Shown here: one piece after another, positions 1 to 64,000 of the stretch
Layout: every line of letters starts with the position of its first letter
Position numbering within the stretch: the stretch's first letter is position 1
Origin: Synergistaceae bacterium
Lineage (GTDB): Bacteria > Synergistota > Synergistia > Synergistales > Aminobacteriaceae
Direction of reading: 5' to 3'
Length of the DNA: 64,000 nucleotides
Assembly: GCA_009783355.1 (NCBI GenBank)
Contig: WRHH01000004.1
Coordinates: 32,852 to 96,851, forward strand
Position numbers and translations under genes: made by a program
Notes under the pieces: model-generated
Database searches by the model: none
Told to the model about the DNA's origin: nothing
What the model saw: the letters and a program-made list of their open reading frames with translations, nothing else

Positions 1-619
1 ATAATATTGTAAGGTTAAACTTACGGCGTATCTCGGATATCAGGTCAACGAGCGACAAAGTCTCTTCCGGGTTCATCCCGGCCGCAGGCTCGTCGAGCAG
101 CAACAGTTTCGGCGAAGCCGCTATCGCCCTTGCTATTTCCAGTTTTCTCTGCAATCCGTATGGCAGCGTTCCCGCTACCCTATTCGCTTCGTTCGAAAGT
201 CCCATAGCCGAAAGCACCGACATCGCCTCCTCCTTCGCTTCCCGCTCTATTCTGCGCGCGCTGCCGAGCCTGACGAGAGCCGAGACTATACTGCATTCTT
301 TGCGCTGTAATATAGGAGTAAGCACATTTTCAAGGCAAGTTGAGCGCTTGAAGAGGCGTATGTTCTGAAACGTCCTGGATATTCCTGTTTTCACTATTAT
401 ATCGGGTCGCAGTCCCGTGCAGTTGCGCGAGTCGAACGTAATCTCTCCGCAGGTCGGTTTGTATACTCCGGTTATAAGGTTAAAAACTGTGGTTTTTCCC
501 GCTCCGTTGGGGCCAATTATTCCAGTCACGAGACCGGTTTTCGCCTCAAAAGACAAGGAGTCGACGGCGTTAATTCCGCCAAAATTACGGGAGAGTTCCT
601 TCACTTCAAGAAGTTCCAT
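1..619 (-). CDS. livG: Branched-chain amino acid ABC transporter ATP-binding protein (LivG-like). The 5' part is present; the 3' end runs off the window.
   Basis: Minus-strand translation from ATG at 619 reads MELLEVKELSRNFGGINAVDSLSFEAKTGLVTGIIGPNGAGKTT (Walker A), then LSGGQ-like and LLLDEPAAGMNPEE. The start lies 1 bp after the livM stop. Confidence 0.8.
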   Translation of the reverse strand, partial: MELLEVKELSRNFGGINAVDSLSFEAKTGLVTGIIGPNGAGKTTVFNLITGVYKPTCGEITFDSRNCTGLRPDIIVKTGISRTFQNIRLFKRSTCLENVLTPILQRKECSIVSALVRLGSARRIEREAKEEAMSVLSAMGLSNEANRVAGTLPYGLQRKLEIARAIAASPKLLLLDEPAAGMNPEETLSLVDLISEIRRKFNLTIL

Positions 620-620
620 A

Positions 621-1493
621 TCAGTTCTTTCCCCCTTTTTCCCTGCGTTTGAAAATAACGAAAAAGTCGGTCAGTTCCCTGTAACCCATAAGCCCCTGCG
701 GGCGGTGTATCATTATGAGCACAAGAAGGAGCCCGTAAGCCGGTAACCGCCACATTTCGAGCCAACGCAGAATCTCTGGCAGCGACATAAACACTAATGA
801 AACTATAGCCGGCCCGCTCAGGCTACCCATACCACCCGCTATGACTGTGGCAAGAAGTTGTGTTGATTGAACTAACATAAACATGTCGGGTTTAATAAAA
901 GAGAAGTAATGAGCCAGCAACCCGCCGGACAGTCCGCAAAAAGCCGCGCTTAATACAAGCGATAAAAGCCGTGTTCGGAAAAGGTTGACTCCGCTCATCT
1001 CCGCCGCGATGCTGTCCTCCCTTATCGCTATACAGGCGGCGCCGTATCTGGACTTGAGAAAGTTACTCGCGGTGAACAGCACTGCTACGAGCGAAAAAAG
1101 CAAAACTATGGGTGTGGTATGCACCTCCAAACCCAAGCCCCTTGCCCCATTTGTGATGTCGAGGTTATCCAGTGTCACCCGTAGCGCCTCACCAAATCCT
1201 AGGGTAGCTATCGCGAAATAATCGCTACGTAGTTTTGCGCGCAGGGTGGGAATTCCTATTATCAGGCTTGCAACGGTAGCACCAGCCATTCCAGCCAAAA
1301 GCGCAACATAATAATTGGTATACTCGTAATATGTGAGGATTCCAGATATATACGCCCCTATTCCCACGAACGCGGCGTGTCCGAGCGAAAAAAGCCCGGT
1401 AAATCCCGTAAAAATCGAAAGCCCCGTGACGGCTATAATGTTTATGCCCACGATCATAAATATATGAGTTATGTATGGGATATAGGCGCTCAA
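621..1493 (-). CDS. livM: Branched-chain amino acid ABC transporter permease (LivM-like)
   Basis: 290-aa polytopic membrane ORF. Its position between livH and livG is the typical HAAT permease layout. Confidence 0.75.
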   Translation of the reverse strand: MSAYIPYITHIFMIVGINIIAVTGLSIFTGFTGLFSLGHAAFVGIGAYISGILTYYEYTNYYVALLAGMAGATVASLIIGIPTLRAKLRSDYFAIATLGFGEALRVTLDNLDITNGARGLGLEVHTTPIVLLFSLVAVLFTASNFLKSRYGAACIAIREDSIAAEMSGVNLFRTRLLSLVLSAAFCGLSGGLLAHYFSFIKPDMFMLVQSTQLLATVIAGGMGSLSGPAIVSLVFMSLPEILRWLEMWRLPAYGLLLVLIMIHRPQGLMGYRELTDFFVIFKRREKGGKN

Positions 1494-2419
1494 ACTTTTT
1501 CCTCCGTCTCATGCCCGAGCAGTCCGTTCGGAAGCCATATGAGCAGGGCTATAAGGAGTGTGAAAGTGTACACGTCACGCCACACGCTGGAAATGTAAGC
1601 CGAAACGAAAGTCTCAAGCACTCCCAGTATGAGCCCCCCGATGAACGCGCCGGGAAGGCTGCCAAGCCCTCCTATGACGGCGGCAATATATGCTTTGTTG
1701 GTAATTGAGCCCATTGTTGGTTGCACGTAATACTTTATCCCGAGATATACTCCGGCTAACCCTGCGAAAGCCCCCGCGAGAAAGAAGACGACTGCTATAA
1801 GTCGATTTGTGTTCACTCCCATTAGGGAACACATTGTAAGATCGTCCACTCCTGCGCGTATTGCAATTCCAGTTCTCGTCTTCATTATGAATATGTGGAG
1901 GGCGTAAATCGAAAGCAGCGATATAACAAACGCCGCTAGGTCCAGTAAACTCAAAGTGATTCCCGCTATTTCGATCACACTATGTTCGGCTGCAAGACCG
2001 AGAAAGCTTATGATGTTTCTCACGATATCCAACACTTGATTTGTAATCTTATCCGGAAATGGATATGGTTTCGCTCCTATTGTCGCGTATACCATATTTT
2101 CAAGAAAGACTGCACAGCCCATGGCGCTTATCATAAGATAAAGCGAAGGCGCCCTCCTCTGGCGGAGCGCGCGGTAAGCGAGCCGCTCGTTGAGCACCGC
2201 AAGGACGCCTGCGCCCGCTATTGCTCCTGAAAGCACGAGGCCCAACCCGAGGTTCAATTTTGCGGCCAATCCGAGCCCCATATACGCTCCAAGCATAATA
2301 ACTGCTCCATGAGCAAAGTTACTGAACGATAACACGCTGAATACAAGCGAATATCCCACGGCCATCAGGGCATAAATTCCTCCGATGGACAGCCCTGTGA
2401 CAAGAGTTTGTAAAAACAA
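1490..2419 (-). CDS. livH: Branched-chain amino acid ABC transporter permease (LivH-like)
   Basis: 309-aa hydrophobic ORF overlapping livM by 4 bp. BPD transporter pattern. Confidence 0.75.
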   Translation of the reverse strand: MFLQTLVTGLSIGGIYALMAVGYSLVFSVLSFSNFAHGAVIMLGAYMGLGLAAKLNLGLGLVLSGAIAGAGVLAVLNERLAYRALRQRRAPSLYLMISAMGCAVFLENMVYATIGAKPYPFPDKITNQVLDIVRNIISFLGLAAEHSVIEIAGITLSLLDLAAFVISLLSIYALHIFIMKTRTGIAIRAGVDDLTMCSLMGVNTNRLIAVVFFLAGAFAGLAGVYLGIKYYVQPTMGSITNKAYIAAVIGGLGSLPGAFIGGLILGVLETFVSAYISSVWRDVYTFTLLIALLIWLPNGLLGHETEEKV

Positions 2420-2500
2420 AACGACAACTCCAATACAATAGTGTTTATAAATATAACGTTGTTATTATGCCACCAAGCGTTACAAATTACAAATTATAAA

Positions 2501-2962
2501 TTATCCAAACAACACAAGATACACGTTCATTTCATTCTCGTTTAAGAATTCATTTATTGTCGTCTCCGCGACATTCATCGCTTCATCTTTTGGATATCCG
2601 AAAATTCCCGATGAAATCAAAGGAAACGCTATCGATTCCAGATTATGCTTTTTTGCAAGCAGCAGCGAATTCCTGTAACAATTCCTGAGCAGTGTTTCTT
2701 CTCCATGTCCTCCGCCATGCCAAACCGGCCCGACGGTATGAATAATATGCTTTGCGGGAAGATTATAGCCTTTTGTTATCACAGCTTCTCCTGTCTTGCA
2801 TTCGCCTATTTTGTCGCATTCGCGTTGAAGTTCGTCCGCTCCGGCAGCAGCAAAAATGGCGCCGCATACGCCGCCTCCGCGTTTCAAGGCCTCGTTGGCT
2901 GCGTTCACTATAGCGTCGGTCTTTAGTTTCGTTATATCCCCTTTTATTATTTCAAACGGCAC
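2501..2962 (-). CDS. Macro domain protein (O-acetyl-ADP-ribose deacetylase, YmdB-like)
   Basis: 153 aa. Motifs [21 protein letters not shown] and [14 protein letters not shown] are diagnostic of macro domains. Confidence 0.8.
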
Positions 2963-2998
2963 AAAATCTCCCTCCTTTTGGAAAAAAGCTGCGGAGGA

Positions 2999-3184
2999 CT
3001 AATGCCCGCAGCCTGAACAACCTGAGCAATTACCGCCGCATGATTTTGAGGACTTAAGAGAAGCCCCTTCAATCAAAATAAGCGTCTTGCCTCTGCATTC
3101 AGGACACCTTATGGATAGTTGACATTCCGGTTGTTCAAATACGGCGCTGCATAGAGCGCACTTAAATACACGTTTTTCTCCCAT
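2999..3184 (-). CDS. FmdB-family-like zinc-ribbon protein with a Cys/Gly-rich tail
   Basis: 61 aa. CxxC..CPxC (FKCALC...CPEC) and a C-terminal CGGNCSGCSGCGH. Confidence 0.5.
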   Translation of the reverse strand: MGEKRVFKCALCSAVFEQPECQLSIRCPECRGKTLILIEGASLKSSKSCGGNCSGCSGCGH

Positions 3185-3201
3185 TCAAACTCCTCCATTG
3201 A

Positions 3202-4152
3202 TCATTGTATCGTCGCTACCATCACAGCCTTTATAGTGTGCATCCTGTTTTCGGCTTCGTCGAAAACTTTCGAGGCGGAAGATTCGAATACTTCTTCTGT
3301 TACTTCGTTTCCTTTCTCCGCTGGGAGGCAGTGTAAAAATATAGTATCGCCGCGACCGGTTGCGCTCATTAAATCCGTGTTCACCTGATATGGTCTTAAA
3401 AGTTTTACCCTTTTCTCCTTCTCGGCTTCCTCCCCCATTGACGCCCAAACATCTGCGTAAATTGCATCAGCGCCTTTTACTGCTTCTTTGGGATCATCGT
3501 AAACTTCTATGGCGCCTCCGCTTACTTCACAAAGCGCTTTACAGTCTGCAAGTATTTTTGGATCCGGGAACAAGCTCTTTGGCGATCCTACTGTATAGTG
3601 CATTCCAAGCTTTGAGCAGCCTATCATGAGGGCGTTTGACATGTTATTGCGTCCGTCTCCGACATAAGCGAGACGCACTCCTTTGAGGTTTTTACCGCTT
3701 GGAAGGCACTCCTGAAGCGTAAGGAAATCAGCCAATACCTGAGTAGGGTGATCCACGTCCGTCAATCCGTTCCATACAGGGACTCCCGACCATTGCGCGA
3801 GTTCTTCAACCATTGATTGTTTGAATCCTCTGAACTCGATTCCGTCAAACATTCTGCCCAGGACTCTTGCAGTATCCTTTACGTCTTCCTTGCCTCCAAG
3901 GTGAATATCATTTTTCCCCAGAAATTCCGGGTGTGCTCCTTCATCGACACATGCCACCACGAAAGCGCAACGTGTGCGCGTGGACGCTTTTTCAAAAAGC
4001 AGCGCTATGTTTTTGCCTTCAAGGAGGTTTCCGCGCGCGCCCGCGCGCTTTTTCGCCTTGAGATCGGCCGCGAGATCGAGAAGGTAAAGTATTTCTTCGG
4101 CGGAAAAATCCATTAACGTTAAAAAACTCTTTCCCTTAAGGTTGACTGGCAT
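3202..4152 (-). CDS. argF: Ornithine carbamoyltransferase
   Basis: STRTR carbamoyl-phosphate binding motif, HCLP motif, and SMG and DVW regions. Start at MPVNLKG, with a GGAGG RBS 9 nt upstream. The ORF-track M at 4194 is probably an upstream in-frame extension. Confidence 0.85.
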   Translation of the reverse strand: MPVNLKGKSFLTLMDFSAEEILYLLDLAADLKAKKRAGARGNLLEGKNIALLFEKASTRTRCAFVVACVDEGAHPEFLGKNDIHLGGKEDVKDTARVLGRMFDGIEFRGFKQSMVEELAQWSGVPVWNGLTDVDHPTQVLADFLTLQECLPSGKNLKGVRLAYVGDGRNNMSNALMIGCSKLGMHYTVGSPKSLFPDPKILADCKALCEVSGGAIEVYDDPKEAVKGADAIYADVWASMGEEAEKEKRVKLLRPYQVNTDLMSATGRGDTIFLHCLPAEKGNEVTEEVFESSASKVFDEAENRMHTIKAVMVATIQ

Positions 4153-4399
4153 TATTAGACCTCCATTTTCAATAATAACTGAATAATATCCCAAAAATGA
4201 CGCTTAGTCCAGAGAAGTCTTTGTATTCTCTGGCTATTCAGGGGAGAGCAATCGCGCGTTATCTGCATTTACGGCAATGCTTGTAAAATGATACAACTTA
4301 CTAAGCTGTTATAATCTTCATCCGATAAATATACTGCAATGAATGTGTTTTTTATATTGATCCACAGTAAAAAAAAACGATTGGTGGCGCTGATCATAA

Positions 4400-5221
4400 A
4401 TGAAAAATAAGAAACTCAATTACAGTGACTGCATTGAAATAGCTGAAGAAGTCTATTGGGTGGGTCTTTTTGATGAAACTGCTCCCATCACTAACAATCC
4501 ATATCTGATAGTGGATAATAAAGAGGCGGTTCTAATAGACGGAGGCAATCGGAATGAATTCAGCACGGTGATGTTAAAGATACTGCGCACAGGGGTCAAT
4601 CCGAAGAATATAACGAGGCTTATCTATCAGCATTACGACCCGGATTTGTGCGGAAGCCTTCCGCACATGGAAGAGGTAATCGGCAGCAAGGAACTGAAAA
4701 TCATATCTCATTACGAGAACAATGCCTTCATCAATTGTTATTCGTCAAAGACACCTAAACTGTGTATCGAAGATCTGAATTTCCGCTTCGATTTCTCAAG
4801 CGGGAGGCGCCTTGAATTTATCCGTACTCCTTATGCCCATACAGCCGGAAACTTTATTACTTATGACACAAAGACAAAGGTACTGTTCAGCAGCGATATA
4901 TTTGGAGGATTCGATTCCGATTGGAGCCTGTACACCCGGATTTTTGAACAGTGTGCAAGCTGCAGCCCGCTAAATATCTGCCCGGTTACTAATAGATTCT
5001 GTCAAATTAATGGTATTTGGGAATTCCACAAACGTGTTATGCCCTCGGTTAGAGCTTTACATTACGCTCTCAAACTGATAGAGGAAAAGGATGTATCGTT
5101 GATTGCGCCGCAGCATGGAAGTATTTTTCCAACTGATATAACCCAAGAAATAGTCATTGAGCAGTTAAGGTCACTAACAAAATTGGGAATTGATTATTTT
5201 CTTGAGAATAACGAATCATGA
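4400..5221 (+). CDS. Metallo-beta-lactamase-fold protein (flavodiiron-protein-like MBL domain only) with a Cys-rich insert
   Basis: 273 aa. HxHxD-like YQHYDPDLCGSLPH motif, the AHTAGN region typical of FprA/ROO MBL domains, and a CASCSPLNICPVTNRFC cluster. No flavodoxin domain. Confidence 0.6.
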   Translation: MKNKKLNYSDCIEIAEEVYWVGLFDETAPITNNPYLIVDNKEAVLIDGGNRNEFSTVMLKILRTGVNPKNITRLIYQHYDPDLCGSLPHMEEVIGSKELKIISHYENNAFINCYSSKTPKLCIEDLNFRFDFSSGRRLEFIRTPYAHTAGNFITYDTKTKVLFSSDIFGGFDSDWSLYTRIFEQCASCSPLNICPVTNRFCQINGIWEFHKRVMPSVRALHYALKLIEEKDVSLIAPQHGSIFPTDITQEIVIEQLRSLTKLGIDYFLENNES

Positions 5222-6099
5222 AGGACTTCATAGAGCTTTTTTCAGTATTGGATTCTGAACTGATAAAGACGCAAGCGGAAGAACATTCAAAGGTTGTGTT
5301 TGATTATTTTGCGGATCAGGTCGATAACAGTTTACAGAATGCCTTGGTTTCCGAACTGATTGTGAGATATGCGGATATGTCAAAACAATTGGAGGATAAG
5401 AACAAAACGCTTAGAAGATACAATGAGCATTTGGAAGAAATAGTCCAGGAAAAAGTAAATGAAATATCAGCTTCGCAGATTGCAACCATACACGCTCTTG
5501 TAAAGGCGGCCGAAACGCGTGATGACGATACAGGCGCTCATATTGAACGAACATCATTGTACTGTAGGGTATTGGCGGAAAAATTACGGGAAGCGGGAAT
5601 GTATAAAAGTATCATGAACGACGCTTTTGCCGAAAACATAGCAAGAGCCAGCCCCTTGCATGACATAGGCAAGATAGGAATAAGGGACTCGATTTTGCTA
5701 AAACCTGGCCCGTTGACAAGCGAAGAATTTGAGATAATGAAAACACATGTTATCATAGGACATGATACGCTTTCCAGCGTAGTAAAGATGCACCCGGGAA
5801 ACATGTTTCTGAAATTCGGTCTGGAAATCTCAATGTATCATCACGAAAAATGGGATGGTAGCGGGTATATGTACGGACGTTCCAAGGAGGATATTCCGCT
5901 GTCGGCTCGTATTATGGCTGTATCGGACGTGTACGACGCGTTACGGTCAAAGCGCGTATATAAAGAAGCTTATTCTCACGAGAAGACTATCAGTATCATT
6001 TCCGATGGAAGCGGATATGGTTTTGATCCTGCCCTGATTGAAGTTTTTCTAAGGCATAATCTATTATTTCGCGATATTTATAATAAATTATCCGGATAA
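5218..6099 (+). CDS. HD-GYP domain phosphodiesterase
   Basis: HDIGKIGI and HHEKWDGSGY (HD-GYP signature). N-terminal coiled-coil region of about 95 aa. Start overlaps the upstream stop (ATGA). Confidence 0.8.
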   Translation: MKDFIELFSVLDSELIKTQAEEHSKVVFDYFADQVDNSLQNALVSELIVRYADMSKQLEDKNKTLRRYNEHLEEIVQEKVNEISASQIATIHALVKAAETRDDDTGAHIERTSLYCRVLAEKLREAGMYKSIMNDAFAENIARASPLHDIGKIGIRDSILLKPGPLTSEEFEIMKTHVIIGHDTLSSVVKMHPGNMFLKFGLEISMYHHEKWDGSGYMYGRSKEDIPLSARIMAVSDVYDALRSKRVYKEAYSHEKTISIISDGSGYGFDPALIEVFLRHNLLFRDIYNKLSG

Positions 6100-6104
6100 T
6101 AAGG

Positions 6105-8240
6105 TCATACCGACAGAGAAAGCAGGTTACGGTAGGTCGGATACGGCCAAATTTCGTCCGAGACAATCAATTCAGCGGCGTCGCATACGGCGCGTATTGA
6201 ATTCATCAGTGGTATAACTTCATTCATAAGTAACGCAGCGCGTTCTCGCGCGCCGAGTACCGCCATCTTTTCTTTTAACGCCGAGAGTTTTTTAGCGTCA
6301 ACTATGAGAGCGGCCTTGAAACAGCCAATGTCGTGAATGTAATTTTTCAACGGCGCCGATTCTAAGAAGCCGATGCCGTCCAGCGCAGAGAGTGAGTTAC
6401 TCTCAAGGATGAGCTGTTTCGATATGGCGGGTATAATTCCCTCCCAGAGCATAGCGTGCAGTATTGACATCTCAATTTCAAACGCCCGCTCGAAGGAATC
6501 CATGCGTATATCGCACAATGTCTCAAGTTCAGATCCTTTATAAACACCCAAGTGTTCAAGCATTTCCCTATTCTTCGGCAGGAGGAAAAGATCAATCTTT
6601 TCAGGCATGCTTTCTGCCTGAATCAGCCCTCTGCGTCTTGCCTCAGCTTGCCATTCGCTTGTATAGGCGTCGCCTTCAAACAAAACGTCTCTGCCGCGCT
6701 TAACCGCTTCATTCACTGCATCTAACGCAACGTCGATGGGCTCCATGCCATTTGTTGCCCGCGCTTCAATCATCTCCGTTATTTGTTCAAGCCCCCAAGC
6801 CCAAATGGAAGCGAACATTGTCACAGGAAGCGCAATGGATTGTGAAGCGCCCGGCGCTCGGAATTCAAATTTATCTCCCGTGAAGGCGATTGGCGACGTC
6901 CTGTTGCGATCACTGTCAAATGGCGTGAGTTCAGGCAATTTGGATAGGCCGATATTCAATTGACCTTTTTCGGGCATCGTCAGGCCGGATTTGTCTATCC
7001 GCATTAAAAGCTCCGTCAGCGTCTGCCCTAGATAAATACTCATGATGCTTGGAGGCGCCTCGTGTCCGCCCAGGCGCAACAAGTTCCCCGCCGTGGCGAT
7101 GCTTGCCTGCAATAAACTGTGGTACTCCGATACGCCCAACACAAGCCCGGCAATGAATGTAAGGAAGACGGCGTTCCGCCTGTGGTTGTTCGAAGCTTTA
7201 AGAAGATTTCGCCCCTCGTTGTCCATCAGAGATATGTTTATGTGTTTCCCGCTGCCGTTCATTTCGGCAAAAGGTTTTTCATGGAATAATAGACGTAGCT
7301 CATGCTTACGCGCCAGTTTCCGCATCGTTTCCATGAGGATCTGGTTTTGGTCGCACGCCATGTTGGCATCGGAGTAAAGCGGCGCGAACTCGAACTGACA
7401 ACGCGCGGATTCATTATGCCGCGTCATGACCGGCACGCCCAACTGCGCAAGGTCGCGTCCCACGTCATCCATATAATCGAGAACTCTCGGAGGGATTGCT
7501 CCCATGTAATGATGGTCAAGTTTTTGATCTTTAGCGGGTTTGGCGCCTATTAAGGTGCGCCCGCAGAATCGGATATCCGGCCTCAATTGCGCGCGCGGCC
7601 GATCTAAAAGGAAGTATTCCTGTTCTGCGCCTATAGTCAGTTTGACGCTATGTACTCCACGTTGCCCTAAGAGTTTCAGCAATTTCAGGGAACGTTCTTC
7701 TATCGCTGACAGTGCGCGAAGCAGGGGAATTTTATGATCTAGCGGGGTGCCGTCATAAGAGAGGAAAACTGATGGAATACAGAGTGTTCCGCCCTTTTCA
7801 GTTTTTACGATGAACGCGGGGCTGGTTGGATCCCACGCGCTGTAACCGCGCGCTTCGAACGTAGAGCGCCTCCCGCCCGAAGGAAAGGAAGAAGCGTCCG
7901 GGTCGCCCTGAACCAGATCTTTTCCGCGAAAAACGTCTATGGGTGTCCCATCCGGCGATGGAAGGGTGAACGATAAATGTTTTTCAGCCGTAAGCTCCGT
8001 CATGGGATGGAACCAGTGTGCCCAATGCGTTGCTCCCTTGCTGAGCGCCCAGTCCTTCATTGCTGTTGCGACTATGTCCGAAAGTGAGGCGTCCAAAGCA
8101 TGTCCGTCTTCTATTGCCGAAATAAGACGCTCGTAAACATCACTGTTTAATTTTTCCCGCATGACTTTACGGTCGAATACCAGTGAACTAAAAATATCTC
8201 TCATTTTTGGATAACTTTGATTTTGCAACATAATGAACAC
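6105..8240 (-). CDS. glnA: Glutamine synthetase type III
   Basis: 711 aa, the characteristic GSIII length. N-terminal FDRKVMREKL...DVYERLI and the central NESARCQFEFAP region resemble GlnN/GSIII. Confidence 0.75.
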   Translation of the reverse strand: MFIMLQNQSYPKMRDIFSSLVFDRKVMREKLNSDVYERLISAIEDGHALDASLSDIVATAMKDWALSKGATHWAHWFHPMTELTAEKHLSFTLPSPDGTPIDVFRGKDLVQGDPDASSFPSGGRRSTFEARGYSAWDPTSPAFIVKTEKGGTLCIPSVFLSYDGTPLDHKIPLLRALSAIEERSLKLLKLLGQRGVHSVKLTIGAEQEYFLLDRPRAQLRPDIRFCGRTLIGAKPAKDQKLDHHYMGAIPPRVLDYMDDVGRDLAQLGVPVMTRHNESARCQFEFAPLYSDANMACDQNQILMETMRKLARKHELRLLFHEKPFAEMNGSGKHINISLMDNEGRNLLKASNNHRRNAVFLTFIAGLVLGVSEYHSLLQASIATAGNLLRLGGHEAPPSIMSIYLGQTLTELLMRIDKSGLTMPEKGQLNIGLSKLPELTPFDSDRNRTSPIAFTGDKFEFRAPGASQSIALPVTMFASIWAWGLEQITEMIEARATNGMEPIDVALDAVNEAVKRGRDVLFEGDAYTSEWQAEARRRGLIQAESMPEKIDLFLLPKNREMLEHLGVYKGSELETLCDIRMDSFERAFEIEMSILHAMLWEGIIPAISKQLILESNSLSALDGIGFLESAPLKNYIHDIGCFKAALIVDAKKLSALKEKMAVLGARERAALLMNEVIPLMNSIRAVCDAAELIVSDEIWPYPTYRNLLSLSV

Positions 8241-8316
8241 CTCGTAAAATACAATTATGCAATATGCTTGTATTTTAAAGCAAAATATATGACATAATCA
8301 AGCGTTTATATCAGTG

Positions 8317-8330
8317 TAATGTTATCATTA
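8317..8330. promoter_or_regulatory. Putative Fur-family (Zur) box upstream of znuC
   Basis: TAATGttatCATTA palindrome resembling Fur/Zur box half-sites, about 30 bp upstream of a TAGTATAAT -10 at 8357-8365. Confidence 0.35.
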
Positions 8331-8428
8331 TGCTATTCCGCGATTCTTATAAAAATTAGTATAATTTGGAATACGGTAAGTTGTCTGGCGAATCATGAGT
8401 TGCGTGTTGCTCTACCCGCTGAATACAA

Positions 8429-9130
8429 ATGAATATTAATATCCATATATTGGAGCTGGTTTTTTTGGATTGTGTCGTCGAGTTTAATGATGTCAGCTTT
8501 GCTTATGAAAAGGAATATATCCTTCGTGATGTCACGTTTTGTATCCCGCAGGGCGAGTTTGCTGTCGTCATAGGGCCTAATGGAGGAGGAAAAAGCACTC
8601 TTTTAAAAGTTTTACTTGGGCTCATTCCCATAAAGAAAGGGAGCGTCTCCATGTTCGGAACCGCTCCGCTGCAAGGCGGCTCTCGTGTAGGCTACGTTCC
8701 GCAGGATGCGAACCTCAACAGGAAGCTGCCCGTAATGGTCAAAGAGGTTGTGCAGATGGGACAGCTTCCGAAGGCTGGAAAGAGCATGGATGAAAAAATA
8801 GTTCGCGAATCTCTCGCGCGTTTTGGCCTTTGGGAATTAAGGAATACACGGATAGGGGCGCTATCTCAAGGGCAGAGACAGCGAGTGCTTTTAGCGAGGG
8901 CGCTTGCCGCAAAACCGGACTTGCTTGTGCTTGACGAACCATGCGCGAGCCTTGACGCGGAAGGGCATGAGCTTCTTTCGGGCGTGTTATCGGAACTCTC
9001 AAAAGCAATCACGATAATTATTGTGAGTCACGATTTACTTCTCGTGTCCGGCCTTTCAACAGCGATGATAAGGGTAAACAGAAGCGTGACTTACCACAAG
9101 GATGCCGGTTTGAGAGCTGGTATGAGGTAA
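8429..9130 (+). CDS. znuC: Metal (zinc/manganese) ABC transporter ATP-binding protein
   Basis: Walker A GPNGGGKST, LSQGQRQRV signature, LLVLDEP Walker B. The real start may be TTG at 8465, which has GGAG 9 nt upstream. Confidence 0.8.
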   Translation: MNINIHILELVFLDCVVEFNDVSFAYEKEYILRDVTFCIPQGEFAVVIGPNGGGKSTLLKVLLGLIPIKKGSVSMFGTAPLQGGSRVGYVPQDANLNRKLPVMVKEVVQMGQLPKAGKSMDEKIVRESLARFGLWELRNTRIGALSQGQRQRVLLARALAAKPDLLVLDEPCASLDAEGHELLSGVLSELSKAITIIIVSHDLLLVSGLSTAMIRVNRSVTYHKDAGLRAGMR

Positions 9131-9134
9131 AGAG

Positions 9135-9950
9135 ATGGCGGAACTCACAAATATACTTCAATATCAATTCATGCAAAACGCCATAATCGTATGTCTATTG
9201 GCAAGCATCCTGTGCGGCGTGATAGGCGTAGTAGTGGTCGTGAAGAGGATGGTCATTATCGCGGGGGGAGTAGCACACGGGGCGTACGGCGGGCTTGGGC
9301 TCGCAGTGCTGCTTGGAATATCCCCACAAATAGGTATATTGGGGTTTGCCCTCTTGTTGTCAATTATAATGGCGGCGATAACAGCCGACGATATTGGGAG
9401 GGCGGACACGGTCATCGGAGTGCTTTGGGCCTCAGGAATGGCTCTTGGAATAATTTTTATCGATATCGCAAAAGGTTACACGGCGGACTTGATGAGCTAT
9501 CTTTTCGGGAGCTTGCTCGTCGTTTCAAAAGCGGATATGGTCACAACGGCGTTCTTCGCATTTCTGTCCGTCATATTGTTTCTGCGCTTTCGCAGCCAAA
9601 TTGTCGCTTTCATATATGACAAGGATTTTGCCAGAATTAGAGGAGTCAACGTTACTGCTATTCATTACATCATGACGGTAGTGATATCGCTTTCCACAGT
9701 GGTATTGATACAGGTAGCGGGACTGATACTTGTCATTGCCTTGCTCACTATACCCGCTCACATCGCCGAGCGTTATTCCCGCTCGCTCGGCGGAATGATG
9801 ATAATTTCGGGCGCGTTGTGCGCCGTTTTCTCTTTCGCTGGGCTTGCATTGGCATGGAAATACAACATCACAGCCGGCGCCGGCATAGTTCTTACGGCGG
9901 CTGCAGTATACGGGATTGTACAGTTGATATCAGGGAGAATAACGTTATAA
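9135..9950 (+). CDS. znuB: Metal ABC transporter permease (ZnuB-like)
   Basis: 271-aa polytopic protein immediately after znuC. ABC-3 family pattern. Confidence 0.75.
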   Translation: MAELTNILQYQFMQNAIIVCLLASILCGVIGVVVVVKRMVIIAGGVAHGAYGGLGLAVLLGISPQIGILGFALLLSIIMAAITADDIGRADTVIGVLWASGMALGIIFIDIAKGYTADLMSYLFGSLLVVSKADMVTTAFFAFLSVILFLRFRSQIVAFIYDKDFARIRGVNVTAIHYIMTVVISLSTVVLIQVAGLILVIALLTIPAHIAERYSRSLGGMMIISGALCAVFSFAGLALAWKYNITAGAGIVLTAAAVYGIVQLISGRITL

Positions 9951-10007
9951 TCCTTTCTTATGGTATACTGCTTCTGATGCCAAGGAGAAACGGGAGGTGC
10001 TTTTTAT

Positions 10008-10259
10008 ATGTTATCACTCAAGGAACAAGCTATAGAGTTTATTAGGGCAATACCGGACAATAAACTCGTTTATATTATGGATGTGTTTGACGGCATAAAA
10101 GGGCTTTTGGATGATACGAGCGACACTCAGAAAGCTCCATTGGAAGAAACACTGCCATCCGCAATGGGTATTTTTAGAAAATATGCAAATCCAAGTTTAG
10201 TTCCATATGAGAAAGACGCTTGGGGCAATGCGTTGAAGGATAAATATGTTAATTATTGA
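10008..10259 (+). CDS. Putative antitoxin (VapB-like) of a PIN toxin
   Basis: 83-aa ORF overlapping the PIN gene by 14 bp. Confidence 0.5.
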   Translation: MLSLKEQAIEFIRAIPDNKLVYIMDVFDGIKGLLDDTSDTQKAPLEETLPSAMGIFRKYANPSLVPYEKDAWGNALKDKYVNY

Positions 10260-10620
10260 TGCAAACGCAATTCTTAGATATATCTTGTGTGACAATGCGG
10301 ATATGGCAGAAGAAGTCAATAAGTTAATATCAGGCAATGTAGTTACCGTAAGGTATGAAGTGTTGGCAGAGGTCATTTATGTACTGGAAAAGTTATACTC
10401 AATGCCGCGTGACGAGATTGCTGATGGTATTAGAATATTCCTTGCTTTGCCAAATGTAAAAACAGAATCAAAAGACGTTTTACTGTTAGCGATGGAAATA
10501 TACTCAAAAATCAGACTAGACTATGTGGATTGCCTGCTTTATGGCTTTAAAGTAGTGTGCAGCTATGATGTTTTTACGTTTGACAAGAGATTGAATTCCC
10601 TCATGAATAAAACGATATGA
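10246..10620 (+). CDS. vapC: PIN-domain toxin (VapC-like)
   Basis: MLIIDANAIL with Asp at position 5. 124 aa, PIN fold pattern. Confidence 0.65.
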   Translation: MLIIDANAILRYILCDNADMAEEVNKLISGNVVTVRYEVLAEVIYVLEKLYSMPRDEIADGIRIFLALPNVKTESKDVLLLAMEIYSKIRLDYVDCLLYGFKVVCSYDVFTFDKRLNSLMNKTI

Positions 10621-11504
10621 TCAGGATGTATCGTTTTTTATATACAGTTTTACTTGCTTTAAATATTTTACTTACCTATGCTATCCCACTCTCGGCATCA
10701 AGTCAAATCACAGACGAAAAACATGTTATGCCTGTTTTCACTACCGTTGCGCCTCTATCGTGGTTCATAAGCTCCGTAGCAGGAGAAGCCGCCTCAATAT
10801 CAATACTTGTCCCCGCTGGGGCGGACGCTCATGTATATGAACCTAAACCCGAACAAATGACCGCGCTCTCATCCGCTGTAATCTACTTTGCCATTGGAAA
10901 TTTCTCACCTTTCGAGGCTTCGCGTTTACCAAAGCTCGCAGATCAGGCGCCTGCACTAAAGATAGTTAATCTGAACGAAGGATTGGACGACGAACCGCGT
11001 GAAGAAGATGATGAGCACGGGCATGATCCGCATATATGGACTTCCGTGTCGTCCGCGCCAAAAATTCTTCTGAATGTCCTGAACGCATTTGCTGAGGTTG
11101 ACCCGGAGAATGCAAGCCTGTATAACGAAAATTACCTTCGCGCTCTTGATGAAATAAGAAGGCTTGACGCTCATATTAAAAATAAGTTTAGAGACTGCGG
11201 GGGGAAATCTTTTTTCGTATATCACCCCGCATGGGGAAGATTTGCGGAGGAATATGGTATTTATCAGATTGCCGTGGAGCACGAGGGGAAAGAGCCCAAA
11301 ATAAACATGCTCGCGGCGCTTATTGACACCGCTCGGGAAAAGGATATAAAAACGATTTTTGCCGCTCCTTCAGACCCGAAACGCAATGTGCGGATATTCG
11401 CAGATGAAATAGGAGCGGATGTTGTTATAATTGACCCGCTTGCTCACGACTGGCTTCTTAATATGTACAGAGTGGCGGAGGAGATATATGAGGCGCTGAG
11501 ATAA
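10617..11504 (+). CDS. znuA: Metal ABC transporter substrate-binding protein (ZnuA-like) with a His/acidic-rich loop
   Basis: Signal peptide, and a DDEPREEDDEHGHDPHIW loop typical of ZnuA. Start overlaps the vapC stop (ATGA). Confidence 0.75.
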   Translation: MIRMYRFLYTVLLALNILLTYAIPLSASSQITDEKHVMPVFTTVAPLSWFISSVAGEAASISILVPAGADAHVYEPKPEQMTALSSAVIYFAIGNFSPFEASRLPKLADQAPALKIVNLNEGLDDEPREEDDEHGHDPHIWTSVSSAPKILLNVLNAFAEVDPENASLYNENYLRALDEIRRLDAHIKNKFRDCGGKSFFVYHPAWGRFAEEYGIYQIAVEHEGKEPKINMLAALIDTAREKDIKTIFAAPSDPKRNVRIFADEIGADVVIIDPLAHDWLLNMYRVAEEIYEALR

Positions 11505-11523
11505 AGTAAACGGAGGGAACGTA

Positions 11524-12291
11524 TTGAGTCATTTTAGGGTTGAAAATGTAAAGATAATTGAAAACACAGAGGTAAAGGGCGGGTATTTCCTCATGAGCTT
11601 CAGGAGCGAACACATGCTGTCGGCGAAAGCTGGTCAGTTTATGAGCTTATCGATACCCGGGAAGATGGGAAAGGATATGCCCCTCAGGAGGCCTTTCACC
11701 GTTTACCGGCTTCATAAGGGAATAACAGAAGTACTTTATAAGGTCGCAGGACGGGGGACGGAGCTTTTCTCCACGCTTCGCGCGGGCAACGTCATATCCT
11801 GTTTCGGCCCGCAGGGGAATACTTTCCCTGTTCGGCAAAGCGAGAGCGGCGCCGACATGAACATTTTATTGGGAAGAGGCGTTGGCTTAGCGTGTTTGGC
11901 ATGGCTTGGAAGTACGCTCAAGGAAAACGGTTCGAAAGTGACAACCATCGCGAGTTTCAAAGATGCACAGTCAAATCTGGTCGATAAATATATAAGGGGT
12001 TTTTCCGGCGCCGTGCATGAAATATACGACGAGGACGGAACAAGTTCAATTGATAATGTCGCGCGGCTTATAAATGAAATATCGCCCGCAGTAATATATA
12101 CATGCGGCTCAAAAAGGCTTGCGCGAATGCTGAAAGGTATGCCTTACGAAGCTTACGTTTCATTGGAAGAGCACATGGGCTGCTGCGGCCTTGGTTCCTG
12201 CTATACTTGCGTCGTGAAGGCAAGCGACGGGGAGTATATAAGGTCATGCAAGGAAGGACCGTGTTTCAACGTACTGGAGGTCGAAATATAA
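11524..12291 (+). CDS. pyrK: Dihydroorotate dehydrogenase electron transfer subunit
   Basis: FAD/NAD-binding PyrK-like sequence ending in a CCGLGSCYTCV 2Fe-2S motif. Confidence 0.8.
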   Translation: MSHFRVENVKIIENTEVKGGYFLMSFRSEHMLSAKAGQFMSLSIPGKMGKDMPLRRPFTVYRLHKGITEVLYKVAGRGTELFSTLRAGNVISCFGPQGNTFPVRQSESGADMNILLGRGVGLACLAWLGSTLKENGSKVTTIASFKDAQSNLVDKYIRGFSGAVHEIYDEDGTSSIDNVARLINEISPAVIYTCGSKRLARMLKGMPYEAYVSLEEHMGCCGLGSCYTCVVKASDGEYIRSCKEGPCFNVLEVEI

Positions 12292-12292
12292 A

Positions 12293-13213
12293 ATGGGTAC
12301 GGTAAATCTTGAAGTCAAAATTGGTTCACTTTCGTTGCGAAATCCCGTAATGAACGCTTCCGGGACGTTTGGAACGTATGAATACGCCGAATATATAGAT
12401 TTTTCGCGAATAGGGGCAGTCGTTCCAAAAAGTATCACCCTGTATCCCCGCGCAGGCAACAAGACTCCCCGGATAACCGAAGTGTTCGGCGGAGTTATAA
12501 ACGCAGTCGGGATACAGAATACAGGAGTTGACGATTTTGTGGAAAACAAGCTGCCTGAAATGCTTGCAATAAAAGCGCCGATAATCGTCAGCCTGTCAAA
12601 TACAGCGGTAAAAGATTTTGAAACTTCCATTCGTATTCTGGAAAATGCCGAAGGCATATCAGCTTATGAAATTAATATTTCTTGTCCAAATATTGAGAAA
12701 GACGGGTGCGCATTTGGTTCATCCGAGTCCGATACTGCGATGGTCGTCTGTACGGTTCGCAAAGCAATGAAGACAAATCGCCCCGTAATAGTTAAATTAA
12801 CGCCGAACGTGACGGATATTGTGCCTATAGCGCGCGTGGCGTCGAATTCCGGCGCGGACGCCTTGACTATAGCGAATACCTATATTGGAATGGTCGTTGA
12901 TTTGAATACCCGAAAACCTGTGCTCGGCAACAAACTGGGAGGGGTCTCAGGCGCTGCGATAAAGCCGCTTACGATGAGGCGCGTTTATAGCGTCTGCAAA
13001 GCGCTGAAGATACCAGTGATAGCGGCTGGCGGAATATGCTCGGCGGAGGACGCGCTTGAATATCTTATGGTAGGAGCGAGAGCAGTGCAGGTTGGAACAG
13101 CTAACTTTACCAATCCTGCAATTATGGAGGAAATAGTTGCTGGAATTGAAAACTGGCTTCAGAAGAATGGAGTATCGGATGTAAATGATTTTATAGGAAC
13201 GATTCAGGATTGA
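12293..13213 (+). CDS. pyrD: Dihydroorotate dehydrogenase catalytic subunit (class 1B)
   Basis: LRNPVMNASGTFG, NISCPN and IAAGGI motifs. Confidence 0.85.
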   Translation: MGTVNLEVKIGSLSLRNPVMNASGTFGTYEYAEYIDFSRIGAVVPKSITLYPRAGNKTPRITEVFGGVINAVGIQNTGVDDFVENKLPEMLAIKAPIIVSLSNTAVKDFETSIRILENAEGISAYEINISCPNIEKDGCAFGSSESDTAMVVCTVRKAMKTNRPVIVKLTPNVTDIVPIARVASNSGADALTIANTYIGMVVDLNTRKPVLGNKLGGVSGAAIKPLTMRRVYSVCKALKIPVIAAGGICSAEDALEYLMVGARAVQVGTANFTNPAIMEEIVAGIENWLQKNGVSDVNDFIGTIQD

Positions 13214-13366
13214 AAGAAATTATCAATTACAAATATGAAACGCTTGATGATGGCGAGCGTCAATTGTTACTTGTCAGAACAGGTTCACATTCTGATTTGA
13301 TAAGCAATTAACATGACCCGATAGAATTATCGTTTTAAACAATTAATGTTGCGGGAGATATGAAAC

Positions 13367-13999
13367 ATGCCGGATATTATGAAAGTGTTTGCAAAAATTG
13401 ATGATATCGAATTTGTCGAACTTTGCACGGAGGGCTCGGGACAGCAGATAGCCGACGCTATAAAAAACGGCGCGAACGCGAACGCGAAGTATAAGGACGG
13501 TAAAAAGACAGCGCTTATGGTAGCCGGAGCTCTAAACTCCGACCCGGAAGCGATAGTTGTACTTGTTAGCGCGGGCGCCGACGTCAACGCGAAGGGCGAA
13601 ATAGGCTTGACGCCTCTCATGTGGGCGGCGGGCGGCAACTCCAACCCGGAGGCGGTAACGGCGCTCGTTAATGCGGGCGCTTCAATCGACGCGAAGAATA
13701 TATTTGGAAATACGCCACTGATGGAGGCGGCGCAAAACAATTCAAATCCTGAAGTAATAACAACCCTCATCAAAGCTGGCGCGGATGTCAACGCGAACAA
13801 CAACAATGGATGGACGCCTGTCATGCTGGCGGCTGCGCGAGACTCCGTCAGTCCTGAAATAATAACAATCCTTATCAATGCAAGAGCAGACCTGAAAGCA
13901 AGGAATTGCTTCAATAAAACAGCGTTAGACTACGCGAAAGAGAATGATAGACTTATGGATACAGATGTTTTGAAGAAACTTGAGGAAGCAAGCTGGTAG
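13367..13999 (+). CDS. Ankyrin repeat protein (cytoplasmic)
   Basis: Five or more ANK repeats (G.TPLM.AA...VV..L...GADVNA). The Ala-rich minus-strand ORF 13327..13914 is its antisense shadow. Confidence 0.75.
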   Translation: MPDIMKVFAKIDDIEFVELCTEGSGQQIADAIKNGANANAKYKDGKKTALMVAGALNSDPEAIVVLVSAGADVNAKGEIGLTPLMWAAGGNSNPEAVTALVNAGASIDAKNIFGNTPLMEAAQNNSNPEVITTLIKAGADVNANNNNGWTPVMLAAARDSVSPEIITILINARADLKARNCFNKTALDYAKENDRLMDTDVLKKLEEASW

Positions 14000-14024
14000 C
14001 ACAATGCACAATGAAAGACAAAGG
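13999..14024. repeat. Heptamer array (GCACAAT x2) plus AAAGACAAAGG box
   Basis: Sits directly after the ankyrin stop. Same family as arrays at 28094, 48279, 54559, 55970. Confidence 0.6.
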
Positions 14025-14075
14025 CCCATGAACTAAAGTTCACCACGATGAATGAAATTTGGGAACCTCTTGGTA

Positions 14076-14176
14076 AAGACTACTGGATTACCATGAAAGT
14101 AATCAAAAGGCAAAAACTAAAAGACAACTGAATTGCCGCGCCGCAAAAAGACGCGGCTCGCAAAGACGTTAATTAG
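14076..14176. repeat. Structured intergenic repeat element, copy A (81-bp core about 95% identical to 48710..48790)
   Basis: aagactactggattaccatgaaagtaatcaaaaggcaaaaactaaaagacaactgaattgccgcgccgcaaaaagacgcgg. Contains hairpins gattac/gtaatc and gccgc/gcggc. A related direct repeat ctggattatcacgaaagtaataaaaag lies at 14337. Confidence 0.7.
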
Positions 14177-14454
14177 GCAAGTTTCGTTCACTGTGGCGAG
14201 TGAAACTCGTGACCATTGCTTCGTCCCAAAAAGACGCTCCTCGCAAAGACGCTGCCCATTACACGTCTTTGCGACCGCGAGTGTAGCGTGGCGGGAAGCA
14301 ATCCAGAAGGCTCATAACATTGATAAGTTAATATTACTGGATTATCACGAAAGTAATAAAAAGTTATATTAAAAATATTTTATGGTAAAGACAAAAAGTA
14401 AATCGTATTGAGTAATTATTTTATTTATATCATTAATATAACATATTTGTTATA

Positions 14455-14853
14455 ATGCAAAATGAAAAGGAGTCAAAATGGATGTATGAAGTTATCTTTT
14501 ATAAAGATAAAAACGGCAATGAGCCAATAAAAGGAGTAGAAAATATGAGAAAGATCAATGACATAGAGTACACAACATTAAATGATCTCTGGGATGATCC
14601 GGCATTACTCACAGCGGACGACAAAGATCGTATAAATTTTGAAGTATCCCTTATTGGCAAACTGATTGAAGCAAGAGAATTGAAGGGATTAACTCAAAAG
14701 GAACTTGCAGATAAGGCAGGTATAAAACAATCAGCCGTTGCGAGGTTGGAGAGCTTGAAAGCAACTCCACAGATTGATACTCTTTTCAAAGTCCTAAAAC
14801 CATTAGGTTACACTTTAGAGATTGTCCCTGACAGAAAACAGATGCAAAAATAA
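14455..14853 (+). CDS. HigB-like toxin remnant (about 30 aa) fused in frame to an intact XRE-family HTH antitoxin (HigA-like)
   Basis: N-terminus WMYEVIFYKDKNGNEPI matches the start of RelE/HigB (Gp49-like) toxins. From MRKINDIEY onward, LKGLTQKELADKAGIKQSAVARLE is an HTH_XRE. AAAGGAG sits 8 nt before the internal ATG at 14545. Confidence 0.6.
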   Translation: MQNEKESKWMYEVIFYKDKNGNEPIKGVENMRKINDIEYTTLNDLWDDPALLTADDKDRINFEVSLIGKLIEARELKGLTQKELADKAGIKQSAVARLESLKATPQIDTLFKVLKPLGYTLEIVPDRKQMQK

Positions 14854-14894
14854 ATGTTCATTAATAGAACAGCGTAAAAATTATAATATACAAG

Positions 14895-15647
14895 GTGATA
14901 ACGATGCATAGAGATAGCGATTATTATTACAGAGTTCTTGGACTTGAGCCGGGCGCCTCGCGGGCTGAGGTCAAGGCTGTGTATCGCCACTATGTAAAGC
15001 TTTATCACCCGGATCGTAATAAAATGCTGGCTGCAGCGGTAGTATATAAGGAAATGCGCGAAGCTTACGAGGCGCTGATTAATTCGACACTTCCCGATAG
15101 TACGGGTGCAGATTTAAAGCGTGACTCGTCAAATTGGGCGGCGAACTCCCCGAACGCTAGTGCGCGTGCGGGGCAGGACGATTCACAGGCAAAACATACG
15201 GCGAATTCCGCAGGCTCAAATGAATGGAATGCAGGCCATAATCGCAGCTCCTCAAATCGGGTTGAATGGACTTCCGTAGAATGGGAAAAGTGGGAAAGTG
15301 CTTTTTCAGGTATACAATTAGAGAATGTGGTTATAGCTTTTATGCTTATTTGTTTATCCAGCGGCTTGCCCCTGTCTAGTAAAGTCAGAACTCAAATAAC
15401 GCCGCCATACGTTGCACTGGCCTTCTTTTATCATGTAATTTCATGGATAATTTTCTATTTTTTAAGGCATTTTTATGCCCCTTCAATGTGGCCTATTTTC
15501 ACTAAATTTATTGCGGGGGCTATATACGGGATTGTTCTGGTAATTTTGATAGCTTGCTGTTATGAGGTAAAGGCAACAAATTTTTTAGTTGCGGGAGTCA
15601 CGGCAGCAGCGTCAGCATGGGTACTAATGGCTGATTTTGATTTCTGA
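14895..15647 (+). CDS. DnaJ (J-domain) protein with a low-complexity linker and C-terminal transmembrane segments
   Basis: YYRVLGLEPGASRAEVKAVYRHYVKLYHPDRN (HPD motif). The last roughly 110 aa are hydrophobic. Confidence 0.75.
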   Translation: MITMHRDSDYYYRVLGLEPGASRAEVKAVYRHYVKLYHPDRNKMLAAAVVYKEMREAYEALINSTLPDSTGADLKRDSSNWAANSPNASARAGQDDSQAKHTANSAGSNEWNAGHNRSSSNRVEWTSVEWEKWESAFSGIQLENVVIAFMLICLSSGLPLSSKVRTQITPPYVALAFFYHVISWIIFYFLRHFYAPSMWPIFTKFIAGAIYGIVLVILIACCYEVKATNFLVAGVTAAASAWVLMADFDF

Positions 15648-15680
15648 CTTGTTAATGCATGAAAGGAGTTGTCTTGTATA

Positions 15681-15791
15681 ATGTCCAAAATTCTATCAGG
15701 AGTTCATGAAGCCATAGGTAACACTCCAATAGTCAATTTGAGCAGGATTACGACAAAAGTAGATGAGGAGCGGAAGGAAACATATTGGTAA
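15681..15791 (+). pseudogene. cysK: Cysteine synthase (CysK) N-terminal fragment, 36 codons, with its own RBS
   Basis: MSKILSGVHEAIGNTPIVNLSRI matches the CysK N-terminus (IGNTPLVRLN), then diverges. Stop TAA abuts the next ATG (TAAATG). Confidence 0.55.
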
Positions 15792-16631
15792 ATGGAAATT
15801 TTCTATAAACTTGCCAAAGCGCTTGTAATACTGGTAATAATTGTTGTTGCGCTGCGCTTTTTTATAATGCGGATAATTTTTCAGCCTTCGGGGCATATAG
15901 CGTGGACTCCTGACATGGGCGGCTTTGATTACGAGAATGTTTACTTTGCAGCTTCGGACAGCGTAAAAATAAACGGCTGGTATGTCAATTGCGAGAACAG
16001 CAGAGGGACTGTCCTGTTTTTTCACGGCAACGCCGGGAATATTTCCCATAGGGGAGACACTATTAGAATTTTCAATTCTCTCGGCATGTCGGTGTTTATA
16101 ATAGACTACAGAGGCTATGGCGAAAGCAAAGGTTCCCCGTCCATAAATGGCGTTGGCCAAGACGCTTTAGCGGCATGGAATTGGCTCGTATCGGAGAAAA
16201 GAATCCCAGCTCAAAAGATACTGATTTTCGGACGCTCGCTCGGTGGGGCGGTAGCGGTCGAACTCATGAAGCACGTTAGGCCTAAGGCGGCAATTCTTGA
16301 GTCCACATTTTCGGCTCTATCCGACATGGCGGGGTTCGATTTTCTAAGCCCAATAGTGAGTTTGCTTGTCGGCGGAGCGTGGAACTCCGCTCAAACCGCT
16401 GTGAATATAGATACCCCAACTCTTTGCATCCACAGCCCTGAAGATAATGTTGTTCCGTATCGGCTTGGCAAAAGGCTTTATGAAGCATTGGCGGGGGAAA
16501 AACAATTCTTTGAAATAAGAGGCGATCATAATTACGGCTTCATTTTATCAATGCCCGAATACAAAGGTCGGCTTGACGAGTTTCTAACCGTTCATTATGG
16601 AGAGCGCTTTTTCGACGAAGTTGTAAAATAA
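15792..16631 (+). CDS. Alpha/beta hydrolase with N-terminal membrane anchor
   Basis: GRSLGGAVA nucleophile elbow (GxSxG), HGNAGN, and a C-terminal His region. Confidence 0.7.
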   Translation: MEIFYKLAKALVILVIIVVALRFFIMRIIFQPSGHIAWTPDMGGFDYENVYFAASDSVKINGWYVNCENSRGTVLFFHGNAGNISHRGDTIRIFNSLGMSVFIIDYRGYGESKGSPSINGVGQDALAAWNWLVSEKRIPAQKILIFGRSLGGAVAVELMKHVRPKAAILESTFSALSDMAGFDFLSPIVSLLVGGAWNSAQTAVNIDTPTLCIHSPEDNVVPYRLGKRLYEALAGEKQFFEIRGDHNYGFILSMPEYKGRLDEFLTVHYGERFFDEVVK

Positions 16632-17207
16632 TTTTAGACCGTAAAAAATAATGACTGCCCCGCAAACAACGTTGATAGCTCTCATTACGCGCGCGTTGAT
16701 TATTTTACTGAATAGCTTGATTATGAGCACGATCCCAAGAAACCAAACGCAGGAAGCGGAAGCCACGCCTGAAATGAATTTTATCCCTTCTCCCGAAGAA
16801 AGGGTTGCCCTGAACGCCCCTAACATCATAGTGCCGTCGATAATTGCATGGGGATTAAACCATGTCACAACGCACGCGGTAGTGACTACTCTTTTTATAG
16901 GAATATCGACATCTGCCGAAGTTTCCATATTAACTTTTGAGCGCATAAGGTTTAACCCGATAAAAATAACTAATATGCTTCCTATAAGCAATATTAGTAT
17001 CTCTATAAATCTTGAACGTTCCATGATTGCGCCTATTCCCAGAAAACACGCAAGCGCAAGTGATATGTCGAAAAATATAACAATAAGCGCTGTAATAATT
17101 GAGCGTTTTAGGTTTTGGGTCAAAGCTGTATTTATGACGAATAAATTTTGCACCCCTATCGGCGCCAAATAGGCTAAACCCATTATTAATCCTTGTATAT
17201 AATTCAT
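16584..17207 (-). CDS. LysE/ArgO-family amino acid exporter
   Basis: 207 aa, 6 TM segments, N-terminal LAYLAPIGVQNLFVIN typical of the LysE family. Confidence 0.65.
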   Translation of the reverse strand: MNYIQGLIMGLAYLAPIGVQNLFVINTALTQNLKRSIITALIVIFFDISLALACFLGIGAIMERSRFIEILILLIGSILVIFIGLNLMRSKVNMETSADVDIPIKRVVTTACVVTWFNPHAIIDGTMMLGAFRATLSSGEGIKFISGVASASCVWFLGIVLIIKLFSKIINARVMRAINVVCGAVIIFYGLKLFYNFVEKALSIMNG

Positions 17208-17229
17208 TCTGTCTCCAGTATGTTGCAGG

Positions 17230-18147
17230 CTATAAACTTGAACTTACTTCTATACCACCGATTATTACCAAAACTATCCCGACCCATTGAATCAGGGAAA
17301 GTTTCTCTTTGAAAGCAAATCTTGCTATGATTGCAGCTATTACGGGATTGGACGCCGTTATTGGGGCGACTATCGAAACCGGAACGGTCAGAAGCGCGCA
17401 CATAATTGTTATTCCGCCAAGCGCGAGGCCGCAAGCTCCAGCTATAAACGGGCTTACCCATTTACCGAATCCTACATTAAAAATATGCTTTTTCTCTTCT
17501 CTGTTTTTACGAATATACCAATAACTCCAGGCTACTATACTTAACGAAACTGCGCGCCAAAATGTAAACGTTAAGGGCTCAATGTTATGTGTATTAACTA
17601 ACCATTTTTGAATAGTTATCATTGACCCCCATAATAATGCTGTCAGAATGGCTAAAGTAAATCCAAGGGAATTGCTACGGATTTTTCCGGTTGAAGGGAG
17701 CGAGCTCTTCTTTGGCAGGTTCAGGCAGGCCAATCCGATTATTATAATTATCGTTCCTATCCAAAGCTTCATCGAAGGGGTTTCGCCAACGACGAACATG
17801 GAGAATATGGATACGAAGATAGGATATGAGTTCGATGTGGAAAGAGCTCTTCCAACTCCGATATTGTCTATAGCAATCATATAGCAGAGGTCGCCTATAA
17901 GATTGCCTAAAATTACCATTCCGAAAACAATTCCAAGAACGTGAAGCTCATATTTCCAGAGAATCAGGGAAGGGTTGGTCACGAGGCACGCTATAGCCGC
18001 CACGGAGAAGAACCCCAAGCATCTGGTCGCGTTTATCTCAACATTGTCAAACGTATCTTGGCTTTTCCTTAAAAAAATTGGGCTTAACGCCCAGAATACC
18101 GTGGTCAATAAACAATATGTAAGTCCCATTGCGTCCATTCGTAACAA
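17230..18147 (-). CDS. EamA/DMT-family transporter
   Basis: 305 aa, 10 TM helices, two EamA-like halves. Confidence 0.6.
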   Translation of the reverse strand: MLRMDAMGLTYCLLTTVFWALSPIFLRKSQDTFDNVEINATRCLGFFSVAAIACLVTNPSLILWKYELHVLGIVFGMVILGNLIGDLCYMIAIDNIGVGRALSTSNSYPIFVSIFSMFVVGETPSMKLWIGTIIIIIGLACLNLPKKSSLPSTGKIRSNSLGFTLAILTALLWGSMITIQKWLVNTHNIEPLTFTFWRAVSLSIVAWSYWYIRKNREEKKHIFNVGFGKWVSPFIAGACGLALGGITIMCALLTVPVSIVAPITASNPVIAAIIARFAFKEKLSLIQWVGIVLVIIGGIEVSSSL

Positions 18148-18204
18148 CTTCTTTTCTATTGAGATTTTGATACAGTAAGGATTTTTTCACATTCTGTAAT
18201 TTTG

Positions 18205-19320
18205 TCAATAGCAAAATTGACCCAATTGATGTGAAAGGGTAGATTCCGCCCTTATCATTATTAATTCCGCGGCTATACTGACGGCTATTTCAGCGGGGGC
18301 GCCTGCTTTGATGTCAATACCGATAGGCGTGTGAATGCTGTCAATTTCCTCCTGCAAAAAGTTTTGTTCCCGAAGTTTTTTTGAAACAGCAGCGATTTTT
18401 GCCTTGCTGCCAATAACTCCTATATAACGCGGCTTTGGTTGCAGCCTAAGCGTCTGCGCCAGAACGCTAAAGTCGAAGCTGTGCCCTCTCGTCAGGATAA
18501 CTACATAATCCTTTTCCGTGATGTCAACAGATGCGGAAATATCGTCGTAATCGCCCACAATTACGCCGTCCGCAGCAGGGAATAATTCTGCATTCGCGAA
18601 TTTCTGGAGGCTGTCAAACACGAAGCAGCTAAACCCAAGACGCGGCAGCAAAGGCGCCAATTCCTGCGAGATATGCCCTCCGCCGAAAATGTAGACCCTT
18701 CCCGCCCTTGTAAGCGGCTCTGAATAATATTTTTTTCCGCTTCCCATTTCAATCTGCGCGCCGCGATTTGTAAACAACTCTTTACCCTCGTTGCCCGGAA
18801 TACTGCTGCAGTTATTTGAGTCAGGCGTGTGAATGCTCATACGCCAATCAGCTTCATCGGTAATTTCCGTTACAAGCCAACTGTCGATGTTTTGCGAAAA
18901 CAACTCGCTGCCCCGGGCAAACAGTTTCCGCGCATTTTCGTCGCGCGCGGATATATACTGAATGTATACCGTAACATTTCCTCCGCAAATCATCCCTAAA
19001 TCCTCCTTTTCGTTTGGAGAAAGTATGAAGGATTTGATTTGGGACTTAACATTCTTATCCACAAACGCTTCCATTGCCATTTGTTGGACTTTGTACTCCA
19101 CAGCCCCGCCGCCTATAGTGCCGGTAAAACTCCCGTCGCTGATAATCGCCATTCGAGCGCCCGCTCCTCGCGGCGTCGAGCCAGAATCGGCGATTATTGT
19201 GACCATTATCACATTTTCACCTTTGCTCAGCCACTCTGAAACAGTTGCCATCAATTTTTTCACTTTATCCGCCTCATCTCTTACCTTCCTTTTCCAAAGC
19301 CGCAGTTCGGAAACACGCAT
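18205..19320 (-). CDS. xdhC: XdhC/CoxI-family molybdenum hydroxylase maturation factor
   Basis: N-terminal MVTIIADSGSTPRGAGARMAI...GGGAVE and a C-terminal Rossmann region with YIFGGGHISQ...ILTRGHSFD. An alternative start at MATVSEW (19251) is possible. Confidence 0.75.
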   Translation of the reverse strand: MRVSELRLWKRKVRDEADKVKKLMATVSEWLSKGENVIMVTIIADSGSTPRGAGARMAIISDGSFTGTIGGGAVEYKVQQMAMEAFVDKNVKSQIKSFILSPNEKEDLGMICGGNVTVYIQYISARDENARKLFARGSELFSQNIDSWLVTEITDEADWRMSIHTPDSNNCSSIPGNEGKELFTNRGAQIEMGSGKKYYSEPLTRAGRVYIFGGGHISQELAPLLPRLGFSCFVFDSLQKFANAELFPAADGVIVGDYDDISASVDITEKDYVVILTRGHSFDFSVLAQTLRLQPKPRYIGVIGSKAKIAAVSKKLREQNFLQEEIDSIHTPIGIDIKAGAPAEIAVSIAAELIMIRAESTLSHQLGQFCY

Positions 19321-20315
19321 TTAGTGCAGGATAGACACAGTCCGCCATGCCCAAGCAACGACAAATCTTTCGCGCTTATCGGGTCGTCGGCCAGTATTCT
19401 TGGCAACACAAGATCAAAAATAGTCCTCTCAGCGTACATAACGCAGCCTGGAAGTCCGATTATTGGAATTTTCGTATTTTCACCGCCGTAATACGCGAGC
19501 ATAAACATTGCGCCTGGCAATACGGGTGCGCCGTATGACACGACCTCAGCGCCTGTATTTTGAATTGCAAGGGGAGTTCTGTCATCCGGGTCGACGCTCA
19601 TTCCACCTGTGCAAATAACTAAATCCATGCCACTGTCAATCATCTCTATGCATGTTCCCGTAATCTTCTCATGATCGTCGCCAAGAATTGCGTGTTTCAA
19701 AATATCAACGCCGTACTCCGAGAGTTTTTCTTTGATAACCGGCGTGAACGTATCCGCTATCCTGCCATGAAATACTTCGCTACCGGTGGTTATGACGCCG
19801 ACCTTTTTTCGCTTTAGCGGTATAACGTTCAGTATGGGCGACCCGCTGCACAATTGTTTTGCAGCGCTCATTCTGCTCTCTTCAATGGCGAGCGGGATTA
19901 TCCTTACTCCGGCAAGTACGTCTCCGGCTTTAACCGGAAAATTGCCGTGTCTTACAGCTATAATCATCTGCCCAAGCGCGTTGATTTCATCCATCTTTTC
20001 TTTATTGACCTTGAACAGTCCGTCAATCATTGAGCTTAACTCTATTTTGCCTTCCTTCGCTTCGGAGCGCGCGATATTAGCTCCACGGCACATGCCGCAC
20101 AACGCTTCAGCAGCGTCGTTTTCGTGCATCATGCCCGTTTCGTCTTCCCATATGTATATGTTTTCTTTGCCCAAGCTCAATAATATCTGAACGTCCTCTT
20201 CTTTAACGACATGGCCCTTTCTGAACGCGGGGCCTTTAGTTTCGCCGCGCACAATGCGGGTTATGTCGTGACAGAGTGTTGTCCCAACAGCATCTGCAGT
20301 CTTTATCAGCTTCAT
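19281..20315 (-). CDS. Molybdopterin-binding MoeA/MogA-like protein (selenium-dependent Mo-hydroxylase context)
   Basis: GVITTGSEV...ICTGGMSVDPDDRT and IIGLPGCVMYA (LPGNP-like) motifs. Start chosen at MKLIK (ATG 20315) because it has a GGAGGAAA RBS. The ORF-track start at 20459 overlaps modC. Confidence 0.6.
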   Translation of the reverse strand: MKLIKTADAVGTTLCHDITRIVRGETKGPAFRKGHVVKEEDVQILLSLGKENIYIWEDETGMMHENDAAEALCGMCRGANIARSEAKEGKIELSSMIDGLFKVNKEKMDEINALGQMIIAVRHGNFPVKAGDVLAGVRIIPLAIEESRMSAAKQLCSGSPILNVIPLKRKKVGVITTGSEVFHGRIADTFTPVIKEKLSEYGVDILKHAILGDDHEKITGTCIEMIDSGMDLVICTGGMSVDPDDRTPLAIQNTGAEVVSYGAPVLPGAMFMLAYYGGENTKIPIIGLPGCVMYAERTIFDLVLPRILADDPISAKDLSLLGHGGLCLSCTKCVFPNCGFGKGR

Positions 20316-20352
20316 TTTAAGTCTATTTCCTCCAATTCCATAACGAATATAA

Positions 20353-21396
20353 CTATCCATACAGCAGCATGATGTTCGCAGGGGATACACCAAGCTCGCC
20401 CCGAAACTGTTCCATCCTTTTTTCCTTTGGCATGAGCCACCAAATGTCCTGAGAATCATCTATCTGGTCTTTATATCGGAATTGGACGATATATTCAAAC
20501 TGTCCCTCAATCTCATCCGTTAACCGTACCGAGAAACGGTTTTGAATGGCCTTTGGGTTGAAATAGTGAGCTCTGACGCCTATGGCGCAAAGATCGTCGC
20601 ACACAGGCCGGGATGCTGTGAACCGCAATCCCCAATCAGGAACGTCTACTTCGTATTCGCCCGCCTTTTTTGCGTCTATAACGTTTTTACAGCCGGTTAA
20701 GTACGCTGCCTGACGGCTTTCGGGGTCGGCGAAAAGCTGTTTTGTTTCTTTACGGATAACTATTTTTCCGGCGTCAAGCAGCGCTATCTCGCTGCACAGT
20801 TGATAAGCCTCGTCCCTGCTGTGGGTGACTAAAAGCGTGTTTTTGCCAAAACGTTTGAGTAATTTCTGAATTTCGACCTGCAACTGGCTGCGCAAATGGC
20901 TGTCTAATGCGCTGAACGGCTCGTCCAGTATGAGCAGTTCGGGATCGCCGACAAGTATACGCGCCAGCGCAACGCGTTGCTGTTGGCCGCCGGAAAGTTG
21001 TTTTGGGCGGTTATTTTCAATGCCGCGCAATTGCATTATTTCAATTATTTCACTCAAAGAGCGTTCCTTTTTTGATTTGTCCTTTTCTTTATGCAGCCCG
21101 CACAGAATATTTTGGCGCGCGGTCATATCGGGGAAGAGCGCGTAATTCTGAAACAAGTATCCGACGCGCCTCCGTTGCGGGGTAAGGTCGATATTGCGTT
21201 CGGAATCGTATAATGCCCTGCCGTTCAAAATGATTTTGCCGCTGTCCGGCTTCAATATTCCGGCAATGCACATCAGGGTCACGCTTTTTCCGCTGCCCGA
21301 CGCGCCGAGCAATCCCGATACACCGCTATTTATATTGAACGATACGTCAAGGCAAAAATTACCTAGCCTTTTTTTTATATCAACGGTCAGGCTCAT
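20353..21396 (-). CDS. modC: Molybdate ABC transporter ATP-binding protein with TOBE domain
   Basis: Walker A GASGSGKS, LSGGQQQRVALAR, ILDEPFSALD, and a C-terminal TOBE-like domain. Confidence 0.8.
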   Translation of the reverse strand: MSLTVDIKKRLGNFCLDVSFNINSGVSGLLGASGSGKSVTLMCIAGILKPDSGKIILNGRALYDSERNIDLTPQRRRVGYLFQNYALFPDMTARQNILCGLHKEKDKSKKERSLSEIIEIMQLRGIENNRPKQLSGGQQQRVALARILVGDPELLILDEPFSALDSHLRSQLQVEIQKLLKRFGKNTLLVTHSRDEAYQLCSEIALLDAGKIVIRKETKQLFADPESRQAAYLTGCKNVIDAKKAGEYEVDVPDWGLRFTASRPVCDDLCAIGVRAHYFNPKAIQNRFSVRLTDEIEGQFEYIVQFRYKDQIDDSQDIWWLMPKEKRMEQFRGELGVSPANIMLLYG

Positions 21397-22061
21397 TTTG
21401 CCGCCGCCTTTCTATCTTGCTTTTCCAGCATGTTCACGGTGGTTAAAACAAGCGCGCTGATAGCTACGTTGACCATCACCCATTTGAACGCGAGGGCGTC
21501 GTTATTGGTACGCCAAAGCTGATAGACCGTCGTTGATATAGTAGCGGTTTTTCCGGGGGTATAGCCTATGAGCATACTTGTCGCGCCATATTCGCCAAGC
21601 GCGCGCGCAAAAGCCAAAACAGCGCCGGCAAGTATTCCCTGTCGGCAGGCGGGCATTCGTATTCGCCAAAAAATGAAAGTATCGCTCAAGCCGAGGGTTT
21701 GCCCCGCATAGGCGAGAGTTTCGTCAAAGCTCTCAAAAGCTCCGCGCGCCGTGCGGTACATCAGCGGAAACGCCGTCAATACGGCAGCGAGTATACCGCC
21801 GTACCATGTCATTACAAATTTTATCCCGTATTGAGCGAGGAACATGCCAAACGGTCTCCTTAACCCGAACAACATAAGCAAAAAATAGCCGCAAACAGTT
21901 GGAGGGAGTACGAGCGGCAGCGTTAGCAGCACATCAAGAAAACCCTTAAGTACGCGCGGAAGCCGCGCCGCGTAATAAGCGGCAAATATTCCCGTGAAAA
22001 ACACTATAACACAGCTTATCGCCGCGATCCTGACGGAATTTATCAGCGGATACCAATCCAT
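21393..22061 (-). CDS. modB: Molybdate ABC transporter permease
   Basis: 222 aa with the EAA-like motif region. Overlaps modC by 4 bp. Confidence 0.8.
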   Translation of the reverse strand: MDWYPLINSVRIAAISCVIVFFTGIFAAYYAARLPRVLKGFLDVLLTLPLVLPPTVCGYFLLMLFGLRRPFGMFLAQYGIKFVMTWYGGILAAVLTAFPLMYRTARGAFESFDETLAYAGQTLGLSDTFIFWRIRMPACRQGILAGAVLAFARALGEYGATSMLIGYTPGKTATISTTVYQLWRTNNDALAFKWVMVNVAISALVLTTVNMLEKQDRKAAAK

Positions 22062-22130
22062 AATCTATCTCCAAATCATATAATCGTTGCGAAGCGGGTG
22101 CTACTCCGCAATCTTTCTGTATGAACGCCT

Positions 22131-22982
22131 CTATGGTTTTGAAAAGCCGACGCTCTCAAATACTACCATAGCTTCATCGGAAGTCAAATAATCCAAAAAC
22201 GCGCGAGCGGCGTTCGGGTTTTCACTTGTCTTAAGAACAGCGGCGGGATAGGTCACACGACCGCACATTTCTGTAGTGGCATAATCCACGATTTCAAGTT
22301 TCGCGCTGAATGCGTCCGTGCAATAGATAACGCCGCAGTCAACGCTTGCTTCGGATACCTGAGTGGTCACTTCCTTGACATTAGAGCCGTAGCTTAAGCA
22401 CCCCGATGCGGCAATCGCCTTCTCGTCAAGTTTGTAATACGCAAGAATTCTTTGTGTGTATTGACCGACAGGCACATCGCTGTTTCCCATAGCCATTAAT
22501 ATTTTAGCGCTGGAGAGCGCGCTGCTCATGTCGTTAAAGTTGTTTATGTTCTTCGGGTTCCCTTTTGGGACTACTAACGTTACTCGGTTTTCAAGCAGGT
22601 TAATTCGGGATTCCGCAACGACGAAATCGAGTTTTTCGGTGTTGACGGTATCAGGGGCTGTTATGTCGAGTTGATCCATCTGCCTTTGTCCTGCGGATAT
22701 GAACAAGTCACATTCCGCGCCCTCCTGAATCTGAGTTTTTAGCGTACCGGAAGAGTCAAAGTTAATGGTGAGCTTAACATTCGGTTCCGTTTTGGCGTAC
22801 AGGGCGGCTATTTCCTGAAGCGTTTCGGTCATGGACGCCGCTGCGAAAATTATAAGCTCGGTCTGAGTGTCATTTCCGGGATATAGTACGCTTGACGGCG
22901 CTGCGGAAGCTCCGCAGACTGATACGCCAAATACAATAAATAGCACAAACGCAATGGAAAAGGGGTATTTTAAATTGATCAT
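22131..22982 (-). CDS. modA: Molybdate/tungstate ABC transporter substrate-binding protein
   Basis: Signal peptide plus a ModA-like periplasmic domain. Start at MINLKYPF (ATG 22982), which has an AAAGGA RBS. Confidence 0.7.
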   Translation of the reverse strand: MINLKYPFSIAFVLFIVFGVSVCGASAAPSSVLYPGNDTQTELIIFAAASMTETLQEIAALYAKTEPNVKLTINFDSSGTLKTQIQEGAECDLFISAGQRQMDQLDITAPDTVNTEKLDFVVAESRINLLENRVTLVVPKGNPKNINNFNDMSSALSSAKILMAMGNSDVPVGQYTQRILAYYKLDEKAIAASGCLSYGSNVKEVTTQVSEASVDCGVIYCTDAFSAKLEIVDYATTEMCGRVTYPAAVLKTSENPNAARAFLDYLTSDEAMVVFESVGFSKP

Positions 22983-23078
22983 TTTTGATAATCCTTTCTT
23001 GCTTTTCGCAAAAATATACAAGGCATGGATTTACACGCCTTGCTTTCACAATTATATCTCCCTTGGTGAGAATTAGTA

Positions 23079-23198
23079 GGGGCTGTAACAAAAGCTGGCG
23101 GCAGAATGCCGTCCCTACAACATATTGTGCTCACAATACCAAACAACCACTATATATTGTGGTTTGGCTAGCCAATATACTACTTTTGTTACAGCCCC
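23079..23198. mobile_element. MITE-like element copy 1 (16-bp perfect TIR GGGGCTGTAACAAAAG)
   Basis: Left end ggggctgtaacaaaag, right end cttttgttacagcccc. An internal hairpin ggcggcagaatgccg and the whole element recur, reverse-complemented, at 48479..48618. Confidence 0.75.
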
Positions 23199-23439
23199 TT
23201 TTCAAAGATAGTTTGAGATGAGCTTATTAATCTTGCGGAAGAAGATATTTCAGATGATGAAATCCGGGAAGAAATTGGTATAATATTTGATATGGCAACA
23301 CATGCGAGTTTATGGCGTTTCAAAAATCAAGCGCTAAGCTTTGTATCATGAAATTCATTTAAACCTGAATCAATGTAAAGAGATTTGTACAATAAAGTTA
23401 TAACGGCTCTAAAAAATTGTCAATGGAGATGATGTATCA

Positions 23440-23694
23440 ATGTTTTCTGACGATGTAAAACAAATATTGTTCGAAATGGGCGCAGATTTATGCGGTTTTG
23501 CTTCTATTGACCGTTTTAACGAAGCGCCGAAGGGCTTTCATCCTTGCGATGTCCTGCCTTCATGCAAAACGGTGGTTGTTTTTGCTAAACAGTTTCCGAC
23601 CGGCTCGTTGCATTGTAATACAACAGTGCCTTACACTATAAACGGTTATCAATTATATTCGTATCAACAACGAGCCCGTTTTCCACGCTTATGA
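23440..23694 (+). pseudogene. Possible N-terminal fragment of an epoxyqueuosine reductase (QueG)-like gene
   Basis: ILFEMGADLCGFASIDRFNEAP...SCKTVVVFA resembles the QueG N-terminal domain. Only 84 codons, and the ORF overlaps the convergent gene by 58 bp. Confidence 0.3.
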
Positions 23695-24133
23695 GCAGAG
23701 TTTCCTCATAAACAGTTTCATACCCCATATGAACATAATTGAGCACTTCTCCTCTGGGAACTCTCAAAACGCCGGAAAACCAATCCGCAAACAACGGCTC
23801 TTCTCCGGACAACTCAAACAGCCCGATAATGCTTGTGAGAAACAACCGTTTATCCTTTATTTCCCAGCTTCCTATATATAGCCTCCAACATGCGGTTGAA
23901 GAAATTATGGAAGGAAAAGTTCTATTCCTTACTTTCTCTTGAAATTCTTCTTGTGGAAGCGCTCTTATTCTGGGATTACCTACCGGAATCTTCGGCTCGG
24001 TAAACATATTTTCCGTTTTCCCTTCATAAACGAGTATTTCAGGAGTTTGAGCCGTAGCCAAGGCAGCGGTTGGAGTTAAAAGAATACAGCCTAATAGTGT
24101 AACAAAACACACAAATATCACATATTTTTTCAT
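23636..24133 (-). CDS. Hypothetical lipoprotein
   Basis: Signal peptide with LLGC lipobox. 165 aa, no recognisable domain. Confidence 0.5.
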   Translation of the reverse strand: MKKYVIFVCFVTLLGCILLTPTAALATAQTPEILVYEGKTENMFTEPKIPVGNPRIRALPQEEFQEKVRNRTFPSIISSTACWRLYIGSWEIKDKRLFLTSIIGLFELSGEEPLFADWFSGVLRVPRGEVLNYVHMGYETVYEETLLISVENGLVVDTNIIDNRL

Positions 24134-24218
24134 TGTTTACACGTCCTTTCTGAATAGGAGTTCCGTCATTTCACCAGTTCCAAACCCTTGAACCAGCTCA
24201 CAACGTTTTCATTATACA

Positions 24219-24254
24219 CAAAAAAGAGCTCAGGAGAATTATCTCTTGAGCTCT
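24219..24254 (-). terminator. Rho-independent terminator downstream of tRNA-Gly
   Basis: Hairpin agagctcaggagaattatctcttgagctct, with the A-run on the plus strand giving a U-run on the minus transcript. Confidence 0.6.
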
Positions 24255-24267
24255 TGATATAAAAAAT

Positions 24268-24342
24268 TGGAGCGGAAGACGGGATTTGAACCCGCGACCC
24301 CAACCTTGGCAAGGTTGTGCTCTACCCCTGAGCTACTTCCGC
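24268..24342 (-). tRNA. tRNA-Gly (anticodon GCC)
   Basis: Reverse complement reads GCGGAAGTAGCTCAGGGGTAGAGCACAACCTTGCCAAGGTTGGGGTCGCGGGTTCAAATCCCGTCTTCCGCTCCA. Cloverleaf with a GCC anticodon and encoded CCA. Confidence 0.9.
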
Positions 24343-24477
24343 AACGGGAAGTATCTTACATCACTAAAGTTCAAAATGCAAGAGGAAATTTTTATAACTT
24401 TTAAAAATATGAAGAAAACGTATTAAAGTACATGGTTTTTCGAATTCGAATTATTGAATAAATCATTTTGACCAGTA

Positions 24478-24548
24478 TTGACATTGGGCTGTATATCTGT
24501 TATTCTTTTTTTGTCGATGTGTTGGCACTCAATACAAGAGAGTGCTAA
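24478..24548 (+). promoter_or_regulatory. sigma-A-type promoter (TTGACA-17-TATTCT) plus CIRCE operator for hrcA-grpE-dnaK
   Basis: TTGACA at 24478, 17-bp spacer, TATTCT at 24501. CIRCE TTGGCACTC-N9-GAGTGCTAA at 24522..24548. Confidence 0.85.
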
Positions 24549-24573
24549 TACAGCGAGAGTAGGGGATGAGAAT

Positions 24574-25605
24574 ATGCTGACCGAACGACAATTAGGTATA
24601 GTTCTAGCAGTAGTATATGAGTTTATTAAAAGCGGGGAACCTGCCGGAAGCCGTACCATAACTAAAAAATATATAAAGGGCCTAAGCCCTGCAACAATTC
24701 GTAACGAGATGTCCGATCTGGAAGATATGGATTTTTTCTACCAGACTCATACTTCTTCGGGCAGACTTCCAACCGCCAAAGCTTACAGGGTTTATGTCGA
24801 TTCGATAATGCAACGAAGCCGCACTCCTTTCATGGAGACTGCAGAACTGGAAAAAGAGCTTTCTGAGCCTTCGGGTTCAAGAAAAATCGGGAGTATAGAG
24901 GATGTTCTGGAACGAGTGACCAGAATGATAGCGCGTCTCACAAATTGCGTAGGGGTTGCGGTGGTTTCCGCGCTTGACGATATTGAAATTCAAAGAATAG
25001 ATTTTGTTCACATGGGAAGTTCTTCAGTCCTTCTTATAGTGGTGTTAAGAGGCGGGCTTGTTTATCACGGTCATTTTTCCCTCCCGTACAGAATGAGCCC
25101 CAATTTACTTGAAGAATTTGCAAGGCGCATCAACACGATAGCTTCAGGAAGAAAATGGAAGGATGTAAGGCAGGTTCTTTACAGCTACGCGCTTTCAGGG
25201 TTGGAGGAAATGGAAGTTATTTGCGAGTCCGCTATGAAAGAGATGGAAAATCTTTTGATTTCAAAGAACTATCGCTTTTTCAGCAGCGGAGCTCAACAAA
25301 TTCTTAAGCTCCCGGATTTTCAAGAGATAGGAAAAATACAGGCAATACTCTCGCTGTTGGAAGAGGAAAAATACCTTGCCGATATGGTTCTGCAATGCAG
25401 AATGGAAAACAGCCTGAAAGTAAGCATAGGTAATGAGAGCTCTCCCGACCATATTAAGGACAATTCAATAATATTTCTGCCTGCGAAAGCTTGCGGGCAA
25501 CAAGCAGTTATAGGAATTATCGGTCCGCTCAGAATGGATTACGAAAGGTCTATTTCAGTTCTTGAGGGAATAGTAGCAGCCATGGAGGAGAAAGATAATG
25601 AATGA
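24574..25605 (+). CDS. hrcA: Heat-inducible transcription repressor HrcA
   Basis: Start at MLTERQLGIVLAVVYEFIKSGEPAGSRTI, with an AGGGGATGAG RBS. HrcA family pattern. The ORF-track upstream extension is unlikely, because it would span CIRCE. Confidence 0.85.
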   Translation: MLTERQLGIVLAVVYEFIKSGEPAGSRTITKKYIKGLSPATIRNEMSDLEDMDFFYQTHTSSGRLPTAKAYRVYVDSIMQRSRTPFMETAELEKELSEPSGSRKIGSIEDVLERVTRMIARLTNCVGVAVVSALDDIEIQRIDFVHMGSSSVLLIVVLRGGLVYHGHFSLPYRMSPNLLEEFARRINTIASGRKWKDVRQVLYSYALSGLEEMEVICESAMKEMENLLISKNYRFFSSGAQQILKLPDFQEIGKIQAILSLLEEEKYLADMVLQCRMENSLKVSIGNESSPDHIKDNSIIFLPAKACGQQAVIGIIGPLRMDYERSISVLEGIVAAMEEKDNE

Positions 25606-26173
25606 TAGTCAAGAGTTGAACAAAGAGAATGCGGCTAATATGTCTGAAAGTGAAATTTGTTCAGGCGAGGCGACAGAAACGCAAAATGAAACTGAAATGC
25701 AATTAACTGAGCTTCAGAATAAGGTATCGGAGCTCCAGAACGAGCTTGCGCTCGCGCGCGCCGATTTTTATAACTACCGCCAACGAATCGAAAAAGAGAG
25801 AGCAAGAATGCGCGCTTCGATATCAGAGGACAGAGTGCTCGACTTTATTCCCGTTCTTGATAATCTGGACAGGGCTCTCTGCGTCTCTCCGGACTCAACG
25901 GCTTCAGATGTGCTTAAGGGCGTAAAAATGGTACAGAGGCAATTCTTGAGCGTTCTGCAGGATATTGGTGTAGAAGCGATTGCAGTAAACCTGAGTGATG
26001 GTTATACGGACTTTGACCCTTTACTGCACGATGCGGTAGGCGCTGACGAGGTATCCGATCCAAATTTGGACAGGAGAGTAGTACAGGAATTATTAAGAGG
26101 GTACCGCGCTAAGGAAAGAGTTCTCCGCCCCGCGCAGGTGAGAGTAGGGAAATATGTACCGCCGGAAGAATAA
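25598..26173 (+). CDS. grpE: Nucleotide exchange factor GrpE
   Basis: Coiled-coil N-terminus and a GrpE C-terminal motif DPNLDRRVVQELLRGY. Confidence 0.85.
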   Translation: MNDSQELNKENAANMSESEICSGEATETQNETEMQLTELQNKVSELQNELALARADFYNYRQRIEKERARMRASISEDRVLDFIPVLDNLDRALCVSPDSTASDVLKGVKMVQRQFLSVLQDIGVEAIAVNLSDGYTDFDPLLHDAVGADEVSDPNLDRRVVQELLRGYRAKERVLRPAQVRVGKYVPPEE

Positions 26174-26234
26174 TTAATGCCAAACCTGCATAATTACGGC
26201 TTGGTATCGCAAAAAATTTCATGAGAGGTGATAG

Positions 26235-28091
26235 ATGATGGCTAAAATAGTAGGAATTGATCTCGGAACGACAAACAGTTGCATATCAGTACAGGAAGGA
26301 GATCAGGCCACAATCATTCCGAATGCGGAAGGGATGCGCACGACTCCTTCGGTGGTGGCTTTCACAAAGGAAGGGGAACGCCTTGTCGGGCAGCTGGCAA
26401 AACGCCAGTCGATTGTGAACCCCGATCGCACAGTGATTTCAATCAAACGCGATATGGGAACCGACCGTAGAATAACGATAGACGGAAAGAGTTACACTCC
26501 GCAGGAGATCTCGGCGATGGTGCTTCAAAAACTGAAACATGACGCAGAGGAATATTTGGGGGAAACAATAAAACAGGCTGTCATAACCGTCCCCGCATAT
26601 TTCACCGATGCACAGCGCCAGGCGACGAAGGACGCCGGCACAATAGCGGGGCTTGATGTCTTAAGGATAATAAATGAACCTACAGCGGCCGCTCTTGCGT
26701 ATGGAGAGAATAAACAGGGGGAGCATAAAATACTGGTTTTCGATTTGGGCGGAGGGACTTTCGATGTTTCGCTGCTTGATGTAGGAGAGGGCGTCTTCGA
26801 AGTCCTTGCGACAGCGGGCGACAACAGGCTCGGCGGGGATGATTGGGATGAGCGGGTAGCCCGTTGGATGGTGGCTGAATTTAAGAAGAATGAGGGAATA
26901 GACCTTTCGAACGACCGAATGGCCATGCAAAGGCTCCGCGAGGCTGCGGAAAAAGCCAAGGTGGAGCTTTCATCAATGGCTGAGACCTCGATTTCCCTGC
27001 CATTCATAACAGCAAATCAGACTGGCCCGAAGCATCTTGAAATGGCGCTTTCCCGCGCAAGATTTGAGGAAATGACGGCTGACCTTCTTGACAGAGTCAT
27101 TGGGCCGACGAAACGCGCTATTGAGGACTCAAAGCTTCCTGTGGGCGAGATAAGCAAAATCCTTCTCGTCGGAGGTTCGACACGTATGCCGATGGTTCAG
27201 AAGAAAATTCGCGAGCTTCTCGGCAAGGAGCCGACAAAGGGAATAAACCCTGACGAATGCGTCGCCGCAGGCGCCGCAATTCAGGCGGCGATTTTAGGAG
27301 GAGACCATAAGGATATCGTCCTTGTCGACGTGACTCCGCTTTCTCTTGGGCTTGAAACTTTGGGAGGAGTTTTTACCAAAGTTATCGAGCGCAACACAGC
27401 GATACCGGTCTCAAAAAGTCAGGTATTCACAACTGCCGCGAATAATCAGACGCAGGTTGAGATTCTGGTGCTTCAAGGTGAACGCGCCATGGCTTCCGAC
27501 AACGTCAAACTCGGGCAGTTCACGCTTGACGGGATAGCGCCGGCGCCAAGGGGAATACCGCAGATTGAGGTGTCGTTCAACATTGACGTCAACGGCATTC
27601 TCAACGTTTCAGCCAAGGATAAAGGAACCGGAAAGAACCAGAAGATAACTATTCAGTCCTCCAACCTTTCAAAGGACGATATTGAGCGCATGAAAAAGGA
27701 CGCAGAAAGCCATGAGGAAGAGGACAAAAAGAAAAAAGAAGCCGTTGAAGCCAAAAACGAAGCTGACAGCCTTATTTTTTCAGCTGAAAAAGTAATGAAC
27801 GATCTTGGAGACAAGATGACTCCAGATGAAAAGGGCAAGGTAAACAGCAAAATTGATGTCCTGAAAAGGGCTGTCGAGGGAGGCAACATAAGCTCAATAA
27901 ACAGCGCAAAAGAGGACCTTAACAAGACAATGCACGAGTTTTCCACCAGGCTTTATCAGGCGGCAGGAGCGGAATCTCCGACGGGCGACGCAGGCGCTGG
28001 CACAGGACATCAGGGGTATCAGGAACAAAGTGGTAATACTAACGACAGCGATACGGTGGATGCGGAGTTTAGCGATCACGGACAGGGGTAA
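26235..28091 (+). CDS. dnaK: Chaperone DnaK
   Basis: [19 protein letters not shown], and a canonical Hsp70 throughout. 618 aa. Confidence 0.95.
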
Positions 28092-28093
28092 AT

Positions 28094-28137
28094 GCAATGC
28101 ACAATGCACAATGCACAATGAAAGGCAAAAGATAAAG
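28094..28137. repeat. Heptamer array (GCACAAT x3-4) plus GAAAGGCAAAAGA box immediately after the dnaK stop
   Basis: gcaatgcacaatgcacaatgcacaatgaaaggcaaaagataaag. Confidence 0.7.
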
Positions 28138-28210
28138 AACTGTTTTGATATTGGGGTGCGGGTTATGGTTTTCGTACCAAATATAATGCAAGCGCAATAA
28201 AGACACTTTA

Positions 28211-28240
28211 GGGGCGGTTCGTTTATAGCCGCCCTTTTCT
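28211..28240 (+). terminator. Putative rho-independent terminator after dnaK
   Basis: gggcgg...ccgccc stem followed by TTTTCT. Confidence 0.4.
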
Positions 28241-28464
28241 ATTTGCTTTTTGGCTCGTCGCTTTGTCGTAAATTATGCCCGTTAATCGAACATGGTTGTG
28301 ATGTATTAACGCAGAATTGACAAAGCAGGATGTGTTACAGTAGAATCGTCAACAGCAAACGATTAAGTGGATTCATGCAACGCGGCTAATTTATCAAACC
28401 TGTTTAGCAAGCAGGAAAAAATGTGGCGCCGACCCGAATGGTGACGTAACATTACTTATGAGCT

Positions 28465-28725
28465 TTGTTCTGGATATATTTCAAAGGTTATGGGAAAGGT
28501 AGGTTAAAAAGTTTGAAACAGAATTTCACTGTTTTGATTGAGCAAGGCGAAGATGGCGCTTACGTTGCGACTGTTCCTGCGTTGAAGAGTTGTTATACAC
28601 AAGCTGATACAGTATCGGAACTACTTGAAAAGGTACATGAAGTAATTGAATTATGCTTGGAAGAAAATGAAGCTCAAGCTTATACCAAGTTTATCGGTGT
28701 TCAGCAAGTGGAAGTCACAGTATGA
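28465..28725 (+). CDS. hicB: HicB-family (UPF0150) antitoxin, orphan
   Basis: FTVLIEQGEDGAYVATVPALKSCYTQADTVSELLEKVHEVIELCLEE matches the HicB/UPF0150 consensus. No hicA could be read upstream. Confidence 0.6.
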   Translation: MFWIYFKGYGKGRLKSLKQNFTVLIEQGEDGAYVATVPALKSCYTQADTVSELLEKVHEVIELCLEENEAQAYTKFIGVQQVEVTV

Positions 28726-28730
28726 GCCAA

Positions 28731-28960
28731 CTAAAAATCATTACAAGTATACAAATGTGCAAGCTGTTGGAGGTTGTAAGACCACCAAATAACCTTTTTT
28801 CGACGCGACAAATTTTTTCGCTTCAATGCCTTATCAATATCCACGCCGCCTAACGCGTTCATCATTGCCTTAAGCTCATACGCTATCGCATCTGCTTCAG
28901 CTTTGCTGTTTTCAGCGGCAAGAGCCGTCAAAATCTTTCTTTAGCTTCCAGTTTTTGCTA
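28731..28960 (-). pseudogene. Deletion-derivative remnant of the flotillin/NAD-kinase-like operon
   Basis: 28771..28830 matches 30559..30617 (3' end of the NADK-like gene). 28834..28956 matches 31633..31757 (flotillin C-terminal coding). The fused ORF reads LTALVAENSKAEADA...ALGGVDID. Confidence 0.75.
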
Positions 28961-29031
28961 AATTTGCTCCCATCTGGAACGCATGTTCACAATCTGTTGG
29001 GAATTGTTCCTTTTTCTGTCTTGCTTTGTTG

Positions 29032-30318
29032 TTACCACGGTAAAGGGATTATTTCAAAAGCATTTGCAACAGGGCCGACCGGCATGACCACCCTTCTTCT
29101 CACCGAGATAGCGCCTTCCTCTTTATTAAAGTAGCTCGCCGGGTAGAACCTGTCATCTGACGATGTGCTTCCACTATGATCAGGTTTCCCGGCCGGATAA
29201 TAGGTTATATCCTCAATAACGGAATCGTCAATGCTCTGCCACTGTCCCTGCCTTTTGGGCGTAAGCTGCTCCCTCTCCGTGTAGCCGGGGATGTTCGCGT
29301 TCCAATACGTGAACATACAATTGGTGAAATAGAGGCTGCCGTCGGATTCGCGCCAGTTGCCCGCCTTAAGCGTCATAAGCGAAGCCATGGACATGGAGCC
29401 AACACGGGTATATGTGACCCGCACTTCCTTAAAAGTGCCGTCGTCCTTGAATTCAAAATATATGTCGCCGCCGCCGGCAAGTCCATATTCGCCAATCACA
29501 TGAATCGTGCCGCCCCAAATACCGAAATATTTTTGTTCCTCTGCGGTAGTTGTTCTTGTGGTCAGCGGCTTTACAGGTTTCGGCGGCGGGGGCGCGGCCT
29601 GTTTTTCATGCGCCAAAGGAATATGAACAAAAGCGTTTGCAACAGCCCCGGTCGGCATGACCACCCTTCTTTCGAGGCTGAATGAACCGTTCTCACCATT
29701 GACGTAGCTTGCCGGGTATATACGGTCATATTCACTTTTGGTTCCCGATTTAGTGGGGGCGGACTCTCCGGCGGGGCAGTAAAAAGCGTCCAATATTACG
29801 ACATCGTCCTCGCTTTGCCACTGCAATATGGTCATTGGCGTGATTTGTTCCGCTGCTTCCACGTAACCGGGGTTAAACGTATTCCAGGACGTGGTCATAC
29901 GGTTGGTTAAATAAAGGTTACCGTTGGATAAATGCCAGCTGCCCGCCGCAAAAGTCATTAAGTTGGCATGATACGATAACGGCCTCTCTGACAGTTCCCG
30001 CCGGACGATGCCGACCAATACCTCCTTGAACGTGCCGTCGTCCTTGAGCTCATAATATATTTCCCCTATACCGCTCAGTTCGTCGGGATATCGGTCTATG
30101 TATCTGTAATAGTCCGTGTATCCACGGACGATGCCGCCCCAAATACCGACGTATTTTTGTTCTTCTGCGGCAATCGTTCTTGCAGTCGGCGGTTCGGTCG
30201 CTCCCGGGCTTCCTGCCCTCTGCGGCGCCTGCGCGTCCTGCGCAATGGCGGCGACCGCCGTGGCTGCGAAGATACCAGATGAGATTATTAGCGCGAGGGT
30301 CAAGATTTTCTTTTTCAT
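29032..30318 (-). CDS. Secreted protein made of two tandem homologous domains of about 190 aa each (unknown function)
   Basis: Signal peptide MKKKILTLALIISSGIFAATAVAAIA. Repeats begin TTAEEQKY(V/F)GIWGG and end RRVVMP(T/V)G(A/P)VANAF. Confidence 0.6.
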   Translation of the reverse strand: MKKKILTLALIISSGIFAATAVAAIAQDAQAPQRAGSPGATEPPTARTIAAEEQKYVGIWGGIVRGYTDYYRYIDRYPDELSGIGEIYYELKDDGTFKEVLVGIVRRELSERPLSYHANLMTFAAGSWHLSNGNLYLTNRMTTSWNTFNPGYVEAAEQITPMTILQWQSEDDVVILDAFYCPAGESAPTKSGTKSEYDRIYPASYVNGENGSFSLERRVVMPTGAVANAFVHIPLAHEKQAAPPPPKPVKPLTTRTTTAEEQKYFGIWGGTIHVIGEYGLAGGGDIYFEFKDDGTFKEVRVTYTRVGSMSMASLMTLKAGNWRESDGSLYFTNCMFTYWNANIPGYTEREQLTPKRQGQWQSIDDSVIEDITYYPAGKPDHSGSTSSDDRFYPASYFNKEEGAISVRRRVVMPVGPVANAFEIIPLPW

Positions 30319-30563
30319 TAGATGTGATTTCCTCTCTGTATTGATCTTTCCATTTTATATCATAAACACGCAGATGGGCGTACTGCTGTTGTTCCTATGC
30401 ATGCGTCAGGTATAGATAGAACGCTGATAAGAAAAATTCTGAAAATTATGATATGTCTATTGACGACTATAACAACAGAGTATAAACATTTTCTGTGGAG
30501 TAGTAAATATCTTTCGTAATCGGATCCGAATTCATGTTGGAAATTCTGCTGTATTCGTGGTTG

Positions 30564-31496
30564 TCAGACCACTAAATAGCCTTTTTTCGACGCGACAGAT
30601 ATTTTCGCTTCAATACCTGAATTGAATCGTAAAAAATCATGCTCAATTCCATCGCTGAAAATTACCCCGCCTTCCGGCATCTGCGAAATCACCAATAATG
30701 GAGAGTTGGTAATTGTCCCAAAAACAATACCTGCGCCTGTGGTATTGCTGTGGAAAGGTTCGCGTACCGAGTAATATAGAAACTCGCTGTCCCATTCGGG
30801 GAAAGTAATGCTAGAGTTTATGATTTTGCCGGTAATAACTCCGGCTATTCTGCTGGCGCCTGCAATTACGCTTTTTAACCAGCCGGTTGAACCAAGCCCC
30901 GTGGAAACAATAATTCCGCTAGATGATTGATTCTCCTCCTGTCCGTTGATTTTAATTTTGTATCTTGCCGAAACATGGGTTTGCCTTCCGATAAAAAAGT
31001 CGTTAACGGCCAATAAGCTTTGCCCATCATTCAGTTCGGCTATTGCCATTGAAATTTCTTTTTTTTGCCTGCGATTACCTAGCACTTCCCGAACAACGAC
31101 GGGCACATCAGCACAGCGAAAAGGGAGCAGCACACCGTCATATCTGGCAGGATCGGGGTTTATGGCAATAAGCGGCTGACCATTCAGGTATTTCAGCGTG
31201 TTTGCTACTAAGCCGTCCTGACCGATGACAACGACTATGTCATCTTCACTGAACATGAAATTGGGCGCGTATTCTCTATCGATTAATTGAACCCGAGCCA
31301 AATTTTTCAAGTGGTTAATTGAAGCGAAAACCGATTCTTTATAAATCCTGTCCTCTTCAACATACTCCTTGATATCTCCGCCCATTTTTTCCACATAAAA
31401 GGCTGCTTGAGCCATATTATTGAACTTTTTTACCAATTCATCCGCGCGAGTTGACCTTGTTATGACGACGATTTTGCGTTCGGGTACATAACTCAT
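30564..31496 (-). CDS. ATP-NAD kinase-fold protein (COG3199-like)
   Basis: VVVIGQDGLVAN (GGDGT-like), NDG, and SSGIIVSTGLGSTGW (the DGlivSTPtGSTAY equivalent). Start overlaps the flotillin stop (ATGA). Confidence 0.55.
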   Translation of the reverse strand: MSYVPERKIVVITRSTRADELVKKFNNMAQAAFYVEKMGGDIKEYVEEDRIYKESVFASINHLKNLARVQLIDREYAPNFMFSEDDIVVVIGQDGLVANTLKYLNGQPLIAINPDPARYDGVLLPFRCADVPVVVREVLGNRRQKKEISMAIAELNDGQSLLAVNDFFIGRQTHVSARYKIKINGQEENQSSSGIIVSTGLGSTGWLKSVIAGASRIAGVITGKIINSSITFPEWDSEFLYYSVREPFHSNTTGAGIVFGTITNSPLLVISQMPEGGVIFSDGIEHDFLRFNSGIEAKISVASKKGYLVV

Positions 31497-32509
31497 GGCG
31501 TCATCATTTCACGAATCAAATCGGGGGTGATATTCAATTGGCCGATTCTTTCCGCTTTACCCGCCAGATTCTGGAACGCATTTGCTATTAGAGTTTGCGG
31601 CTGCATGCCAATCACAGTCAATGCTTTGATGACGTCAATATCCACGCCGCCTAACGCGTTCATCATTGCCTTAAGCTCATACGCTTTAGCGTCTGCTTCA
31701 GCTTTGCTGTTTTCAGCGACAAGCGCCGTCAAAATCTTTCTTTTTTCTTCCAGTTTGATTTCCGCATCAAGCTGCTCATTTTTCAATTCATTTTGCCTTC
31801 TCATTTCAGCTTGTTCGGCATTGAGCTTAGTCTCGCGAACCTGCCAGCGTTTGTTTTCAACGGCGATTTCCGTATTGTACTCGTTTTCCTTGACGCCGCG
31901 CTCTTGTTCAATGGAGGCGTTTCTACGTTCATAAATAGCGTCGTCGGCCATTTTTAAGATTTTTTCTCTGGTTTCCGCCTCTAGTGCCCTTGAGGTTTCT
32001 TTGTTTGGTAGAACTGACAGAACCGTCAAACCCATGATCTCGATACCCAGCAATTGAATTTCTTCATTTCGCCGCAAGTCTTCAAGAATGCTCTTTGCTA
32101 GAGTTTCACTGGAGCGGATGGCGTCAGAAAGTTTTAAACCCTCCAAATGCTTTTTTGCCATGACGCGAACCAGATTACTTATTCTTACGGGAAGCTTTTC
32201 CGGGTCGTCGGATATGTAACTCTTTTTCCAACCTCTGACATCCAGTGTGAAATTAAGGAGTTTGATTAAATTTTTGTTATCTACTATACGATATGTGACC
32301 TGGCCTTGAATGGAAACCGACTGAAAATCCGCTGTGGCTTCTTCGAACATGAAAGGACAGTCGTCGCTCGCAATAGGCGCCACGACAATTGATGTGGTGG
32401 GAGCGTAGTAAAAAAAGGAAATTCCCGCGCCTTCTTTCACTACATGACCGTTTTTGAATTTAAGAACGTACTCGTTTGGTTGAAATTTGACGTAATGAAG
32501 CCCGAACAT
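31493..32509 (-). CDS. SPFH/band-7 flotillin-like protein (YqiK-like)
   Basis: SPFH domain N-terminus, and a long Glu/Ala/Lys-rich coiled-coil with a flotillin C-terminal pattern. Confidence 0.7.
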   Translation of the reverse strand: MFGLHYVKFQPNEYVLKFKNGHVVKEGAGISFFYYAPTTSIVVAPIASDDCPFMFEEATADFQSVSIQGQVTYRIVDNKNLIKLLNFTLDVRGWKKSYISDDPEKLPVRISNLVRVMAKKHLEGLKLSDAIRSSETLAKSILEDLRRNEEIQLLGIEIMGLTVLSVLPNKETSRALEAETREKILKMADDAIYERRNASIEQERGVKENEYNTEIAVENKRWQVRETKLNAEQAEMRRQNELKNEQLDAEIKLEEKRKILTALVAENSKAEADAKAYELKAMMNALGGVDIDVIKALTVIGMQPQTLIANAFQNLAGKAERIGQLNITPDLIREMMTP

Positions 32510-32531
32510 GATAATCCCTCCTAAGAATTAA

Positions 32532-33251
32532 TTATTTTTTTGTGTATAACTTTGCCGGACGATGCCCTTTGTCGCTCGTATACTTATCAGTTTCCTGAAC
32601 AAGGCCAATAATCTTAAGCCGAAAATTAGCCGTTGGAACCTTTTTCCAAAGAATCGCTTCATATGCGTTTTGAAGCTGAGTCAAAGTGAACTCGAGAGGT
32701 AATAAATGGAAAATTACGTTGCTGTATAGGATTTTAGACTGCAGTCGCCCTAAAGCCATTTTTACGATACCGAAGTGATCAAAACCAAAATCCGGTTCGG
32801 TTATTATGAGCTCCTTGTTCTGGAATACCGGTCTCCGGTCTGATGTATTCTGCACCGTAAACCATACCGCATCGCTTTGATATTTTTTTGACTCTTCTTC
32901 GTTCATAAGGCCTAAATATGATATGGAAATCACTCTTGCGCGCGGATCCCTGTCTAAATCGCAAAATGTGTAAAGTTGTTCTAAATAGCACCGGTCAACA
33001 TGTGACTTCTCGGAAATTTTTCTGCATATATTGTCGCTTGGCATCTCGTCAATATTCAAAAAACCTCCCGGCAAACACCACCTGTCCCGATACGGTTCAA
33101 CCGGTCGCTTGTACAACAGAACCCTTAAATAGGTATCCGGCAGCTTCCTATAACTGTCCGCTTCCTGTGTCTTTATGGTAAAAACAACTGCGTCGGTGCA
33201 AACAAAAGGGTGTTCATAATTATATATACTGCCCACTATCCACGCCTCCAT
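32532..33251 (-). CDS. nrtR: NrtR-family regulator (Nudix-like domain plus C-terminal winged helix)
   Basis: Nudix-like CLPGGFLNIDE. C-terminal FTLTQLQNAYEAILWKKVPTANFRLKIIGL...RPAKLY is typical of the NrtR wHTH. Confidence 0.65.
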   Translation of the reverse strand: MEAWIVGSIYNYEHPFVCTDAVVFTIKTQEADSYRKLPDTYLRVLLYKRPVEPYRDRWCLPGGFLNIDEMPSDNICRKISEKSHVDRCYLEQLYTFCDLDRDPRARVISISYLGLMNEEESKKYQSDAVWFTVQNTSDRRPVFQNKELIITEPDFGFDHFGIVKMALGRLQSKILYSNVIFHLLPLEFTLTQLQNAYEAILWKKVPTANFRLKIIGLVQETDKYTSDKGHRPAKLYTKK

Positions 33252-33265
33252 TAGTTATTATAAAA

Positions 33266-33292
33266 TAGATAATATCACTTAGATATTATCTA
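33266..33292. promoter_or_regulatory. 10-bp inverted repeat (TAGATAATAT-N7-ATATTATCTA), candidate operator just upstream of nrtR
   Basis: Perfect palindrome read directly in the sequence, 15 bp from the nrtR start codon. Confidence 0.4.
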
Positions 33293-33572
33293 ATATAATA
33301 TATCATCATCGGTTTGTCAAGCCCCCCCGCGTTATCTAAAGAAAATCTCTTGCACTCATCATTTTGATATACTATTTTGCTGCTATTAAAAGATATAGTG
33401 TTGCGAAGGAATGTTTCTGAACGGATAAAGACAAAAATTTGTGTTTCCGCTGGCGACACAAATAATCTGTACAAATCATGACGTTTGTTTATGGCTGTAT
33501 TCATGTTAATATATGTAATTATTTTGCAAATAGTAGTATTATTTTGGAAAACGAATTGAATAGAAAGGGTGG

Positions 33573-33839
33573 ATGAATATGGAGCAGAACCATTGCCAAA
33601 GCTGCGGAATGCCGATGGGCGAGGGAGACGGGTTGTATGGGACGAATTCCGACGGAAGTGTAAGCAGCGACTATTGCAGTTATTGTTACGATAATGGGGC
33701 GTTCACGACAAATTCAACGATGGAGGAAATGATCGAAATTTGTGTCCCTCATGTGTTGTCTGCTACCGGTATGAGCGAGCATGACGCGCGAAACATGATG
33801 CTCGGCTTTTTACCGTCGCTTAAGCGCTGGAAGAAATAG
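33573..33839 (+). CDS. Zinc-ribbon domain protein (Zn_ribbon_2-like)
   Basis: HCQSCGMPM...DYCSYCYDNGAFT pattern. Confidence 0.6.
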   Translation: MNMEQNHCQSCGMPMGEGDGLYGTNSDGSVSSDYCSYCYDNGAFTTNSTMEEMIEICVPHVLSATGMSEHDARNMMLGFLPSLKRWKK

Positions 33840-33847
33840 GGCGCGTC

Positions 33848-34264
33848 ATGAGGGACGCGGAACAAACGGTGGGGAACCTCATAGACAAACAGAGCGTTTC
33901 TTTCATAAGCTCCGTGGACGCTGACGGTTTTCCAAATACGAAAGCCATGCTTCCGCCGAGGAAGCGCGAGGGAATAAAGGTATTCTATTTCACCACCAAC
34001 ACGTCTTCAATGAGAGTCTCGCAGTTCATGGCAAACCCAAACGCCTGCATATATTTCTGCGACAAGCGTTTCTTCAGAGGAGTGATGCTCGTCGGCGCCG
34101 TCGAAGTCCTGCATGACAGTAAAAGTAAGGAAATGATATGGCGTGATGGAGACACGATGTACTACTCTAAGGGAGTCACCGACTCGGATTACTGCGTTTT
34201 GAAATTTACCGCGCATAAGGGAAGAATTTACGGAAACTTCAAATCGGAGGATTTTTTGGTATAA
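33848..34264 (+). CDS. Pyridoxamine 5'-phosphate oxidase-family FMN-binding protein (general stress protein 26-like)
   Basis: 138 aa with a split-barrel pattern (FISSVDADGFPNTKAM...ACIYFCD...GVMLVGAVEV). Confidence 0.55.
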   Translation: MRDAEQTVGNLIDKQSVSFISSVDADGFPNTKAMLPPRKREGIKVFYFTTNTSSMRVSQFMANPNACIYFCDKRFFRGVMLVGAVEVLHDSKSKEMIWRDGDTMYYSKGVTDSDYCVLKFTAHKGRIYGNFKSEDFLV

Positions 34265-34271
34265 CATATTT

Positions 34272-34420
34272 AAAATAATATGTGGGACGGTAATCCCATA
34301 ACACTTGAACAAGGCGGCATTGACAGGATTTTCAATACCGTCAATCTGTTTAACAAAGATAACGCGCATATTTTTCGGCGGCAAAGCAACAACGCGAATA
34401 GATGGAGGGTATTATATTTG
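34272..34420 (+). pseudogene. Duplicated 3' fragment of the phzF-like gene
   Basis: About 145 bp, roughly 90% identical to 36228..36365. Encodes MWDGNPITLEQGGIDRIFNTVNLF. Confidence 0.7.
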
Positions 34421-34508
34421 AAGATAATTCTAAGCTGCGTTATTTTTATAATAGCGATGGCTTAAAAATGACCAACGAACAGTTTAAAAACTAAAGGAGC
34501 GGAGGATA

Positions 34509-34802
34509 ATGCTGACAATTGATTTTATAAAAGAGACAGTAATTCCATTAGCAAAAAAATATGATATTGTAAAAATCGATTTATTCGGTTCATACGCCAG
34601 TGGAAAGGCAAATGATAAATCTGACGCGGACTTCCTTGTTACGTTCAAAGTCGAAGTACCATCCATTTTTAGAGTTATGGGATTTAAGCATGAACTTGAA
34701 ACCAGTTTGAATCATCCCGTTGACATAGTTACGTTGCCGCAGTCGCGACCAGAAAAGCTGCTTATTGAAGAGGTGGTTAGTATATATGAATATGCGGGAT
34801 AG
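34509..34802 (+). CDS. mntA: Nucleotidyltransferase antitoxin (MntA-like)
   Basis: GSYASGKANDKSDADFLV (GSxxxGxxxxxSDxD). Confidence 0.7.
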   Translation: MLTIDFIKETVIPLAKKYDIVKIDLFGSYASGKANDKSDADFLVTFKVEVPSIFRVMGFKHELETSLNHPVDIVTLPQSRPEKLLIEEVVSIYEYAG

Positions 34803-35112
34803 AACACATATTGACAGGATTAAGAAGGAATTATGCTTTATTAAAAGAACTACAGGACAGATTAGCAAAGAAAAGTTCTTATCAGATGACGTTTTTCAGC
34901 ACGCGATTTCAATGTCCTTAATAACCATCGGCGAATGCGCAAATCATTTATCAGAAGAATTCAAAGAACACCATCCGCAAATACAATGGATACAAATAAT
35001 TGCGGTCAGAAATATTGCTTCACATGGTTATTGGCAGCTTGACATGAAGCAGATATGGAAAGCCGTCGAAGAAGACATACCCGAACTTATGGAATTCTTT
35101 CTGAAATTTTGA
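34765..35112 (+). CDS. hepT: HepT-like (DUF86/HEPN) toxin
   Basis: RNIASHGYWQLD (Rx4HxY motif). Overlaps mntA by 38 bp. Confidence 0.7.
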   Translation: MKRWLVYMNMRDRTHIDRIKKELCFIKRTTGQISKEKFLSDDVFQHAISMSLITIGECANHLSEEFKEHHPQIQWIQIIAVRNIASHGYWQLDMKQIWKAVEEDIPELMEFFLKF

Positions 35113-35483
35113 ACATCAATGGCAAAGGAAATGGCGATGAGTGAGTGGGATAAAAAGTAGCTATGGAAATGATTGCTGTTAATCTGTTTTCGTTGGTCGG
35201 GATTTTAAGAAGCTGTTTTTCCGTTTGCATTGCATCCAACTCACACATGAAGATGATGTGTTGCGGCTTTGGTTATGGGTAATGAATATATCCCCCTTGA
35301 ACACCTCTCGAAATCATGATTCTTGCGGCGAAGTCGATTCCTCCTTCACAACCGCTAAACTTATAACCCAAAGGTTTCAATATTCTAATTATGCTGTTTA
35401 TCTGCGGGGAGTGGACAGCATTTTCAAGCCTTGCGATATTGTTGTATTATAGTATTGGCATGTATTTGGGGGAGAGTGATTTT

Positions 35484-36365
35484 ATGAAAAAATATGATTA
35501 CAAAAAAGTTGACGCTTTTACTTCCAATAACTCGTTAGGAAATCCTGCGGCTTGCGTTTATTTAAACGAAGGACAGTCATTGGCTGAGGATGAAATGCTA
35601 AGCATCGCGAAACAGCATAAAGGTTTTGTTTCGGAAGTTGTTTACTGCACAAATAATGGCAGTTGCGGTTTTGACTTGGCGTATTATTCATCGGAATGCG
35701 AAGTCCCGTTTTGCGGCCATGGCACAATTGCATGTATGTATTCGTTGATAAAAGATTCTCCTGAATTGTTGAAACAGTCGGAGATAATTATTCATACCCG
35801 AACCAAAGGAAGCCTCATAATTTACAATAAAATAACTGAACAGGACGCAGTTTACATTTCAGCGCCCGAGCCGGTATATTCATCTGTTCCTATATCTTTA
35901 GAAGCTATTATTGATTGCTTAAGCGTGGATATATCGGCGATTTCAGACGCTTATCCTGTTGATTTTATCGACGCGGGAAACAGAACTCTAATCATACCGA
36001 TAAGAGGCTTGGAAGACGAAATAAACATCTTCCCGAATGAGCAAACCTTAAAAGAATTCTCGTTGAATAACGGCATAGACGTTATTTTGATTTTCTGCAC
36101 AGAAGTAATGGACGAAGCGCATTTTGCGCATACGAGGGTGTTCGCGGCGAAATACGGCTATCTTGAAGACCCCGCTACAGGCTCTGCAAATAGCGCTTTC
36201 GGCTATTATCTTCTGAAAAATAATATGTGGGACGGCAATCCCATAACACTTGAACAAGGCGGCATTGACAGGATTTTCAATACCGTTAATCTGTTTCACA
36301 AAGATAATAGAATATTTTTCGGCGGCAAAGCGACAACGCGAATAGAAGGGGTTTATTATATTTAA
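35484..36365 (+). CDS. PhzF-family isomerase-like protein
   Basis: KVDAFTSNNSLGNPAACVYL, FCGHGTIA. Start at MKKYDYK, with a GGGGGAGAG RBS. Confidence 0.75.
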   Translation: MKKYDYKKVDAFTSNNSLGNPAACVYLNEGQSLAEDEMLSIAKQHKGFVSEVVYCTNNGSCGFDLAYYSSECEVPFCGHGTIACMYSLIKDSPELLKQSEIIIHTRTKGSLIIYNKITEQDAVYISAPEPVYSSVPISLEAIIDCLSVDISAISDAYPVDFIDAGNRTLIIPIRGLEDEINIFPNEQTLKEFSLNNGIDVILIFCTEVMDEAHFAHTRVFAAKYGYLEDPATGSANSAFGYYLLKNNMWDGNPITLEQGGIDRIFNTVNLFHKDNRIFFGGKATTRIEGVYYI

Positions 36366-36457
36366 TAGTTTTTAACAAAAGAGCAGATAAATCAAATCCC
36401 CTGTAAACGCTTTTTGCGTGCAGGGGAAAACTCACTTTAGTCTGAGGAAAAGAAGCG

Positions 36458-37456
36458 TTAGTTTATCATACTTTGTATTTGTTCCACGGGCAAACCTGTA
36501 CTCTTAGTGATTATTTCCAGTGGTATTCCATTAAAAAGAAGATTCCTTGCCACTTCTTCTTTACCTTTTACAAAGCCTTTTTCCATGCCTTTTTCCATGC
36601 CTTTTTCCATGCCTTTTTCCATGCCGCGCTCTTCAGCCATTCTTTCTTCCACTTGTTTAAGAAAAGGCTCATACATAAGCTTTCCCTCCTTATTCAGTTG
36701 TTGGCAGTATTCCCAATATTGTTTCTGCAACATTTCATCTTTCAGATTTAATATACGTATTATAAAAAGTACAAGGTCGCGTTTCTCGTTCTTGTCCCAG
36801 CTCCGTTCAGCGAGAAGTTCCGTCAACGTTCGCAGGTATTTAAACTTCTGAATCTCCTCTTTTGTTTTCTGCGCACACATTGCAGCGTAAAGGGCTAGGT
36901 CTATCGGGTTGTCGCTTATTCGTAACTCGTCGTCGTTGAGTTCCATCAAAACGAGATTATTATACCTGTAAACAATTTCCGTGCCAAAATTGGAATGAGA
37001 ATAAAACCGCTCATCTTTTCTATGACCGCTTGTAATGATAGCCAGAGCCACTGGATTTTTCCTGTAATGCGCATATATCAGACAACAGTAATGAAACATT
37101 CTCTCGGCAAGATTGCCTCCACCAGAACCTTGTTGAGCCTCACAATGGAGGAGTATCCACTTATCATTCCCGTTTTTCAATGGCACTTCAAGTATGAGAT
37201 CGGCAAAATGCGGGCTCGTATGAATTGACGGGTCTCCCGTATTCAGGATGTCACGAAATTCCTTATCGAGAAGCCGGTGAGACCGGTTCGTATCAACTGC
37301 ATTGTAAAGCTCCGGGAGCGCCCTTTTAAGCAAATAGTAAATGAAACGGTCTATTAAATCCTTCCAATAACTATCGTAATCGAAATATTCCTGCTTTTCG
37401 GAGCCGTTATAATATGCCCCCGTATTCGCTATATCTGTGATGTTCTCTGCCGTCAT
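36458..37456 (-). CDS. Rpn-family (YhgA-like) PD-(D/E)XK recombination-promoting nuclease/putative transposase
   Basis: N-terminal PD-(D/E)XK core. C-terminal DUF4351-like tail with (GMEK)x4 encoded by a 12-nt tandem repeat at 36576..36625, and ARNLLFNGIPLEIITKSTGLPVEQIQ. Confidence 0.65.
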   Translation of the reverse strand: MTAENITDIANTGAYYNGSEKQEYFDYDSYWKDLIDRFIYYLLKRALPELYNAVDTNRSHRLLDKEFRDILNTGDPSIHTSPHFADLILEVPLKNGNDKWILLHCEAQQGSGGGNLAERMFHYCCLIYAHYRKNPVALAIITSGHRKDERFYSHSNFGTEIVYRYNNLVLMELNDDELRISDNPIDLALYAAMCAQKTKEEIQKFKYLRTLTELLAERSWDKNEKRDLVLFIIRILNLKDEMLQKQYWEYCQQLNKEGKLMYEPFLKQVEERMAEERGMEKGMEKGMEKGMEKGFVKGKEEVARNLLFNGIPLEIITKSTGLPVEQIQSMIN

Positions 37457-37512
37457 AAGCTTTCACCTCTGAATGAACCATTATAACACGTTTCTTCTAA
37501 AAACACCGGAAT

Positions 37513-37582
37513 ATCACTGAACAGGACGCAGTTTACATTTCAGCGGCAAAGCGACAACGCGATTAGGGGGGTATTATTATTG
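37513..37582 (+). pseudogene. Internally deleted remnant of the phzF-like gene
   Basis: 37515..37544 matches 35838..35867, then joins directly to a match of 36322..36360. Confidence 0.6.
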
Positions 37583-37843
37583 AGTTCGGAAAACTATACT
37601 GCTCAATTCTCAATTTCAGGCGGGCACATTATTGTTGCCTTAATTGTTGTCATTCTTCAGACAGCCTTTTGCTGATGTATAAAGCATTGTTCAAAACTCT
37701 TGTGATATAGACCGTTTCAAACCTGATTACAAAGAAAACTATATAATTATCAACAATCAATGACTAAAACCACTTGGAACACTCAGCTTCTGAACCTATT
37801 ATCTATATTCGTTACGTCATATATTCAAAGGACAACTCTCTTC

Positions 37844-38704
37844 TCATGATCCATTTTCAGCTTCAGTACCCCCACGCTGTATGAAATCAATTAGCTTTTT
37901 CGTAATGATATAAGGTAAAGCAGGTTTATCTATCTCCTTGATAACCTTTAAATATAAATCAGAGTCAATTGAATGTCCCAGTTTTTTTGCTGATTCCTTT
38001 AAGCGTTTTAGTTCATAATTTACTATTTTGTTAGTAATTTCGCGCTGTCTGCCTAGATGCAGCTTGTTTTGACTCATAATTAGTTCGTCGCGCATGACAT
38101 CGAAAAGAAATTTGTCGCGGTTTAGCCAATCTGCTAATATCTGCTCGTAATTGGTTATAATTAAGCTCTTTGTCATGTTATCTGATGCTACTGCGCATTG
38201 TAAGGCTGCATATATATAATTCACACATTCATCCACACCAGAACAAATATTTCTAATATATGACCCCCATTTATTCGATTGAAGCTGCGGAATACTGAAG
38301 AAAAACTCGTCTTGATCCATTTTAAAAAAATCGTGAACATCTGTCAGTATTTTCCTATTTTTGGAAAAAACATCAGCATTGACATTATGGCAATAAACAT
38401 ATCGTAAAGCATTTATCTTTTTAACATACTCTTCAACATAATCCATCTTTTGGTCGTTCAGGGAACCTTTATTATTCAGCATATTAAGTAATTTTTTTAT
38501 ATTAGGCATACAGTCAAAAAACAATCCATAGATATTAGTCACGGCGCACCAAAACAGTCCTTCGTCATTGCTACACTGATGTGCTTTTGGCGCGTAATAG
38601 GCAGCGAAAAAAAGACGCGGTGATAAATGGGATGCCATATATATATTTATTTCTTCAATTTTGCGTGTTGTAAATGCAACCCCATCTATGTAATTATCAC
38701 TCAT
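37844..38704 (-). CDS. Hypothetical 286-aa protein translationally coupled to the SIR2/NTPase gene
   Basis: Start ATG overlaps the upstream stop by 8 bp. No recognisable motif. AT-rich codon usage. Confidence 0.6.
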   Translation of the reverse strand: MSDNYIDGVAFTTRKIEEINIYMASHLSPRLFFAAYYAPKAHQCSNDEGLFWCAVTNIYGLFFDCMPNIKKLLNMLNNKGSLNDQKMDYVEEYVKKINALRYVYCHNVNADVFSKNRKILTDVHDFFKMDQDEFFFSIPQLQSNKWGSYIRNICSGVDECVNYIYAALQCAVASDNMTKSLIITNYEQILADWLNRDKFLFDVMRDELIMSQNKLHLGRQREITNKIVNYELKRLKESAKKLGHSIDSDLYLKVIKEIDKPALPYIITKKLIDFIQRGGTEAENGS

Positions 38705-41700
38705 TCGCTTGACCGTCTTTCGGAGTCAGCCCACGGAAAGCGGCAAGTCCCATGTAACCTAATCCAAGCTGAAAATCGTCGCATGACACACCACTTTTTA
38801 TTTCAATTCCTTTTATATTCCATTTGCGAAAATAAATATCCCTACCACCGTTATTATCTCTACTTATTCTTCCAATGCGGACATAATTACCGCTTAGAAC
38901 ATTATCTGGTGTGTTTTGGTTAAAATTACCGCTGAATTCTAAAGGCTTTCCTTTTTCGTCGCAAAGAATATGTTTTGTGCGGATACGATCATTGCCCCGT
39001 TGCTCAACTAATTCGGTACAATTGCGTATTTTGTTGATTGTTTGCCCGTAAGCACTGTATTGTTCTAGATGTAGGTTCGCTAATGCCATGACATAAAAGA
39101 ACAACAGCGTTTTTGGCGTGCAATCTTGATTTCCGCAAAAATCACGGCATACACCGAGTATATCTTTCCATTGGTCGTTTGTCATCGCAGTAAACTGTTC
39201 TTCAGCTGTAAAAATCGGCGTTTTATTATATGCAATCCATTTTAGTTTTAACCGTTGCCTCTGGCAGATATGATCTTTTATTGTTATTACAGCATATTCA
39301 TTCTCGTCATAATATTTCGCGCATATTTCACGGCATCTTAAAGCTTGGTCATTGTTGAATGCTTCAATTCGGTTTTCATACTCTCTTTGGCGTTTAGTAA
39401 TTCCAGCAGTCTCCATTTCTCTGGCCACTTTCAAATAGACAGCATATGGATTTCCATCAATAATGAGGCTATTAATATATTCATCACTTAAGGAAGAATC
39501 TATCTTTCTATAAATCCCTTCGGCAGGATTAATAAAATTCGAATCTTGTGCAACATAAACATACTCATCCTGAGTCTTTCGTATCAAATTATCAGCGGAA
39601 GCAAGCAATTCAACTGTTTTGGCCTGCGGCAATTTGTCGCAAAATTTCAAGGTAAGCCATAATTTAGTGCTGATAATATACCCGTTATCCGGTGCGTAGC
39701 CAAGCTGCTCGTCTAAATCCTTACTAAGTTCCATATATTCTCGTTCATCATATTTGTTTTCATACTCCATCAGATTTATGCAACAGTTTACCCTTTCAAC
39801 CACCAAGCTTGTAAGTAGACGTGACGAAATTTGTCCATGTCTCTTTTCAATTTGGATGGCTTCGTTGCAAATTATAACAGCATCACGTAACATTTTCTGT
39901 TTGTTGTCGTTTATGTGTCTATTCTCACTTTCTAGCATTTTTATATACTCGCGGATGTATGACGCCTCTTGCACCACGAGTGGCGATAATAGTGATCCTT
40001 GCTCTCGTGATTCGCGTAACGCATCAATTATCTTTTCATATTCCTCGGATGTCAAACGCTGAAAATCCTTGGAGTTTGGACCTATCCTAATCAACAACTT
40101 TACAATTAAGTTCACCTCGGTTTTATCATTGTAATTCAGGGTCATTATAATATTCACAATCTGGTTAACTTCTTCAGACTCAATTATCTTTTGTGACCGT
40201 AAATAAATCATTGCTTCGCCACGGGTTCTGAACCGTACAGCGTAATCGGAAAACTCATATTCGTCATATGTCAGATAAATCATGGATGAAAGCACTTCCT
40301 TTACCCGGTGATCATATAGATTTATCAGACGCAGTATAAGCGAAAAAGGCATGAAGAGGTCATATTTTGTGCATATGGCCGTGTTTACTAGTGCTTTCTT
40401 AATGTTATTAATAATTTTATCTTCGTCGTTATTTGTTTGCCCTTTTTCGTTTGTAATAAATCCTGAATTTTTTAAGGCTATTTTTATCTGGCTTGTTTCG
40501 TATTTTTCAGCAATAAGCTTTTCGACAAAATCTTTACTAGAATATTGAATTACATTCTCAATATAATTGCCCATACCTTTTTCAATCCCAAGTCGCGTGT
40601 CTGTGAGTGAGGTGTATAGGAACAGCATGAAATTATTACGCAATTCTTCTGATTTTTTAAGTTGTTCAATTACTTTGTCAATATACACCTGTTCCCATCG
40701 CGCTTTGCGACTAAGAATCTGCTTGAGATGGTTGATTTCAAGAGAATCATCACCCATATTCAATGATTTATTTGTTTCAAGGAACTGAAAATAGGTTTTT
40801 TTTACACTTTTTGTGATTTGTTGCGTCATATGCTCATCTATGCTTTCGTATTTGTCTGCGTTTTCATATGCAGTAAAAACAAATTGGACATTACGCGCGC
40901 GGGTATGCTTTATGTAGTTACATAAACTCCTGCATTTTAGCATGTCGCTGGTAAAAGCCGACAAATCCCAAATGACAAGTGAACACTTAGCTCCAATTTT
41001 TTCAAGCTGGTGTAAAACATTATCTAAGACATTCATTTCACCATCAGCATTCTCAATCCTTCCGCTTGGAGACATCATAACTTCGCGATGAAAATCTATG
41101 TCCTTTTTGTTTATAAAGATAACAGGGTATTCTTTTTCGTAAAAAACGCGGTATGCTAAGTAAGCAACTGCAACACTTTTACCACTACTTGGTTCTCCTT
41201 TAAGACATATCGGATAGTTATCTTGCTTTTTTTCTTCAGTACCGGGATTCTTTAGACCTTTATTCACTCGTTTGAACAATTCTTCATCGTGAGCTCGCAC
41301 TAAATTAAACTTATTCTTGTAACCGTACCATGCTGGGGAAGTGGTGCTCTCCTTTAAAAAACTGGAAAATTCTGTTTCTATGTATTGTGGAAGTACTATG
41401 CGCCTGTTAATTTCTTCTTCAGTCAGCAATGTTGCAAATTCATTGAAGCGCACCAAATCCTTTTTATCTATAAAGCAAGCTTTGCCAGCTACGTACACTT
41501 TTGTTTTGTCGCTTTCGTAATGAAGGCTATAGGAATTGTCATACTCGTCATTGACTGAGTCATCGGGTACGGTAAATTCTTCGCTTAAGCATAGTATTGG
41601 GGTGGGATCTTCGTTCTCCATGTCTCGTTCGGGTAATATTTCTTTTACTAGTATATCTTTGACACCAAAAAAGATAACAGAGCTGTCACGTTTTACACTA

Positions 41701-42152
41701 TAGAGGAAGTCTTGCATTTCGCTTGTAATAAATGCATCGTTTTCGGAATAGCCTACAAAGATGAAACTACCGCCATTCTTTAGCCTGTCATCAAGAACTC
41801 TTTCTAAAGCTTTTCGGGCTGTCTTTTGGTCGCGTTGAGATGGTTTTGCTCTTGATACTGATTCAATTTCCGGTGTTCCGAAAAGATAGCATATTTTTAG
41901 GTTTCGTTGCTTAGGAAAGCACGGATCGTCGATGGACACCAATCTCACTTGTCTGTATGAAGGAAGGGCTTTTGTTACGGCGTTACACAACGCCAAATCT
42001 CGTTGCGAAGTTATAATGAGCCACCATTTCTGCTTGAGGATGCGCAAGTTTTCTTCATTTGCTAAGTCAAAACTCTCGCCGACAAACAACACGTGCGGTT
42101 CTGAATCTAAGTTGTCCAGAATTCTACTGGAAATATCCTTTACGTTTTGCAT
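38697..42152 (-). CDS. 1151-aa protein with an N-terminal SIR2-like domain, a central P-loop NTPase and a C-terminal helical region (candidate antiphage defence NTPase, SIR2-STAND-like)
   Basis: N-terminus HVLFVGESFD...LIITSQRD...IFVGYSENDAFI (SIR2_2-like). Walker A GEPSSGKS near residue 320, and hhhhD Walker B LVIWDLSAF. The remaining roughly 700 aa are helical. Confidence 0.65.
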   Translation of the reverse strand: MQNVKDISSRILDNLDSEPHVLFVGESFDLANEENLRILKQKWWLIITSQRDLALCNAVTKALPSYRQVRLVSIDDPCFPKQRNLKICYLFGTPEIESVSRAKPSQRDQKTARKALERVLDDRLKNGGSFIFVGYSENDAFITSEMQDFLYSVKRDSSVIFFGVKDILVKEILPERDMENEDPTPILCLSEEFTVPDDSVNDEYDNSYSLHYESDKTKVYVAGKACFIDKKDLVRFNEFATLLTEEEINRRIVLPQYIETEFSSFLKESTTSPAWYGYKNKFNLVRAHDEELFKRVNKGLKNPGTEEKKQDNYPICLKGEPSSGKSVAVAYLAYRVFYEKEYPVIFINKKDIDFHREVMMSPSGRIENADGEMNVLDNVLHQLEKIGAKCSLVIWDLSAFTSDMLKCRSLCNYIKHTRARNVQFVFTAYENADKYESIDEHMTQQITKSVKKTYFQFLETNKSLNMGDDSLEINHLKQILSRKARWEQVYIDKVIEQLKKSEELRNNFMLFLYTSLTDTRLGIEKGMGNYIENVIQYSSKDFVEKLIAEKYETSQIKIALKNSGFITNEKGQTNNDEDKIINNIKKALVNTAICTKYDLFMPFSLILRLINLYDHRVKEVLSSMIYLTYDEYEFSDYAVRFRTRGEAMIYLRSQKIIESEEVNQIVNIIMTLNYNDKTEVNLIVKLLIRIGPNSKDFQRLTSEEYEKIIDALRESREQGSLLSPLVVQEASYIREYIKMLESENRHINDNKQKMLRDAVIICNEAIQIEKRHGQISSRLLTSLVVERVNCCINLMEYENKYDEREYMELSKDLDEQLGYAPDNGYIISTKLWLTLKFCDKLPQAKTVELLASADNLIRKTQDEYVYVAQDSNFINPAEGIYRKIDSSLSDEYINSLIIDGNPYAVYLKVAREMETAGITKRQREYENRIEAFNNDQALRCREICAKYYDENEYAVITIKDHICQRQRLKLKWIAYNKTPIFTAEEQFTAMTNDQWKDILGVCRDFCGNQDCTPKTLLFFYVMALANLHLEQYSAYGQTINKIRNCTELVEQRGNDRIRTKHILCDEKGKPLEFSGNFNQNTPDNVLSGNYVRIGRISRDNNGGRDIYFRKWNIKGIEIKSGVSCDDFQLGLGYMGLAAFRGLTPKDGQANE

Positions 42153-42556
42153 GATTCACTCCTCATTCTACAAAATTAGTTTTTCTTATTTATAAACTGT
42201 ATAGCTGTATAATATTTTTAAGAAAGTTATAAAATTCCAGATAACGACTTAATTATTATAGCTTAAAAATTCAGTTTATGTTTGAATGCTTATAATCTCT
42301 GGAAGCAGGTTGTCGATAAGTCCAAAAAATCCAGCATTTCTATTTCTCTATTCAACACCCGTTTTTTCGTGTGCTATTTCGTCATAACAACCCTGCTTTC
42401 TGGTGTTCTTCAAGCTCGCGTAAGTAAGAGCTGAGATCTGCCTGATACTTCAACTAAATCTGGTATTGTAGCTGACGGATTGTATTTTAATATATCAAGA
42501 ATTGAATCTATATTTTATAATAATATCAAATACTCTGACACAAAGGAGAGTGCGCC

Positions 42557-42778
42557 ATGGATCGCAACTTTGCTCAAACTAAAAAGATGACTCTATATCA
42601 CGGGAGCAACATGGCTGTTGAGAATCCCGTTATTATACATTCCCCGAGAACTCTTGACTTCGGAGAAGGTTTTTACACCACTACAAACAAACTGCAAGCG
42701 GAGATATTCGCACAAAAAGTTTTGGGCAGGAGAAAAACGGGCGTTGCGATCGTTAATGTCTGCACTGTAAGGGGGTAA
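42557..42778 (+). pseudogene. DUF3990-like protein, apparently truncated at 73 aa
   Basis: MTLYHGSN...[12 protein letters not shown]...QAEIFA matches the DUF3990 N-terminus. Ends prematurely just before the next gene. Confidence 0.45.
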
Positions 42779-42782
42779 AGGC

Positions 42783-43022
42783 GTGGAAAAGGATAAATTT
42801 GCTGCTATGATGGAAATGCTCGTTCCACAGGTTGTAGCGCTTATTGCGGAACGCAGGAACGTGACGACGCTTGACGCTATAAAACTTTTCTATGCGTCCG
42901 CGCTCTATGAGCGTCTTGAAGTTGAAGAAACCAAGCTGTGGCATCTTAGCGCCCTAACACTATATACTTTATTCGAAGAAGAACTGGACACAGGCAAAAT
43001 CACCTACCCCGAGGAGGCGTAA
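42783..43022 (+). CDS. DUF3791-like protein
   Basis: 79 aa. MEMLVPQVVALIAERRNVTTLDAIKLFYASALYERLEVEETKLWHLS pattern. Confidence 0.5.
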   Translation: MEKDKFAAMMEMLVPQVVALIAERRNVTTLDAIKLFYASALYERLEVEETKLWHLSALTLYTLFEEELDTGKITYPEEA

Positions 43023-43025
43023 TCG

Positions 43026-43238
43026 GTGGATAGCAAAACAAAATTCTTGATATATTGCATGGAGATATACAAGCGCGAAAAAGAATTGAATGGAGTGCAG
43101 GTCTTGGATCATTTTTCGAGGTACAACCTGTTTAACTACGTGCTGGAATTCTACGAAATATTACATATTCATGGTGTTTCCTACATATTGCATGACATAA
43201 ACAATTACATCTCCGAGCAAAATAGAGCATATTCATAA
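43026..43238 (+). CDS. DUF3791-like protein (second paralog)
   Basis: LIYCMEIYKREKELNGVQVLDHFSRYNLFNYVLEFYEILHIHGVSYILHDINNYI. Confidence 0.5.
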   Translation: MDSKTKFLIYCMEIYKREKELNGVQVLDHFSRYNLFNYVLEFYEILHIHGVSYILHDINNYISEQNRAYS

Positions 43239-43502
43239 AATGAAAACATCCCGCCCTTACGACAAAGATTCCCGTCCATGTCCCGTATTGCACAAATAAT
43301 AATTGGAAGTTATAATTTTTGATAGAAAGAAAGTAATCGTAAAAGCGGGCGGCAATCACGTATATGTATGGAGTACTCGCCAGTATAAGTGATTGTTGTG
43401 GTTATTCGAACTGGCAGCAATGGTAAAACGGGCGGTTCAATGAGACCTCCGGTTCACATGGGGCTCATTTACTTCACAAAACACGAAAGGAAGTGCAGGG
43501 CA

Positions 43503-44762
43503 ATGTTGGTAAAATCAAAAGCGGTAAAGTTTTTTCTGGTGTTGGTATTTGTTCTTGCGGTGAGTAGCGCGTCGTTTGCAGCGGAGAAGATAATCAAGAT
43601 TGGTACGATATTCCCGCATACAGGGCCGGCGGCAGTCTCCGGGCAGAACTGTGTTGCGGCGGTCGAGACTGCGGTCGAGTTCATCAATAACAAGTACGAC
43701 TGGGAAGGGTTCCCCCTCGCTCAAAAAGAGGGACTGCTTGACGGATACAAAATAGTACTCGTCAATGCGGATCATCAAGGAAAACCTGACATCGCGAAGT
43801 CCGAAGCGGAGCGCCTCTATGAAGAAGAAGGCGTCTTTGCCATCATCGGGTGTTACAACAGCTCATCAAGTAAACCTGCCAGCGCAGTTGCCGAGCGCCT
43901 TGAGAAGATTTTCATGTGCGGCGCGTCCAGTTCCGCAGAGTTGACGGAGCGAGGCTTCAATTACTTTTTCAGAACAGCTGCAACCGACGCGATTGAGTCG
44001 GCGGAGTTCGGCGAATACATCGAGCACCTTAACAAAGAGAAGGGCACGAATCTGACAACGCTCGGGCTTATCTATGAGAACTCCGAGTTTGGAAAGCACG
44101 CTGCGGACGAAGGAAAGAAAGTTGCGGCAAAGATGGGAATAAATGTTGTGGCGGACATCCCGTTCACAGTTGGCGCCACGAACATGGACAGCGAAATTCA
44201 GACTCTCAAGGCGGCTAATCCTGATGTCGTCTTCGGCGCGGCGCTTGGCGGAGACTATTCCCTTATGGTGCGCACGATGAAGCAGAGCAACTGGGCGTCC
44301 AAAATTTTCATCAATTACTGCACAGGATATCAGAATCCCGCGATAAACAAGGAACTTGGAGCGGACAGCAGTTACTACATGGGCGGTATGGGTTATTCCC
44401 CTGAAATAGCTGAGGTATACATGAAGGCAGCACTTCCCGCGCAAGAGATCTATCGTGCTAAAACAGGATTTCCTCTCGACTCAGACTCAATTCAGGAGAC
44501 AGTTTGTCTGCATGTACTAGCGCAGGCCATTGAGAAAGCCGGTGTTCTGAACACGGAGAAGGTAGTTGAAATACTGCGCACTGAGACATTTGATTCCCCG
44601 CTCTCGCTGAGCGGAAAAGTAGCGTTCGCCCCCGGCGGTCAGAACAGCAAAGCTTTCACCGTAATCACTCAGCTGCTTGACCTGAAATATCGCACGGTCT
44701 TCCCCGCAAGCTACGCGGATTCCGAGCTGATATACCCGTTCCCTGCTTGGGATAAGAGATAG
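43503..44762 (+). CDS. livK: Branched-chain amino acid ABC transporter substrate-binding protein
   Basis: Start at MLVKSK, with an AGGAAG RBS and a signal peptide. Type I periplasmic binding fold pattern. The ORF-track start at 43389 is an upstream extension. Confidence 0.75.
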   Translation: MLVKSKAVKFFLVLVFVLAVSSASFAAEKIIKIGTIFPHTGPAAVSGQNCVAAVETAVEFINNKYDWEGFPLAQKEGLLDGYKIVLVNADHQGKPDIAKSEAERLYEEEGVFAIIGCYNSSSSKPASAVAERLEKIFMCGASSSAELTERGFNYFFRTAATDAIESAEFGEYIEHLNKEKGTNLTTLGLIYENSEFGKHAADEGKKVAAKMGINVVADIPFTVGATNMDSEIQTLKAANPDVVFGAALGGDYSLMVRTMKQSNWASKIFINYCTGYQNPAINKELGADSSYYMGGMGYSPEIAEVYMKAALPAQEIYRAKTGFPLDSDSIQETVCLHVLAQAIEKAGVLNTEKVVEILRTETFDSPLSLSGKVAFAPGGQNSKAFTVITQLLDLKYRTVFPASYADSELIYPFPAWDKR

Positions 44763-44837
44763 AAAGAAACAATACTTAGAGCTTAGAACGTAGATGAGTA
44801 AATCGGGCATTTTGGTTCGTAATAATAAAAGGTATTG

Positions 44838-44868
44838 AAATAAGCGGGCGGCATAATGCCGCCCCTAC
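44838..44868. repeat. Fragment of the MITE internal hairpin (gcgggcggcataatgccgcccctaca)
   Basis: Reverse complement matches the gtaggggcggcattctgccgcc core of the element at 48556. May terminate the livK transcript. Confidence 0.5.
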
Positions 44869-44910
44869 ATTGCTATAACCACATTTCTTTGTTGGAGGGA
44901 GGCATGGATA

Positions 44911-45771
44911 GTGGATTTTTTCGTTCAGGTCCTGATTGACGGATTGATGAACGGCGCGATTTATGGGCTCGTGGCCGCAGGGTTGAGCCTGATTTGGGGC
45001 GTGATGGACGTTATTAACTTCGCGCACGGGGAGTTCCTGATGGTGGCGATGTATACCTGCTACTGGATTGGAATGCTCGTCGGGTTGGACCCGCTGTTCT
45101 CGTGGGTGCTTACCGGCGCCTTTTTGTTTTTCCTTAGCGCGGGTTCGTATAAATTTATTGTTCGGCGCAGCATCGGCAAGGCGGCAATGGCGCCTCTGCT
45201 TGCGACGTTTGGGCTGTCGATTTTTCTAAAAAACTTCTGCCTTAACAGGTTTACCCCAAACTTCAGGCTGCTCTCAGGAACTTCTCTGGAAGGCAAAGTA
45301 ACGCACATTTTCGGAGCAATAGTCTCGCAGCCTAAATTAGTGACAGCTATTTTTTCATTAGTTATGCTGTGCGTTCTCCATTACATGATTAAGAAAACGA
45401 GAATAGGGAGGGCGATACAGGCGACGGCCATGGACAGGGAAGCTGCTGAACTTATGGGAGTAGATACGGAGCGTATATTTACGCTCGTGTTCGGAATTGG
45501 CGGGATGTGTGTAGGTATAGCGGGCGGTTTTATGACATCATATTTGGCTGTTTTTCCCGAGGTGGGAGCGCTCTTTAGCCTCATCGCGTTTGTCGTGGTG
45601 GCGCTCGGCGGATTTGGAAGCATTCCCGGCGCGCTGTGCGCGGCTCTTCTTATTGGCTTAGTCGAGTCGTTCGCTGGTTTTTATATTGCGCCCGTAATGA
45701 AATACGTTGCGGTTTTCGCCCTTTACCTCGCCGTTGTTTTAGTTAGGCCAAAGGGCCTTTTCGGGTGGTGA
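44911..45771 (+). CDS. livH: Branched-chain amino acid ABC permease
   Basis: GTG start 8 nt after GGAGGGAGG. 286-aa polytopic protein. Confidence 0.75.
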   Translation: MDFFVQVLIDGLMNGAIYGLVAAGLSLIWGVMDVINFAHGEFLMVAMYTCYWIGMLVGLDPLFSWVLTGAFLFFLSAGSYKFIVRRSIGKAAMAPLLATFGLSIFLKNFCLNRFTPNFRLLSGTSLEGKVTHIFGAIVSQPKLVTAIFSLVMLCVLHYMIKKTRIGRAIQATAMDREAAELMGVDTERIFTLVFGIGGMCVGIAGGFMTSYLAVFPEVGALFSLIAFVVVALGGFGSIPGALCAALLIGLVESFAGFYIAPVMKYVAVFALYLAVVLVRPKGLFGW

Positions 45772-45777
45772 CGGACT

Positions 45778-46815
45778 ATGAACGATAAAAATGGAAGCTT
45801 TATGAAATCGAAAAGAAGATTAATCGACAATATCCTGTGGATAGGGTTGATAGCTGTGCTTGCAGCGCTTATATTCATTCCCGGCGCGATAGGAAAATCG
45901 ACCCATACCCATGTGTTGGTACTGGTGCTGCTTTACGCTAGCATGGCGCAGAGCTGGAACATACTAGGCGGCTACTGCGGGCAAATATCGTTCGGACACT
46001 CGGTTTTCTTCGGCTTAGGCGCCTACGGCGCGGGCATGGCGATGGTAACTTACGGGAGCATGCCGTGGCTTGGGATTCTGGCAGGAGCAATCATAGCCGC
46101 CGTCACAAGCGTCTTGCTTGGTTGGCCGTGCTTTAAGCTGAGGGGACATTATTTTGCTATAGCTACATTCGCCATCGTTGAGATATTCGGGCGGGTTTTT
46201 CTGATTTGGGACTGGATAGGCGGAGCGTTAGGGCTTGACTATCCAATAATAAAGGATTCATGGTCGTATTTCCTTTGGTCGAGCAACAAGACCGGGTATT
46301 ACACGGGCGCCCTTGTCCTCTTCGTGTTTATCTTCGGCGTTGTCAGGTACATCGAGAGCAGGAAGCTGGGCTACTATATGCGAGCTGTCAAAGAGGGGCA
46401 GGAGACCGCTGAGTCGCTCGGAGTGAACAGTACGAAGGTCAAACTGACCGCGATGGCGTTGTCCGCGTTCTTGGCGGCGCTCTGCGGGGCGTTCTTTGCG
46501 CAGTACAATTACAGGGTTGACCCTCCAATGGTCATGTCGCTTGATATGTCGATGAAGTTTGTACTGATAACTATTTTGGGAGGAATGGGGACGTTTTGGG
46601 GGCCGTTTCTTGGCGCAGCCGTCCTGATCCCTCTGCAGGAGTACACGCGCACATCTCTGGCGTTTCTTGGGCCCGGCGTCGACCAAATGGTTTATGGATT
46701 ATTAATAATATTCATGATGGTCAGGCAGCCAAAGGGCATCATGGGATTTTTGGCCGAGTTCGGAATTCTGGGACGCAACGAAAAGAAGGAGGCGACCGGT
46801 GATGACGCTTCTTGA
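45778..46815 (+). CDS. livM: Branched-chain amino acid ABC permease
   Basis: 345-aa polytopic protein. Confidence 0.75.
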   Translation: MNDKNGSFMKSKRRLIDNILWIGLIAVLAALIFIPGAIGKSTHTHVLVLVLLYASMAQSWNILGGYCGQISFGHSVFFGLGAYGAGMAMVTYGSMPWLGILAGAIIAAVTSVLLGWPCFKLRGHYFAIATFAIVEIFGRVFLIWDWIGGALGLDYPIIKDSWSYFLWSSNKTGYYTGALVLFVFIFGVVRYIESRKLGYYMRAVKEGQETAESLGVNSTKVKLTAMALSAFLAALCGAFFAQYNYRVDPPMVMSLDMSMKFVLITILGGMGTFWGPFLGAAVLIPLQEYTRTSLAFLGPGVDQMVYGLLIIFMMVRQPKGIMGFLAEFGILGRNEKKEATGDDAS

Positions 46816-47560
46816 CGTGCATGGACTGACGATGAAGTTCGGTTCTCTTGTCGCCAACAGGGAGGTTTCATTCTCGGTAGACGAGGGGCAGATAGTTGGA
46901 CTGATAGGCCCGAACGGGTCGGGGAAAACTACGCTTTTCAACTGCGTTTCCGGTCTCTACAAACCTATTGCGGGGCGTGTGGTCTTTAATGGAAAGGACA
47001 TAACATCGAAACCGGTACACGAGATAGCCCAGCTCGGGCTGACGAGGACGTTCCAGATTGTGAAGCCGCTGAGCGACATGACGGTGTTGGAAAACGTCAT
47101 GGTCGGCGCGTACCTCCGTTATCCGGACAGGGAGGCGGCGCGCGAAGAGGCTCTTAAATGCGTGAAACTTTGCTACCTGGAAGAATTTCGCGACAGGCTT
47201 GCCGGCGATATGACTATTGGAAATAAAAAGCGGCTGGAAGTTGCGCGGATTCTCGCCACCAATCCGAAAATGATCCTTCTCGACGAATCGGTAGCAGGTC
47301 TCACTTCAACAGAAGCCAAAGAGATGGTAGCGCTTATCGTGAAACTCAGGGAGGAAGGGCGGACGATATTGATGGTCGAGCACATAATGGAAGCCATCAT
47401 GCCCATATCCGACAAGATTGTGGTACTGAGCAGCGGAAGCAAAATAGCCGAAGGGCGTCCGGAGGAAATCGCTTCGGACGAGCGGGTCATTAGCGCTTAT
47501 CTCGGTGAGAAGTACGCTAAACGCTTTGCACATAGCGGAGGAGGGGTCGGCCATGAGTGA
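46799..47560 (+). CDS. livG: Branched-chain amino acid ABC ATP-binding protein
   Basis: GPNGSGKTT, and a LivG-like C-terminus. A likely ATG at 46802 follows AAGGAGG. Confidence 0.8.
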   Translation: MMTLLDVHGLTMKFGSLVANREVSFSVDEGQIVGLIGPNGSGKTTLFNCVSGLYKPIAGRVVFNGKDITSKPVHEIAQLGLTRTFQIVKPLSDMTVLENVMVGAYLRYPDREAAREEALKCVKLCYLEEFRDRLAGDMTIGNKKRLEVARILATNPKMILLDESVAGLTSTEAKEMVALIVKLREEGRTILMVEHIMEAIMPISDKIVVLSSGSKIAEGRPEEIASDERVISAYLGEKYAKRFAHSGGGVGHE

Positions 47561-48269
47561 CGTAATTTTGAGAGTGTCGAACATTTCCTGCTATTACGGG
47601 CAGATGCAGGCGGTCAAAGACATGTCGCTTGAGGTCCGGCGCGGGGAAATAGTTGCCATTATCGGGGCGAACGGAGCGGGCAAATCGACGCTCATGAAGT
47701 CTATAGCCGGACTCGTTGCTCCGCGCAGAGGAACTATCGAATTCGAGGGTGCAAAAATAACAGGCGCCCCGGCGAACAGGCTGATCCGAAAGGGTATAAG
47801 CTACGTACCTGAAGGGCGCAGGCTTTTTGCGAATCTCTCCGTGCGTGAGAACCTTGAGCTTGGCGCCTTTGTGGAAAAAGATAATAAAAAGATAAAAGAT
47901 AGGCTGGACGAAATCTTTGAACTTTTCCCAATCCTAAAAGAGCGGGAACACCAGAGAGCTCATACGATGAGCGGCGGAGAGCAGCAAATGTGCGCGATAG
48001 CGCGCGGCTTGATGAGCGCGCCAAAGCTGCTGATGCTGGACGAGCTTTCGCTAGGGTTGATGCCGAGCCTCGTCGAAAAAGTAATGGAGTCCGTCGTAGC
48101 TATTAACAAAAAGGGCGTATCTATTCTGTTGGTGGAACAGATGGTTCAGGAGGCTCTCGAAATCTCAGCCAGGGGATACGTAGCGCAAGTCGGCAGGATC
48201 GTACGCGAAGGAACGGCAAAAGAGCTGCTGGATTCGGACGAAGTCCGCCGCGCTTATATGGGAATGTGA
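47553..48269 (+). CDS. livF: Branched-chain amino acid ABC ATP-binding protein
   Basis: Start at MSDVILRV (RBS GGAGGAGGGG). GANGAGKST, LSGGEQQM, LLMLDE. Overlaps livG by 8 bp. Confidence 0.8.
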   Translation: MSDVILRVSNISCYYGQMQAVKDMSLEVRRGEIVAIIGANGAGKSTLMKSIAGLVAPRRGTIEFEGAKITGAPANRLIRKGISYVPEGRRLFANLSVRENLELGAFVEKDNKKIKDRLDEIFELFPILKEREHQRAHTMSGGEQQMCAIARGLMSAPKLLMLDELSLGLMPSLVEKVMESVVAINKKGVSILLVEQMVQEALEISARGYVAQVGRIVREGTAKELLDSDEVRRAYMGM

Positions 48270-48278
48270 AAAAATACA

Positions 48279-48326
48279 GTGGCGAGTGGCGAGAAAAGAC
48301 AAAAGACAAAAGACAAGACAAAAGAT
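48279..48326. repeat. Heptamer arrays (GTGGCGA x2, AAAAGAC x4) directly after the livF stop
   Basis: gtggcgagtggcgagaaaagacaaaagacaaaagacaagacaaaagat. Confidence 0.7.
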
Positions 48327-48345
48327 TGAGCAAGAGAAGAAAGGG

Positions 48346-48389
48346 CTTTATAGGGGAGGCATTATTCCTCCCCTATAAAGTCTTTTTTT
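48346..48389 (+). terminator. Rho-independent terminator after livF
   Basis: Hairpin ctttataggggagg-cattatt-cctcccctataaag followed by TCTTTTTTT. Confidence 0.75.
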
Positions 48390-48478
48390 ACTACATTTTT
48401 ACGAATTCATCGACGTTCAAGGCGACAATTCAAAGTTTTTAACAATGTTCTAACCGGCAACCCAATGTCTTTGGCAAC

Positions 48479-48618
48479 AGGCGGCTGTAACAAAAGTAGT
48501 ATATTAGCTAGTCGAACCACAATATATAGTGGTCAAGCGGCATAATGAACACAATATATTGTAGGGGCGGCATTCTGCCGCCAGCTTTTGTTACAGCCCC
48601 GCTTTTGTTACAGCCCCC
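48479..48618. mobile_element. MITE-like element copy 2 (inverted relative to copy 1; right TIR tandemly duplicated)
   Basis: ggctgtaacaaaag ... ggggcggcattctgccgcc ... cttttgttacagccccgcttttgttacagcccc. Reverse complement aligns with 23079..23198. Confidence 0.75.
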
Positions 48619-48709
48619 TAACTAAGCTATATTTGACAACTCGAAGTCTTGAGGATTTTCTTTTGTCTTTAACTCCACACTCCACACCAATGTCATTAAG
48701 TTAAGTAAA

Positions 48710-48830
48710 AAAGACTCTGGATTACCATGAAAGTAATCAAAAGGCAAAAACTAAAAGACCACTGGATTGCCGCGCCGCAAAAAGACGCGGGCGTAAAGAG
48801 CGGCTTCGCCGAGGCGCAAAGACGATTAGG
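48710..48830. repeat. Structured intergenic repeat element, copy B
   Basis: 81-bp core with 4 mismatches against 14076..14156, followed by a related cgcaaagacg(a)ttagg segment. Confidence 0.7.
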
Positions 48831-48943
48831 GTGTATTTTGCGATGCAATTTTGTGTCCATTGGGGTGTTATATGTCAAAAAAGCTTCGCCTATTATATGC
48901 ACATAGCAGAAAATGCTTTGAGTTTTAATAGGAGGTCGAAACT

Positions 48944-49933
48944 ATGGACAGTTTGCTCAAATTCGTAAAAGCTTATGTGAAATCTATGCGGCTTTATTAT
49001 GCCTTCATTACGGGCATATCCGGATGGGTGGGAGTTTCGTTTTACGAATACGTTACGCCCGTTCACTACTCCAATATACAGGTAATGCCTTCAGCAGAAA
49101 AGAAATTGATAATATTAACGTTTCTATTCATGTGTTGGGGAATTAACCAGATATTCAACGACTATATGGGGCTTGCGGAGGGCAGAATTAACGCCCCGAA
49201 CAGACCGATGGTGACGGGAGAGCTTAACGCCGCCGCCTCTTTACTTCTTTCCACTGTCCTTCTCGCTGCTGTTTCGCTCGCCACTTATTATTACCTTGAG
49301 CCGCTTGCCCTGTTTCCGTTGCTGACAGGAGTGGGGCTGAACTTCATCTATGAGCACGCAAAGGGATACGGAATACTAGGTAACATCGTCTATGGCCTGA
49401 CTATAAGCTCTTGTTCGGTGTTCGGTTTTCTGGCCTGCGGCCCTGTTGCCCACCCGCTTTTTACGAAAGAAAGAGTTTCAATACTGGTCATGATGTGGCT
49501 GCTGAACGCATTGATGACATATTTCACATACTTCAAGGACTATGAAGGCGATAAAGCTGCAGGCAAAAGAACCATCATCGTCAAATATGGCCTTGAGAAA
49601 TCCAAATTGTTCGGCGTGATTTCCTCTTTTCTGCCCTCTGTGACTTTTATCGCAATCTACATGAGTGGTTGCATCACAGTGCCTTTAACGCCAACGTTCT
49701 GGATCCTTGCAATTCTAACATTATTCCTTGAACTATGGAATGCCTGCCTCTACTACGTAAACCCGGGTGAAGAAAAAACGTCCTATTCTCTCGCGACGAA
49801 CACTCGCGCCTGTGTGTGCGGACAGACGACGTTCATAGCAATTTACGCTCCTCAGCTTGCTACGCTCCTGTTTCTTGTGAGTTACATCTTTATTGGATTC
49901 TTGTTTGACTTGCACAAGAATTCGAAAGAATAG
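48944..49933 (+). CDS. UbiA-family membrane prenyltransferase
   Basis: 329 aa, about 9 TM segments. FNDYMGLAEGRINAPNRP (a variant of the first Asp-rich motif) and KDYEGDKAAGKRT (second DxxxD). Confidence 0.6.
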   Translation: MDSLLKFVKAYVKSMRLYYAFITGISGWVGVSFYEYVTPVHYSNIQVMPSAEKKLIILTFLFMCWGINQIFNDYMGLAEGRINAPNRPMVTGELNAAASLLLSTVLLAAVSLATYYYLEPLALFPLLTGVGLNFIYEHAKGYGILGNIVYGLTISSCSVFGFLACGPVAHPLFTKERVSILVMMWLLNALMTYFTYFKDYEGDKAAGKRTIIVKYGLEKSKLFGVISSFLPSVTFIAIYMSGCITVPLTPTFWILAILTLFLELWNACLYYVNPGEEKTSYSLATNTRACVCGQTTFIAIYAPQLATLLFLVSYIFIGFLFDLHKNSKE

Positions 49934-49988
49934 AATGTACAAATTGCAATTTATGCACAGTAATGGTTGACAGCAAACAAACTTTAAA

Positions 49989-50264
49989 ATGCTATGGAGG
50001 TGTTGGTTCATGGAACAGAGAGTAATTGACGTAGTGGAAAATTGCAGGCCCAAAAGCGGCGGGAGCATTTCACTCAAGACGGATATTCAAAACGACCTCG
50101 AATTCGAGTCGCTGGATATGATAATGCTGGGAAACGAGCTGGAAGAGGAGTTTGGCGTCATTATCCGGGACGAGGATTTAAAAGGTGTCAGGACAGTGAG
50201 CGATATTATCGGAAAAATTGAAAATTTACTCAAGAACGGAGAGATTTGTTATGAAACAGTTTGA
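49989..50264 (+). CDS. Acyl carrier protein-like
   Basis: 91 aa. DLEFESLDMIMLGNELEEEFG with a phosphopantetheinyl Ser in ESLD. Confidence 0.6.
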   Translation: MLWRCWFMEQRVIDVVENCRPKSGGSISLKTDIQNDLEFESLDMIMLGNELEEEFGVIIRDEDLKGVRTVSDIIGKIENLLKNGEICYETV

Positions 50265-51390
50265 ACAGATGAAGGCTCTTATAGAGGAAATGAACTTCAA
50301 TCCATATTATAACGTGGTAAACGGTGACAATTATATTGACCTCGCATCCAACAATTACCTCGGGTTGGCTAAAGCGGAGACTGTAAAGAAGGCAGCCATG
50401 GCAGCTATTGATAAATATGGTACATCCATGTGCGGATCACCGGTGGCGAACGGTTACATCAACCTGTTTCGCGTTACTGAAAGAAGGCTGGCGGAATTTC
50501 TCGGGACGGACGACGCGCTCATTTTTCCTTCCTGTTATCAGGCAAACACGGGAATATTCACAGCGCTTGCCGGTGACGAAGATCATATTATCGTGGATAC
50601 GCGCGCACATTCCTCCATCATGCAGGGAATAAAGGGCGTCAGGTGCAAAGTTAGTCCGTTTCGGCACAATGACATGGAGCATCTGGAGAAAATACTTTCC
50701 CGTAGCGGCTCATACGCGCGTAAATTCGTCGTCACTGATTCCGTCTTTTCGACGGACGGGAGCGTCGCGCCTATAGACGCGGTTGTGGAACTGTGCCGAC
50801 GCTATGACGCAACGCCCATCGTGGACGATTCGCACGGGTTCGGCGTATTTGGCGAAACCGGACGCGGAGTTCTGGAGCATTTCGGTATCAAGGATTTCGG
50901 TGGAATTTTCACAGCCTCGCTCGCAAAAGCCTTTGCGAACAACGGAGGAGTTCTCGCAGGCAGTTTCGAGACCGTTGAATATCTGCGCCTCTGCTGCCCT
51001 CACCTCGCTTACTCAACTGCCGTGCCGCCCGCGATACTCGGCGGAATTCTGGGCGCGCTCGAAGCCATAGAAAAGGATTTCACACAGATTAGCAAGAGAA
51101 TGTGGGATTACCGGAAAAGAGTTCGCGCAAGCGTCATGGAGGCGGGAATGACTCTACTGGATGGCGCCTCGCCCATCAACGCAGTTTTCACAGGAAACCC
51201 CAGAAACACGTTGCTGCTAAGCAAGGAGCTTTATGAAGAGGGCATTCTTTCAATGGCGTTCGTCGAGCCGTCGGTACCGCAGGGCGAGTGTCTCGTGCGC
51301 CTCGTGGCAAGCGCGGGGCTTTCGGAAGCCCATATTGACAGGGCTTGCGATATTATCGAGGACTGCAAATGCGTTACTTCCTGGTCATGA
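50251..51390 (+). CDS. PLP-dependent alpha-oxoamine synthase family enzyme (serine palmitoyltransferase / BioF / KBL-like)
   Basis: DDSHGFGVFG and the PLP-lysine motif FTASLAKAF. Start at MKQFEQ, with a GGAGAG RBS. Overlaps the ACP gene. Confidence 0.7.
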   Translation: MKQFEQMKALIEEMNFNPYYNVVNGDNYIDLASNNYLGLAKAETVKKAAMAAIDKYGTSMCGSPVANGYINLFRVTERRLAEFLGTDDALIFPSCYQANTGIFTALAGDEDHIIVDTRAHSSIMQGIKGVRCKVSPFRHNDMEHLEKILSRSGSYARKFVVTDSVFSTDGSVAPIDAVVELCRRYDATPIVDDSHGFGVFGETGRGVLEHFGIKDFGGIFTASLAKAFANNGGVLAGSFETVEYLRLCCPHLAYSTAVPPAILGGILGALEAIEKDFTQISKRMWDYRKRVRASVMEAGMTLLDGASPINAVFTGNPRNTLLLSKELYEEGILSMAFVEPSVPQGECLVRLVASAGLSEAHIDRACDIIEDCKCVTSWS

Positions 51391-51782
51391 ACCCCGCCTC
51401 ACGCGGTGGGAAGAGCGCGGGCTTCTTTGAGCTGATTCACAAGGACTCAATTTATATCACGGGGAAAATCGGCGCCGGTAACTTGCAGGCGCTGAAAATT
51501 AAAAAGCGCTTCACGCTGAGAAATGCCGAAGCGGAGGTCGTGCGTCAACACGCCACATCCTGCATCGACACCAGCGACGGAGCCTGGAACGCCGTTAACC
51601 TTATAGCGGCGCAGAGCAAAGTCGGGTACGAACTGCACGACCTGCCCTACGACGCTACGGGGCTCCGTATCACAAATACCTTGGGCTGGCCGAAAGAGTT
51701 GCTGTTTTTTGAGAAGGCGGCGAATTTGAGCTACTATTCACTTCGCCGCAAGAACTCCCGTTTCGCAAAATCGGCATCATAA
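51369..51782 (+). CDS. Short lipid-kinase-like (DAGK catalytic-type) protein, possibly truncated
   Basis: YFLVMNPASRGGKS resembles the DAGK_cat N-terminus, and TSDGAWNAV resembles GGDGT. Only about 137 aa. Confidence 0.3.
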   Translation: MRYFLVMNPASRGGKSAGFFELIHKDSIYITGKIGAGNLQALKIKKRFTLRNAEAEVVRQHATSCIDTSDGAWNAVNLIAAQSKVGYELHDLPYDATGLRITNTLGWPKELLFFEKAANLSYYSLRRKNSRFAKSAS

Positions 51783-51946
51783 CGAAAAGTTCAAAGACCT
51801 TGGACGGCAAGGATATATCGTCGTTCGACCTGAGCGCGCGGCAATTTGAGAACGTCCAGCATTATGTCGAGGCGGTGAAAGAAAAATGCGCTTCACTAAT
51901 GCTAATGTAACAACGAATCAACATAAGTTCAAGGAGCTGAAATGGA

Positions 51947-52237
51947 ATGAATGACAGATACAATCTTGATGAACCGGCTGCGAAGAAGCCGGAACCCGGT
52001 CAAGTTAATGAAATAAGACAAAATGGGTGTGGGTGTTTTATAGCTATAGTTATATTTATATTCATGTGGGTTATGGCTTTTTTTTATGATCACCGGACGG
52101 GATTTAGGACTTTAAGCCTCTTATCTGAAATTGCAAAATTTGCGGGGAGCCTTATAGGCGCGCGATGCGATGCAACCGGCGTTGGGTTCCCCGGTTTGTT
52201 TTTGCTGCCACTGCTTTTCATTCGAAATCGAAAATAA
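51947..52237 (+). CDS. Small hypothetical membrane protein
   Basis: 96 aa, one or two TM segments. Confidence 0.35.
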   Translation: MNDRYNLDEPAAKKPEPGQVNEIRQNGCGCFIAIVIFIFMWVMAFFYDHRTGFRTLSLLSEIAKFAGSLIGARCDATGVGFPGLFLLPLLFIRNRK

Positions 52238-52331
52238 AGGAGTTGAATAAATTGAATAATGGAGACGATTTTACGGAAAATGCGCCGAAGGAACATTTAA
52301 ATATTCAAACTATTGATTTCATCGCGCGAGG

Positions 52332-53324
52332 ATGTGTAAAACAATGAGCAAAATTTTAATAACCGGCGGGACGGGGTTTATTGGCAGCCATATCGTCGAA
52401 TACTTCCGCGAGATGGGCGAGGATATCCGTACCATTACGCGGCAGGACGCCGATCTGCGCGACGCGGACAGCGTATTGAGAGCTATAAATGGCGCCGACT
52501 GCGTCATTCATAACGCGGCTTTGGCTGCGGATTGGGGACGATATGGCGATTTTTATGACAACAACGTAACGGGAACGCTGAACGTGCTGAAGGCTTGCGT
52601 CAGGAACGGCGTCGGGCATGTGATAGTTGCAAGCTCGTGCAGCGTATACGGTGAGGAGGACTGCTCTTCGGTCAAGGACGAAAACAGCCATCATAATTCC
52701 CACTACACGTATTTTATGGATAGAGTATTCCCGTGTGCAATGAATTACTATCGCGATACGAAGCGTATCGCGAAGGAAAAGGCTATAGAGTTTTCACGTG
52801 AGCACAAGCTACCACTCGCTCTCATTGAACCGGTCTGGGTGTACGGCGAACGCGAGTTTCACACAGGCTTCTACGATTACCTCAAGGCAGCGCGGGACGG
52901 GCTTCCTTTCTGCATGGGGAGCAGGAAGAACAAATTTCACGTCGTCTACGCGCGCGACCTGGCGAGAGCGTATTACCTCGCGTATAAAGCAAAGGCGGAA
53001 GGAAGCTTCATCATAGGAAACCGTGAGGTCGCCGACATGGAAGAGATTTTTTCGCTCTTTTGCAGCGAGGCGGGAGTCGTGAAACCGCGCCGTGCGCCAA
53101 AGGCGCTGATGTACCCCATAGGGTTCGTTCTCGAACTTTTATGGACGGTTTTCGGGGCAAAAAAGCCGCCCTTTATGACGAGAGGCAGGGTCAATATTTT
53201 TTACGACAGCGTCCTATATGGCGTCCAAAAAGCCAAGGACGTTTTGGGGTTCGAGAGCGAGTACACGCTCGCGCAGGGAATAAAAAACACGGTAAGCTGG
53301 TATAAAAAGGAGGGTTACCTATGA
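52332..53324 (+). CDS. NAD-dependent epimerase/dehydratase (extended SDR)
   Basis: GGTGFIGSH Rossmann motif. YRDTK catalytic YxxxK. Confidence 0.75.
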   Translation: MCKTMSKILITGGTGFIGSHIVEYFREMGEDIRTITRQDADLRDADSVLRAINGADCVIHNAALAADWGRYGDFYDNNVTGTLNVLKACVRNGVGHVIVASSCSVYGEEDCSSVKDENSHHNSHYTYFMDRVFPCAMNYYRDTKRIAKEKAIEFSREHKLPLALIEPVWVYGEREFHTGFYDYLKAARDGLPFCMGSRKNKFHVVYARDLARAYYLAYKAKAEGSFIIGNREVADMEEIFSLFCSEAGVVKPRRAPKALMYPIGFVLELLWTVFGAKKPPFMTRGRVNIFYDSVLYGVQKAKDVLGFESEYTLAQGIKNTVSWYKKEGYL

Positions 53325-54601
53325 ATATGAGCGCAAGTATTTTAATGAAACTCAAAGTATTTACCCATTATCTGCCGCTTCTCCTCAAGGGCGAAATGTC
53401 ATTCAGGCGTTTTGTTGCGTTTATGCGTAGGATGTCGTTTTTCCTCTCGAAAATGGGTCATAATAAATTTGTCAAATTTAACGGAGGCACGCGGTTCGGT
53501 TTCTATATCCCGACTTACCCGTCGAGGGCTTTTTGCACGACGACGGATAAATTCAGGACTTTCGAAGGTAAATTTCCATGTATCAACGTTCTCCTGTCCG
53601 TTACGTCGGCGTGTATGCACAAATGCGAGTATTGCTATCAGAGGCGGGACGCAGGCGCGGACATGGATCTTGACTTGCTTATAGCAACGGCGCGGAAACT
53701 TCAGGATATGGGTATAGCGCTTTTCAGTATTGAGGGCGGCGAGCCGTTTCTGAGGTACGACAGGCTGAAAGCTTTGTGCAACGCTATCGATGACCGTTCG
53801 GAGATTTGGGTCAACTCAAACGGCTGGGGCATGACCGTAGAGAGATTAAAAGAGCTCCGGATAGCAGCTGTGACTTTTTCTCTGCACCATCCCGAGCCCG
53901 AGGCTTTTAACAAGTTCATGGGGAACGAGCAGGCATGGGCCCACATGGAACAAGGCATCAAAGCGTGCCATGAAGCGGGCGTCCCCGTGACGTTCAACAC
54001 CTGTCTGATGAAAGAGGCGTTCTACGACGGAACTTTCGAGAAGGTCATGGATTACGCAAAAGAACAGGGAGTCCTGATGATACAGTTGATAAAACCAAAA
54101 CCTGCGGGCGGCTGGCTCTTAAATGACGAACTCCTCTTTTCGGAGGAGGACATGAAGGCTGCAAAAGTGAAGATCCACATGTACAATAAGGACAAAAAGT
54201 ACTCGGCGTTCCCCGCTATCAGCGCGCAAATAATCGAAGAGCAGCCGGACGTGTTTGGCTGCACTGCGGGCGGTACGGACAGGTTTTATATTAACGCAAA
54301 GGGCGACGTCCAGCCGTGCGAGTTTCTGAACATCTCGTTCGGCAATATCGCAGACGAAAAATTCGAGGACATCTACGACAGGATGAGAGCATGTTTTGAA
54401 ACTCCGGGAGAACGCATCCTGTGCGAAGAGGCGGCAAAAAAGATAGCAGCGCTATACAAACAGCATAATTTGAACTCCCTGCCGCTTCCGCCCGAACTCT
54501 CGAAGCAGGTCTACGAAGAATGGGACAGAGGCGCGGCAACGGAGTTGTATAGAATAACAGTTGCGAGTGGCGAGTTGCGAGTTGCGAGTGAAAGACCTTA
54601 A
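53321..54601 (+). CDS. Radical SAM protein with SPASM-like C-terminal domain
   Basis: CMHKCEYC (CxxxCxxC). C-terminal Cys cluster GCTAGGTDRFYINAKGDVQPCEF. The last 13 codons (VASGELRVASERP) are encoded by the heptamer array. Confidence 0.75.
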   Translation: MNMSASILMKLKVFTHYLPLLLKGEMSFRRFVAFMRRMSFFLSKMGHNKFVKFNGGTRFGFYIPTYPSRAFCTTTDKFRTFEGKFPCINVLLSVTSACMHKCEYCYQRRDAGADMDLDLLIATARKLQDMGIALFSIEGGEPFLRYDRLKALCNAIDDRSEIWVNSNGWGMTVERLKELRIAAVTFSLHHPEPEAFNKFMGNEQAWAHMEQGIKACHEAGVPVTFNTCLMKEAFYDGTFEKVMDYAKEQGVLMIQLIKPKPAGGWLLNDELLFSEEDMKAAKVKIHMYNKDKKYSAFPAISAQIIEEQPDVFGCTAGGTDRFYINAKGDVQPCEFLNISFGNIADEKFEDIYDRMRACFETPGERILCEEAAKKIAALYKQHNLNSLPLPPELSKQVYEEWDRGAATELYRITVASGELRVASERP

Positions 54602-54686
54602 AAACAGTTGCGAGTTGCGAGTGGCGAGTGAAAGGCAAAAGACAGAGGCAAGAGGCTTCCATTGAACATTGTGCATTGAACATTGA
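54559..54686. repeat. Heptamer arrays (GTTGCGA/GTGGCGA x about 8; CATTGAA x4) with a GAAAGGCAAAAGA box
   Basis: gttgcgagtggcgagttgcgagttgcgagtgaaagacc...gttgcgagttgcgagtggcgagtgaaaggcaaaagacagagg...cattgaacattgtgcattgaacattgaa. Confidence 0.7.
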
Positions 54687-55141
54687 AAGCTATTGATTAT
54701 GCAAAGAATAACAGATACCTTAAAAATACTTATGCTATTGAGGAACTGGACAATCTCTCGAAATGGGGTAAAAAAACTAATTTATTTATAGTGATATTCG
54801 TTTACGTTTTACTGTTAGTATTGTTTGTGTGGATTATAAGGCTTATCAGCCGTTACTGGGATAAAGAAACAACGAAGTTTGTGCTGTGCAGTTTTTCGAC
54901 TTTTGCGATTATGGGACTACTATTTTATCTTTTCAGAGCGTCGTATGTTTATTTCGATTTGTCAGGAGTATTAACAGCTAGCTCGTTGACCCTAGGACTT
55001 ATGTTGATGATATCTAAGCTCGCGGGATGGAAAAATGTGAAGAAGTTTATATTGCATTGTTTCCTGATTCTTGTGATTGGGACGCTGACTTATATGTCAT
55101 ACATTATTTATGTAATTATCCATACTTTGATGGGTTTTTGA
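54683..55141 (+). CDS. Hypothetical membrane protein
   Basis: 152 aa, 4 TM segments. Confidence 0.4.
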   Translation: MKAIDYAKNNRYLKNTYAIEELDNLSKWGKKTNLFIVIFVYVLLLVLFVWIIRLISRYWDKETTKFVLCSFSTFAIMGLLFYLFRASYVYFDLSGVLTASSLTLGLMLMISKLAGWKNVKKFILHCFLILVIGTLTYMSYIIYVIIHTLMGF

Positions 55142-55175
55142 CGTCATTTTCCAACCCTTAACAAAATATTCCCGC

Positions 55176-55236
55176 CCCCTTGACAACATTTAAGACGAGT
55201 GTATTATATAGTATAAGGCGTATGTCTTAGATATTA
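55176..55236 (+). promoter_or_regulatory. Promoter/operator-like region, copy 1 of a duplicated pair
   Basis: cttgacaacatttaagacgagtgtattatatagtataaggcgtatgtcttagatattaatggaggtgg parallels the region upstream of blaI at 56040..56108. Inverted taagac...gtctta. Confidence 0.45.
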
Positions 55237-55971
55237 ATGGAGGTGGAAATTATGTACACTGCTAAGAGAAAAATAATCATGGCAATATTTTGCACGGCGC
55301 TGCTCGTTGCCTTCGGGGCGGGTTTTGCGGGTCGAAGTTCGGCAGCGGTAGGAGACGTTATCAAACTCGGCGGATTTGATTGGCGCGTGCTCGAAGTGAA
55401 GGATGGAAACGCCCTCATCATAAGCGACAAAATATTGTCGAAGGGCGCGTACAATATACCGGATAAAGGTGTGTTGTACGATTCATTGGGTTCAGTCTGG
55501 CAGGATACCCCCGTTAAATGGGAAGAATGTACTTTGCGGCAATATCTGAACGGGCAGTTTTATGATTCGACTTTCTCAAATGAAGAAAAGGGACGAATAG
55601 TCGAGACGACGATAGTAAACAATGATAACCCATGGTTCGGTATGGCGGGCGGTAACGACACCACGGACAAAGTGTTTTTGTTGAGCCTTGAGGAAGTAGT
55701 GTTATATTTCGGCGACAGCGGAGAATTGGGGAACCGGCCAAAAGACGCTGACACTATAAACGACAGCTTCAATGAGAAGAGGATTGCAGAAACGCTGGAC
55801 GGCAATGCTTGCAGATGGCTTCTTAGGTCTCCCGGCCTCTTTCACCGCATGTGCGACAGCAACCACGTCTATGCCGGTTGTGTCGCTGTGAACGGATATC
55901 TCTCCGTAATAGGCGAATATGTCCATAATGAATACAGCGGGATTCGCCCCGCGATGTGGATAAAACAATAA
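55237..55971 (+). CDS. Secreted paralog of the BlaR1-like sensor domain (DUF6273-like extracytoplasmic domain)
   Basis: Signal peptide. About 60% identity to residues 340-548 of the 56480 gene. Shared blocks include GDVIKLGGFDWRVL, SNEEKGRIVET, KVFLLS, WLLRSPG and RPAMW. Confidence 0.65.
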   Translation: MEVEIMYTAKRKIIMAIFCTALLVAFGAGFAGRSSAAVGDVIKLGGFDWRVLEVKDGNALIISDKILSKGAYNIPDKGVLYDSLGSVWQDTPVKWEECTLRQYLNGQFYDSTFSNEEKGRIVETTIVNNDNPWFGMAGGNDTTDKVFLLSLEEVVLYFGDSGELGNRPKDADTINDSFNEKRIAETLDGNACRWLLRSPGLFHRMCDSNHVYAGCVAVNGYLSVIGEYVHNEYSGIRPAMWIKQ

Positions 55972-55980
55972 AGACAAAGC

Positions 55981-56019
55981 ACAATGCACAATGTTCAACG
56001 ATTGTGCATTGTTTTTTTT
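55981..56019 (+). terminator. Strong rho-independent terminator built from the GCACAAT heptamer and its inverted copy
   Basis: acaatgcacaat-gttcaacg-attgtgcattgt, then TTTTTTTT. Confidence 0.85.
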
Positions 56020-56108
56020 GATAATGATATAAGACATACGTCATTTTCTATTACTTGACAACATTATAAGACATATGTATTATATGTAACAAATGGAGGT
56101 GGTTTTAT

Positions 56109-56480
56109 ATGAGGAAACTGCCGGATGCGGAGTTTGACATCATGAAAGTGGTTTGGGCAAACGAACCGCCAATCACTACATCCGAAATAATGAAGCAACT
56201 GGGAAATGAAAAGGAGTGGAAGATACAGACCATCGTTTCGCTGATGCTCCGACTGGTTGAAAGGGGCTTTTTGCGCTCGGAAAAACACGGCAAGGAACGC
56301 ACGTATTTTCCGTTGGTGGGCAAGGAGGAATATCTCAAATTTGAGACGGGTAATTTCATCAGGAACTTCCACAATAATTCGTTCCTCAATCTCGTCACAA
56401 CCTTGTATGACGGCGAAACGCTCTGCGAGGAAGATATCAGCGAATTATTAAAATGGGCTAAAGAACGGGGAGAGAAATAA
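56109..56480 (+). CDS. blaI: BlaI/MecI/CopY-family transcriptional repressor
   Basis: 123 aa. LPDAEFDIMKVVWANEPPITTSEIMKQL winged-helix N-terminus. Confidence 0.8.
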   Translation: MRKLPDAEFDIMKVVWANEPPITTSEIMKQLGNEKEWKIQTIVSLMLRLVERGFLRSEKHGKERTYFPLVGKEEYLKFETGNFIRNFHNNSFLNLVTTLYDGETLCEEDISELLKWAKERGEK

Positions 56481-58126
56481 TGCAGGGCTTTATCGTCACA
56501 TTGATGATTTGTTCGGTCACCATGTCGATGATTGCGCTCGTTTACATGGCAGCATCCCCGTTTCTGGCGAAACGATATTCCGCGAAATGGCGCTATTATA
56601 CATGGCTCGTCGTTGTTATTGGGCTTATTATCCCATTCCGGCCGCAATGGGGCAGCGCCGTTATCCGGGTTTTTATCCCGGGCGAAAATGCACCCGTCAT
56701 TCAGGTAGGAAGCCGGATAGTCGCCGGGCAGATTGAGAGCCAAATATCAGTACAGATAGAGAGCGAAGCTGATGTTTCCACCACGCTCACGGTTGGAAAA
56801 ACAGCGGTTCCCTCATTTTGGCGGCTTGTTCCGTGGTGGAGGATAGCGGCGGCGGTATGGCTGGCTGGATTGATGGTTACCCTCGTTTATCACATAATAA
56901 AATACTATTGCTTTGCGAAAATGGTGAGGCGCTGGAGCGAAAAGGCCACGAACGAAAAAACGCTTGACTTGCTGCAAAGACTGAAATCCGAGATGGGAAT
57001 ATTAAAGCCCATCGGCCTTTATCAGTGCCCGTGCATTGGCAGCCCTATGATGATAGGATTAACAAATCCACGAATACTACTGCCGAAAACCGGTATAAAG
57101 CAAAATGAACTCCACTTTATCCTCAAACACGAGCTTGTGCATTTAAAGCGGAATGACCTGTACTACAAATGTCTGGTACTTGCCGCAACCGCCATTCATT
57201 GGTTCAATCCTTTCGTCTATATTATTGCAAAAGCAATTGAAGTGCAATGTGAATTGTCCTGCGACGCCGAGACAGTGCGAAGCGCTGACGCTGGAACGCG
57301 CCGACATTACACCGAAGCTATTATCAGTTTTGTGAAATATAGTTCAAATCTGAATACAGCATTATCGACTAATTTTCAAAGAGGCCGAAAAGGCATGATG
57401 AAAAGGATATTTTCCATCATGGACACCGGCAATAAAAAGGCAGGTATCGCAATCTTCTGTGCTGCGCTGCTCGTCACTCTTGGAACGGGCTTTGCCGTCT
57501 GCTACGGCGCCCCGTATTCAGAGACGACTGTTGGCAGCGTTATGAAGCTCGGTGGGATTGACTGGCGCGTGCTTTTGGTGAAGGATGGAAAAGCCTTGGT
57601 TTTGAGCGATAAAATATTGTCGAAAAGGGCGTACAATGCGTCGGTTAATGACTGGCCGAATGGAACTGTGACATGGGAAGAATGCGATTTACGGCGTTAT
57701 CTGAACGGACAGTTTTTCGACACCGCCTTCTCAAATGAGGAAAAGGGGCGAATCGTCGAAACTGTGCTTGATAACAATAATAACCCCTGGTTTGCAACGG
57801 CGGGCGGTAGCGCTACCAAAGACAGAGTGTTTTTGCTGAGCATTGAGGAAGTTGTGCAATATTTGGGTAACAACGAGAAACTTGAAGCCCGGAATGACGG
57901 AACGTTTTTAATAAGTGACCGGTTCAATGAGAGACGAATAGCGCAAACGCTGGACGGCGAAGAGTGGAGATGGCTCTTACGGTCGCCCGGAATTTTATAT
58001 TACTCGTGCGGCGCCGCCCACGTCCATGCTGCTTGCGTCGCGGCAAACGGCGATCTGTCCGTTAGCGGCGAATACGTTAACAACAGCGGCGGCGGCGTTC
58101 GTCCCGCGATGTGGTTGACAATGTAA
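56480..58126 (+). CDS. BlaR1/MecR1-like M56 peptidase signal transducer. Its extracytoplasmic sensor is a DUF6273-like domain rather than a penicillin-binding domain.
   Basis: N-terminal TM segments, and HELVHLKRND (HExxH of M56). The C-terminal 210 aa are paralogous to the 55237 gene product. Confidence 0.75.
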   Translation: MQGFIVTLMICSVTMSMIALVYMAASPFLAKRYSAKWRYYTWLVVVIGLIIPFRPQWGSAVIRVFIPGENAPVIQVGSRIVAGQIESQISVQIESEADVSTTLTVGKTAVPSFWRLVPWWRIAAAVWLAGLMVTLVYHIIKYYCFAKMVRRWSEKATNEKTLDLLQRLKSEMGILKPIGLYQCPCIGSPMMIGLTNPRILLPKTGIKQNELHFILKHELVHLKRNDLYYKCLVLAATAIHWFNPFVYIIAKAIEVQCELSCDAETVRSADAGTRRHYTEAIISFVKYSSNLNTALSTNFQRGRKGMMKRIFSIMDTGNKKAGIAIFCAALLVTLGTGFAVCYGAPYSETTVGSVMKLGGIDWRVLLVKDGKALVLSDKILSKRAYNASVNDWPNGTVTWEECDLRRYLNGQFFDTAFSNEEKGRIVETVLDNNNNPWFATAGGSATKDRVFLLSIEEVVQYLGNNEKLEARNDGTFLISDRFNERRIAQTLDGEEWRWLLRSPGILYYSCGAAHVHAACVAANGDLSVSGEYVNNSGGGVRPAMWLTM

Positions 58127-58393
58127 CCCCGTCAGCATATGGGAAAAATATCTACAAAATAAAGGCCGTGAACCTGACAGTGACGTTGCCGGGTTGGCTG
58201 GATAAAGAAGCGAAATTTGCCTATTTAAATTATTCACAAATTTAATACCCGATTGAGAACACCAATAGGGATTTTTGTATTTTGAGCATGAATATATGTG
58301 TCGTAATTCAGTGTACAAAAATAGCGGATGGCGATTGCGGGGTTGTTTTTCCAGTCAATCAGGGCGTTGCTTAATCCAGCAGTGGGTGACAAA

Positions 58394-60932
58394 TCACACC
58401 AACTTCCTCTCTGCGGCTATCCTTATTACATCCGCAATATTGCAGGCGTTCAGTTTTTCGTAAATGCTGTTAATGTATAGCTTGACCGTATTGATTGACA
58501 AATTTTGGTTCGTGGCAATTTCTGAGCGGGAAAGACCGTGGTACATATCGCGCAGGACGTCGCTTTCGCGCGATGATAAAACCGCCTCGCCGTCTTCGTT
58601 GTTTGCCTTTTTGTAGTCGAAAATCAACGTCCCCTGATGCTTGGCATACGAGGTGGATTTACGCCCTACCTCCTCCAGCCACGGCTTGGGAATGTTGTAA
58701 TCCGGCTCGCGCAACGCAGTTGCTGTAAGCGTGCGCATGTCCTTGCCCAGCTCTATGAATGGCATCAGTATGACGTTGGGGAACGCGTTTGCATAAGCTT
58801 CCTGAAGCGCAGCTAGTGCTTTAGTTTTATCTTTCATTTTTAGATATACGCAAGCTTCCATAGACAGCATTTCTACACGTCCGTACAAAATCGATTCCCT
58901 CCGCTTCAGCTCCTCCATGTAAGCGAGAAGCTGGGCGTAATTCTTTGTAAGATAACAATAGCGTGCCTTCACTTGGTTTGCGAAGTTTTCTATGAAATAC
59001 GCGTGCCCGTAGGGCGTAAATTTTTCCTTGAGCCAACCCGGTATCCTCTCCGGTTGGCAAAGCGCATAGTAATACCAGCCCAGAGCGATATCGTATGTGG
59101 TGAAACGCATAGTATACTCATTTTCGTCGAGTAATGTCTCCATGTCCGAGAGCGCCTCCGCCGCATGAGCGCAGTTTCCTTGCGAAACGGCAATACGCAT
59201 GAGGTAAAATAGCCCCCTGTGCGCAAGTTCATACTGTTTGCTCTCTCTCGCCCGCTTAAGGCCGCGAACGAGCAATGGGCCCGCCGCGCGAACGTCGCCT
59301 TGGTAGAACAATAACTCGCCCAGAGTCAAATCATCCTTGCCTTCCATGCATCCGTAGAGGCAGTGCGACGTATGCTTCATTGCAATGGTTGAAGCTTCAA
59401 TGTATTTGCCGGGGCGCCCCGTTCGGCAGATCCCGCCAGATTTATCCACGGGCCGACGGGATGGTTGGCCAACTGCCCGGGCGCAATTGGAGACTGGGTC
59501 AGGCATTCGTCCTGCTTGGCAAAATACAAATGAAAATCGTAGCGGTCGTTCGTAGTACACATCAGCGACCGTAATATTCCCCAGCAATAGTATATGCTGC
59601 CAAGAGAATGGTTTCTGAACTCGTCATCTACGGGCAGAAGCAGGAATTTCGCCTCGTAACGCGCCATTAACTCAAACGCTTCCTGCCACTTGCCAAGGCA
59701 CATGACGACGCGCACGCGCATCACTGCAAGAAAGCTCACCCGGTCGAACGCTTCCGGCGGCGCCCTGTTAAAAATAAGTTCCGCATATTGTGCGATATCG
59801 AGAGGAACCTGCGAAGGAAGCTCAAAGAAAATGGACACGATGGAGTCGTAGTCCCCAACATTTTCGTAATAGGTCATGGCGTCAATTTTAAAACCGTTTT
59901 GGTTGCACCAGTCCGCCGCTGCCTGATAGGTCGCCCGCTTTTCCTCTTCGGTCAGGATATCCTGCTTCGCGCGCAGGAAGTCCAGAAACAGGTGGTGTAT
60001 CATGTATGCGTTTATGTAGCTGTCAAAACGAACAAAAGCGTTTTGTCGCCTCAGCTCTTCCAGAAGGTTTACATCCCCTTTGGCCAAAATAGCGACCAAC
60101 TCAGCCGAAAGGTGATCCACCAAGGATAGGCAGACTAAAAAATGCCGAAGCTGCTCAGAAATTATATTGAATACCTCAATTTCCATCAATTGGAAAATGT
60201 TGCTTCTCATCGCGTTGCGGACATAACCTGAATAACCGGGCGACTTGCGGAGCGATCGCGCGATAAAATTCACGGCAAACGCCCAGCCATTTGTATCCTG
60301 AAAAATCTCTCTCAAGCTTCGCTTTTCAACGGACAATCTCTGTAGGGAGAGATATTGTGTCAGTTCGCTTTCCGTGAAATTCAGATTCTCTTCGCTTATG
60401 CTGTGGACAAGGTCTTTTGCCTGCAGTCCGGCGAGATTGATTTGCGGCGATGATCGGCATATAAGGATTAAGGTTCTGTTCTCCGGCATTGAATATATAG
60501 CCCGCTCCATAAAAGAAGTTACAGCAGGATCTTTCAGAACGTGAAAGTCGTCCAGCACAACCATGTAATGTTCGTTGGGTATGCCGCGATCGCGTAAGCG
60601 GAAGAACTGGTTCAATTTATCTTCCGTATCAGGGAATCCGAGTTCCTTGAAGTCCTCGGATAGAGATCTGCTCACCTGCAAGAACGAGCGGACGTAGTTT
60701 TCCCAGAAACGCGATCCTACGTTGTCGCGCTCCGAAAGCTGCACCCACGCGGCAGTGACTTTATGCTTCCGCATGTAATCAGAAACCGCGCGCGTTTTGC
60801 CGTAGCCTGACCCGGCGCACACTATTACCAGAGGTTTTTAGCCGCCTGAGCTAAAACCGCGCTGATGCGCGGACGAACTAAATAATCGGTGTTGTCCGAC
60901 TGCCATACATCATCCATTACAAAAGACCCCAT
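58394..60932 (-). pseudogene. MalT/LuxR-family large ATP-dependent regulator disrupted by at least two frameshifts
   Basis: Three consecutive frames, upstream to downstream on the minus strand. Frame 1: MGSFVMDDVWQ...RPRISAVLAQAA. Frame 2 (GTG ORF 59377..60822): KPLVIVCAGSGYGKT (Walker A). Frame 3 (58394..59587): TPR-like region and a C-terminal LuxR HTH LSRSEIATNQNLSINTVKLYINSIYEKL. Confidence 0.6.
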
Positions 60933-61021
60933 TTAGCGAAGAATGTATTTTCTTCCTGATTTATTACGAAATTATTAATGGCGTTCTGTCTGAACATGAT
61001 TGGCTCAGAACCTGTCAGAGT

Positions 61022-61921
61022 TCATTTTTTGGCTTCTACTAGCAAAGTATATGCTTTTGAATCTACAATGCTTTCGTTTTCAGCTGCATAGTCGAGAGCG
61101 GTTTTGCCGCTGTTATCCTTAATTTTTGCGTCCGCGCCCAGTTTCAGAAGAGTTTCTATAATTTCCGGAAAGATGCTGATCTCAGCGGTCAGAATCAACG
61201 CGGTTTTCCCGTCTTCGTTTACAATGTTAATATCGGCGCCTGACTTTATCACTTCTTCAACAATATCGTTATTTGAGATCTCCGATGGCGTTACGGAATA
61301 CATCAGGGCTGTCCATCCGTCAATATCCTTTGCGTTAATATCCGCTCCTGCTTTCATGAGAGTCTGTATCATCTGCGGGTTATTCAAATTATCTCCTGCG
61401 GCAAACATTATGGGAGTTTTTCCCTGATAATCGGACGCGTTTACGTCAGCCCCCGCTTTGAGTAGCGCCGTCACCATTTCCACGGAAGCATTTCCTGAAG
61501 CTACCATCAGCGGAGTTTCTCCAGAGTTGCTTTTTGGATTTGGATTCGCTCCGGCTTTAATAATAGGCTCTATCATGCCTGTTGTTGAGTCGTTGCCTAC
61601 AGCGTAGAACAAAGCTGTCCACCCGTCCACATCCTTTGAGTCAACGAAAGCTCCAGCATTCAATAATACTTCAATGACCTCAGGTTTTGAGTTGTATTGT
61701 GCCGTGAACATCAATGCAGTCCAATCATCCTCGTTTTTTGCGTTTACATTCACTCCGTCCTTTAGAGCTGCAGCAATGTCTTTCGACGAGGCGCTCTTGC
61801 ACATTTCAAGAAAATCCTCGTCGTTTACTGCTGCTTCAGCGGGAAAATTGACTAACCCGGCTGAGAAACACAAAGTTATAATAACTAAAAGCTTTAGCAT
61901 GTATTTCATAATGAACGCCAT
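61022..61921 (-). CDS. Secreted ankyrin repeat protein
   Basis: Signal peptide, then seven or more ANK repeats. Confidence 0.75.
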   Translation of the reverse strand: MAFIMKYMLKLLVIITLCFSAGLVNFPAEAAVNDEDFLEMCKSASSKDIAAALKDGVNVNAKNEDDWTALMFTAQYNSKPEVIEVLLNAGAFVDSKDVDGWTALFYAVGNDSTTGMIEPIIKAGANPNPKSNSGETPLMVASGNASVEMVTALLKAGADVNASDYQGKTPIMFAAGDNLNNPQMIQTLMKAGADINAKDIDGWTALMYSVTPSEISNNDIVEEVIKSGADINIVNEDGKTALILTAEISIFPEIIETLLKLGADAKIKDNSGKTALDYAAENESIVDSKAYTLLVEAKK

Positions 61922-61930
61922 TTTAAATAT

Positions 61931-62455
61931 TTATCCTGCGTAAACATCATCGGGTACTCTAGGCATCGTGATTTTTTCGCGGCTTTTGCGAACATCCAAG
62001 GACGCGTTAGCAACCCATTTTTCAAGTTCTAAAGATATACTATTATCAAGTAAAGATAGTATTCTTATGGTCATAAGTGCGGCGTTCCTTGCGCCGTCAA
62101 TTCCAACAGATGCTACAGGAACCCCTGGAGGCATCTGGGCTATTGACAAGAGCGCGTCGATACCGTTAAGCGAAGCTCCGCCCGCGGGAACCCCTATTAC
62201 CGGCAGGTTCGTGTGCGCCGCAATAACTCCCGGCAGCGCGGCAGAGAGCCCCGCTATAGCTATAATAACTTTCACTCCCCTTGCCGCAGCGCTTTCCGCA
62301 TACCTTACAACATCTTGCGGCGTCCTATGAGCGCTTGCTATTCCCACTTCATATCTTACGCCGAAGGATTCAAATACATCTCCGGCCTTCTTTGCAAGCT
62401 CCAGATCCGACGCCGAACCCAAAATTATTCCGACTAAAAAATTGTTGTCTTTCAT
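61931..62455 (-). CDS. purE: N5-carboxyaminoimidazole ribonucleotide mutase
   Basis: VGIILGSASD...GVKVIIAIAGLSAALPGVIAAHT. Start at MKDNNF, with an AAAGGA RBS. Confidence 0.85.
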   Translation of the reverse strand: MKDNNFLVGIILGSASDLELAKKAGDVFESFGVRYEVGIASAHRTPQDVVRYAESAAARGVKVIIAIAGLSAALPGVIAAHTNLPVIGVPAGGASLNGIDALLSIAQMPPGVPVASVGIDGARNAALMTIRILSLLDNSISLELEKWVANASLDVRKSREKITMPRVPDDVYAG

Positions 62456-62467
62456 GTAATACAATCC

Positions 62468-62488
62468 TTTCCCTAATCCCTAATCCCT
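62468..62488. repeat. Heptamer array CCCTAAT x3 between purD and purE
   Basis: tccctaatccctaatcccta read directly in the sequence. Confidence 0.6.
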
Positions 62489-63800
62489 ATATTTCCCCTA
62501 TATCTTTCCTATAATGCATTTTTTCAAATTTAATTTTTCCTATTGCTTCATACGCCAAAGAACGCGCGTTTTCGATACTGTCGGATATTGCTGTGACTCC
62601 AAGCACTCTTCCGCCTGTTGTCCTGATTTCGCCATCAGCTACTTTTTTGGTCCCAGCATGATAAATTTCTACTCCTGACATTGCTTCCGCTTCTGGTATT
62701 CCCTCTATTATTTTGCCAGGCTCGTAAAAGCCCGGGTATCCTCCCGACGCTAATATGACGCATATTGAGGATTTTTTTGCGTTTTCTGACAGCGAGCTCA
62801 GAGAGTAATGCTCTTGATATTCTCCTAAAGTTCCATTACAGCATGATAAAACTGCTTCTCCAAAGTCTCCGTTGAAAATAGGCAGTACAGCTTGAGTTTC
62901 AGGGTCTCCGAAACGCGAGTTATACTCCAGCAAACACAGCTCCCCATCCGGTTTTAACATTAGTCCCAAGTATAAGACGCCGCAATATGAAATTCCTTCA
63001 TTTTTTAAACCTTCAAGGGAAGGGTTTAGTACCTGAGTCCCTATTTTTGAAAGAAGCTCTTTATCCGCCCAGCTCACAGGCGAATATGCTCCCATCCCCC
63101 CTGTATTGGGCCCTTTATTGTCATCGAAAACTCTTTTATGGTCCTGACTTGGTTCTAGTAAAATGGCGTTATTGCCGTCTGTCATCGCTAAAACCGTGAG
63201 TTCCTTTCCCTCCATGTAGTCTTCAATTACAAGCGTATTTCCGGCGTCACCGAGAAAATGCCCTTCGAGCAGGTTGCTGCAAACATCAATCGCCTCATCG
63301 TAACTGTCTGGAAGGAATACTCCTTTCCCTGCCGCAAGCCCATCCGCTTTGATAACGTAAGGCGCCTGCCTTTTTGCGAGCGCTTCTTTGCATTGCGACA
63401 TTGTGCTGCATACATCGAAGCCAGCCGTTGGGATCCCGTTTTTGACCATAAACTGCTTTGAGAATGACTTGCTTCCTTCCAGCTTAGCGCCTCTAGCTCC
63501 CGGGCCAAAAACTTTAATCCCGTTATTCCTCAGAGTATCGGAAACTCCTACGATTAGAGGTTCTTCAGGCCCTACAATGGCGAGATCTATTTCAAGCTTC
63601 TTGCATAATGCAAGAATTTCATCCGGTGCATTGATATTAGCCTGGTGACATTGCGCTATTTGCGCAATTCCGGAGTTTCCCGGCGCTGAATGAAGATACT
63701 CTTTTAAATCACCCGTCGTCGCTGCGAAGACCCTTGACTTTGCAAGCGCGCACACTATCGCATGTTCTCTCCCGCCCGATCCTAAAACCAATATTTTCAT
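62487..63800 (-). CDS. purD: Phosphoribosylamine--glycine ligase
   Basis: MKILVLGSGGREHA. ATP-grasp motifs throughout. 437 aa. Confidence 0.9.
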   Translation of the reverse strand: MKILVLGSGGREHAIVCALAKSRVFAATTGDLKEYLHSAPGNSGIAQIAQCHQANINAPDEILALCKKLEIDLAIVGPEEPLIVGVSDTLRNNGIKVFGPGARGAKLEGSKSFSKQFMVKNGIPTAGFDVCSTMSQCKEALAKRQAPYVIKADGLAAGKGVFLPDSYDEAIDVCSNLLEGHFLGDAGNTLVIEDYMEGKELTVLAMTDGNNAILLEPSQDHKRVFDDNKGPNTGGMGAYSPVSWADKELLSKIGTQVLNPSLEGLKNEGISYCGVLYLGLMLKPDGELCLLEYNSRFGDPETQAVLPIFNGDFGEAVLSCCNGTLGEYQEHYSLSSLSENAKKSSICVILASGGYPGFYEPGKIIEGIPEAEAMSGVEIYHAGTKKVADGEIRTTGGRVLGVTAISDSIENARSLAYEAIGKIKFEKMHYRKDIGEI

Positions 63801-64000
63801 AAAGAGTCACCTGCTTTTCGTTTTTTTGTGATTCGAAAATTTTTCTTGCGTACTGTAAGTATAAAACGTTAGCCGATAAAATGTAAGAGATAATTCCAAT
63901 TTGAAAAAAATATATAGTAACCAACAAACCTGAGAGAGGTTAATGAATATGATGAGGAAGTGTATTCTTACATAGTATGCCTTACAATATGCGCCGCGAA

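Follow-up and report, generated by a model that had tools for sequence, protein, structure and literature searches.

The 81-nt intergenic unit that occurs twice in the analysed window (a 64,000-nt stretch of a Synergistaceae contig) is probably the best-conserved block of a mosaic repeat family that is lineage-specific, non-coding and dispersed through the intergenic regions of one termite-gut Synergistaceae species, and thus a fairly ordinary kind of bacterial repeat. The family is multi-copy and dispersed, mosaic in structure and absent from relatives, its window copies are located at breakpoints, and it is under no detectable constraint on coding capacity or RNA structure.

The two near-identical 81-base stretches reported in a preliminary description of the window are real, and differ by two substitutions and one single-base indel (copy A, 14076-14156; copy B, 48710-48790). 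Both substitutions, read directly and recomputed, fall within the 74-nt core (14083-14156 versus 48717-48790), at 14126 (A/C) and 14131 (A/G), and the indel lies at the left edge of the unit, which reads AAGACTA in copy A and AAAGACT in copy B; because of this indel, an ungapped comparison of the 81-mers yields seven mismatches. The repeat search of the window returned the pair as 74 nt at 97% identity, and with gapped blastn the match grows to 92 nt (93.5%). The 27-mer CTGGATTACCATGAAAGTAATCAAAAG is found at 14083 and 48717 and, with three mismatches, at 14337, where a repetition of the first 27 bp had been claimed; 0 of 100 shuffled sequences contained any match to it. The hairpins and palindromes described earlier are likewise all present, with gattac-N7-gtaatc and gccgc-N8-gcggc inside the unit, and the palindrome ttcactg-tggcg-agtgaa and the inverted repeat cgcaaagacg/cgtctttgcg (14158-14179 / 14253-14274, 22 nt, 82%) near copy A, where a further inverted repeat of 11 nt is perfect (14241-14251 / 14264-14274). 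The setting was also described correctly: both copies occupy long intergenic gaps (455 nt for A, 674 nt for B) downstream of heptamer arrays, the nearest of which end 62 nt before copy A (GCACAAT x2.1) and 22 nt upstream of copy B (ACTCCAC x2.3).

Each copy contains the box AAGAC-N1-2-CTGRATT twice, 44-45 nt apart, and the box is confined to the copies; the 81-nt unit hence consists of an internally duplicated sub-repeat of ~45 nt. Both copies also show strong clustering of the hexamer AAAGAC, with nine sites per 400 nt at copy A compared to at most four in 200 shuffles. The units and the blocks around them are listed below, where L-numbers (L033, L039, L048, L054 etc.) denote metagenome contigs and L033 and L048a represent one locus in two samples.

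14076-14156, plus strand: copy A of the 81-nt unit, consisting of two ~45-nt sub-repeats that each start with AAGAC-N2-CTGRATT; sub-repeat 1 (box at 14076) carries the hairpin GATTAC-N7-GTAATC, sub-repeat 2 (box at 14121) the hairpin GCCGC-N8-GCGGC
48710-48790, plus strand: copy B of the 81-nt unit, with sub-repeat boxes at 48711 and 48755
13999-14013, plus strand: heptamer array (GCACAAT)x2.1, beginning at the stop codon of the ankyrin gene
14014-14061, plus strand: block M6 (aaagacaaaggcccatgaactaaagttcaccacgatgaatgaaattt), between the heptamer array and copy A, 90% identical in L048b
14157-14222, plus strand: tail of block M3 and block M4 (ctcgcaaagacg ttaattaggcaagtttcgTTCACTgtggcgAGTGAAactcgtgaccattgcttc), ~94-97% identical to L033/L048a and L039
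14215-14251, plus strand: degenerate second copy of sub-repeat 2, 84% identical to 14132-14168
14253-14274, minus strand: inverted tcgcaaagacg box, pairing with 14158-14179 and 14241-14251, private to copy A
14315-14396, plus strand: block M5, comprising a variant (CTGGATTATCACGAAAGTAATAAAAAG) of the initial 27 nt together with flanks of its own
48278-48325, plus strand: heptamer arrays (AGTGGCG)x2.3 and (AAAAGAC)x4.9, beginning 9 nt past the stop codon of the ABC ATPase gene
48783-48830, plus strand: block M3 (gcgggcgtaaagagcggcttcgccgaggcgcaaagacgattagg), continuing copy B, ~90% identical to L033/L048a and L048b

Further copies exist beyond the window pair. Among metagenomes, the 19-mer seed of hairpin 1 (GGATTAYCAYGAAAGTAAT) identified real copies in L033/L048a, L039 and L054, and a second place in L048 (L048b) was found via neighbouring blocks. 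The family is present in at least six genomic contexts with unrelated genes, a count from a metagenome scan that missed contigs known to carry the pattern. The same seed gave only 20 single hits in 185,579 species genomes, at chance level and with extensions of at most 19-22 nt, and viral, plasmid and phage collections contained no real match to the unit. A diverged copy underlies the annotated hypothetical protein MCL1874661.1; the 198-kb contig that encodes it agrees with a Synergistaceae metagenome-assembled genome (MAG) in its locus tags and accession series. The series is shared with the QueD protein of L054 (MCL1875978.1), and the diverged copy most likely belongs to this same MAG. L033, L048 and L039 come from the same or similar samples as the window, share its heptamer style and are likely derived from its own species; their proteins are absent from the NCBI MAG. 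Extension past the right end of the window (L067) revealed no further copy of the unit.

Alignment of the copies with MAFFT identified the longest form of the element in L033, where it is contiguous over ~275 nt. This fullest form consists of two ~45-nt sub-repeats, each a box followed by a short hairpin, that are succeeded by the GC-richer blocks M3 and M4. Copy A and L039 are devoid of a 43-nt and a 22-nt segment, the latter being the core of block M3, and the first sub-repeat (M1) of L048b is degenerate. Copy B also lacks the 43-nt segment and, with the M3 tail and M4 missing, is truncated before M4, where the native leader of the UbiA gene begins (conserved from ~48828-48845). Copy A contains additional parts in the form of the degenerate sub-repeat 2 (14215-14251), the inverted cgcaaagacg box and block M5. 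Block M5 stands alone in L054 (97% identity) and is split around the element in L039, flanking it on both sides, with M4 joined to M5 at an ATT microhomology. Block M6 of L048b is inverted relative to M2/M3, and the pair of arrays found at 48278-48325 adjoins L048b as well. The copies hence differ by block loss, truncation, 43-nt and 22-nt internal indels, inversion and re-joining, and the blocks that they share are ~95-97% identical. The composite element of about 280 bp proposed around copy A has a counterpart in the contiguous ~275-nt version of L033, but copy A itself is a rearranged mosaic and not one intact unit. Contigs L002, L039 and L066 terminate inside these repeat blocks.

The native leader of the UbiA operon contains three spaced GGGGYGT-type boxes of its own (48828-48900, ggggtgtattttg / ggggcgtattta; L057 600-700, ggggtgctgta), which may represent a real regulatory site.

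The preliminary description had also put the unit forward as a candidate small RNA, and a small RNA gene or structured UTR element with two functional hairpins is a reading that we consider very unlikely. The two short hairpins are predicted in both copies, and a C-to-T change at the top of hairpin 1 (L039, M5) keeps a G-U pair on the plus strand, but the unit matched no Rfam family even at permissive thresholds (E up to 10), and at the gathering threshold the whole window contains only one tRNA. Fold z-scores of -1.4 to -2.1 for the unit, and of -0.4 and 0.0 for the two strands of the fullest copy (L033), are unremarkable; the z-score of -3.4 obtained for the 331-nt region of copy A is due to the inverted box at 14253-14274, which is private to this copy. 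Neither a sigma-70-like promoter nor an intrinsic terminator was predicted flanking the unit, which is furthermore not conserved in relatives. Across nine sequences, none of the 11 tested pairs changed on both sides, and the search for compensatory changes suggested earlier instead uncovered stems that break in diverged copies, an outcome that the preliminary description had itself named as refuting. In the M5 copies the base pair of hairpin 1 no longer forms, and at least two of the six hairpin-1 pairs are changed in the diverged copy behind the protein P0372, as deduced from its translation. Hairpin 2 has lost its closing pair in copy B, is broken at three of five pairs in the 14215 copy and is split by the 43-nt insert in L033 and L048b. 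The two substitutions between A and B are located in an unpaired linker and are uninformative on the stems either way.

A match to the Rfam family group-II-D1D4-3 near copy A was rejected as its score of 29.2 bits stays below the threshold of 32 and as it overlaps the ankyrin coding sequence, contains many non-canonical pairs and disappears at a wider search range. Apart from this sub-threshold D1-D4 match, nothing indicates a group II intron: the searches reported no family of domain V/VI, and the surroundings contain no ORF for a reverse transcriptase.

Another reading is a decayed small coding gene that starts at the ATG in the loop of hairpin 1, such as one for a type I toxin or the 5' portion of a gene from a mobile element, which we hold to be very doubtful indeed. 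In L033 the frame is open for 76 codons, reaching the point where the next gene starts, and in copy B for 59 codons, and gene callers have annotated such ORFs (P0372, P0373, P0374). However, it is closed by a stop after 12 codons in copy A, six in L039 and five in L048b, M5 has ACG in place of the ATG, and the 43-nt and 22-nt indels are not multiples of three. The ATG lacks a preceding Shine-Dalgarno sequence, and Pfam returned no hit for the ORF. When the chance ORF of copy B was searched against 1.84 billion representative proteins, the only real matches were two short ORFs, each of them a translated further copy of the element. Two longer protein matches, P0370 (a TPR-repeat protein) and P0371 (internally repetitive), were dismissed as false positives in which weak repeated matches are summed.

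The JGI protein P0373, 42 aa in length, runs across copy A (L002/L003) with the TGA at 14129-14131 read as tryptophan, and its 325-nt coordinates do not fit 42 codons; it looks like an annotation oddity on contigs that end in repeats.

The DnaK of the window is 100% identical to a protein encoded on a 101-kb contig of an NCBI Synergistaceae MAG; the next relatives by DnaK are uncultured Synergistaceae (89-98%), followed by Fretibacterium (~80%). Contigs from JGI 3300002505 and ENA ERZ27257320 are 100% identical to the window and therefore contain no comparative information. No element was detected by blastn or nhmmer --max at the orthologous loci upstream of UbiA in relatives (L056-L060) or downstream of pyrD-ank in L061-L065, and an nhmmer --max search of 183 kb, of which ~70 kb belong to relatives, yielded nothing beyond the known copies. 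In all relatives whose UbiA shares 76-82% protein identity the upstream neighbour differs, and no trace of a block is visible. The nearest relative, L061 (~86% nucleotide identity), has kept pyrD and the ankyrin gene and contains another segment in place of window positions 13985-15679, which comprise the heptamers, M6, copy A, M5, an HTH gene and a DnaJ-domain gene. Both window copies are located at synteny breakpoints. As the copies are 95-97% alike compared to ~86% for orthologous genes of the nearest relative, the family spread or was homogenised after the lineages split. The suggestion of a mobile module thus holds to the extent that a dispersed, multi-copy, lineage-specific family occupies at least six contexts and is missing at the orthologous loci of relatives, but neither terminal inverted repeats nor a target duplication accompany it, and a comparison of filled and empty sites finds the element missing at both orthologous loci where, however, whole segments are replaced, so that no clean empty site is available.

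The region between pyrD-ank and the Hydrolase_4 gene (13985-15792) is a variable spot, occupied by the HTH and DnaJ-domain genes in the window, by a Fur-like pseudogene, rubrerythrin and a PALP (cysK-like) gene in L061, and by PALP only in other relatives; a ~110-nt remnant of the start of the PALP gene persists at 15680-15792 of the window. The HTH_3 (HigA-like) ORF in this spot (14455-14853) is preceded by ~20 in-frame codons (MYEVIFYKDKNGNEPI...), which we take to resemble the start of a Gp49/HigB-type toxin and which would suggest that the gene is an orphaned antitoxin; Pfam gave no support for this piece, which is very short.

The direct arrangement of the copies 34.6 kb apart could also mark attL/attR-like boundaries of a genomic island, a reading to which we give next to no credence. 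Two co-oriented copies of ~80-90 bp, and an interval with a tRNA-Gly gene and a toxin-antitoxin-like HTH gene, are consistent with such an island. The interval nevertheless contains core genes (hrcA-grpE-dnaK, molybdate and branched-chain amino-acid ABC transporters) and is itself in part syntenic in relatives, the gene tables hold no integrase, and further copies are found in other contexts; the island was ruled out by this gene content and by the extra copies. Three further candidates were discarded. A template/variable repeat of a diversity-generating retroelement (DGR), raised by the A of copy A at both A/B substitutions, is contradicted by the missing reverse transcriptase, by copies outside genes and by the intermediate form in L033; an invertible promoter, raised by the inverted repeat of copy A, by a repeat that is private to this copy and by the missing invertase; and an integron attC site by the missing R'/R'' core sites.

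Genomic context also bears on a cis-regulatory module, in which the AAGAC-N-CTGGATT boxes or GATTAC-N7-GTAATC would be sites for a lineage-specific DNA- or RNA-binding protein, with the downstream genes as its regulon. We regard this as unlikely, and it keeps some weight because five of six copies point in the same direction as their downstream gene. In addition, the L033 element directly abuts the ribosome-binding site of its downstream gene, inside a divergent promoter region, the box recurs at its 44-45-nt spacing in each copy and nowhere else, AAAGAC is strongly clustered, and the promoter-like TTATCA-17-TATATT of block M5 is kept in all three M5 copies. These features contrast with a set of unrelated downstream genes (encoding the HigA-like HTH protein, UbiA, a 248-aa protein, a 160-aa protein and a secreted protein), with the inverted orientation of L048b relative to both neighbour genes, and with the missing element upstream of the same genes in relatives. 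Furthermore, copy B is located upstream of, and not inside, the conserved native UbiA leader, blocks are freely lost among copies, and the identity of 95-97% spans whole blocks including the linkers, unlike the conservation of binding sites. A broader variant, which we rate as distinctly improbable, would treat the 81-nt unit, the AAAGAC/CTGGATT boxes and the heptamer arrays behind stop codons as one lineage-specific intergenic 'grammar', read by a dedicated nucleic-acid-binding system of termite-gut Synergistaceae (for example for 3'-end formation, termination or mRNA stabilisation) or serving as target/guide motifs of a single-strand transposase that inserts 3' of AAAGAC.

As a mosaic repeat family, the element would have spread recently within its lineage, via non-autonomous transposition or via recombination/gene conversion between short motifs (AAAGAC, CTGGATT, heptamers); the ragged, recombined blocks and the microhomology junction favour recombination/gene conversion among short motifs. 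No transposase, integrase or reverse transcriptase is listed in the gene tables within ~5-8 kb of either copy, and a transposase acting 3' of AAAGAC is a possible dispersal agent. Once dispersed, the copies could act as substrates for illegitimate and homologous recombination, and any effects on neighbouring genes, through hairpins in read-through transcripts or the promoter-like hexamers of M5, would be incidental, with no dedicated function. Counting against this explanation are the number of known loci, which is only about six, the missing transposase, integrase or reverse transcriptase, the co-orientation of five of six copies with the downstream gene, which a purely neutral repeat does not need, and that no clean pair of filled and empty alleles, terminal inverted repeats or target-site duplication was found.

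A second, MITE-like element of ~122 nt with perfect 17-nt terminal inverted repeats (AGGGGCTGTAACAAAAG) occurs at 23078-23199 (minus strand) and 48479-48619 (plus strand) of the window and at 6556-6679 of L067, beyond the right end of the window. Its copies are 86-87% alike, and the one at 48.5 kb, in which the right terminal repeat is tandemly doubled, lies 110 nt upstream of copy B. The two window copies are in inverted orientation and bracket ~25 kb (23.2-48.5 kb). In the relative L060 (DnaK 93%), dnaK-grpE-hrcA-tRNA is located directly beside the UbiA operon; this is the order that results from flipping the ~25-kb segment and therefore, on the basis of gene order, suggests that the two MITE-like copies recombined and thereby inverted the segment. 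Local duplications of 69-93% identity were identified at 28772-28954 (versus 30559-30618 and 31635-31756), 34272-34419 (versus 36217-36363) and 55356-55959 (versus 57538-58114), all in or beside genes without Pfam matches, the last pair in a BlaR1/DUF6273 region.

Small dispersed repeats influence how genomes rearrange, cause breaks in metagenome assemblies and are mistaken for genes, and one copy of the present repeat is annotated as a hypothetical protein in an NCBI MAG. With the family defined, termite-gut Synergistaceae would be better assembled and annotated, and the near-identity of its copies would make them a marker for recent genome dynamics. With its position at synteny breakpoints, beside a MITE-like element that brackets an apparent 25-kb inversion, the locus provides a compact case of repeat-driven rearrangement in an uncultured lineage; the repeat family opens no new biological principle.

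The repeat belongs to none of the BIME, BOX and STAR classes and lacks the features that define MITEs, while resembling each in part. BIMEs of enterobacteria and pseudomonads are intergenic, multi-copy, non-coding mosaics of short motifs with small GC-rich hairpins that act as recombination substrates, and their constituent REPs are GC-rich imperfect palindromes of 20-40 nt that alternate in orientation, occur in >100 copies and are associated with a RAYT transposase (PMC2817692). The element described here is likewise an intergenic, multi-copy, non-coding composite whose block make-up varies by locus and which would act as a recombination substrate. Unlike REPs, it consists mostly of direct, A-rich blocks with hairpins of 5-6 bp, has no sequence similarity to them and no RAYT near its copies, the gene tables around which contain no (Y1) transposase, with ~110 kb of DNA from this species covered; its blocks follow one another in direct order except for the inverted box of copy A and M6 of L048b.

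BOX elements of pneumococci (boxA-boxB(n)-boxC) are modular, species-restricted and nearly absent in related species, with modules that may be missing or multiplied and with chance ORFs, and have been viewed as parasitic DNA whose influence on co-transcribed genes is incidental (PMC3049150). Modularity, lineage restriction, variable modules and chance ORFs across large copies are shared with the present family; in contrast to the defined terminal modules and extensive secondary structure of BOX, its ends are ragged, its folds are no better than those of shuffled sequence, and no sequence similarity exists between the two. The STAR element of staphylococci is an interspersed intergenic direct repeat with a short box spaced by tens of nucleotides and with loci that differ between species (PMC3532100). 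The box spacing of 44-45 nt in every full copy falls within the ~40-60 nt that we took as the mark of such elements, a likeness of organisation only, as the box sequences are unrelated. The box of STAR is a GC-rich 14-mer in variable tandem numbers. Copies of the present element, on the other hand, contain only two boxes each, and their spacers are as conserved as the boxes.

MITEs such as Correia/NEMIS, ERIC and RUP are non-autonomous intergenic elements of <300 nt that are lineage-restricted and occur in near-identical copies (PMC3184786, PMC10969869). In small size, intergenic position, lineage restriction and near-identity of copies the unit resembles them, but the defining terminal inverted repeats and target-site duplication are missing: its ends (CTGGATTACC... 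/ ...GTGACCATTGCTTC) form no terminal inverted repeat and share only short direct similarity (TTACCATG / TGACCATT), and inspection by eye of the flanks of A, B, L033 and L039 revealed no target-site duplication. AAAGAC precedes three copies, with no matching duplication after them.

Tandem heptamer arrays are found at 13999, 28095, 48278-48325, 54559-54629, 55974, 2480 and 62470 of the window and at 7347-7387, 13637 and 14402 of L048. They comprise varied types (GCACAAT, AGTGGCG/AGTTGCG, AAAAGAC, TTACAAA, TCCCTAA and others) and frequently terminate with GTGAAAGAC or ATGAAAGRC; a terminator-like hairpin is formed at 55980-56020 by an inverted heptamer pair followed by T8. Heptamer tandem repeats of cyanobacteria (STRR) were reportedly described by Mazel and colleagues in 1990. 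TAACTGA heptamer repeats are known from Beggiatoaceae (PMC4679880). Unlike those of either group, the arrays of this Synergistaceae host start 0-10 nt after stop codons and not mainly upstream of starts. Like them, the arrays before both copies lie between genes and comprise several types of tandem heptamer; they are neighbours of the 81-nt unit and not the unit itself, which shares a common vocabulary with them (AAAGAC, GTGGCGAGTGAAA).

Follow-up and report, generated by a model that had tools for sequence, protein, structure and literature searches.

A dispersed palindromic repeat with an NrdR-like core in termite-gut Synergistaceae

Two gaps between operons in a 64,000-nt stretch of Synergistaceae DNA (hereafter the window) hold the same short sequence, in opposite orientations and bounded by inverted repeats. 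What kind of element is this, how might it have come to lie there, and what does it carry between its ends? The first-pass annotation took it for an undescribed, small, non-autonomous mobile element of MITE type that might double as a terminator. Here we follow that reading through the two copies, their relatives elsewhere and the interior of the element.

Two copies and a hairpin fragment

Both full copies were recovered in opposite orientation, as first described. Each spans 120 bp, with a symmetric layout of a 36-bp arm, a 48-bp core and a second 36-bp arm. The parts outside the core, and a fragment elsewhere in the window, are as follows.

23079..23198, + strand: copy 1, full 120-bp element, hairpin arm at left
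23079..23094, + strand: left terminal inverted repeat of copy 1, GGGGCTGTAACAAAAG
23183..23198, − strand: right terminal inverted repeat of copy 1
23097..23113, − strand: GC hairpin of copy 1 (GGCGGC/GCCGTC), with AGCTTTTGTT after it, terminator-like towards modA
48481..48600, − strand: copy 2, full 120-bp element, reverse complement of copy 1
48566..48582, + strand: GC hairpin of copy 2, GGCGGCATTCTGCCGCC then AGCTTTTGTT, terminator-like, downstream of the liv operon
48601..48617, + strand: second, tandem hairpin-proximal terminal 17-mer beside copy 2, GCTTTTGTTACAGCCCC
44842..44869, + strand: hairpin fragment (GGGCGGCATAATGCCGCCC + CTACA) between livK and livH

The ends of copy 1, GGGGCTGTAACAAAAG and CTTTTGTTACAGCCCC, are perfect 16-bp inverted repeats. 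Perfection had been claimed for both copies, but in copy 2 the distal repeat has one mismatch (GCGG..., 15/16) and only the other end is 16/16. The two copies are 88% identical over 118 nt, slightly closer than the 85% or so first noted, and the tandem doubling of the terminal repeat at copy 2 was confirmed. Throughout the window the terminal 16-mer occurs six times with up to three mismatches, where 0.45 occurrences are expected by chance. A covariance model built from 18 copies scored copy 1 at 130.9 bits and copy 2 at 127.2 bits, and otherwise returned from the window only a weak match at the fragment (15.3 bits, 44831-44932). The two copies also occupy unchanged positions in metagenome contigs assembled independently from the same organism (L001, L002, L004 and L005), with identical or near-identical contigs coming from samples JGI 3300002505 and ENA ERZ27257320. 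The DnaK encoded in the window shows 100% identity to a protein from a Synergistaceae MAG at NCBI, in keeping with a host from this family.

The genes on either side of copy 1, one of 165 aa and one for a modA-like binding protein, are both on the minus strand, and copy 2 follows the liv ABC operon and precedes a ubiA-like gene. Placement in inter-operon gaps describes the two copies, both of which are intergenic, but not the fragment, which sits within the liv operon in the livK-livH spacer. No transposase gene, nrd gene or nrdR was found in the window. Both copies carry a GC hairpin, as first reported, although the exact sequence ggcggcattctgccgcc is found only in copy 2; the hairpin of copy 1 is imperfect and reads GGCGGCAGAATGCCGTCC, with one G-T pair. 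At each copy the hairpin and the AGCTTTTGTT after it are co-oriented with the upstream gene, and in copy 2 the hairpin and T-tract were flagged as terminator-like. These features agree with the suggestion that the element may double as a terminator. Immediately after the liv operon, at 48337-48389, lies a strong hairpin with a 14-bp stem followed by TCTTTTTTT; copy 2 thus stands behind an existing terminator. A promoter-like site was seen in copy 1 only.

The isolated hairpin copy reported after livK is present, and matches the hairpin plus CCCTACA at 26 of 28 positions, but it lies at 44842-44869 rather than 44838..44868 and its loop differs. A full degenerate copy at 44831-44932 was not counted, because its apparent right arm is the conserved coding start of livH. 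In a related strain (L002) this spacer holds the right end of a full element, ending in ATATACTACTTTTGTTACAGCCCC directly before TAC, where the window has GCCGCCCC directly before TAC, and the L002 end abuts a CCCCTAC junction that is also present at the window fragment. This is the sole strain-level difference that we saw; the other contig of the L002 assembly ends just past livK. On one reading the window lost the inner part of an element by deletion between two CCCCTAC repeats, and on the other the second strain gained an element, the spacer being too diverged to choose between them. The fragment itself may be a solo arm left by deletion, or it may be an ordinary intercistronic hairpin.

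Members and surroundings of the repeat family

To find relatives we scanned for the repeat pair as CTGTAACAAAAG, 73–103 nt, CTTTTGTTACAG. The scan returned 22 loci from metagenome contigs and only two from species-representative genomes, one in an Eggerthellaceae MAG and a doubtful one in Saprospiraceae. The Eggerthellaceae locus has full 16-bp ends and the overall layout of the window copies. Two loci, the Saprospiraceae one (L032) and L052, have only a 12-nt core of the repeat and lack the interior boxes described below; we regard them as doubtful or chance members, and the L052 copy sits within a long ORF. About 12 independent copies belong to the subfamily of the window copies, with up to 97% identity to copy 1, and the remainder fall into subfamilies with differing arms. 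One copy from another subfamily shares its contig with a pepF gene that is closest, among named relatives, to those of Synergistaceae. No further copies were found by the covariance model in the ~206 kb of fetched loci. In viral contigs the repeat-pair scan found no element, and the 25 single 16-mer matches there were all chance matches in coding DNA; a plasmid search likewise gave no match, and we rejected a phage or plasmid origin on these grounds. Two observations stand beside this census: a 169-bp variant at L042 26-194 has the same repeat cores and a GCCGCCAGCTTTTGTTACAG end, lacks the canonical box pair, and scores 50 bits with the covariance model, and an IS3-type orfA (HTH_Tnp_1) at L043 1690-1986, 122 nt from one copy, is probably an unrelated neighbour.

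Every copy that we accept as convincing is intergenic. Simple ORF calls put eight of the loci between convergent genes, and no clearly divergent gap holds a copy. The flanks and neighbouring genes (modA-like, ubiA-like, liv, DctM and histidine kinase genes among them) are unrelated from locus to locus, and both orientations occur. We found no empty sites; related contigs carry the copy in place, break at the repeat or are non-syntenic. As single-stranded DNA the whole element folds into a long hairpin with z of about −6 to −7 (−6.8 for copy 1), and across copies 10 pairs are altered on both sides, against 4.0 in shuffled alignments. The stem sequence of the GC hairpin varies among subfamilies while its pairing is kept, and many copies have T-rich sequence 3' of the right end.

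The element has no match in Rfam, where only a tRNA of the window exceeded the gathering threshold and no match in the region of the element had E below 6, which sets aside known RNA families, and our literature search found the repeat sequence in no paper. The elements of the window are thus members of an undescribed dispersed repeat family in termite-gut Synergistaceae, with relatives elsewhere, and the description as a small, non-coding, dispersed repeat is borne out by some 20 further metagenome loci and the Eggerthellaceae MAG. The evidence that the element is mobile consists of these dispersed copies and the one between-strain difference at livK-livH.

Two checks had been proposed with the MITE reading, for target-site duplications and for an autonomous partner. 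We scanned 21 copies for direct repeats of 2–10 bp at boundary offsets of up to 8 nt; none of 3–10 bp was present at any offset, and only a trivial palindromic GC inside the repeat recurred. No autonomous partner with matching ends was found in the window, the ~206 kb of loci or the viral contigs, and six-frame translations of the window and loci held no IS1595-type, Y1 or HUH motif. The flanks of the copies are A/T-rich, and in other subfamilies the inverted repeat continues outward with differing sequences. What stands of the MITE reading is the small, non-coding, dispersed repeat bounded by inverted repeats; the palindromic repeats form a new, MITE-like family in which the target duplication expected of a classical MITE was not found.

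The NrdR-like core

The first-pass annotation missed the interior, a canonical tandem NrdR-like operator that is the most conserved and informative part of the element. NrdR sites consist of two partly palindromic 16-bp boxes with conserved C4, A6, A8, T9, T11 and G13 and an AT-rich centre, separated by a linker of 15–16 bp whose length matters and whose sequence does not, and binding needs both boxes (PMC13584703). The corresponding parts of the two copies are as follows.

23115..23130: NrdR-like box 1 of copy 1, CTACAACATATTGTGC, matrix score 14.8 bits, 6/6 conserved positions
23131..23146: 16-bp spacer between the boxes of copy 1
23147..23162: NrdR-like box 2 of copy 1, CCACTATATATTGTGG, matrix score 17.2 bits, joint top in the window, 6/6 conserved positions
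48517..48564: NrdR-like operator of copy 2, CCACAATATATAGTGG, 16-bp spacer, ACACAATATATTGTAG, pair score 32.6 bits

All six conserved positions are present in each of the four boxes, which are 88–100% AT between C4 and G13. The strict pattern of two such boxes is confined within the window to the two copies, where 0.013 occurrences are expected by chance, and a looser published regex (PMC12051234) finds the same two places and no others, but is unspecific, with 1.3 expected by chance. With a matrix built from 10 validated boxes of E. coli and S. coelicolor, the copies gave pair scores of 32.6 and 32.0 bits, and no other pair in the window scored above 10.5; in shuffled sequence the top pair averaged 12.8 bits (sd 2.7) and never exceeded 24.1. 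The four boxes of the copies are also the four best single boxes in the window (14.8–17.2 bits), and they score equal to or above boxes that have been validated experimentally.

Conservation within the family follows the same pattern. The spacer is 16 bp long in 18/18 aligned copies, with variable sequence. Among eight subfamily representatives, diversity was 0.11 at the 12 NrdR-critical columns, 0.39 at the other box columns, 0.60 in the spacer and 0.54–0.60 in the arms, making the critical columns the most conserved interior positions across subfamilies. The invariance of the terminal repeats in this alignment is partly imposed by the search pattern; the interior conservation is not such an artefact, since the pattern fixed only the ends and the distance between them. 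By every published sequence criterion, the core looks exactly like a canonical tandem NrdR operator.

The operators of E. coli nrdAB, nrdHIEF and nrdDG and of S. coelicolor nrdAB and nrdRJ share with the element the two 16-bp boxes, the six positions, the AT-rich centre and a 15–16-bp spacer of free sequence. Box 2 of copy 1 is identical to box 1 of E. coli nrdAB at 13/16 positions and has 12 contiguous nt in common with box 1 of E. coli nrdEF. Unlike these operators, the element has no nrd gene downstream, is set between inverted repeats and occurs in many copies at unrelated intergenic sites. Among the neighbouring genes of the window and fetched loci, no nrd gene adjoined any copy, which places these sites outside the sole known NrdR regulon. 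A tblastn search of the window and fetched loci with an approximate E. coli NrdR query gave no nrdR match. The literature that we searched contained no link between NrdR boxes and transposable or repetitive elements. Published surveys restricted the search for NrdR boxes to the 500 nt before RNR operons (PMC12051234), so dispersed NrdR sites would have been missed by design.

The same type of operator turned up on another kind of mobile element. A BLAST search of 2.3 Gb of phage records with the element gave only matches to the box region, at box pairs in Streptococcus prophages, and the covariance model matches the prophage site at model positions 37–84. The prophage pair reads ACACAATATGTTGTGT, 15 bp, ACACTATATATTGTGT (L058 2499-2550; Javan536, record 3280-3329), and perfect pairs of NrdR type are also present in prophages SA-TP2, Javan231 and Javan233. 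The site falls in a stretch without annotation, with a small HTH ORF and the antirepressor gene of an early operon directly downstream; no nrd gene is near. In contrast to the element, the prophage has a single early-promoter site without bounding inverted repeats.

We suggest that the element is a palindromic repeat with an NrdR core, served by NrdR as a host factor and moved in trans, a reading to which we give about an even chance of being right. NrdR kinks each box by ~90 degrees, which amounts to a 180-degree turn overall (PMC9110341). Were the host NrdR tetramer, loaded with dATP and ATP, to bind the core on double-stranded DNA, kinks of ~90 degrees per box would fold the DNA of the element into a U-turn and set the two 36-bp arms and the terminal repeats side by side. 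The element would then carry with it an operator, or a roadblock, that responds to NrdR. In RNA, the GC hairpin together with the CUUUUGUU of the terminal repeat would serve as an intrinsic terminator that faces outward. An enzyme acting in trans would recognise the terminal repeats and move the copies, by a chemistry that does not duplicate the target site.

Correia/NEMIS elements of Neisseria and the BIMEs (RIB/RIP) of E. coli are intergenic palindromic repeats of ~100–150 bp with terminal inverted repeats and a central site for the DNA-bending protein IHF, and they have terminator and transcript-processing effects. By analogy, NrdR would be an architectural or regulatory host factor of our element, as IHF is of theirs. 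The proposed factor differs, however, and there is no sequence similarity; Correia elements moreover duplicate TA, whereas TA does not flank the copies described here.

A further proposal, possible but held more tentatively, is that a whole NrdR operator was taken up by a mobile repeat and now serves as its functional centre, so that NrdR would fold the element, couple its transposition or its effect on neighbours to the dATP/ATP state, and see its sites spread well outside the nrd regulon. The box pairs of the Streptococcus prophages may be open to the same interpretation. NrdR is known only as a repressor of ribonucleotide reductase genes, and an NrdR-like site on a mobile repeat is unreported. 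If the proposal is true, the NrdR regulon would be enlarged by a repeat that keeps a perfect NrdR operator under selection, which would provide a bacterial case of a transcription-factor site spread by a mobile repeat and would suggest that a mobile element is served by a host factor that senses nucleotide pools.

Alternative readings and other repeats in the window

Of the alternatives, the one that survives best concerns how the element moves. It may be a single-stranded-DNA hairpin element handled by an HUH or rolling-circle enzyme, like REPIN/RAYT, IS200/IS605 or IS91, with no target duplication and with 3' read-through possible; we think this rather unlikely. It fits the lack of a target-site duplication in the 21 copies, their extragenic placement, often between convergent genes, and the long hairpin formed by the whole element with its compensatory changes, as well as the subterminal hairpin 18 nt from one end. 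It also fits several signs of irregular ends. The hairpin-proximal 17-mer is tandemly doubled at three to four independent loci (copy 2, L053, L054 and partly L044), L053 has a tandem partial unit that joins CAGCCCC to CTACAAC, and copy 2 and the otherwise unrelated L053 have a flank in common:

48618..48651, + strand: flank past the doubled repeat, common to copy 2 and L053 (alignment ~32 nt past the outer repeat)

Taken together with the outward extension of the inverted repeat in other subfamilies, the partner and motifs that were looked for and not found in the window and loci, and the flanking (C/T)TNGTAG motif described below, these signs are hard to square with a DDE cut at the tips and would agree somewhat more easily with single-strand or rolling-circle copying. 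The element has inverted-repeat ends but no target duplication, and with the doubled ends and the shared flank this suggests that insertion follows a mechanism outside the standard MITE model.

The bottom strand further reads GTAGGG plus a palindrome, as in REP sequences, and like REPINs and REP doublets the element is an extragenic inverted doublet that forms a long hairpin, has compensatory stem changes and leaves no target duplication. Both also have hairpins with a flanking GTAG-like motif, but in the element the CTAC that suggests a REP-type GTAG is positions 1–4 of NrdR box 1, which explains its conservation. A (C/T)TNGTAG motif in the left flank, beside the hairpin-proximal end, is present in only about half of the copies. 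No RAYT was found in the window and fetched loci, and the element differs in its conserved ends, which are not palindromes themselves, unlike those of REPs, and 16-bp inverted ends conserved in sequence are atypical of IS200/IS605 or IS91. With the motif explained by box 1 and no Y1 or HUH motif in the window and loci, a REP/RAYT origin is weakened.

A second alternative, which we consider unlikely, concerns the boxes. Rather than NrdR sites, they may simply form the AT-rich inner stem, complementary to itself, of an ordinary terminator repeat akin to REP or ERIC, or may bind some other dimeric protein. Each box is palindromic and box 2 is roughly box 1 read on the opposite strand, so the symmetry of the element does account for some of the agreement with a palindromic consensus. 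In L049, complementary changes at the box centres (AATAAATT, AATTTATT) keep the pairing between boxes and not the AT centre, and the neighbouring genes give no link to nrd. Symmetry alone, however, does not require each box to be palindromic by itself, nor does it require C and G 8 bp apart, A6 and T11, or a fixed 16-bp spacer with drifting sequence, and the scores match or exceed those of validated boxes. In vitro, NrdR accepts boxes with AA or TT centres (PMC13584703). The boxes could also be recognised by some other protein, such as a recombinase belonging to the element itself.

The classical MITE is slightly less probable again. It would be an internally deleted, DDE-moved derivative of the IS1016 group of the IS1595 family, in which the boxes are a remnant of a transposase promoter or operator, or incidental. 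IS6 ends read GGnnCTGTTGCAAA, and an IS6-family origin was dropped in favour of the documented ends of IS1016/ISApl4; neither fits, given that no duplication was found. ISApl4, of the IS1016 group, ends in the inverted repeat GGGGCTGTACTAGA and makes direct repeats that are 8 bp long and A/T-rich (PMC12561309). The termini of our element (GGGGCTGTA...) agree with that repeat at nine of the first 10 nt, its A/T-rich flanks resemble IS1016 targets, and its size, lack of coding capacity and intergenic placement fit a MITE. Against this, IS1016 elements make direct repeats of 7–9 bp and 0/21 copies have one of 3–10 bp. IS1016-group elements are ~710 bp long with a transposase gene and 8-bp repeats, whereas our element has neither gene nor duplication and carries an NrdR-like core; the window holds no transposase, and no IS1595-type motif occurs in the window and loci. 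ISApl4 has only ~58 non-coding bp, which leaves no room for a 48-bp operator and a hairpin (PMC12561309). The outward extension of the inverted repeat in other subfamilies would also be unusual for tips defined by a transposase.

Last and most improbable is a static element, either a cis-regulatory or small-RNA gene or an integron attC-type site, for which the conserved structure, the T-rich sequence after the right end and the AAC...GTT triplets within the terminal repeats could be cited, but which is contradicted by the unrelated flanks and neighbouring genes, the two orientations, the absence of an Rfam match and a promoter-like site confined to copy 1. For attC in particular, CTGTAAC and GTTACAG fit RYYYAAC (R'') and GTTRRRY (R') at only 5/7 positions each, and the copies are isolated among housekeeping genes, with no co-oriented arrays and no integrase; we rejected it.

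The window contains other repeats besides the element with the NrdR-like core. A second, unrelated repeat of ~90 nt (CTGGATTACCATGAAAGTAATCAAAAGGCAAAAACTAAAAGAC...ATTGCCGCGCCGCAAAAAGACGCGG) is present in two copies, 14075-14166 and 48709-48800, that are ~93–97% identical; one of them lies ~100 nt from copy 2 of the element, and the repeat has no Rfam match. Units of CGCAAAGACG related to it recur at 14158-14274. Short runs of GCACAATG type are found in both orientations in intergenic sequence (13999-14034, 28089-28141, 54656-54685 and 55969-56014), and a tandem repeat with a 12-nt period occupies 36553-36624 within the ORF at 36458-37456.

A relative with 98% DnaK identity (L057) differs from the window at two further places. 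At ~400–7450 of L057 a prophage with integrase, holin, peptidase_M15 and Big_2/collagen tail genes lies by the tRNA and hrcA; it is absent from the window, where the tRNA is at 24271-24342 on the minus strand. Conversely, some 5.3 kb of the window (28252-33558) is missing in L057, where dnaK directly precedes the region that begins at 33559 in the window. This segment holds paralogous gene pairs with internal repeats (families D3, D10, D11, D13 and D15), an SPFH gene and an NrtR-like regulator.

What the first reader, a model, noticed from the sequence alone, without database searches (positions are those of the whole stretch)
28094..28137. Family of heptanucleotide tandem arrays placed immediately after stop codons, some with a conserved GAAAGGCAAAAGA box
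Arrays of 7-mers sit within 0-10 bp downstream of the stops of six genes.
- GCACAAT: after the ankyrin gene (13999), after dnaK (28094), and after the DUF6273-like gene (55970).
- GTGGCGA/GTTGCGA and AAAAGAC: after livF (48279).
- GTTGCGA/GTGGCGA and CATTGAA: after the radical SAM gene (54559).
- CCCTAAT: between purD and purE (62468).

Several are followed by (a/g)tgaaaggcaaaaga. The same box occurs inside the 81-bp repeat at 14105 and 48735.

At 55981 the GCACAAT array pairs with its inverted copy to form a strong terminator. At 54563 the array is translated as the C-terminal tail of the radical SAM protein (VASGELRVASERP).

This non-random placement suggests a function in 3'-end formation or mRNA stability, or a slippage-prone contingency system. 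I do not recognise it as a described repeat family.
Basis: seen in the sequence. Interest (0 to 1): 0.65.

Follow-up and report, generated by a model that had tools for sequence, protein, structure and literature searches.

The report
Seven-base repeat arrays after stop codons
Short tandem arrays of 7-base units really do sit directly behind stop codons in this Synergistaceae genome, but they are a new example of an already described and still unexplained class of bacterial heptamer repeats, not a new system.

Summary
The window holds 19 exact period-7 arrays, against about 3 expected and 0-1 for periods 8-12. Seven of nine non-coding array loci start within 10 nt after a stop codon or overlap it (p about 4e-9).

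The "GAAAGGCAAAAGA box" is two degenerate units of a third heptamer family (RAAAGRC/AAAAGAC).

The source is a Synergistaceae MAG. The arrays are lineage-specific:
- They are absent at the same loci in relatives with about 80% DNA identity.
- The dnaK locus is remodelled in a species with 88.5% identity, including a 44-nt indel.
- Array lengths are identical in four near-identical assemblies.

GCACAAT arrays occur in more than 119 metagenome contigs and 11 viral contigs. They lie next to a sense-strand stop 25 times and next to an antisense stop 2 times.

The same stop-proximal, coding-strand bias was published for G-rich heptamers in Xanthomonas and Nostoc (Rehm 2015), with function unknown.

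Best reading: these are transcribed heptameric simple-sequence repeats that turn over by slippage and recombination. They are tolerated just 3' of stop codons and are occasionally co-opted, as a terminator stem at 55981-56020 and as a C-terminal tail on the radical SAM protein. A contingency (phase-variation) role is not supported. A role at the RNA level is not excluded.

The parts
2480..2504 (-). TTTGTAA (sense) x3.4 array overlapping the TAA stop of the macro-domain gene 2501-2962(-). It lies 81 nt upstream of the next gene, a branched-chain permease.
   Evidence: identical in strain assembly L144
13999..14034 (+). GCACAAT x2.1 array starting on the G of the ankyrin gene's TAG stop, followed by GAAAGACAAAGG. 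The 36-nt module is 83% identical to the dnaK module.
   Evidence: family D11
28092..28141 (+). The dnaK 3' module. It reads ATGCAAT + GCACAAT x3.7 (28095-28120), then GAAAGGC AAAAGAT (the 'box', 28119-28132). It starts 1-4 nt after the TAA stop and is unstructured. The real terminator hairpin lies at about 28210-28238.
   Evidence: homologous but remodelled in related species L137
48272..48325 (+). The livF 3' module. It reads AAATACA + GTGGCGA x2.3 (48278-48293) + AAAAGAC x4.9 (48294-48325). It begins 9 nt after the TGA stop and lies upstream of a strong terminator hairpin at 48340-48393.
   Evidence: (D13)
54553..54601 (+). AATAACA + GTKGCGA x4.4 + GTGAAAGAC. It is read as the last 13 codons (VASGELRVASERP) of the radical SAM/SPASM gene and replaces the ...SGIGM/...SEIGK end seen in orthologues.
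54600..54656 (+). A second copy of the module. It reads AAAAACA + GTKGCGA x3.4 (54606-54629) + GTGAAAGGCAAAAGA (box, 54629-54642) + CAGAGGCAAGAGG.
   Evidence: D13
54660..54687 (+). CATTGAA/CATTGTG x4 array. It is the antisense form of the AATGTTC/AATGCAC units and lies about 12 nt upstream of the next ORF's ATG at 54699.
55972..56020 (+). AGACAAA + GCACAAT x2.9 (55974-55993), then an inverted copy. Together they form a 12-bp stem with an 8-nt loop (55981-56012), followed by T8. This is the intrinsic terminator of the DUF6273 gene.
   Evidence: (z = -3.0)
62470..62489 (-). ATTAGGG (sense) x2.9 array containing purD's TAG stop. It fills the purD-purE spacer and is followed by AAAGGA, a possible ribosome-binding site for purE.
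   Evidence: identical in L142 and L143
48672..48687 (+). ACTCCAC x2.3 array in the middle of the livF-ubiA spacer, not next to a stop. With the weak CTCAATT x2 array at 37602-37615, it is one of the two non-coding arrays that break the rule.

Best explanation
These are heptameric simple-sequence repeats, of the class called long SSRs or STRR-like repeats, in a Synergistaceae genome.

A small vocabulary of 7-nt units makes up short composite modules:
- GCACAAT
- GTKGCGA
- RAAAGRC/AAAAGAC, which is the supposed "box"
- TTTGTAA, ATTAGGG and CATTGAA

The modules lie on the sense strand. They begin at or within about 10 nt of a stop codon, so they are transcribed as the first, essentially unstructured, nucleotides of the 3' UTR or of the intercistronic spacer.

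They are gained, lost and remodelled on the time scale of species divergence, by replication slippage and by unequal recombination between units. They are stable among near-identical strains.

Inferred: they persist where they do because the few nucleotides between a stop codon and the next signal (terminator or ribosome-binding site) are the least constrained transcribed DNA. One orientation is better tolerated there than the other.

Most copies have at most a modest effect. A few have been co-opted:
- one arm of the terminator at 55981-56020
- the 13-residue tail of the radical SAM protein
- the purD-purE spacer
For: Shown:
- Period-7 excess and stop adjacency.
- The same units and the same flanks recur at several loci (families D11, D13 and D17).
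- The box is two RAAAGRC units. The L137 orthologue reads GAAAGAC AAAAGAC, and L101 carries GAAAGAC/AAAAGAC arrays beside GCACAAT arrays.
- The arrays lie upstream of separate canonical terminators at dnaK and livF, and are predicted unpaired there.
- Lineage-specific turnover. No arrays follow the radical SAM gene or dnaK in relatives at 75-81% DNA identity. At 88.5% identity the dnaK site is homologous, but its units are diverged and a 44-nt indel is flanked by the direct repeat AAAGACAAAAGA.
- Relatives carry related arrays at other stops. In L139, ACAATGT x3.7 starts 2 nt after a methyltransferase stop.
- Generality. In 132 GCACAAT arrays from 119 metagenome contigs, 25 abut a sense-strand stop and 2 an antisense stop (p = 5.6e-6). 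The zone within 15 nt after any stop is 4% of the non-coding DNA in those contigs.
- Phage contigs show the same pattern.
- Inverted partners occur only in the convergent arrangement, 9 against 0. L077 has a sense array after each of two convergent genes, which suggests that orientation follows transcription rather than replication.

Published precedent: heptamers are the commonest long SSR. Strong stop-proximal, coding-strand bias, transcription, and variation between related species were reported for GGGAATC and GGGGAYT repeats, with function unknown (PMC4692102; PMC4679880).
Against: - A purely neutral model does not by itself explain the 25:2 sense bias or the recurrence of one unit across phyla.
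- The proposed filter is only an inference. The antisense RNA (AUUGUGC)5 folds at -11.6 kcal/mol and the sense RNA at -6.0 kcal/mol. However, GTTGCGA arrays fold as well as the disfavoured orientation does.
- Slippage was not observed directly. No copy-number difference was found among four near-identical assemblies.
- Only about 74 kb of this genome could be examined. The one extra array cluster found outside the window (L142 7449-7490) lies 36-85 nt from the flanking stops.
Confidence: 0.55

Rival explanations
1. The arrays are functional RNA cis-elements. As periodic single-stranded 3'-UTR sites they would be bound by an RNA-binding protein or by the terminating or recycling ribosome, and would set mRNA stability, termination efficiency or re-initiation.
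For: - Strong sense-strand bias at stops across many taxa and phages.
- Orientation follows the adjacent gene at a convergent pair.
- The arrays are unstructured and transcribed upstream of terminators.
- The same units recur within the genome and across phyla.
- The literature also speculates about an unidentified binding partner (PMC4679880; bioRxiv 10.1101/2022.06.06.494920).
Against: - At least six unrelated units occupy the same position, so no single sequence-specific binder fits.
- The arrays are not conserved at orthologous loci in relatives.
- The associated genes are functionally unrelated: dnaK, livF, purD, and ankyrin, macro-domain and radical SAM genes.
- Copy number is low (2-4 units).
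Confidence: 0.2
2. The composite modules are miniature mobile or gene-converting elements that insert preferentially at gene 3' ends. A module would be an A-rich lead such as AAWAACA, then (GTKGCGA)n, then GTG-AAAGRC-AAAAGA; or a stop codon, then (GCACAAT)n, then GAAAGRC.
For: - Conserved flanks outside the tandem part occur at three to four sites (D11, D13, D17).
- In L137 a GTTGCGA module sits inside the dnaK array, bounded by a 12-nt direct repeat, where the window has none.
- The radical SAM 3' end was replaced by a module.
- Arrays are also present in phage contigs.
Against: - There are no terminal inverted repeats, no associated transposase or recombinase, and no defined ends.
- The 44-nt indel is explained equally well by deletion between direct repeats.
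- Module composition is fluid.
Confidence: 0.17
3. The arrays are contingency (phase-variation) loci, in which slippage changes copy number and switches expression.
For: Tandem short repeats are the classical substrate. One array is in frame at a gene end. The locus differs between related species.
Against: - The arrays lie after stop codons, not in 5' coding regions or promoters.
- The genes are housekeeping genes.
- There are only 2-4 copies per array.
- No indels occur in any array among four independent assemblies at 99.3-100% identity.
- A 7-nt unit inserted in frame would shift the frame, but only within the last codons.
Confidence: 0.03
4. The pattern is chance or an assembly artefact.
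For: The source is a metagenome-assembled genome, and repeats can be mis-assembled.
Against: - Independent assemblies from other samples reproduce the arrays base for base (L014, L142, L143, L144).
- The statistics are against chance.
- A homologous array exists in a related species.
Confidence: 0.01

Closest known systems
G-rich heptameric SSRs of Xanthomonas (GGGAATC) and Nostoc PCC 7120 (GGGGAYT), Rehm et al. 2015, PMC4692102
   Same: - 7-nt tandem units, mostly 2-4 copies, dispersed genome-wide in non-coding DNA.
- Preferentially between co-oriented ORFs.
[quoted passage not shown]
- Occasional inverted pairs that can form stem-loops.
- Transcribed.
- Length and sequence variation between related species.
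- Unrelated flanking genes.
- Function unknown.

The window's ATTAGGG array between purD and purE is nearly the same unit.
   Different: - A different phylum (Synergistota).
- Most units here (GCACAAT, GTKGCGA, AAAAGAC, TTTGTAA) are not G-tract units and cannot form quadruplexes.
- Several unit families are concatenated into composite modules with conserved flanks.
TAACTGA heptamer direct repeats of marine Beggiatoaceae, cyanobacteria and Bacteroidetes, MacGregor 2015, PMC4679880
   Same: - One heptamer recurs as short direct repeats at many intergenic sites.
- It is shared by unrelated phyla.
- It is oriented with respect to neighbouring genes.
- Some sets overlap the stop of the upstream gene.
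- No mechanism is known.
   Different: - TAACTGA sets lie mainly just upstream of start codons and carry stops in all three frames.
- Here the reference point is the upstream stop, and the main units are open in all frames.
- Several arrays here have no downstream co-oriented gene nearby. At dnaK the next gene is convergent.
Cyanobacterial STRR heptanucleotides (Calothrix PCC 7601; cited in PMC4692102) and the long-SSR class of Mrazek et al. 2007 (cited in PMC4679880)
   Same: Tandem heptanucleotides over-represented in intergenic DNA. Heptamers are the most abundant long-SSR period, and polymerase slippage is the proposed origin.
   Different: STRR units and hosts are cyanobacterial. This genome's units and taxon are not among those described. 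The original papers could not be read here; what is said of them rests on those two citing papers and on my own knowledge.
REP/BIME elements of enterobacteria (own knowledge)
   Same: Short dispersed repeats in transcribed 3' UTRs and intercistronic spacers, sometimes close to stop codons, able to affect mRNA 3' ends.
   Different: REPs are imperfect palindromes that act as hairpins. These arrays are direct repeats, mostly unstructured, and become a hairpin only when paired with an inverted copy.

Membership tests
Heptameric long SSR / STRR-like repeats (Mrazek 2007; Rehm 2015) | Head-to-tail tandem copies of a 7-nt unit, over-represented relative to chance and to other periods | tested here: met
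   19 exact period-7 arrays against 3.3 simulated; periods 8-12 give 0-1
Heptameric long SSR / STRR-like repeats (Mrazek 2007; Rehm 2015) | Strong bias to non-coding DNA, with the same unit dispersed at several loci | tested here: met
   13 of 19 arrays lie outside ORFs, and one more lies in an ORF's last 43 nt, although only about 15% of the window is non-coding. GCACAAT occurs at 3 loci, GTKGCGA at 3 arrays on 2 loci, and RAAAGRC at 5 or more.
Heptameric long SSR / STRR-like repeats (Mrazek 2007; Rehm 2015) | Stop-proximal placement on the coding strand, between co-oriented ORFs and not between divergent ORFs | tested here: met
   7 of 9 loci lie within 10 nt after a stop. None of the stop-adjacent arrays lies between divergent genes. 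In metagenomes the sense to antisense count is 25:2.
Heptameric long SSR / STRR-like repeats (Mrazek 2007; Rehm 2015) | Length or sequence variation of the array between related organisms | tested here: met
   Window against L137 at the dnaK site. Absent in more distant relatives. No variation among near-identical strains.
G-quadruplex-forming heptamers (GGGNATC type) | Four or more consecutive G3 tracts | tested here: not met
   The only G-tract array (62470-62489, sense TAGGGATTAGGGATTAGGGAAAGGA) has three GGG tracts plus one GG. The other units have no G tracts.
Phase-variation contingency SSR | Repeat inside the 5' coding region or promoter, so that copy number changes frame or promoter spacing | tested here: not met
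   All arrays lie at or after stop codons.
Phase-variation contingency SSR | Copy-number polymorphism among closely related strains | tested here: not met
   0 gaps over 6.1, 5.1, 4.7 and 11.7 kb in L014, L142, L143 and L144. These cover the arrays at 2480, 54559-54687, 55974 and 62470. The dnaK, livF and ankyrin arrays were not covered by a near-identical strain.
Rho-independent terminator (only 55981-56020) | Stable stem-loop immediately followed by a U tract, downstream of a gene end | tested here: met
   12-bp stem, 8-nt loop, T8; -16 to -18 kcal/mol, z = -3.0. Use in vivo is not testable here.
REP/BIME-like palindromic units | Each unit is an imperfect palindrome that folds on its own | tested here: not met
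   The arrays are predicted unpaired in their 3'-UTR context. The (AAAAGAC)5 and (TTTGTAA)5 RNAs fold at 0 kcal/mol and (GCACAAU)5 at -6 kcal/mol.
Rfam-described RNA family | Match to a curated covariance model | tested here: not met
   Only one tRNA (24271-24342) reaches the gathering score in the whole window.
Miniature transposable element (MITE-like) | Terminal inverted repeats, target-site duplication, defined ends | tested here: inconclusive
   No terminal inverted repeats. Conserved flanks and one indel bounded by a 12-nt direct repeat fit either insertion or deletion.

The most novel reading that the evidence does not exclude
Sense-strand heptamer arrays placed on the first nucleotides after stop codons could be a widespread RNA-level signal. 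Examples would be a periodic landing site for a factor acting on terminating ribosomes or on mRNA 3' decay, or a selected unstructured buffer. In that reading a few "words" such as GCACAAT are shared, by transfer or by convergence, among unrelated anaerobes, soil bacteria and their phages. The Synergistaceae composite modules would then be one dialect of that signal.
Probability: 0.15. Interest if true: 0.8.

Novelty: new member of a known kind. Interest (0 to 1): 0.42.

Why it matters
Heptamers are the commonest long simple-sequence repeat in bacteria, and nobody knows why or what they do.

This case extends the published stop-codon, coding-strand rule from G-rich units in two taxa to non-G-rich units in Synergistaceae. 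It also extends it, for one unit, to more than 100 metagenome and phage contigs with a 25:2 orientation bias. One contig with sense arrays after both genes of a convergent pair suggests the bias follows transcription.

That makes the rule look general. It also gives a simple, testable handle: insert, invert or delete an array behind a reporter's stop codon.

For annotation, these arrays can extend or replace protein C-termini and can supply terminator stems.

Tried and rejected
- **Exact-protein look-ups** for DnaK and the radical SAM protein failed at first, for DnaK because the database protein starts one codon later than the listed ORF (617 vs 618 aa). This was solved through homologue searches.
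- **GTDB scan for GCACAATGCACAATGAAAG**. The four Poribacteria hits and the Fimenecus hit are conserved coding sequence, not arrays. The source species was not hit.
- **Pooled analysis of all heptamer arrays against starts and stops**. It was inconclusive for starts. Longest-ORF calling extends 5' ends into arrays, and many "inside ORF" calls are likely spurious.
- **AATG or AUG as a conserved core.** Rejected: the commonest variant unit is AATTCAC.
- **A mini-ORF starting at ATGAAAGGCAAAAGA** (MKGKR*). Rejected: its length and sequence are not conserved at the ankyrin locus or in L137.
- **Rho loading site.** Rejected: the arrays are 15-30 nt long and several units are G-rich.
- **G-quadruplex for ATTAGGG.** Rejected: only three G3 tracts.
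- **The box as part of the 74-nt dispersed repeat.** Only a 10-nt core is shared, and the repeat was not found in any fetched locus.
- **Literature string search** for CACAATGCACAATG, and a search for STRR plus heptanucleotide plus cyanobacteria, both gave nothing.
- **Replication orientation as the cause of the sense bias.** Disfavoured by the convergent pairs and marginally by the test against a 75% null (p = 0.02). It is not fully excluded.

Full report
**1. The observation**

The sequence reads as described.

Period 7 is an outlier. There are 19 exact arrays of at least two units, against a mean of 3.3 (maximum 7) in first-order Markov simulations. Periods 8-12 give 0-1.

Listing the 80 nt after every stop codon confirms six stop-adjacent arrays and adds a seventh. 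That one is TTTGTAA x3.4 over the stop of a macro-domain gene at 2501-2962(-).

Of nine independent non-coding array loci, seven start within 10 nt after a stop. That zone is 3.8% of the non-coding DNA (binomial p = 4e-9). The exceptions are 37602 and 48672. None of the stop-adjacent arrays lies between divergent genes.

**2. Anatomy**

The arrays are composite. Three unit families recur:
- GCACAAT at 13999, 28095 and 55974, with antisense copies at 54667 and 55999.
- GTKGCGA at 48278, 54559 and 54606.
- A purine-rich family, RAAAGRC/AAAAGAC.

The "box" TGAAAGGCAAAAGA is exact only at 28119 and 54629. It reads in heptamer phase as GAAAGGC AAAAGA(Y). The orthologous site in a related species reads GAAAGAC AAAAGAC. 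An unrelated metagenome contig (L101) carries long GAAAGAC/AAAAGAC arrays next to GCACAAT arrays. So the box is two degenerate units of a third heptamer family, not a separate motif.

Similarity extends beyond the tandem part:
- 13999-14034 and 28106-28141 are 83% identical over 36 nt.
- The three GTKGCGA arrays share an AAWAACA-type lead.
- Two GCACAAT arrays share a TAAA-N7 lead (D11, D13, D17).

The 74-nt dispersed repeat (14083-14156 and 48717-48790) shares only the 10-mer AAAGGCAAAA with the box.

**3. Transcript context**

- At dnaK and livF the arrays are predicted single-stranded. They lie between the stop and a separate canonical hairpin with a U tract.
- At the DUF6273 gene the array and its inverted copy form a 12-bp stem followed by T8.
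- At purD-purE, and between the radical SAM gene and the next ORF, the arrays are intercistronic.
- The radical SAM ORF reads through an array. Its tail VASGELRVASERP replaces the ...SGIGM...SEIGK or ...SEMGK ends of orthologues.

**4. Source and relatives**

DnaK is 100% identical to a protein of an NCBI "Synergistaceae bacterium" MAG, on a 101-kb contig. The closest named radical SAM homologue is also from Synergistaceae.

Near-identical assemblies from other samples align without a single gap across the arrays at 2480, 54559-54687, 55974 and 62470:
- L014, 99.3% identity
- L144, 99.8%
- L142 and L143, 100%

So the arrays are real, and they are not length-polymorphic at this depth of divergence.

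A related species (L137; 88.5% DNA identity, DnaK 98%) has a homologous but remodelled element after dnaK. It reads ATGCAAT GCACAAT TTTCAGT GCGCAAT GTTCAAT GAAAGAC AAAAGAC ATAAAAC AGTTGCG AGTTGCG AGT AAAGAC AAAAGAT. Relative to the window, its units are diverged. It also carries a 44-nt indel that includes a GTTGCGA module and is bounded by the direct repeat AAAGACAAAAGA.

Relatives at 75-81% identity (L015-L017, L138-L141) have no arrays after dnaK or the radical SAM gene. One of them (L139) has ACAATGT x3.7 starting 2 nt after a methyltransferase stop, and a TTGTAAA array before ybaB.

The extra 10 kb of the same genome reachable through L142 holds one array cluster, 36-85 nt from the flanking stops.

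**5. Generality**

A scan of species-representative genomes for GCACAATGCACAATGAAAG found true arrays in Chloroflexi, Gemmataceae, Bacteroidia and two Bacillota/Clostridiales MAGs. The Clostridiales locus has 25 heptamer arrays in 8 kb, and several in both Bacillota loci sit at stops.

Of the 132 arrays:
- 25 abut or overlap the stop of a sense-strand ORF of at least 120 aa.
- 2 abut an antisense-strand stop (p = 5.6e-6 against 0.5; p = 0.02 against a 75% null).
- The zone within 15 nt after any stop is only 4% of the non-coding DNA in those contigs.

Inverted partner arrays occur only downstream, in the convergent arrangement (9 against 0). Contig L077 has a sense array after each of two convergent genes. 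This single clear case suggests that orientation follows transcription rather than replication.

Eleven viral contigs also carry the array, mostly 1-9 nt after a sense stop, with one antisense case.

Co-occurring units are mostly one-mismatch neighbours of AATGCAC in the same orientation.

**6. What is known**

- MacGregor 2015 (PMC4679880) describes TAACTGA heptamer repeats shared by Beggiatoaceae, cyanobacteria and Bacteroidetes. That paper also summarises Mrazek 2007: heptamers are the most abundant long SSR, and polymerase slippage is the proposed cause.
- Rehm 2015 (PMC4692102) reports for GGGAATC and GGGGAYT repeats the same features seen here. [quoted passage not shown] No function was identified.
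- A Nostoc preprint reports modest regulatory effects of heptamer repeats near promoters.
- No paper in the library contains the GCACAAT array string.

**7. Interpretation**

This is a new member, in a new phylum and with non-G-rich units, of the known class of heptameric SSRs.

Shown:
- Period-7 excess, stop adjacency and sense orientation.
- Composite modules and lineage-specific turnover.
- Stability among strains.
- One terminator and one protein tail built from arrays.

Inferred:
- Origin by slippage and unequal recombination.
- Persistence because the first nucleotides after a stop are weakly constrained.
- An orientation filter. The antisense RNA of GCACAAT folds about twice as stably. 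From my own knowledge, structures within about 15 nt of a stop can impair termination, as reported for REP elements.

The sense bias and the cross-phylum recurrence of one unit keep an RNA-level function open (probability about 0.2). A module-insertion mechanism is also possible (about 0.17). A contingency switch is not supported.

**8. Verdict**

The finding is real, statistically strong and correctly described, but it is not a new kind of element. Interest is moderate. It comes from the generality and the transcription-linked orientation of a long-unexplained repeat class.

Noticed in passing
window 14083-14307, and 48717-48802: A 74-nt dispersed repeat, 97% identical at two loci, is joined to GC-rich 37-nt units (ATTGCCGCGCCGCAAAAAGACGCGG..., three close copies). 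At 14075-14320 these form a long imperfect palindrome (-76.6 kcal/mol, z = -3.7). It looks like a MITE-like or REP-like element. It sits in the same spacers as the heptamer arrays, and no copy was found in any fetched locus.
   Followed up: partly
window about 28100-48900: In relatives L017 and L138 the hrcA-grpE-dnaK operon lies about 1.2 kb from the ubiA lipid and radical SAM cluster. In the window about 20 kb lies between them. That stretch includes a low-GC block (32-44 kb, 38-41% GC) with a 1151-aa protein that has no Pfam match (38697-42152) and several local duplications (34272-34419 against 36217-36363; 35829 against 37510). It is probably an inserted or rearranged island.
   Followed up: partly
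window 28767-31743: The gene 29032-30318(-), which has no Pfam hit, contains internal repeats about 600 nt apart (29027/29600, 29416/30013, 29508/30132). Segments 28767-28942 are duplicated at 30554-31743 (88-95% identity). This looks like a recently duplicated repeat protein or gene fragment.
   Followed up: no
window 36564-36625: A 12-nt coding tandem repeat, CCTTTTTCCATG x5.2, lies inside the ORF 36458-37456(-). It is a tetrapeptide repeat in a protein of unknown function.
   Followed up: no
window 55237-58126: A stand-alone DUF6273 protein is followed by a BlaI-like repressor and a BlaR1 (peptidase M56) sensor whose C-terminus is a DUF6273 domain. The two DUF6273 regions are 69-77% identical at the DNA level (55356-55720 against 57538-57875). 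This is an unusual sensor-domain pairing.
   Followed up: no
L137 1-6271 (related species): A prophage remnant lies upstream of hrcA, near the position where the window has its tRNA (24271-24342). It holds collagen/Big_2 tail-fibre-like genes, a peptidase M15, a holin and a tyrosine integrase. This may be a tRNA-associated integration site that is empty in the window.
   Followed up: no
L011 (Clostridiales MAG JAISFM010000003.1, 8 kb) and L090, L076, L046: These loci have an extreme density of heptamer arrays: 25 in 8 kb in L011, and 14-21 per contig in the others. Many different units are concatenated. Such genomes would be the best material for a genome-wide study of the phenomenon.
   Followed up: partly
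L149/L152 against L154 (viral contigs): What appears to be the same gene end (matching flank ...catcatgacggaataa) carries the GCACAAT array in sense orientation in two contigs and in antisense orientation in a third. This is a possible natural inversion of an array at one locus.
   Followed up: no
window 48262-48278 against L015 3160-3176: The last codons, stop and first 3' nucleotides of livF in the window (GGAATGTGAAAAAATAC) nearly match the end of the radical SAM gene in a relative (GGAATGTGAAAAATAC). The two genes are unrelated. This may be coincidence, or a shared gene-end sequence that arrays attach to.
   Followed up: no

Follow-up and report, generated by a model that had tools for sequence, protein, structure and literature searches.

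The locus described here lies in a 64-kb window (the whole stretch of DNA that was analysed) from a metagenome-assembled contig of a Synergistaceae bacterium. It is part of a low-GC accessory island bounded by the dnaK terminator (28.2 kb) and the liv transporter (43.4 kb). Besides HicAB, the island contains an MNT/HepT pair, PhzF, an Rpn-family nuclease and a 1151-aa protein that matches SIR2 and STAND weakly. The genes, gene fragments and spacers of the locus are listed in Table 1.

Table 1. Features of the locus from hicB to the NrtR-like regulator, in window coordinates
Feature	Position	Strand	Description
hicB antitoxin gene	28513..28725	+	70 aa from TTG at 28513; ORF open from 28465; intact, single copy
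hicA toxin stump	28722..28771	+	First ~16 codons (MSQLKIITSIQMCKLLE); cut by a 245-nt deletion, junction 28771|28772
Left copy, NADK-like 3' end	28772..28832	-	5 nt downstream plus last ~18 codons; TGA stop changed to TTA; out of frame with the fused fragment
SPFH C-terminal copy	28834..28955	-	Equals 31635-31757; a 1-nt deletion frameshifts into a stop
Spacer downstream of X	28956..29031	-	76 nt; travels with X; L001 diverges completely at the outer edge, 28955
Gene X	29032..30318	-	428 aa; Sec-type signal peptide (read by eye); two ~190-aa internal repeats
X upstream region	30319..30361	-	RBS GAGAGGA and TGnTATAAA-like extended -10 (by eye); abuts the right repeat copy
Right copy, hicA 3' part	30362..30485	+	Codons ~33-73; 5' part missing; 1-nt deletion frameshift; pseudogene fragment
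Right copy, hicA/NADK-like convergent spacer	30486..30563	.	Alignment to the L039/L041 block
NADK-like ('sugar kinase') gene, intact	30564..31496	-	310 aa; last 56 nt within the right repeat copy
SPFH/Band-7 (flotillin-like) gene, intact	31493..32509	-	338 aa; source of the 122-nt fragment
NrtR-like Nudix + winged-helix regulator	32532..33251	-	First gene of the co-directional array NrtR-SPFH-NADK-like-X

The hicB product matched the Pfam HicB_lk_antitox family (E = 8.8e-8), and exactly the same 70-aa product is encoded on L041 (ENA ERZ27257320). There, hicA is a gene of 73 codons that overlaps the hicB stop and matches Pfam HicA_toxin (E = 6.4e-16) with its single in-frame TAA read as Q; this TAA is common to L041 and a further record, L039 (JGI 3300002505). 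With HicB and HicA domains encoded by adjacent, overlapping genes, the pair belongs to the HicAB type II toxin-antitoxin systems, the HicA domain being that of the L041 version. The SPFH product matched Pfam Band_7 (E = 2.9e-14; 54 bits against a gathering score of 23.6). The NrtR-like regulator, 22 nt away from the SPFH gene, matched Pfam NrtR_WHD (2.1e-17) and NUDIX (4e-5) and reached 107 bits with the NCBIfam NtrR repressor model, under its cut-off of 400. For the third gene of the array, called NADK-like in the first-pass annotation, no Pfam match was obtained, and its best score with the NCBIfam NAD-kinase models was 33.7 bits, far below cut-offs of 211-493 bits. The name is therefore kept here only for a distant superfamily resemblance and not for membership of the NAD kinase (NadK/PpnK) family; relatives of this protein are named 'sugar kinase' or 'NAD kinase' in the databases. 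Gene X is rare, with only 4 homologues among 5.8e9 proteins, one of them the identical MCL1875057.1 from a Synergistaceae MAG, and it had no match in Pfam, NCBIfam or PADLOC. An AlphaFold model of X, built on a five-sequence alignment, had a pLDDT of 33 and was discarded as unusable.

The first-pass annotation had described the DNA downstream of X as a copy of the 3' end of the NADK-like gene (28771..28830, from 30559..30617) joined directly to a copy of the flotillin C-terminal coding segment (28834..28956, from 31633..31757). The result would be equivalent to the operon with roughly 1 kb of its middle removed, and this remnant and the intact operon would bracket the gene for the 428-aa secreted two-domain protein, X. 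Repeat search, local alignment and self-BLAST of the 64-kb window all recovered both matches, within a few bases of these positions. The first segment was found as 65 nt at 88% identity (28767-28831 against 30554-30618) by repeat search, at 28763/7-28832 against 30548/54-30619 by local alignment, and as 60 nt at 90% (E = 6e-16) by self-BLAST; it is a copy of the last 18 codons of the NADK-like gene. The second was 95% identical in the repeat search (28834-28942 against 31635-31743) and 93.4% identical over 122 nt with one 1-nt gap in the local alignment (28834-28955 against 31635-31757), with E = 9e-46 in self-BLAST, and is a copy of the SPFH/flotillin C-terminal coding segment. Both keep the orientation of their intact counterparts. 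They meet at 28832-28834, separated by no more than 2 nt of filler, and the remnant equals the operon minus 30620-31634, a measured loss of 1015 nt. The ORF of X sits between remnant and operon as had been described.

Given that the window is a metagenome-assembled contig, and that one allele at this locus, a 245-nt deletion, is found only in the window record, the fusion could in principle reflect misassembly or a chimeric MAG contig. The same fused remnant, however, lies beside X in both L039 and L041, which are independent metagenome assemblies from other samples, and it is therefore not an assembly artefact of the window record. In addition, the copies differ by 6-12% and are thus too divergent for repeat collapse. 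Misassembly, raised in the first-pass annotation together with a comparison of related strains, is scarcely credible on this evidence. The Logan unitig L003 ends exactly within the two repeated stretches.

Alignment of the related records revealed that the remnant is one part of a larger repeat. Positions 1-603 of L041 equal window 28169-28771 at 100%, followed by 245 extra nt and then by sequence matching window 28772-29913 at 98%; L039 has the same structure. The 245 extra nt complete the hicA toxin gene. In both records a 258-nt block, made up of the hicA 3' part, the convergent spacer and the NADK-like 3' end, recurs to the right of X at window 30362-30618 with 89.5% identity. This direct repeat spans the facing ends of two convergent genes and brackets a 1529-nt block (28833-30361) that consists of the SPFH fragment, the 76-nt spacer, X and the 43 nt upstream of X. 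Only 65 nt remain of the left copy in the window, because the window strain lost 245 nt of hicA. The junction of this deletion was seen only in the window record, and a look-up of the exact product of the 66-aa ORF at 28731..28931 (minus strand) returned no second record of the allele.

The wider repeat changes the reading of both flanks of X. Positions 30362-30485, which had been taken as intergenic, repeat hicA codons ~33-73 in a frameshifted copy, which retains a weak HicA_toxin match (E = 0.014, profile positions 25-54). The first-pass annotation had placed hicB within the duplicated or inserted unit; hicB is single, and in the L039 and L041 alignments the duplicated part is instead the 3' part of hicA. 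The sequence GGATCCGAATTC at 30523-30534 is native and not, as was considered, a vector trace, since GGACCCGAATTC stands in its place in the left copy of L041.

The toxin gene itself has been inactivated twice independently, by the nonsense codon in L039 and L041 and by the 245-nt deletion in the window, where only the ~16-codon stump and the displaced 3' fragment are left. In each case hicB is intact, as in other degenerating HicAB loci, and in the window strain it is an orphan antitoxin. The decay of HicAB is a bystander of the rearrangement here, not its cause.

The remnant shows the marks of a duplication scar or pseudogene, namely significant identity to a nearby gene, disabling lesions and presence in independent assemblies. 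Its SPFH fragment has a 1-nt deletion that leads to a stop, and its NADK-like fragment is joined out of frame, with the TGA stop now TTA. A functional element, either a small protein or an RNA such as a hicA antisense or an X terminator or insulator, could nevertheless be imagined. The 66-aa ORF is open, its L041 equivalent of 83 aa was called by a gene caller, and the remnant has persisted through ~6-10% divergence. Against this, the ORF starts at a TTG and joins the ends of two genes as a frame-fused chimera; Pfam returned no match for it, its length is not the same in L041, and no other record has its exact product. RNA structure gave z-scores of -0.6 and +0.3 for the two strands relative to shuffled sequence, that is, no signal. 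No Rfam family matched at the remnant (the sole match in the whole window is a tRNA), and no terminator-like site was predicted in or beside it. We consider a function very improbable, and the remnant is dead, non-functional DNA. For annotation, this means that the 'intergenic' DNA flanking X consists of dead pieces of the hicA, NADK-like and SPFH genes.

To place the duplication in time, we compared the remnant with the intact genes of the window and of other lineages. Its two segments are 93% and 90% identical to the intact genes of the window and 81% and 86% identical to those of the nearest other lineage, L043, in which the operon is located between tatD and tgt. Polarisation of the differences between remnant and intact copy against the outgroups L043 and L004 assigned at least 9 derived changes to the remnant, including the frameshift and the stop loss, and 2-4 to the intact copy (e.g., Ala to Val in SPFH and, in the NADK-like gene, TTG to TTA). 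This excess fits a duplication within the lineage followed by neutral decay, and both copies descend from the lineage's own operon. The copies diverge by 6-10%, far more than the 0.03-2% between strains; the duplication is therefore old relative to the strains sampled.

One record departs from this picture locally. Over 12.5 kb, L001 (sample ERZ27257320) shares 99.45% identity with the window, and it carries an allele that is ~10% divergent across 28955-29600, a stretch reaching from mid-X to the outer edge of the spacer. The divergence becomes complete at precisely 28955, with 14 nt of the L001 contig left; this strain has a different left junction, read as far as ATTCTAACATTATC. The 14-nt tail had no informative match in the window or in any of the loci. 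A diversity-generating mechanism for the variation of X was rejected, as the differences in L001 extend into the non-coding spacer and resemble the exchange of an allele. The variants L041, L039 and L001 capture successive stages of decay.

An empty site, with hicBA facing the NADK-like gene and no X between them, was not found by exact look-ups of X, NADK-like, SPFH, HicB and DnaK, and neither such a site nor a donor locus appeared in homologue searches and locus scans. All contigs that encode the identical NADK-like protein and reach far enough carry X. The next NADK-like homologue is 83% identical and lies in another context, and the databases searched hold nothing between 83% and 100%.

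These comparisons bear on the possibility that X was imported from a ~90%-identical strain and integrated through the 258-nt homology, by a Campbell-type single crossover of a circular fragment or by homology-facilitated illegitimate recombination in transformation. The 6-10% divergence of the copies would then be the distance between donor and recipient. In its favour, the 3' end of a target gene lies within the direct repeat, as at the borders of integrative elements; X alleles have been exchanged between strains, as L001 illustrates; and the SPFH/NADK-like module itself moves across phyla and occurs on plasmids. However, import would require a donor that already had the fused SPFH/NADK-like junction, no integrase or other mobility gene is present, and no sequence of intermediate identity was recovered from the databases searched. 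Furthermore, the derived and disabling changes concentrate in the remnant, as decay in place predicts and a functional donor copy does not. Import is thus quite unlikely. Work on Acinetobacter baylyi has reportedly described homology-facilitated or double illegitimate recombination during natural transformation, with DNA integrated in the absence of mobility genes and recipient sequence sometimes lost or gained; the likeness of the present locus to such events is putative.

Based on the repeat architecture and the pattern of decay, we favour the view that the remnant is probably the scar of a local duplication that accompanied the insertion of gene X. The order and mechanism of the joining events are inferred as follows. 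In the ancestral locus, hicB-hicA would have run rightward and NADK-like-SPFH-NrtR leftward, with their 3' ends facing across ~80 nt. A 1.4-kb piece comprising X, its upstream region and the 76-nt downstream spacer would have been joined by illegitimate, replication-associated recombination, with its promoter side linked to hicA at codon ~33 and its other side to SPFH at position 31757. Because X was joined at these two points, everything between them would be present on both sides of it. The most economical account is a duplicative insertion, in which the piece would have entered at a tandem-duplication joint, with the 1015-nt deletion of the redundant NADK-like body coming afterwards. Alternatively, a single template-switch run may have passed from the NADK-like 3' end to the 122-nt SPFH stretch, then to the foreign DNA of X and on to hicA; in MMBIR-type events, deletion, a templated piece, insertion and duplication occur together (PMC2621351). 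The decay of the redundant pieces that followed is shown directly: the SPFH and right hicA fragments are frameshifted, the NADK-like fragment has lost its stop, and hicA carries its nonsense codon in the L039 and L041 strains and has lost most of its length through the 245-nt deletion in the window strain.

Two histories had been suggested in the first-pass annotation, and each contributes to this reading. From tandem duplication followed by deletion, both steps are retained, but a plain tandem duplication cannot put X at the junction, a position that calls for insertion at the duplication joint or for serial template switching. From a duplicative insertion of the secreted-protein gene plus hicB, the insertion of X with duplication is the favoured part, and hicB drops out as it was not duplicated. 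In the present arrangement X follows NrtR-SPFH-NADK-like in the same direction, no terminator is predicted in between, and an extended -10-like sequence, TGATATAAA, can be read by eye at the joint.

That X is the piece that moved is indicated by its homologues (L036-L040, L042), which lie in unrelated neighbourhoods with homology limited to the coding region. The opposite polarity may also hold, with X as the resident and the low-GC operon as the newcomer. X has a GC content of 52% and a GC3 of 59%, similar to dnaK and the liv genes, whereas the hicB, NADK-like, SPFH and NrtR genes have 39-44% GC and their nearest relatives in Firmicutes (70-78%); the 'foreign' partner may therefore be the operon and not X.

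A multi-step form of the first suggestion, tandem duplication and then deletion, was also weighed. Here the duplicated unit would have been larger and would already have held X and the operon, and several separate deletions would have reduced it to the 65-nt and 122-nt pieces and a single X. It accounts for X being bracketed by direct repeats and for both copies coming from the same lineage, and deletions do occur locally (245 nt in the window strain and ~460 nt in a derivative of phzF). It requires, beyond the duplication, no fewer than three deletions at precise positions, one of which must have taken out the second copy of X without trace: no X-related sequence was found elsewhere in 28-43 kb, and the NrtR and SPFH genes sit in close apposition. 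We regard this history as unlikely, though less so than import, and single-event and multi-step histories are indistinguishable with present data.

Known mobile elements account poorly for the insertion. No recombinase, integrase or transposase was detected by Pfam, NCBIfam or PADLOC in the bracketed block, of which X is the only long ORF; between 28767 and 30619 there is no transposase, the nearest being an Rpn-family 'putative transposase' 6 kb off. The best inverted match at the ends was 8 nt, within the range of shuffled sequence (6.5 +/- 1.1; maximum 12.5), and thus gives no terminal inverted repeats. The 258-nt repeat is far longer than a target-site duplication of 2-14 bp, and the block does not classify as an IS, transposon or MITE. 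With the borders of integrative elements (attL/attR) it shares end direct repeats over a target gene 3' end, an intact gene opposite an orphan 3' fragment, and cargo between them. Unlike such elements, it has no recombinase (integrase or excisionase), its repeat spans the ends of two convergent genes, it includes an extra, non-contiguous SPFH piece, and its cargo is a single 1.3-kb gene. The locus is a clean natural case of single-gene insertion with no mobile-element genes.

The locus also resembles MMBIR/FoSTeS-type complex rearrangements, MMBIR having been proposed to explain human copy-number variation and not loci of the present sort (PMC2621351), and bacterial tandem duplications with microhomology borders (PMC11111574). 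Like illegitimate or MMBIR scars, the locus has flanking direct repeats around a novel joint, with a redundant copy that then decays; it also holds a short templated piece, the 122-nt SPFH stretch, from ~1 kb away, and combines duplication, deletion and insertion. In contrast to MMBIR and tandem-duplication scars, a foreign gene lies at the joint here, and no convincing microhomology was evident at 28832-28834, the one of three junctions open to inspection. The likeness to MMBIR is read from anatomy alone.

In its setting, a variable island in an uncultured Synergistaceae bacterium, the remnant is genuine but unremarkable as a rearrangement scar. Together with two remnants of phzF (described below) it makes three similar scars within 10 kb, each an orphan 3'-end piece of a neighbouring gene next to an inserted accessory gene, and two of them internal-deletion derivatives; a more sensitive self-comparison gave no further remnants in 28-43.4 kb. 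The island appears to owe its shape to recurring illegitimate insertion and to deletion mediated by microhomology. A stronger proposal is that the three scars are footprints of one recurrent, RecA-independent route, driven by a nuclease or by template switching, that inserts single genes in the absence of mobile elements and duplicates the end of the target; we consider this quite improbable. An Rpn-family nuclease has been associated with RecA-independent recombination in E. coli (PMC5350276), and a causal role of the Rpn-family nuclease of this island in the scars is speculation. If the pattern is recurrent genome-wide, it could inform how accessory genes enter the variable islands of uncultured gut bacteria.

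The phzF remnants themselves show a similar style of decay. The first (34272-34419) is a 148-nt copy of the phzF 3' end at 92% identity and lies upstream of MNT/HepT. The second (37510-37581), beside the Rpn-family gene, is an internal-deletion derivative that joins an internal 36-nt piece (35829-35864) to the final ~42 nt (36319-36360) of the gene, with a 7-of-8-nt microhomology, TTTCAGCG/TTTCGGCG, at the fusion.

The toxin gene hicA has been inactivated two independent times, with hicB still intact. The window strain carries a 245-nt deletion in hicA, of which a stump remains at 28722-28771, and an in-frame TAA is found in the hicA of L039 and L041 (L041 554-775), two near-identical metagenome contigs from different samples that cover the left side of the locus. 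A spacer separates the facing 3' ends of the convergent genes hicA and NADK-like; its right copy reads GGATCCGAATTC at positions 30523-30534, with BamHI and EcoRI sites side by side. A vector origin of this string is ruled out because the left spacer copy in L041 has GGACCCGAATTC at the same place, and the string is therefore attributed to chance.

Alleles of the gene for the 428-aa secreted two-domain protein are mosaic among otherwise near-identical strains (window 28955-29600 compared with L001, a contig of one such strain; 29400-29900 compared with L041). Relative to the window, the divergence of L001 (~10%) is confined to the C-terminal domain of the secreted protein and the spacer downstream of its gene, and past 28955 the L001 sequence differs from that of the window.

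The SPFH gene and the NADK-like 'sugar kinase' gene form a conserved overlapping pair (window 30564-33251; L045, L043 and L004), which occurs in Firmicutes, Verrucomicrobia and Proteobacteria, and also on plasmids. A Nudix/NrtR-type gene adjoins the pair in the window and on the Rhizobium plasmid NZ_CP104154.1 (L045); L043, a locus from another lineage, has the pair without an adjacent Nudix/NrtR-type gene. PADLOC returned nothing for this module beyond one weak match, for SPFH.

Further features of the window
Feature	Position	Strand	Description
phzF 3'-end copy	34272-34419		148 nt, 92% identity; directly after PNPOx stop, upstream of MNT/HepT pair
Rpn-family protein, 332 aa	36458..37456	-	NCBIfam TIGR01784
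phzF deletion derivative	37510-37581		internal 36 nt joined to last ~42 nt; adjoins Rpn-family gene
286-aa gene	37844..38704	-	no matches; overlaps gene for 1151-aa protein
1151-aa protein	38697..42152	-	weak matches: SIR2_2 at E=0.013, nSTAND NTPase at E=0.011
133-nt intergenic repeat	48468-48600 vs 23079-23208		inverted; 86% identity
92-nt intergenic repeat	48710-48799 vs 14075-14166		93% identity

Two further orphan fragments of a neighbouring gene, both from phzF (35391..36365), lie in the low-GC accessory island. Homology ends at the phzF stop codon in all three phzF copies, and the fusion point of the deletion derivative shows the microhomology TTTCAGCG/TTTCGGCG.

The Rpn-family protein scored 57.3 bits against TIGR01784 (Rpn family recombination-promoting nucleases / putative transposases), above the NCBIfam cut-off of 52.1 bits, and contains the tetrapeptide repeat GMEK four times. 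Variable four-amino-acid repeats are described for Rpn proteins with intragenic antitoxins (PMC10400941). The genes for the 1151-aa and 286-aa proteins, both of low GC, may constitute a defence pair within the island.

Neither intergenic repeat had a match in Rfam, searched at the gathering threshold for the 92-nt repeat. The 133-nt repeat, which ends in the terminal inverted repeats GGCTGTAACAAAAG...CTTTTGTTACAGCC, is either MITE-like or a structured element. Both copies of the 92-nt repeat precede a plus-strand gene, and this repeat may represent a common leader or regulatory region.
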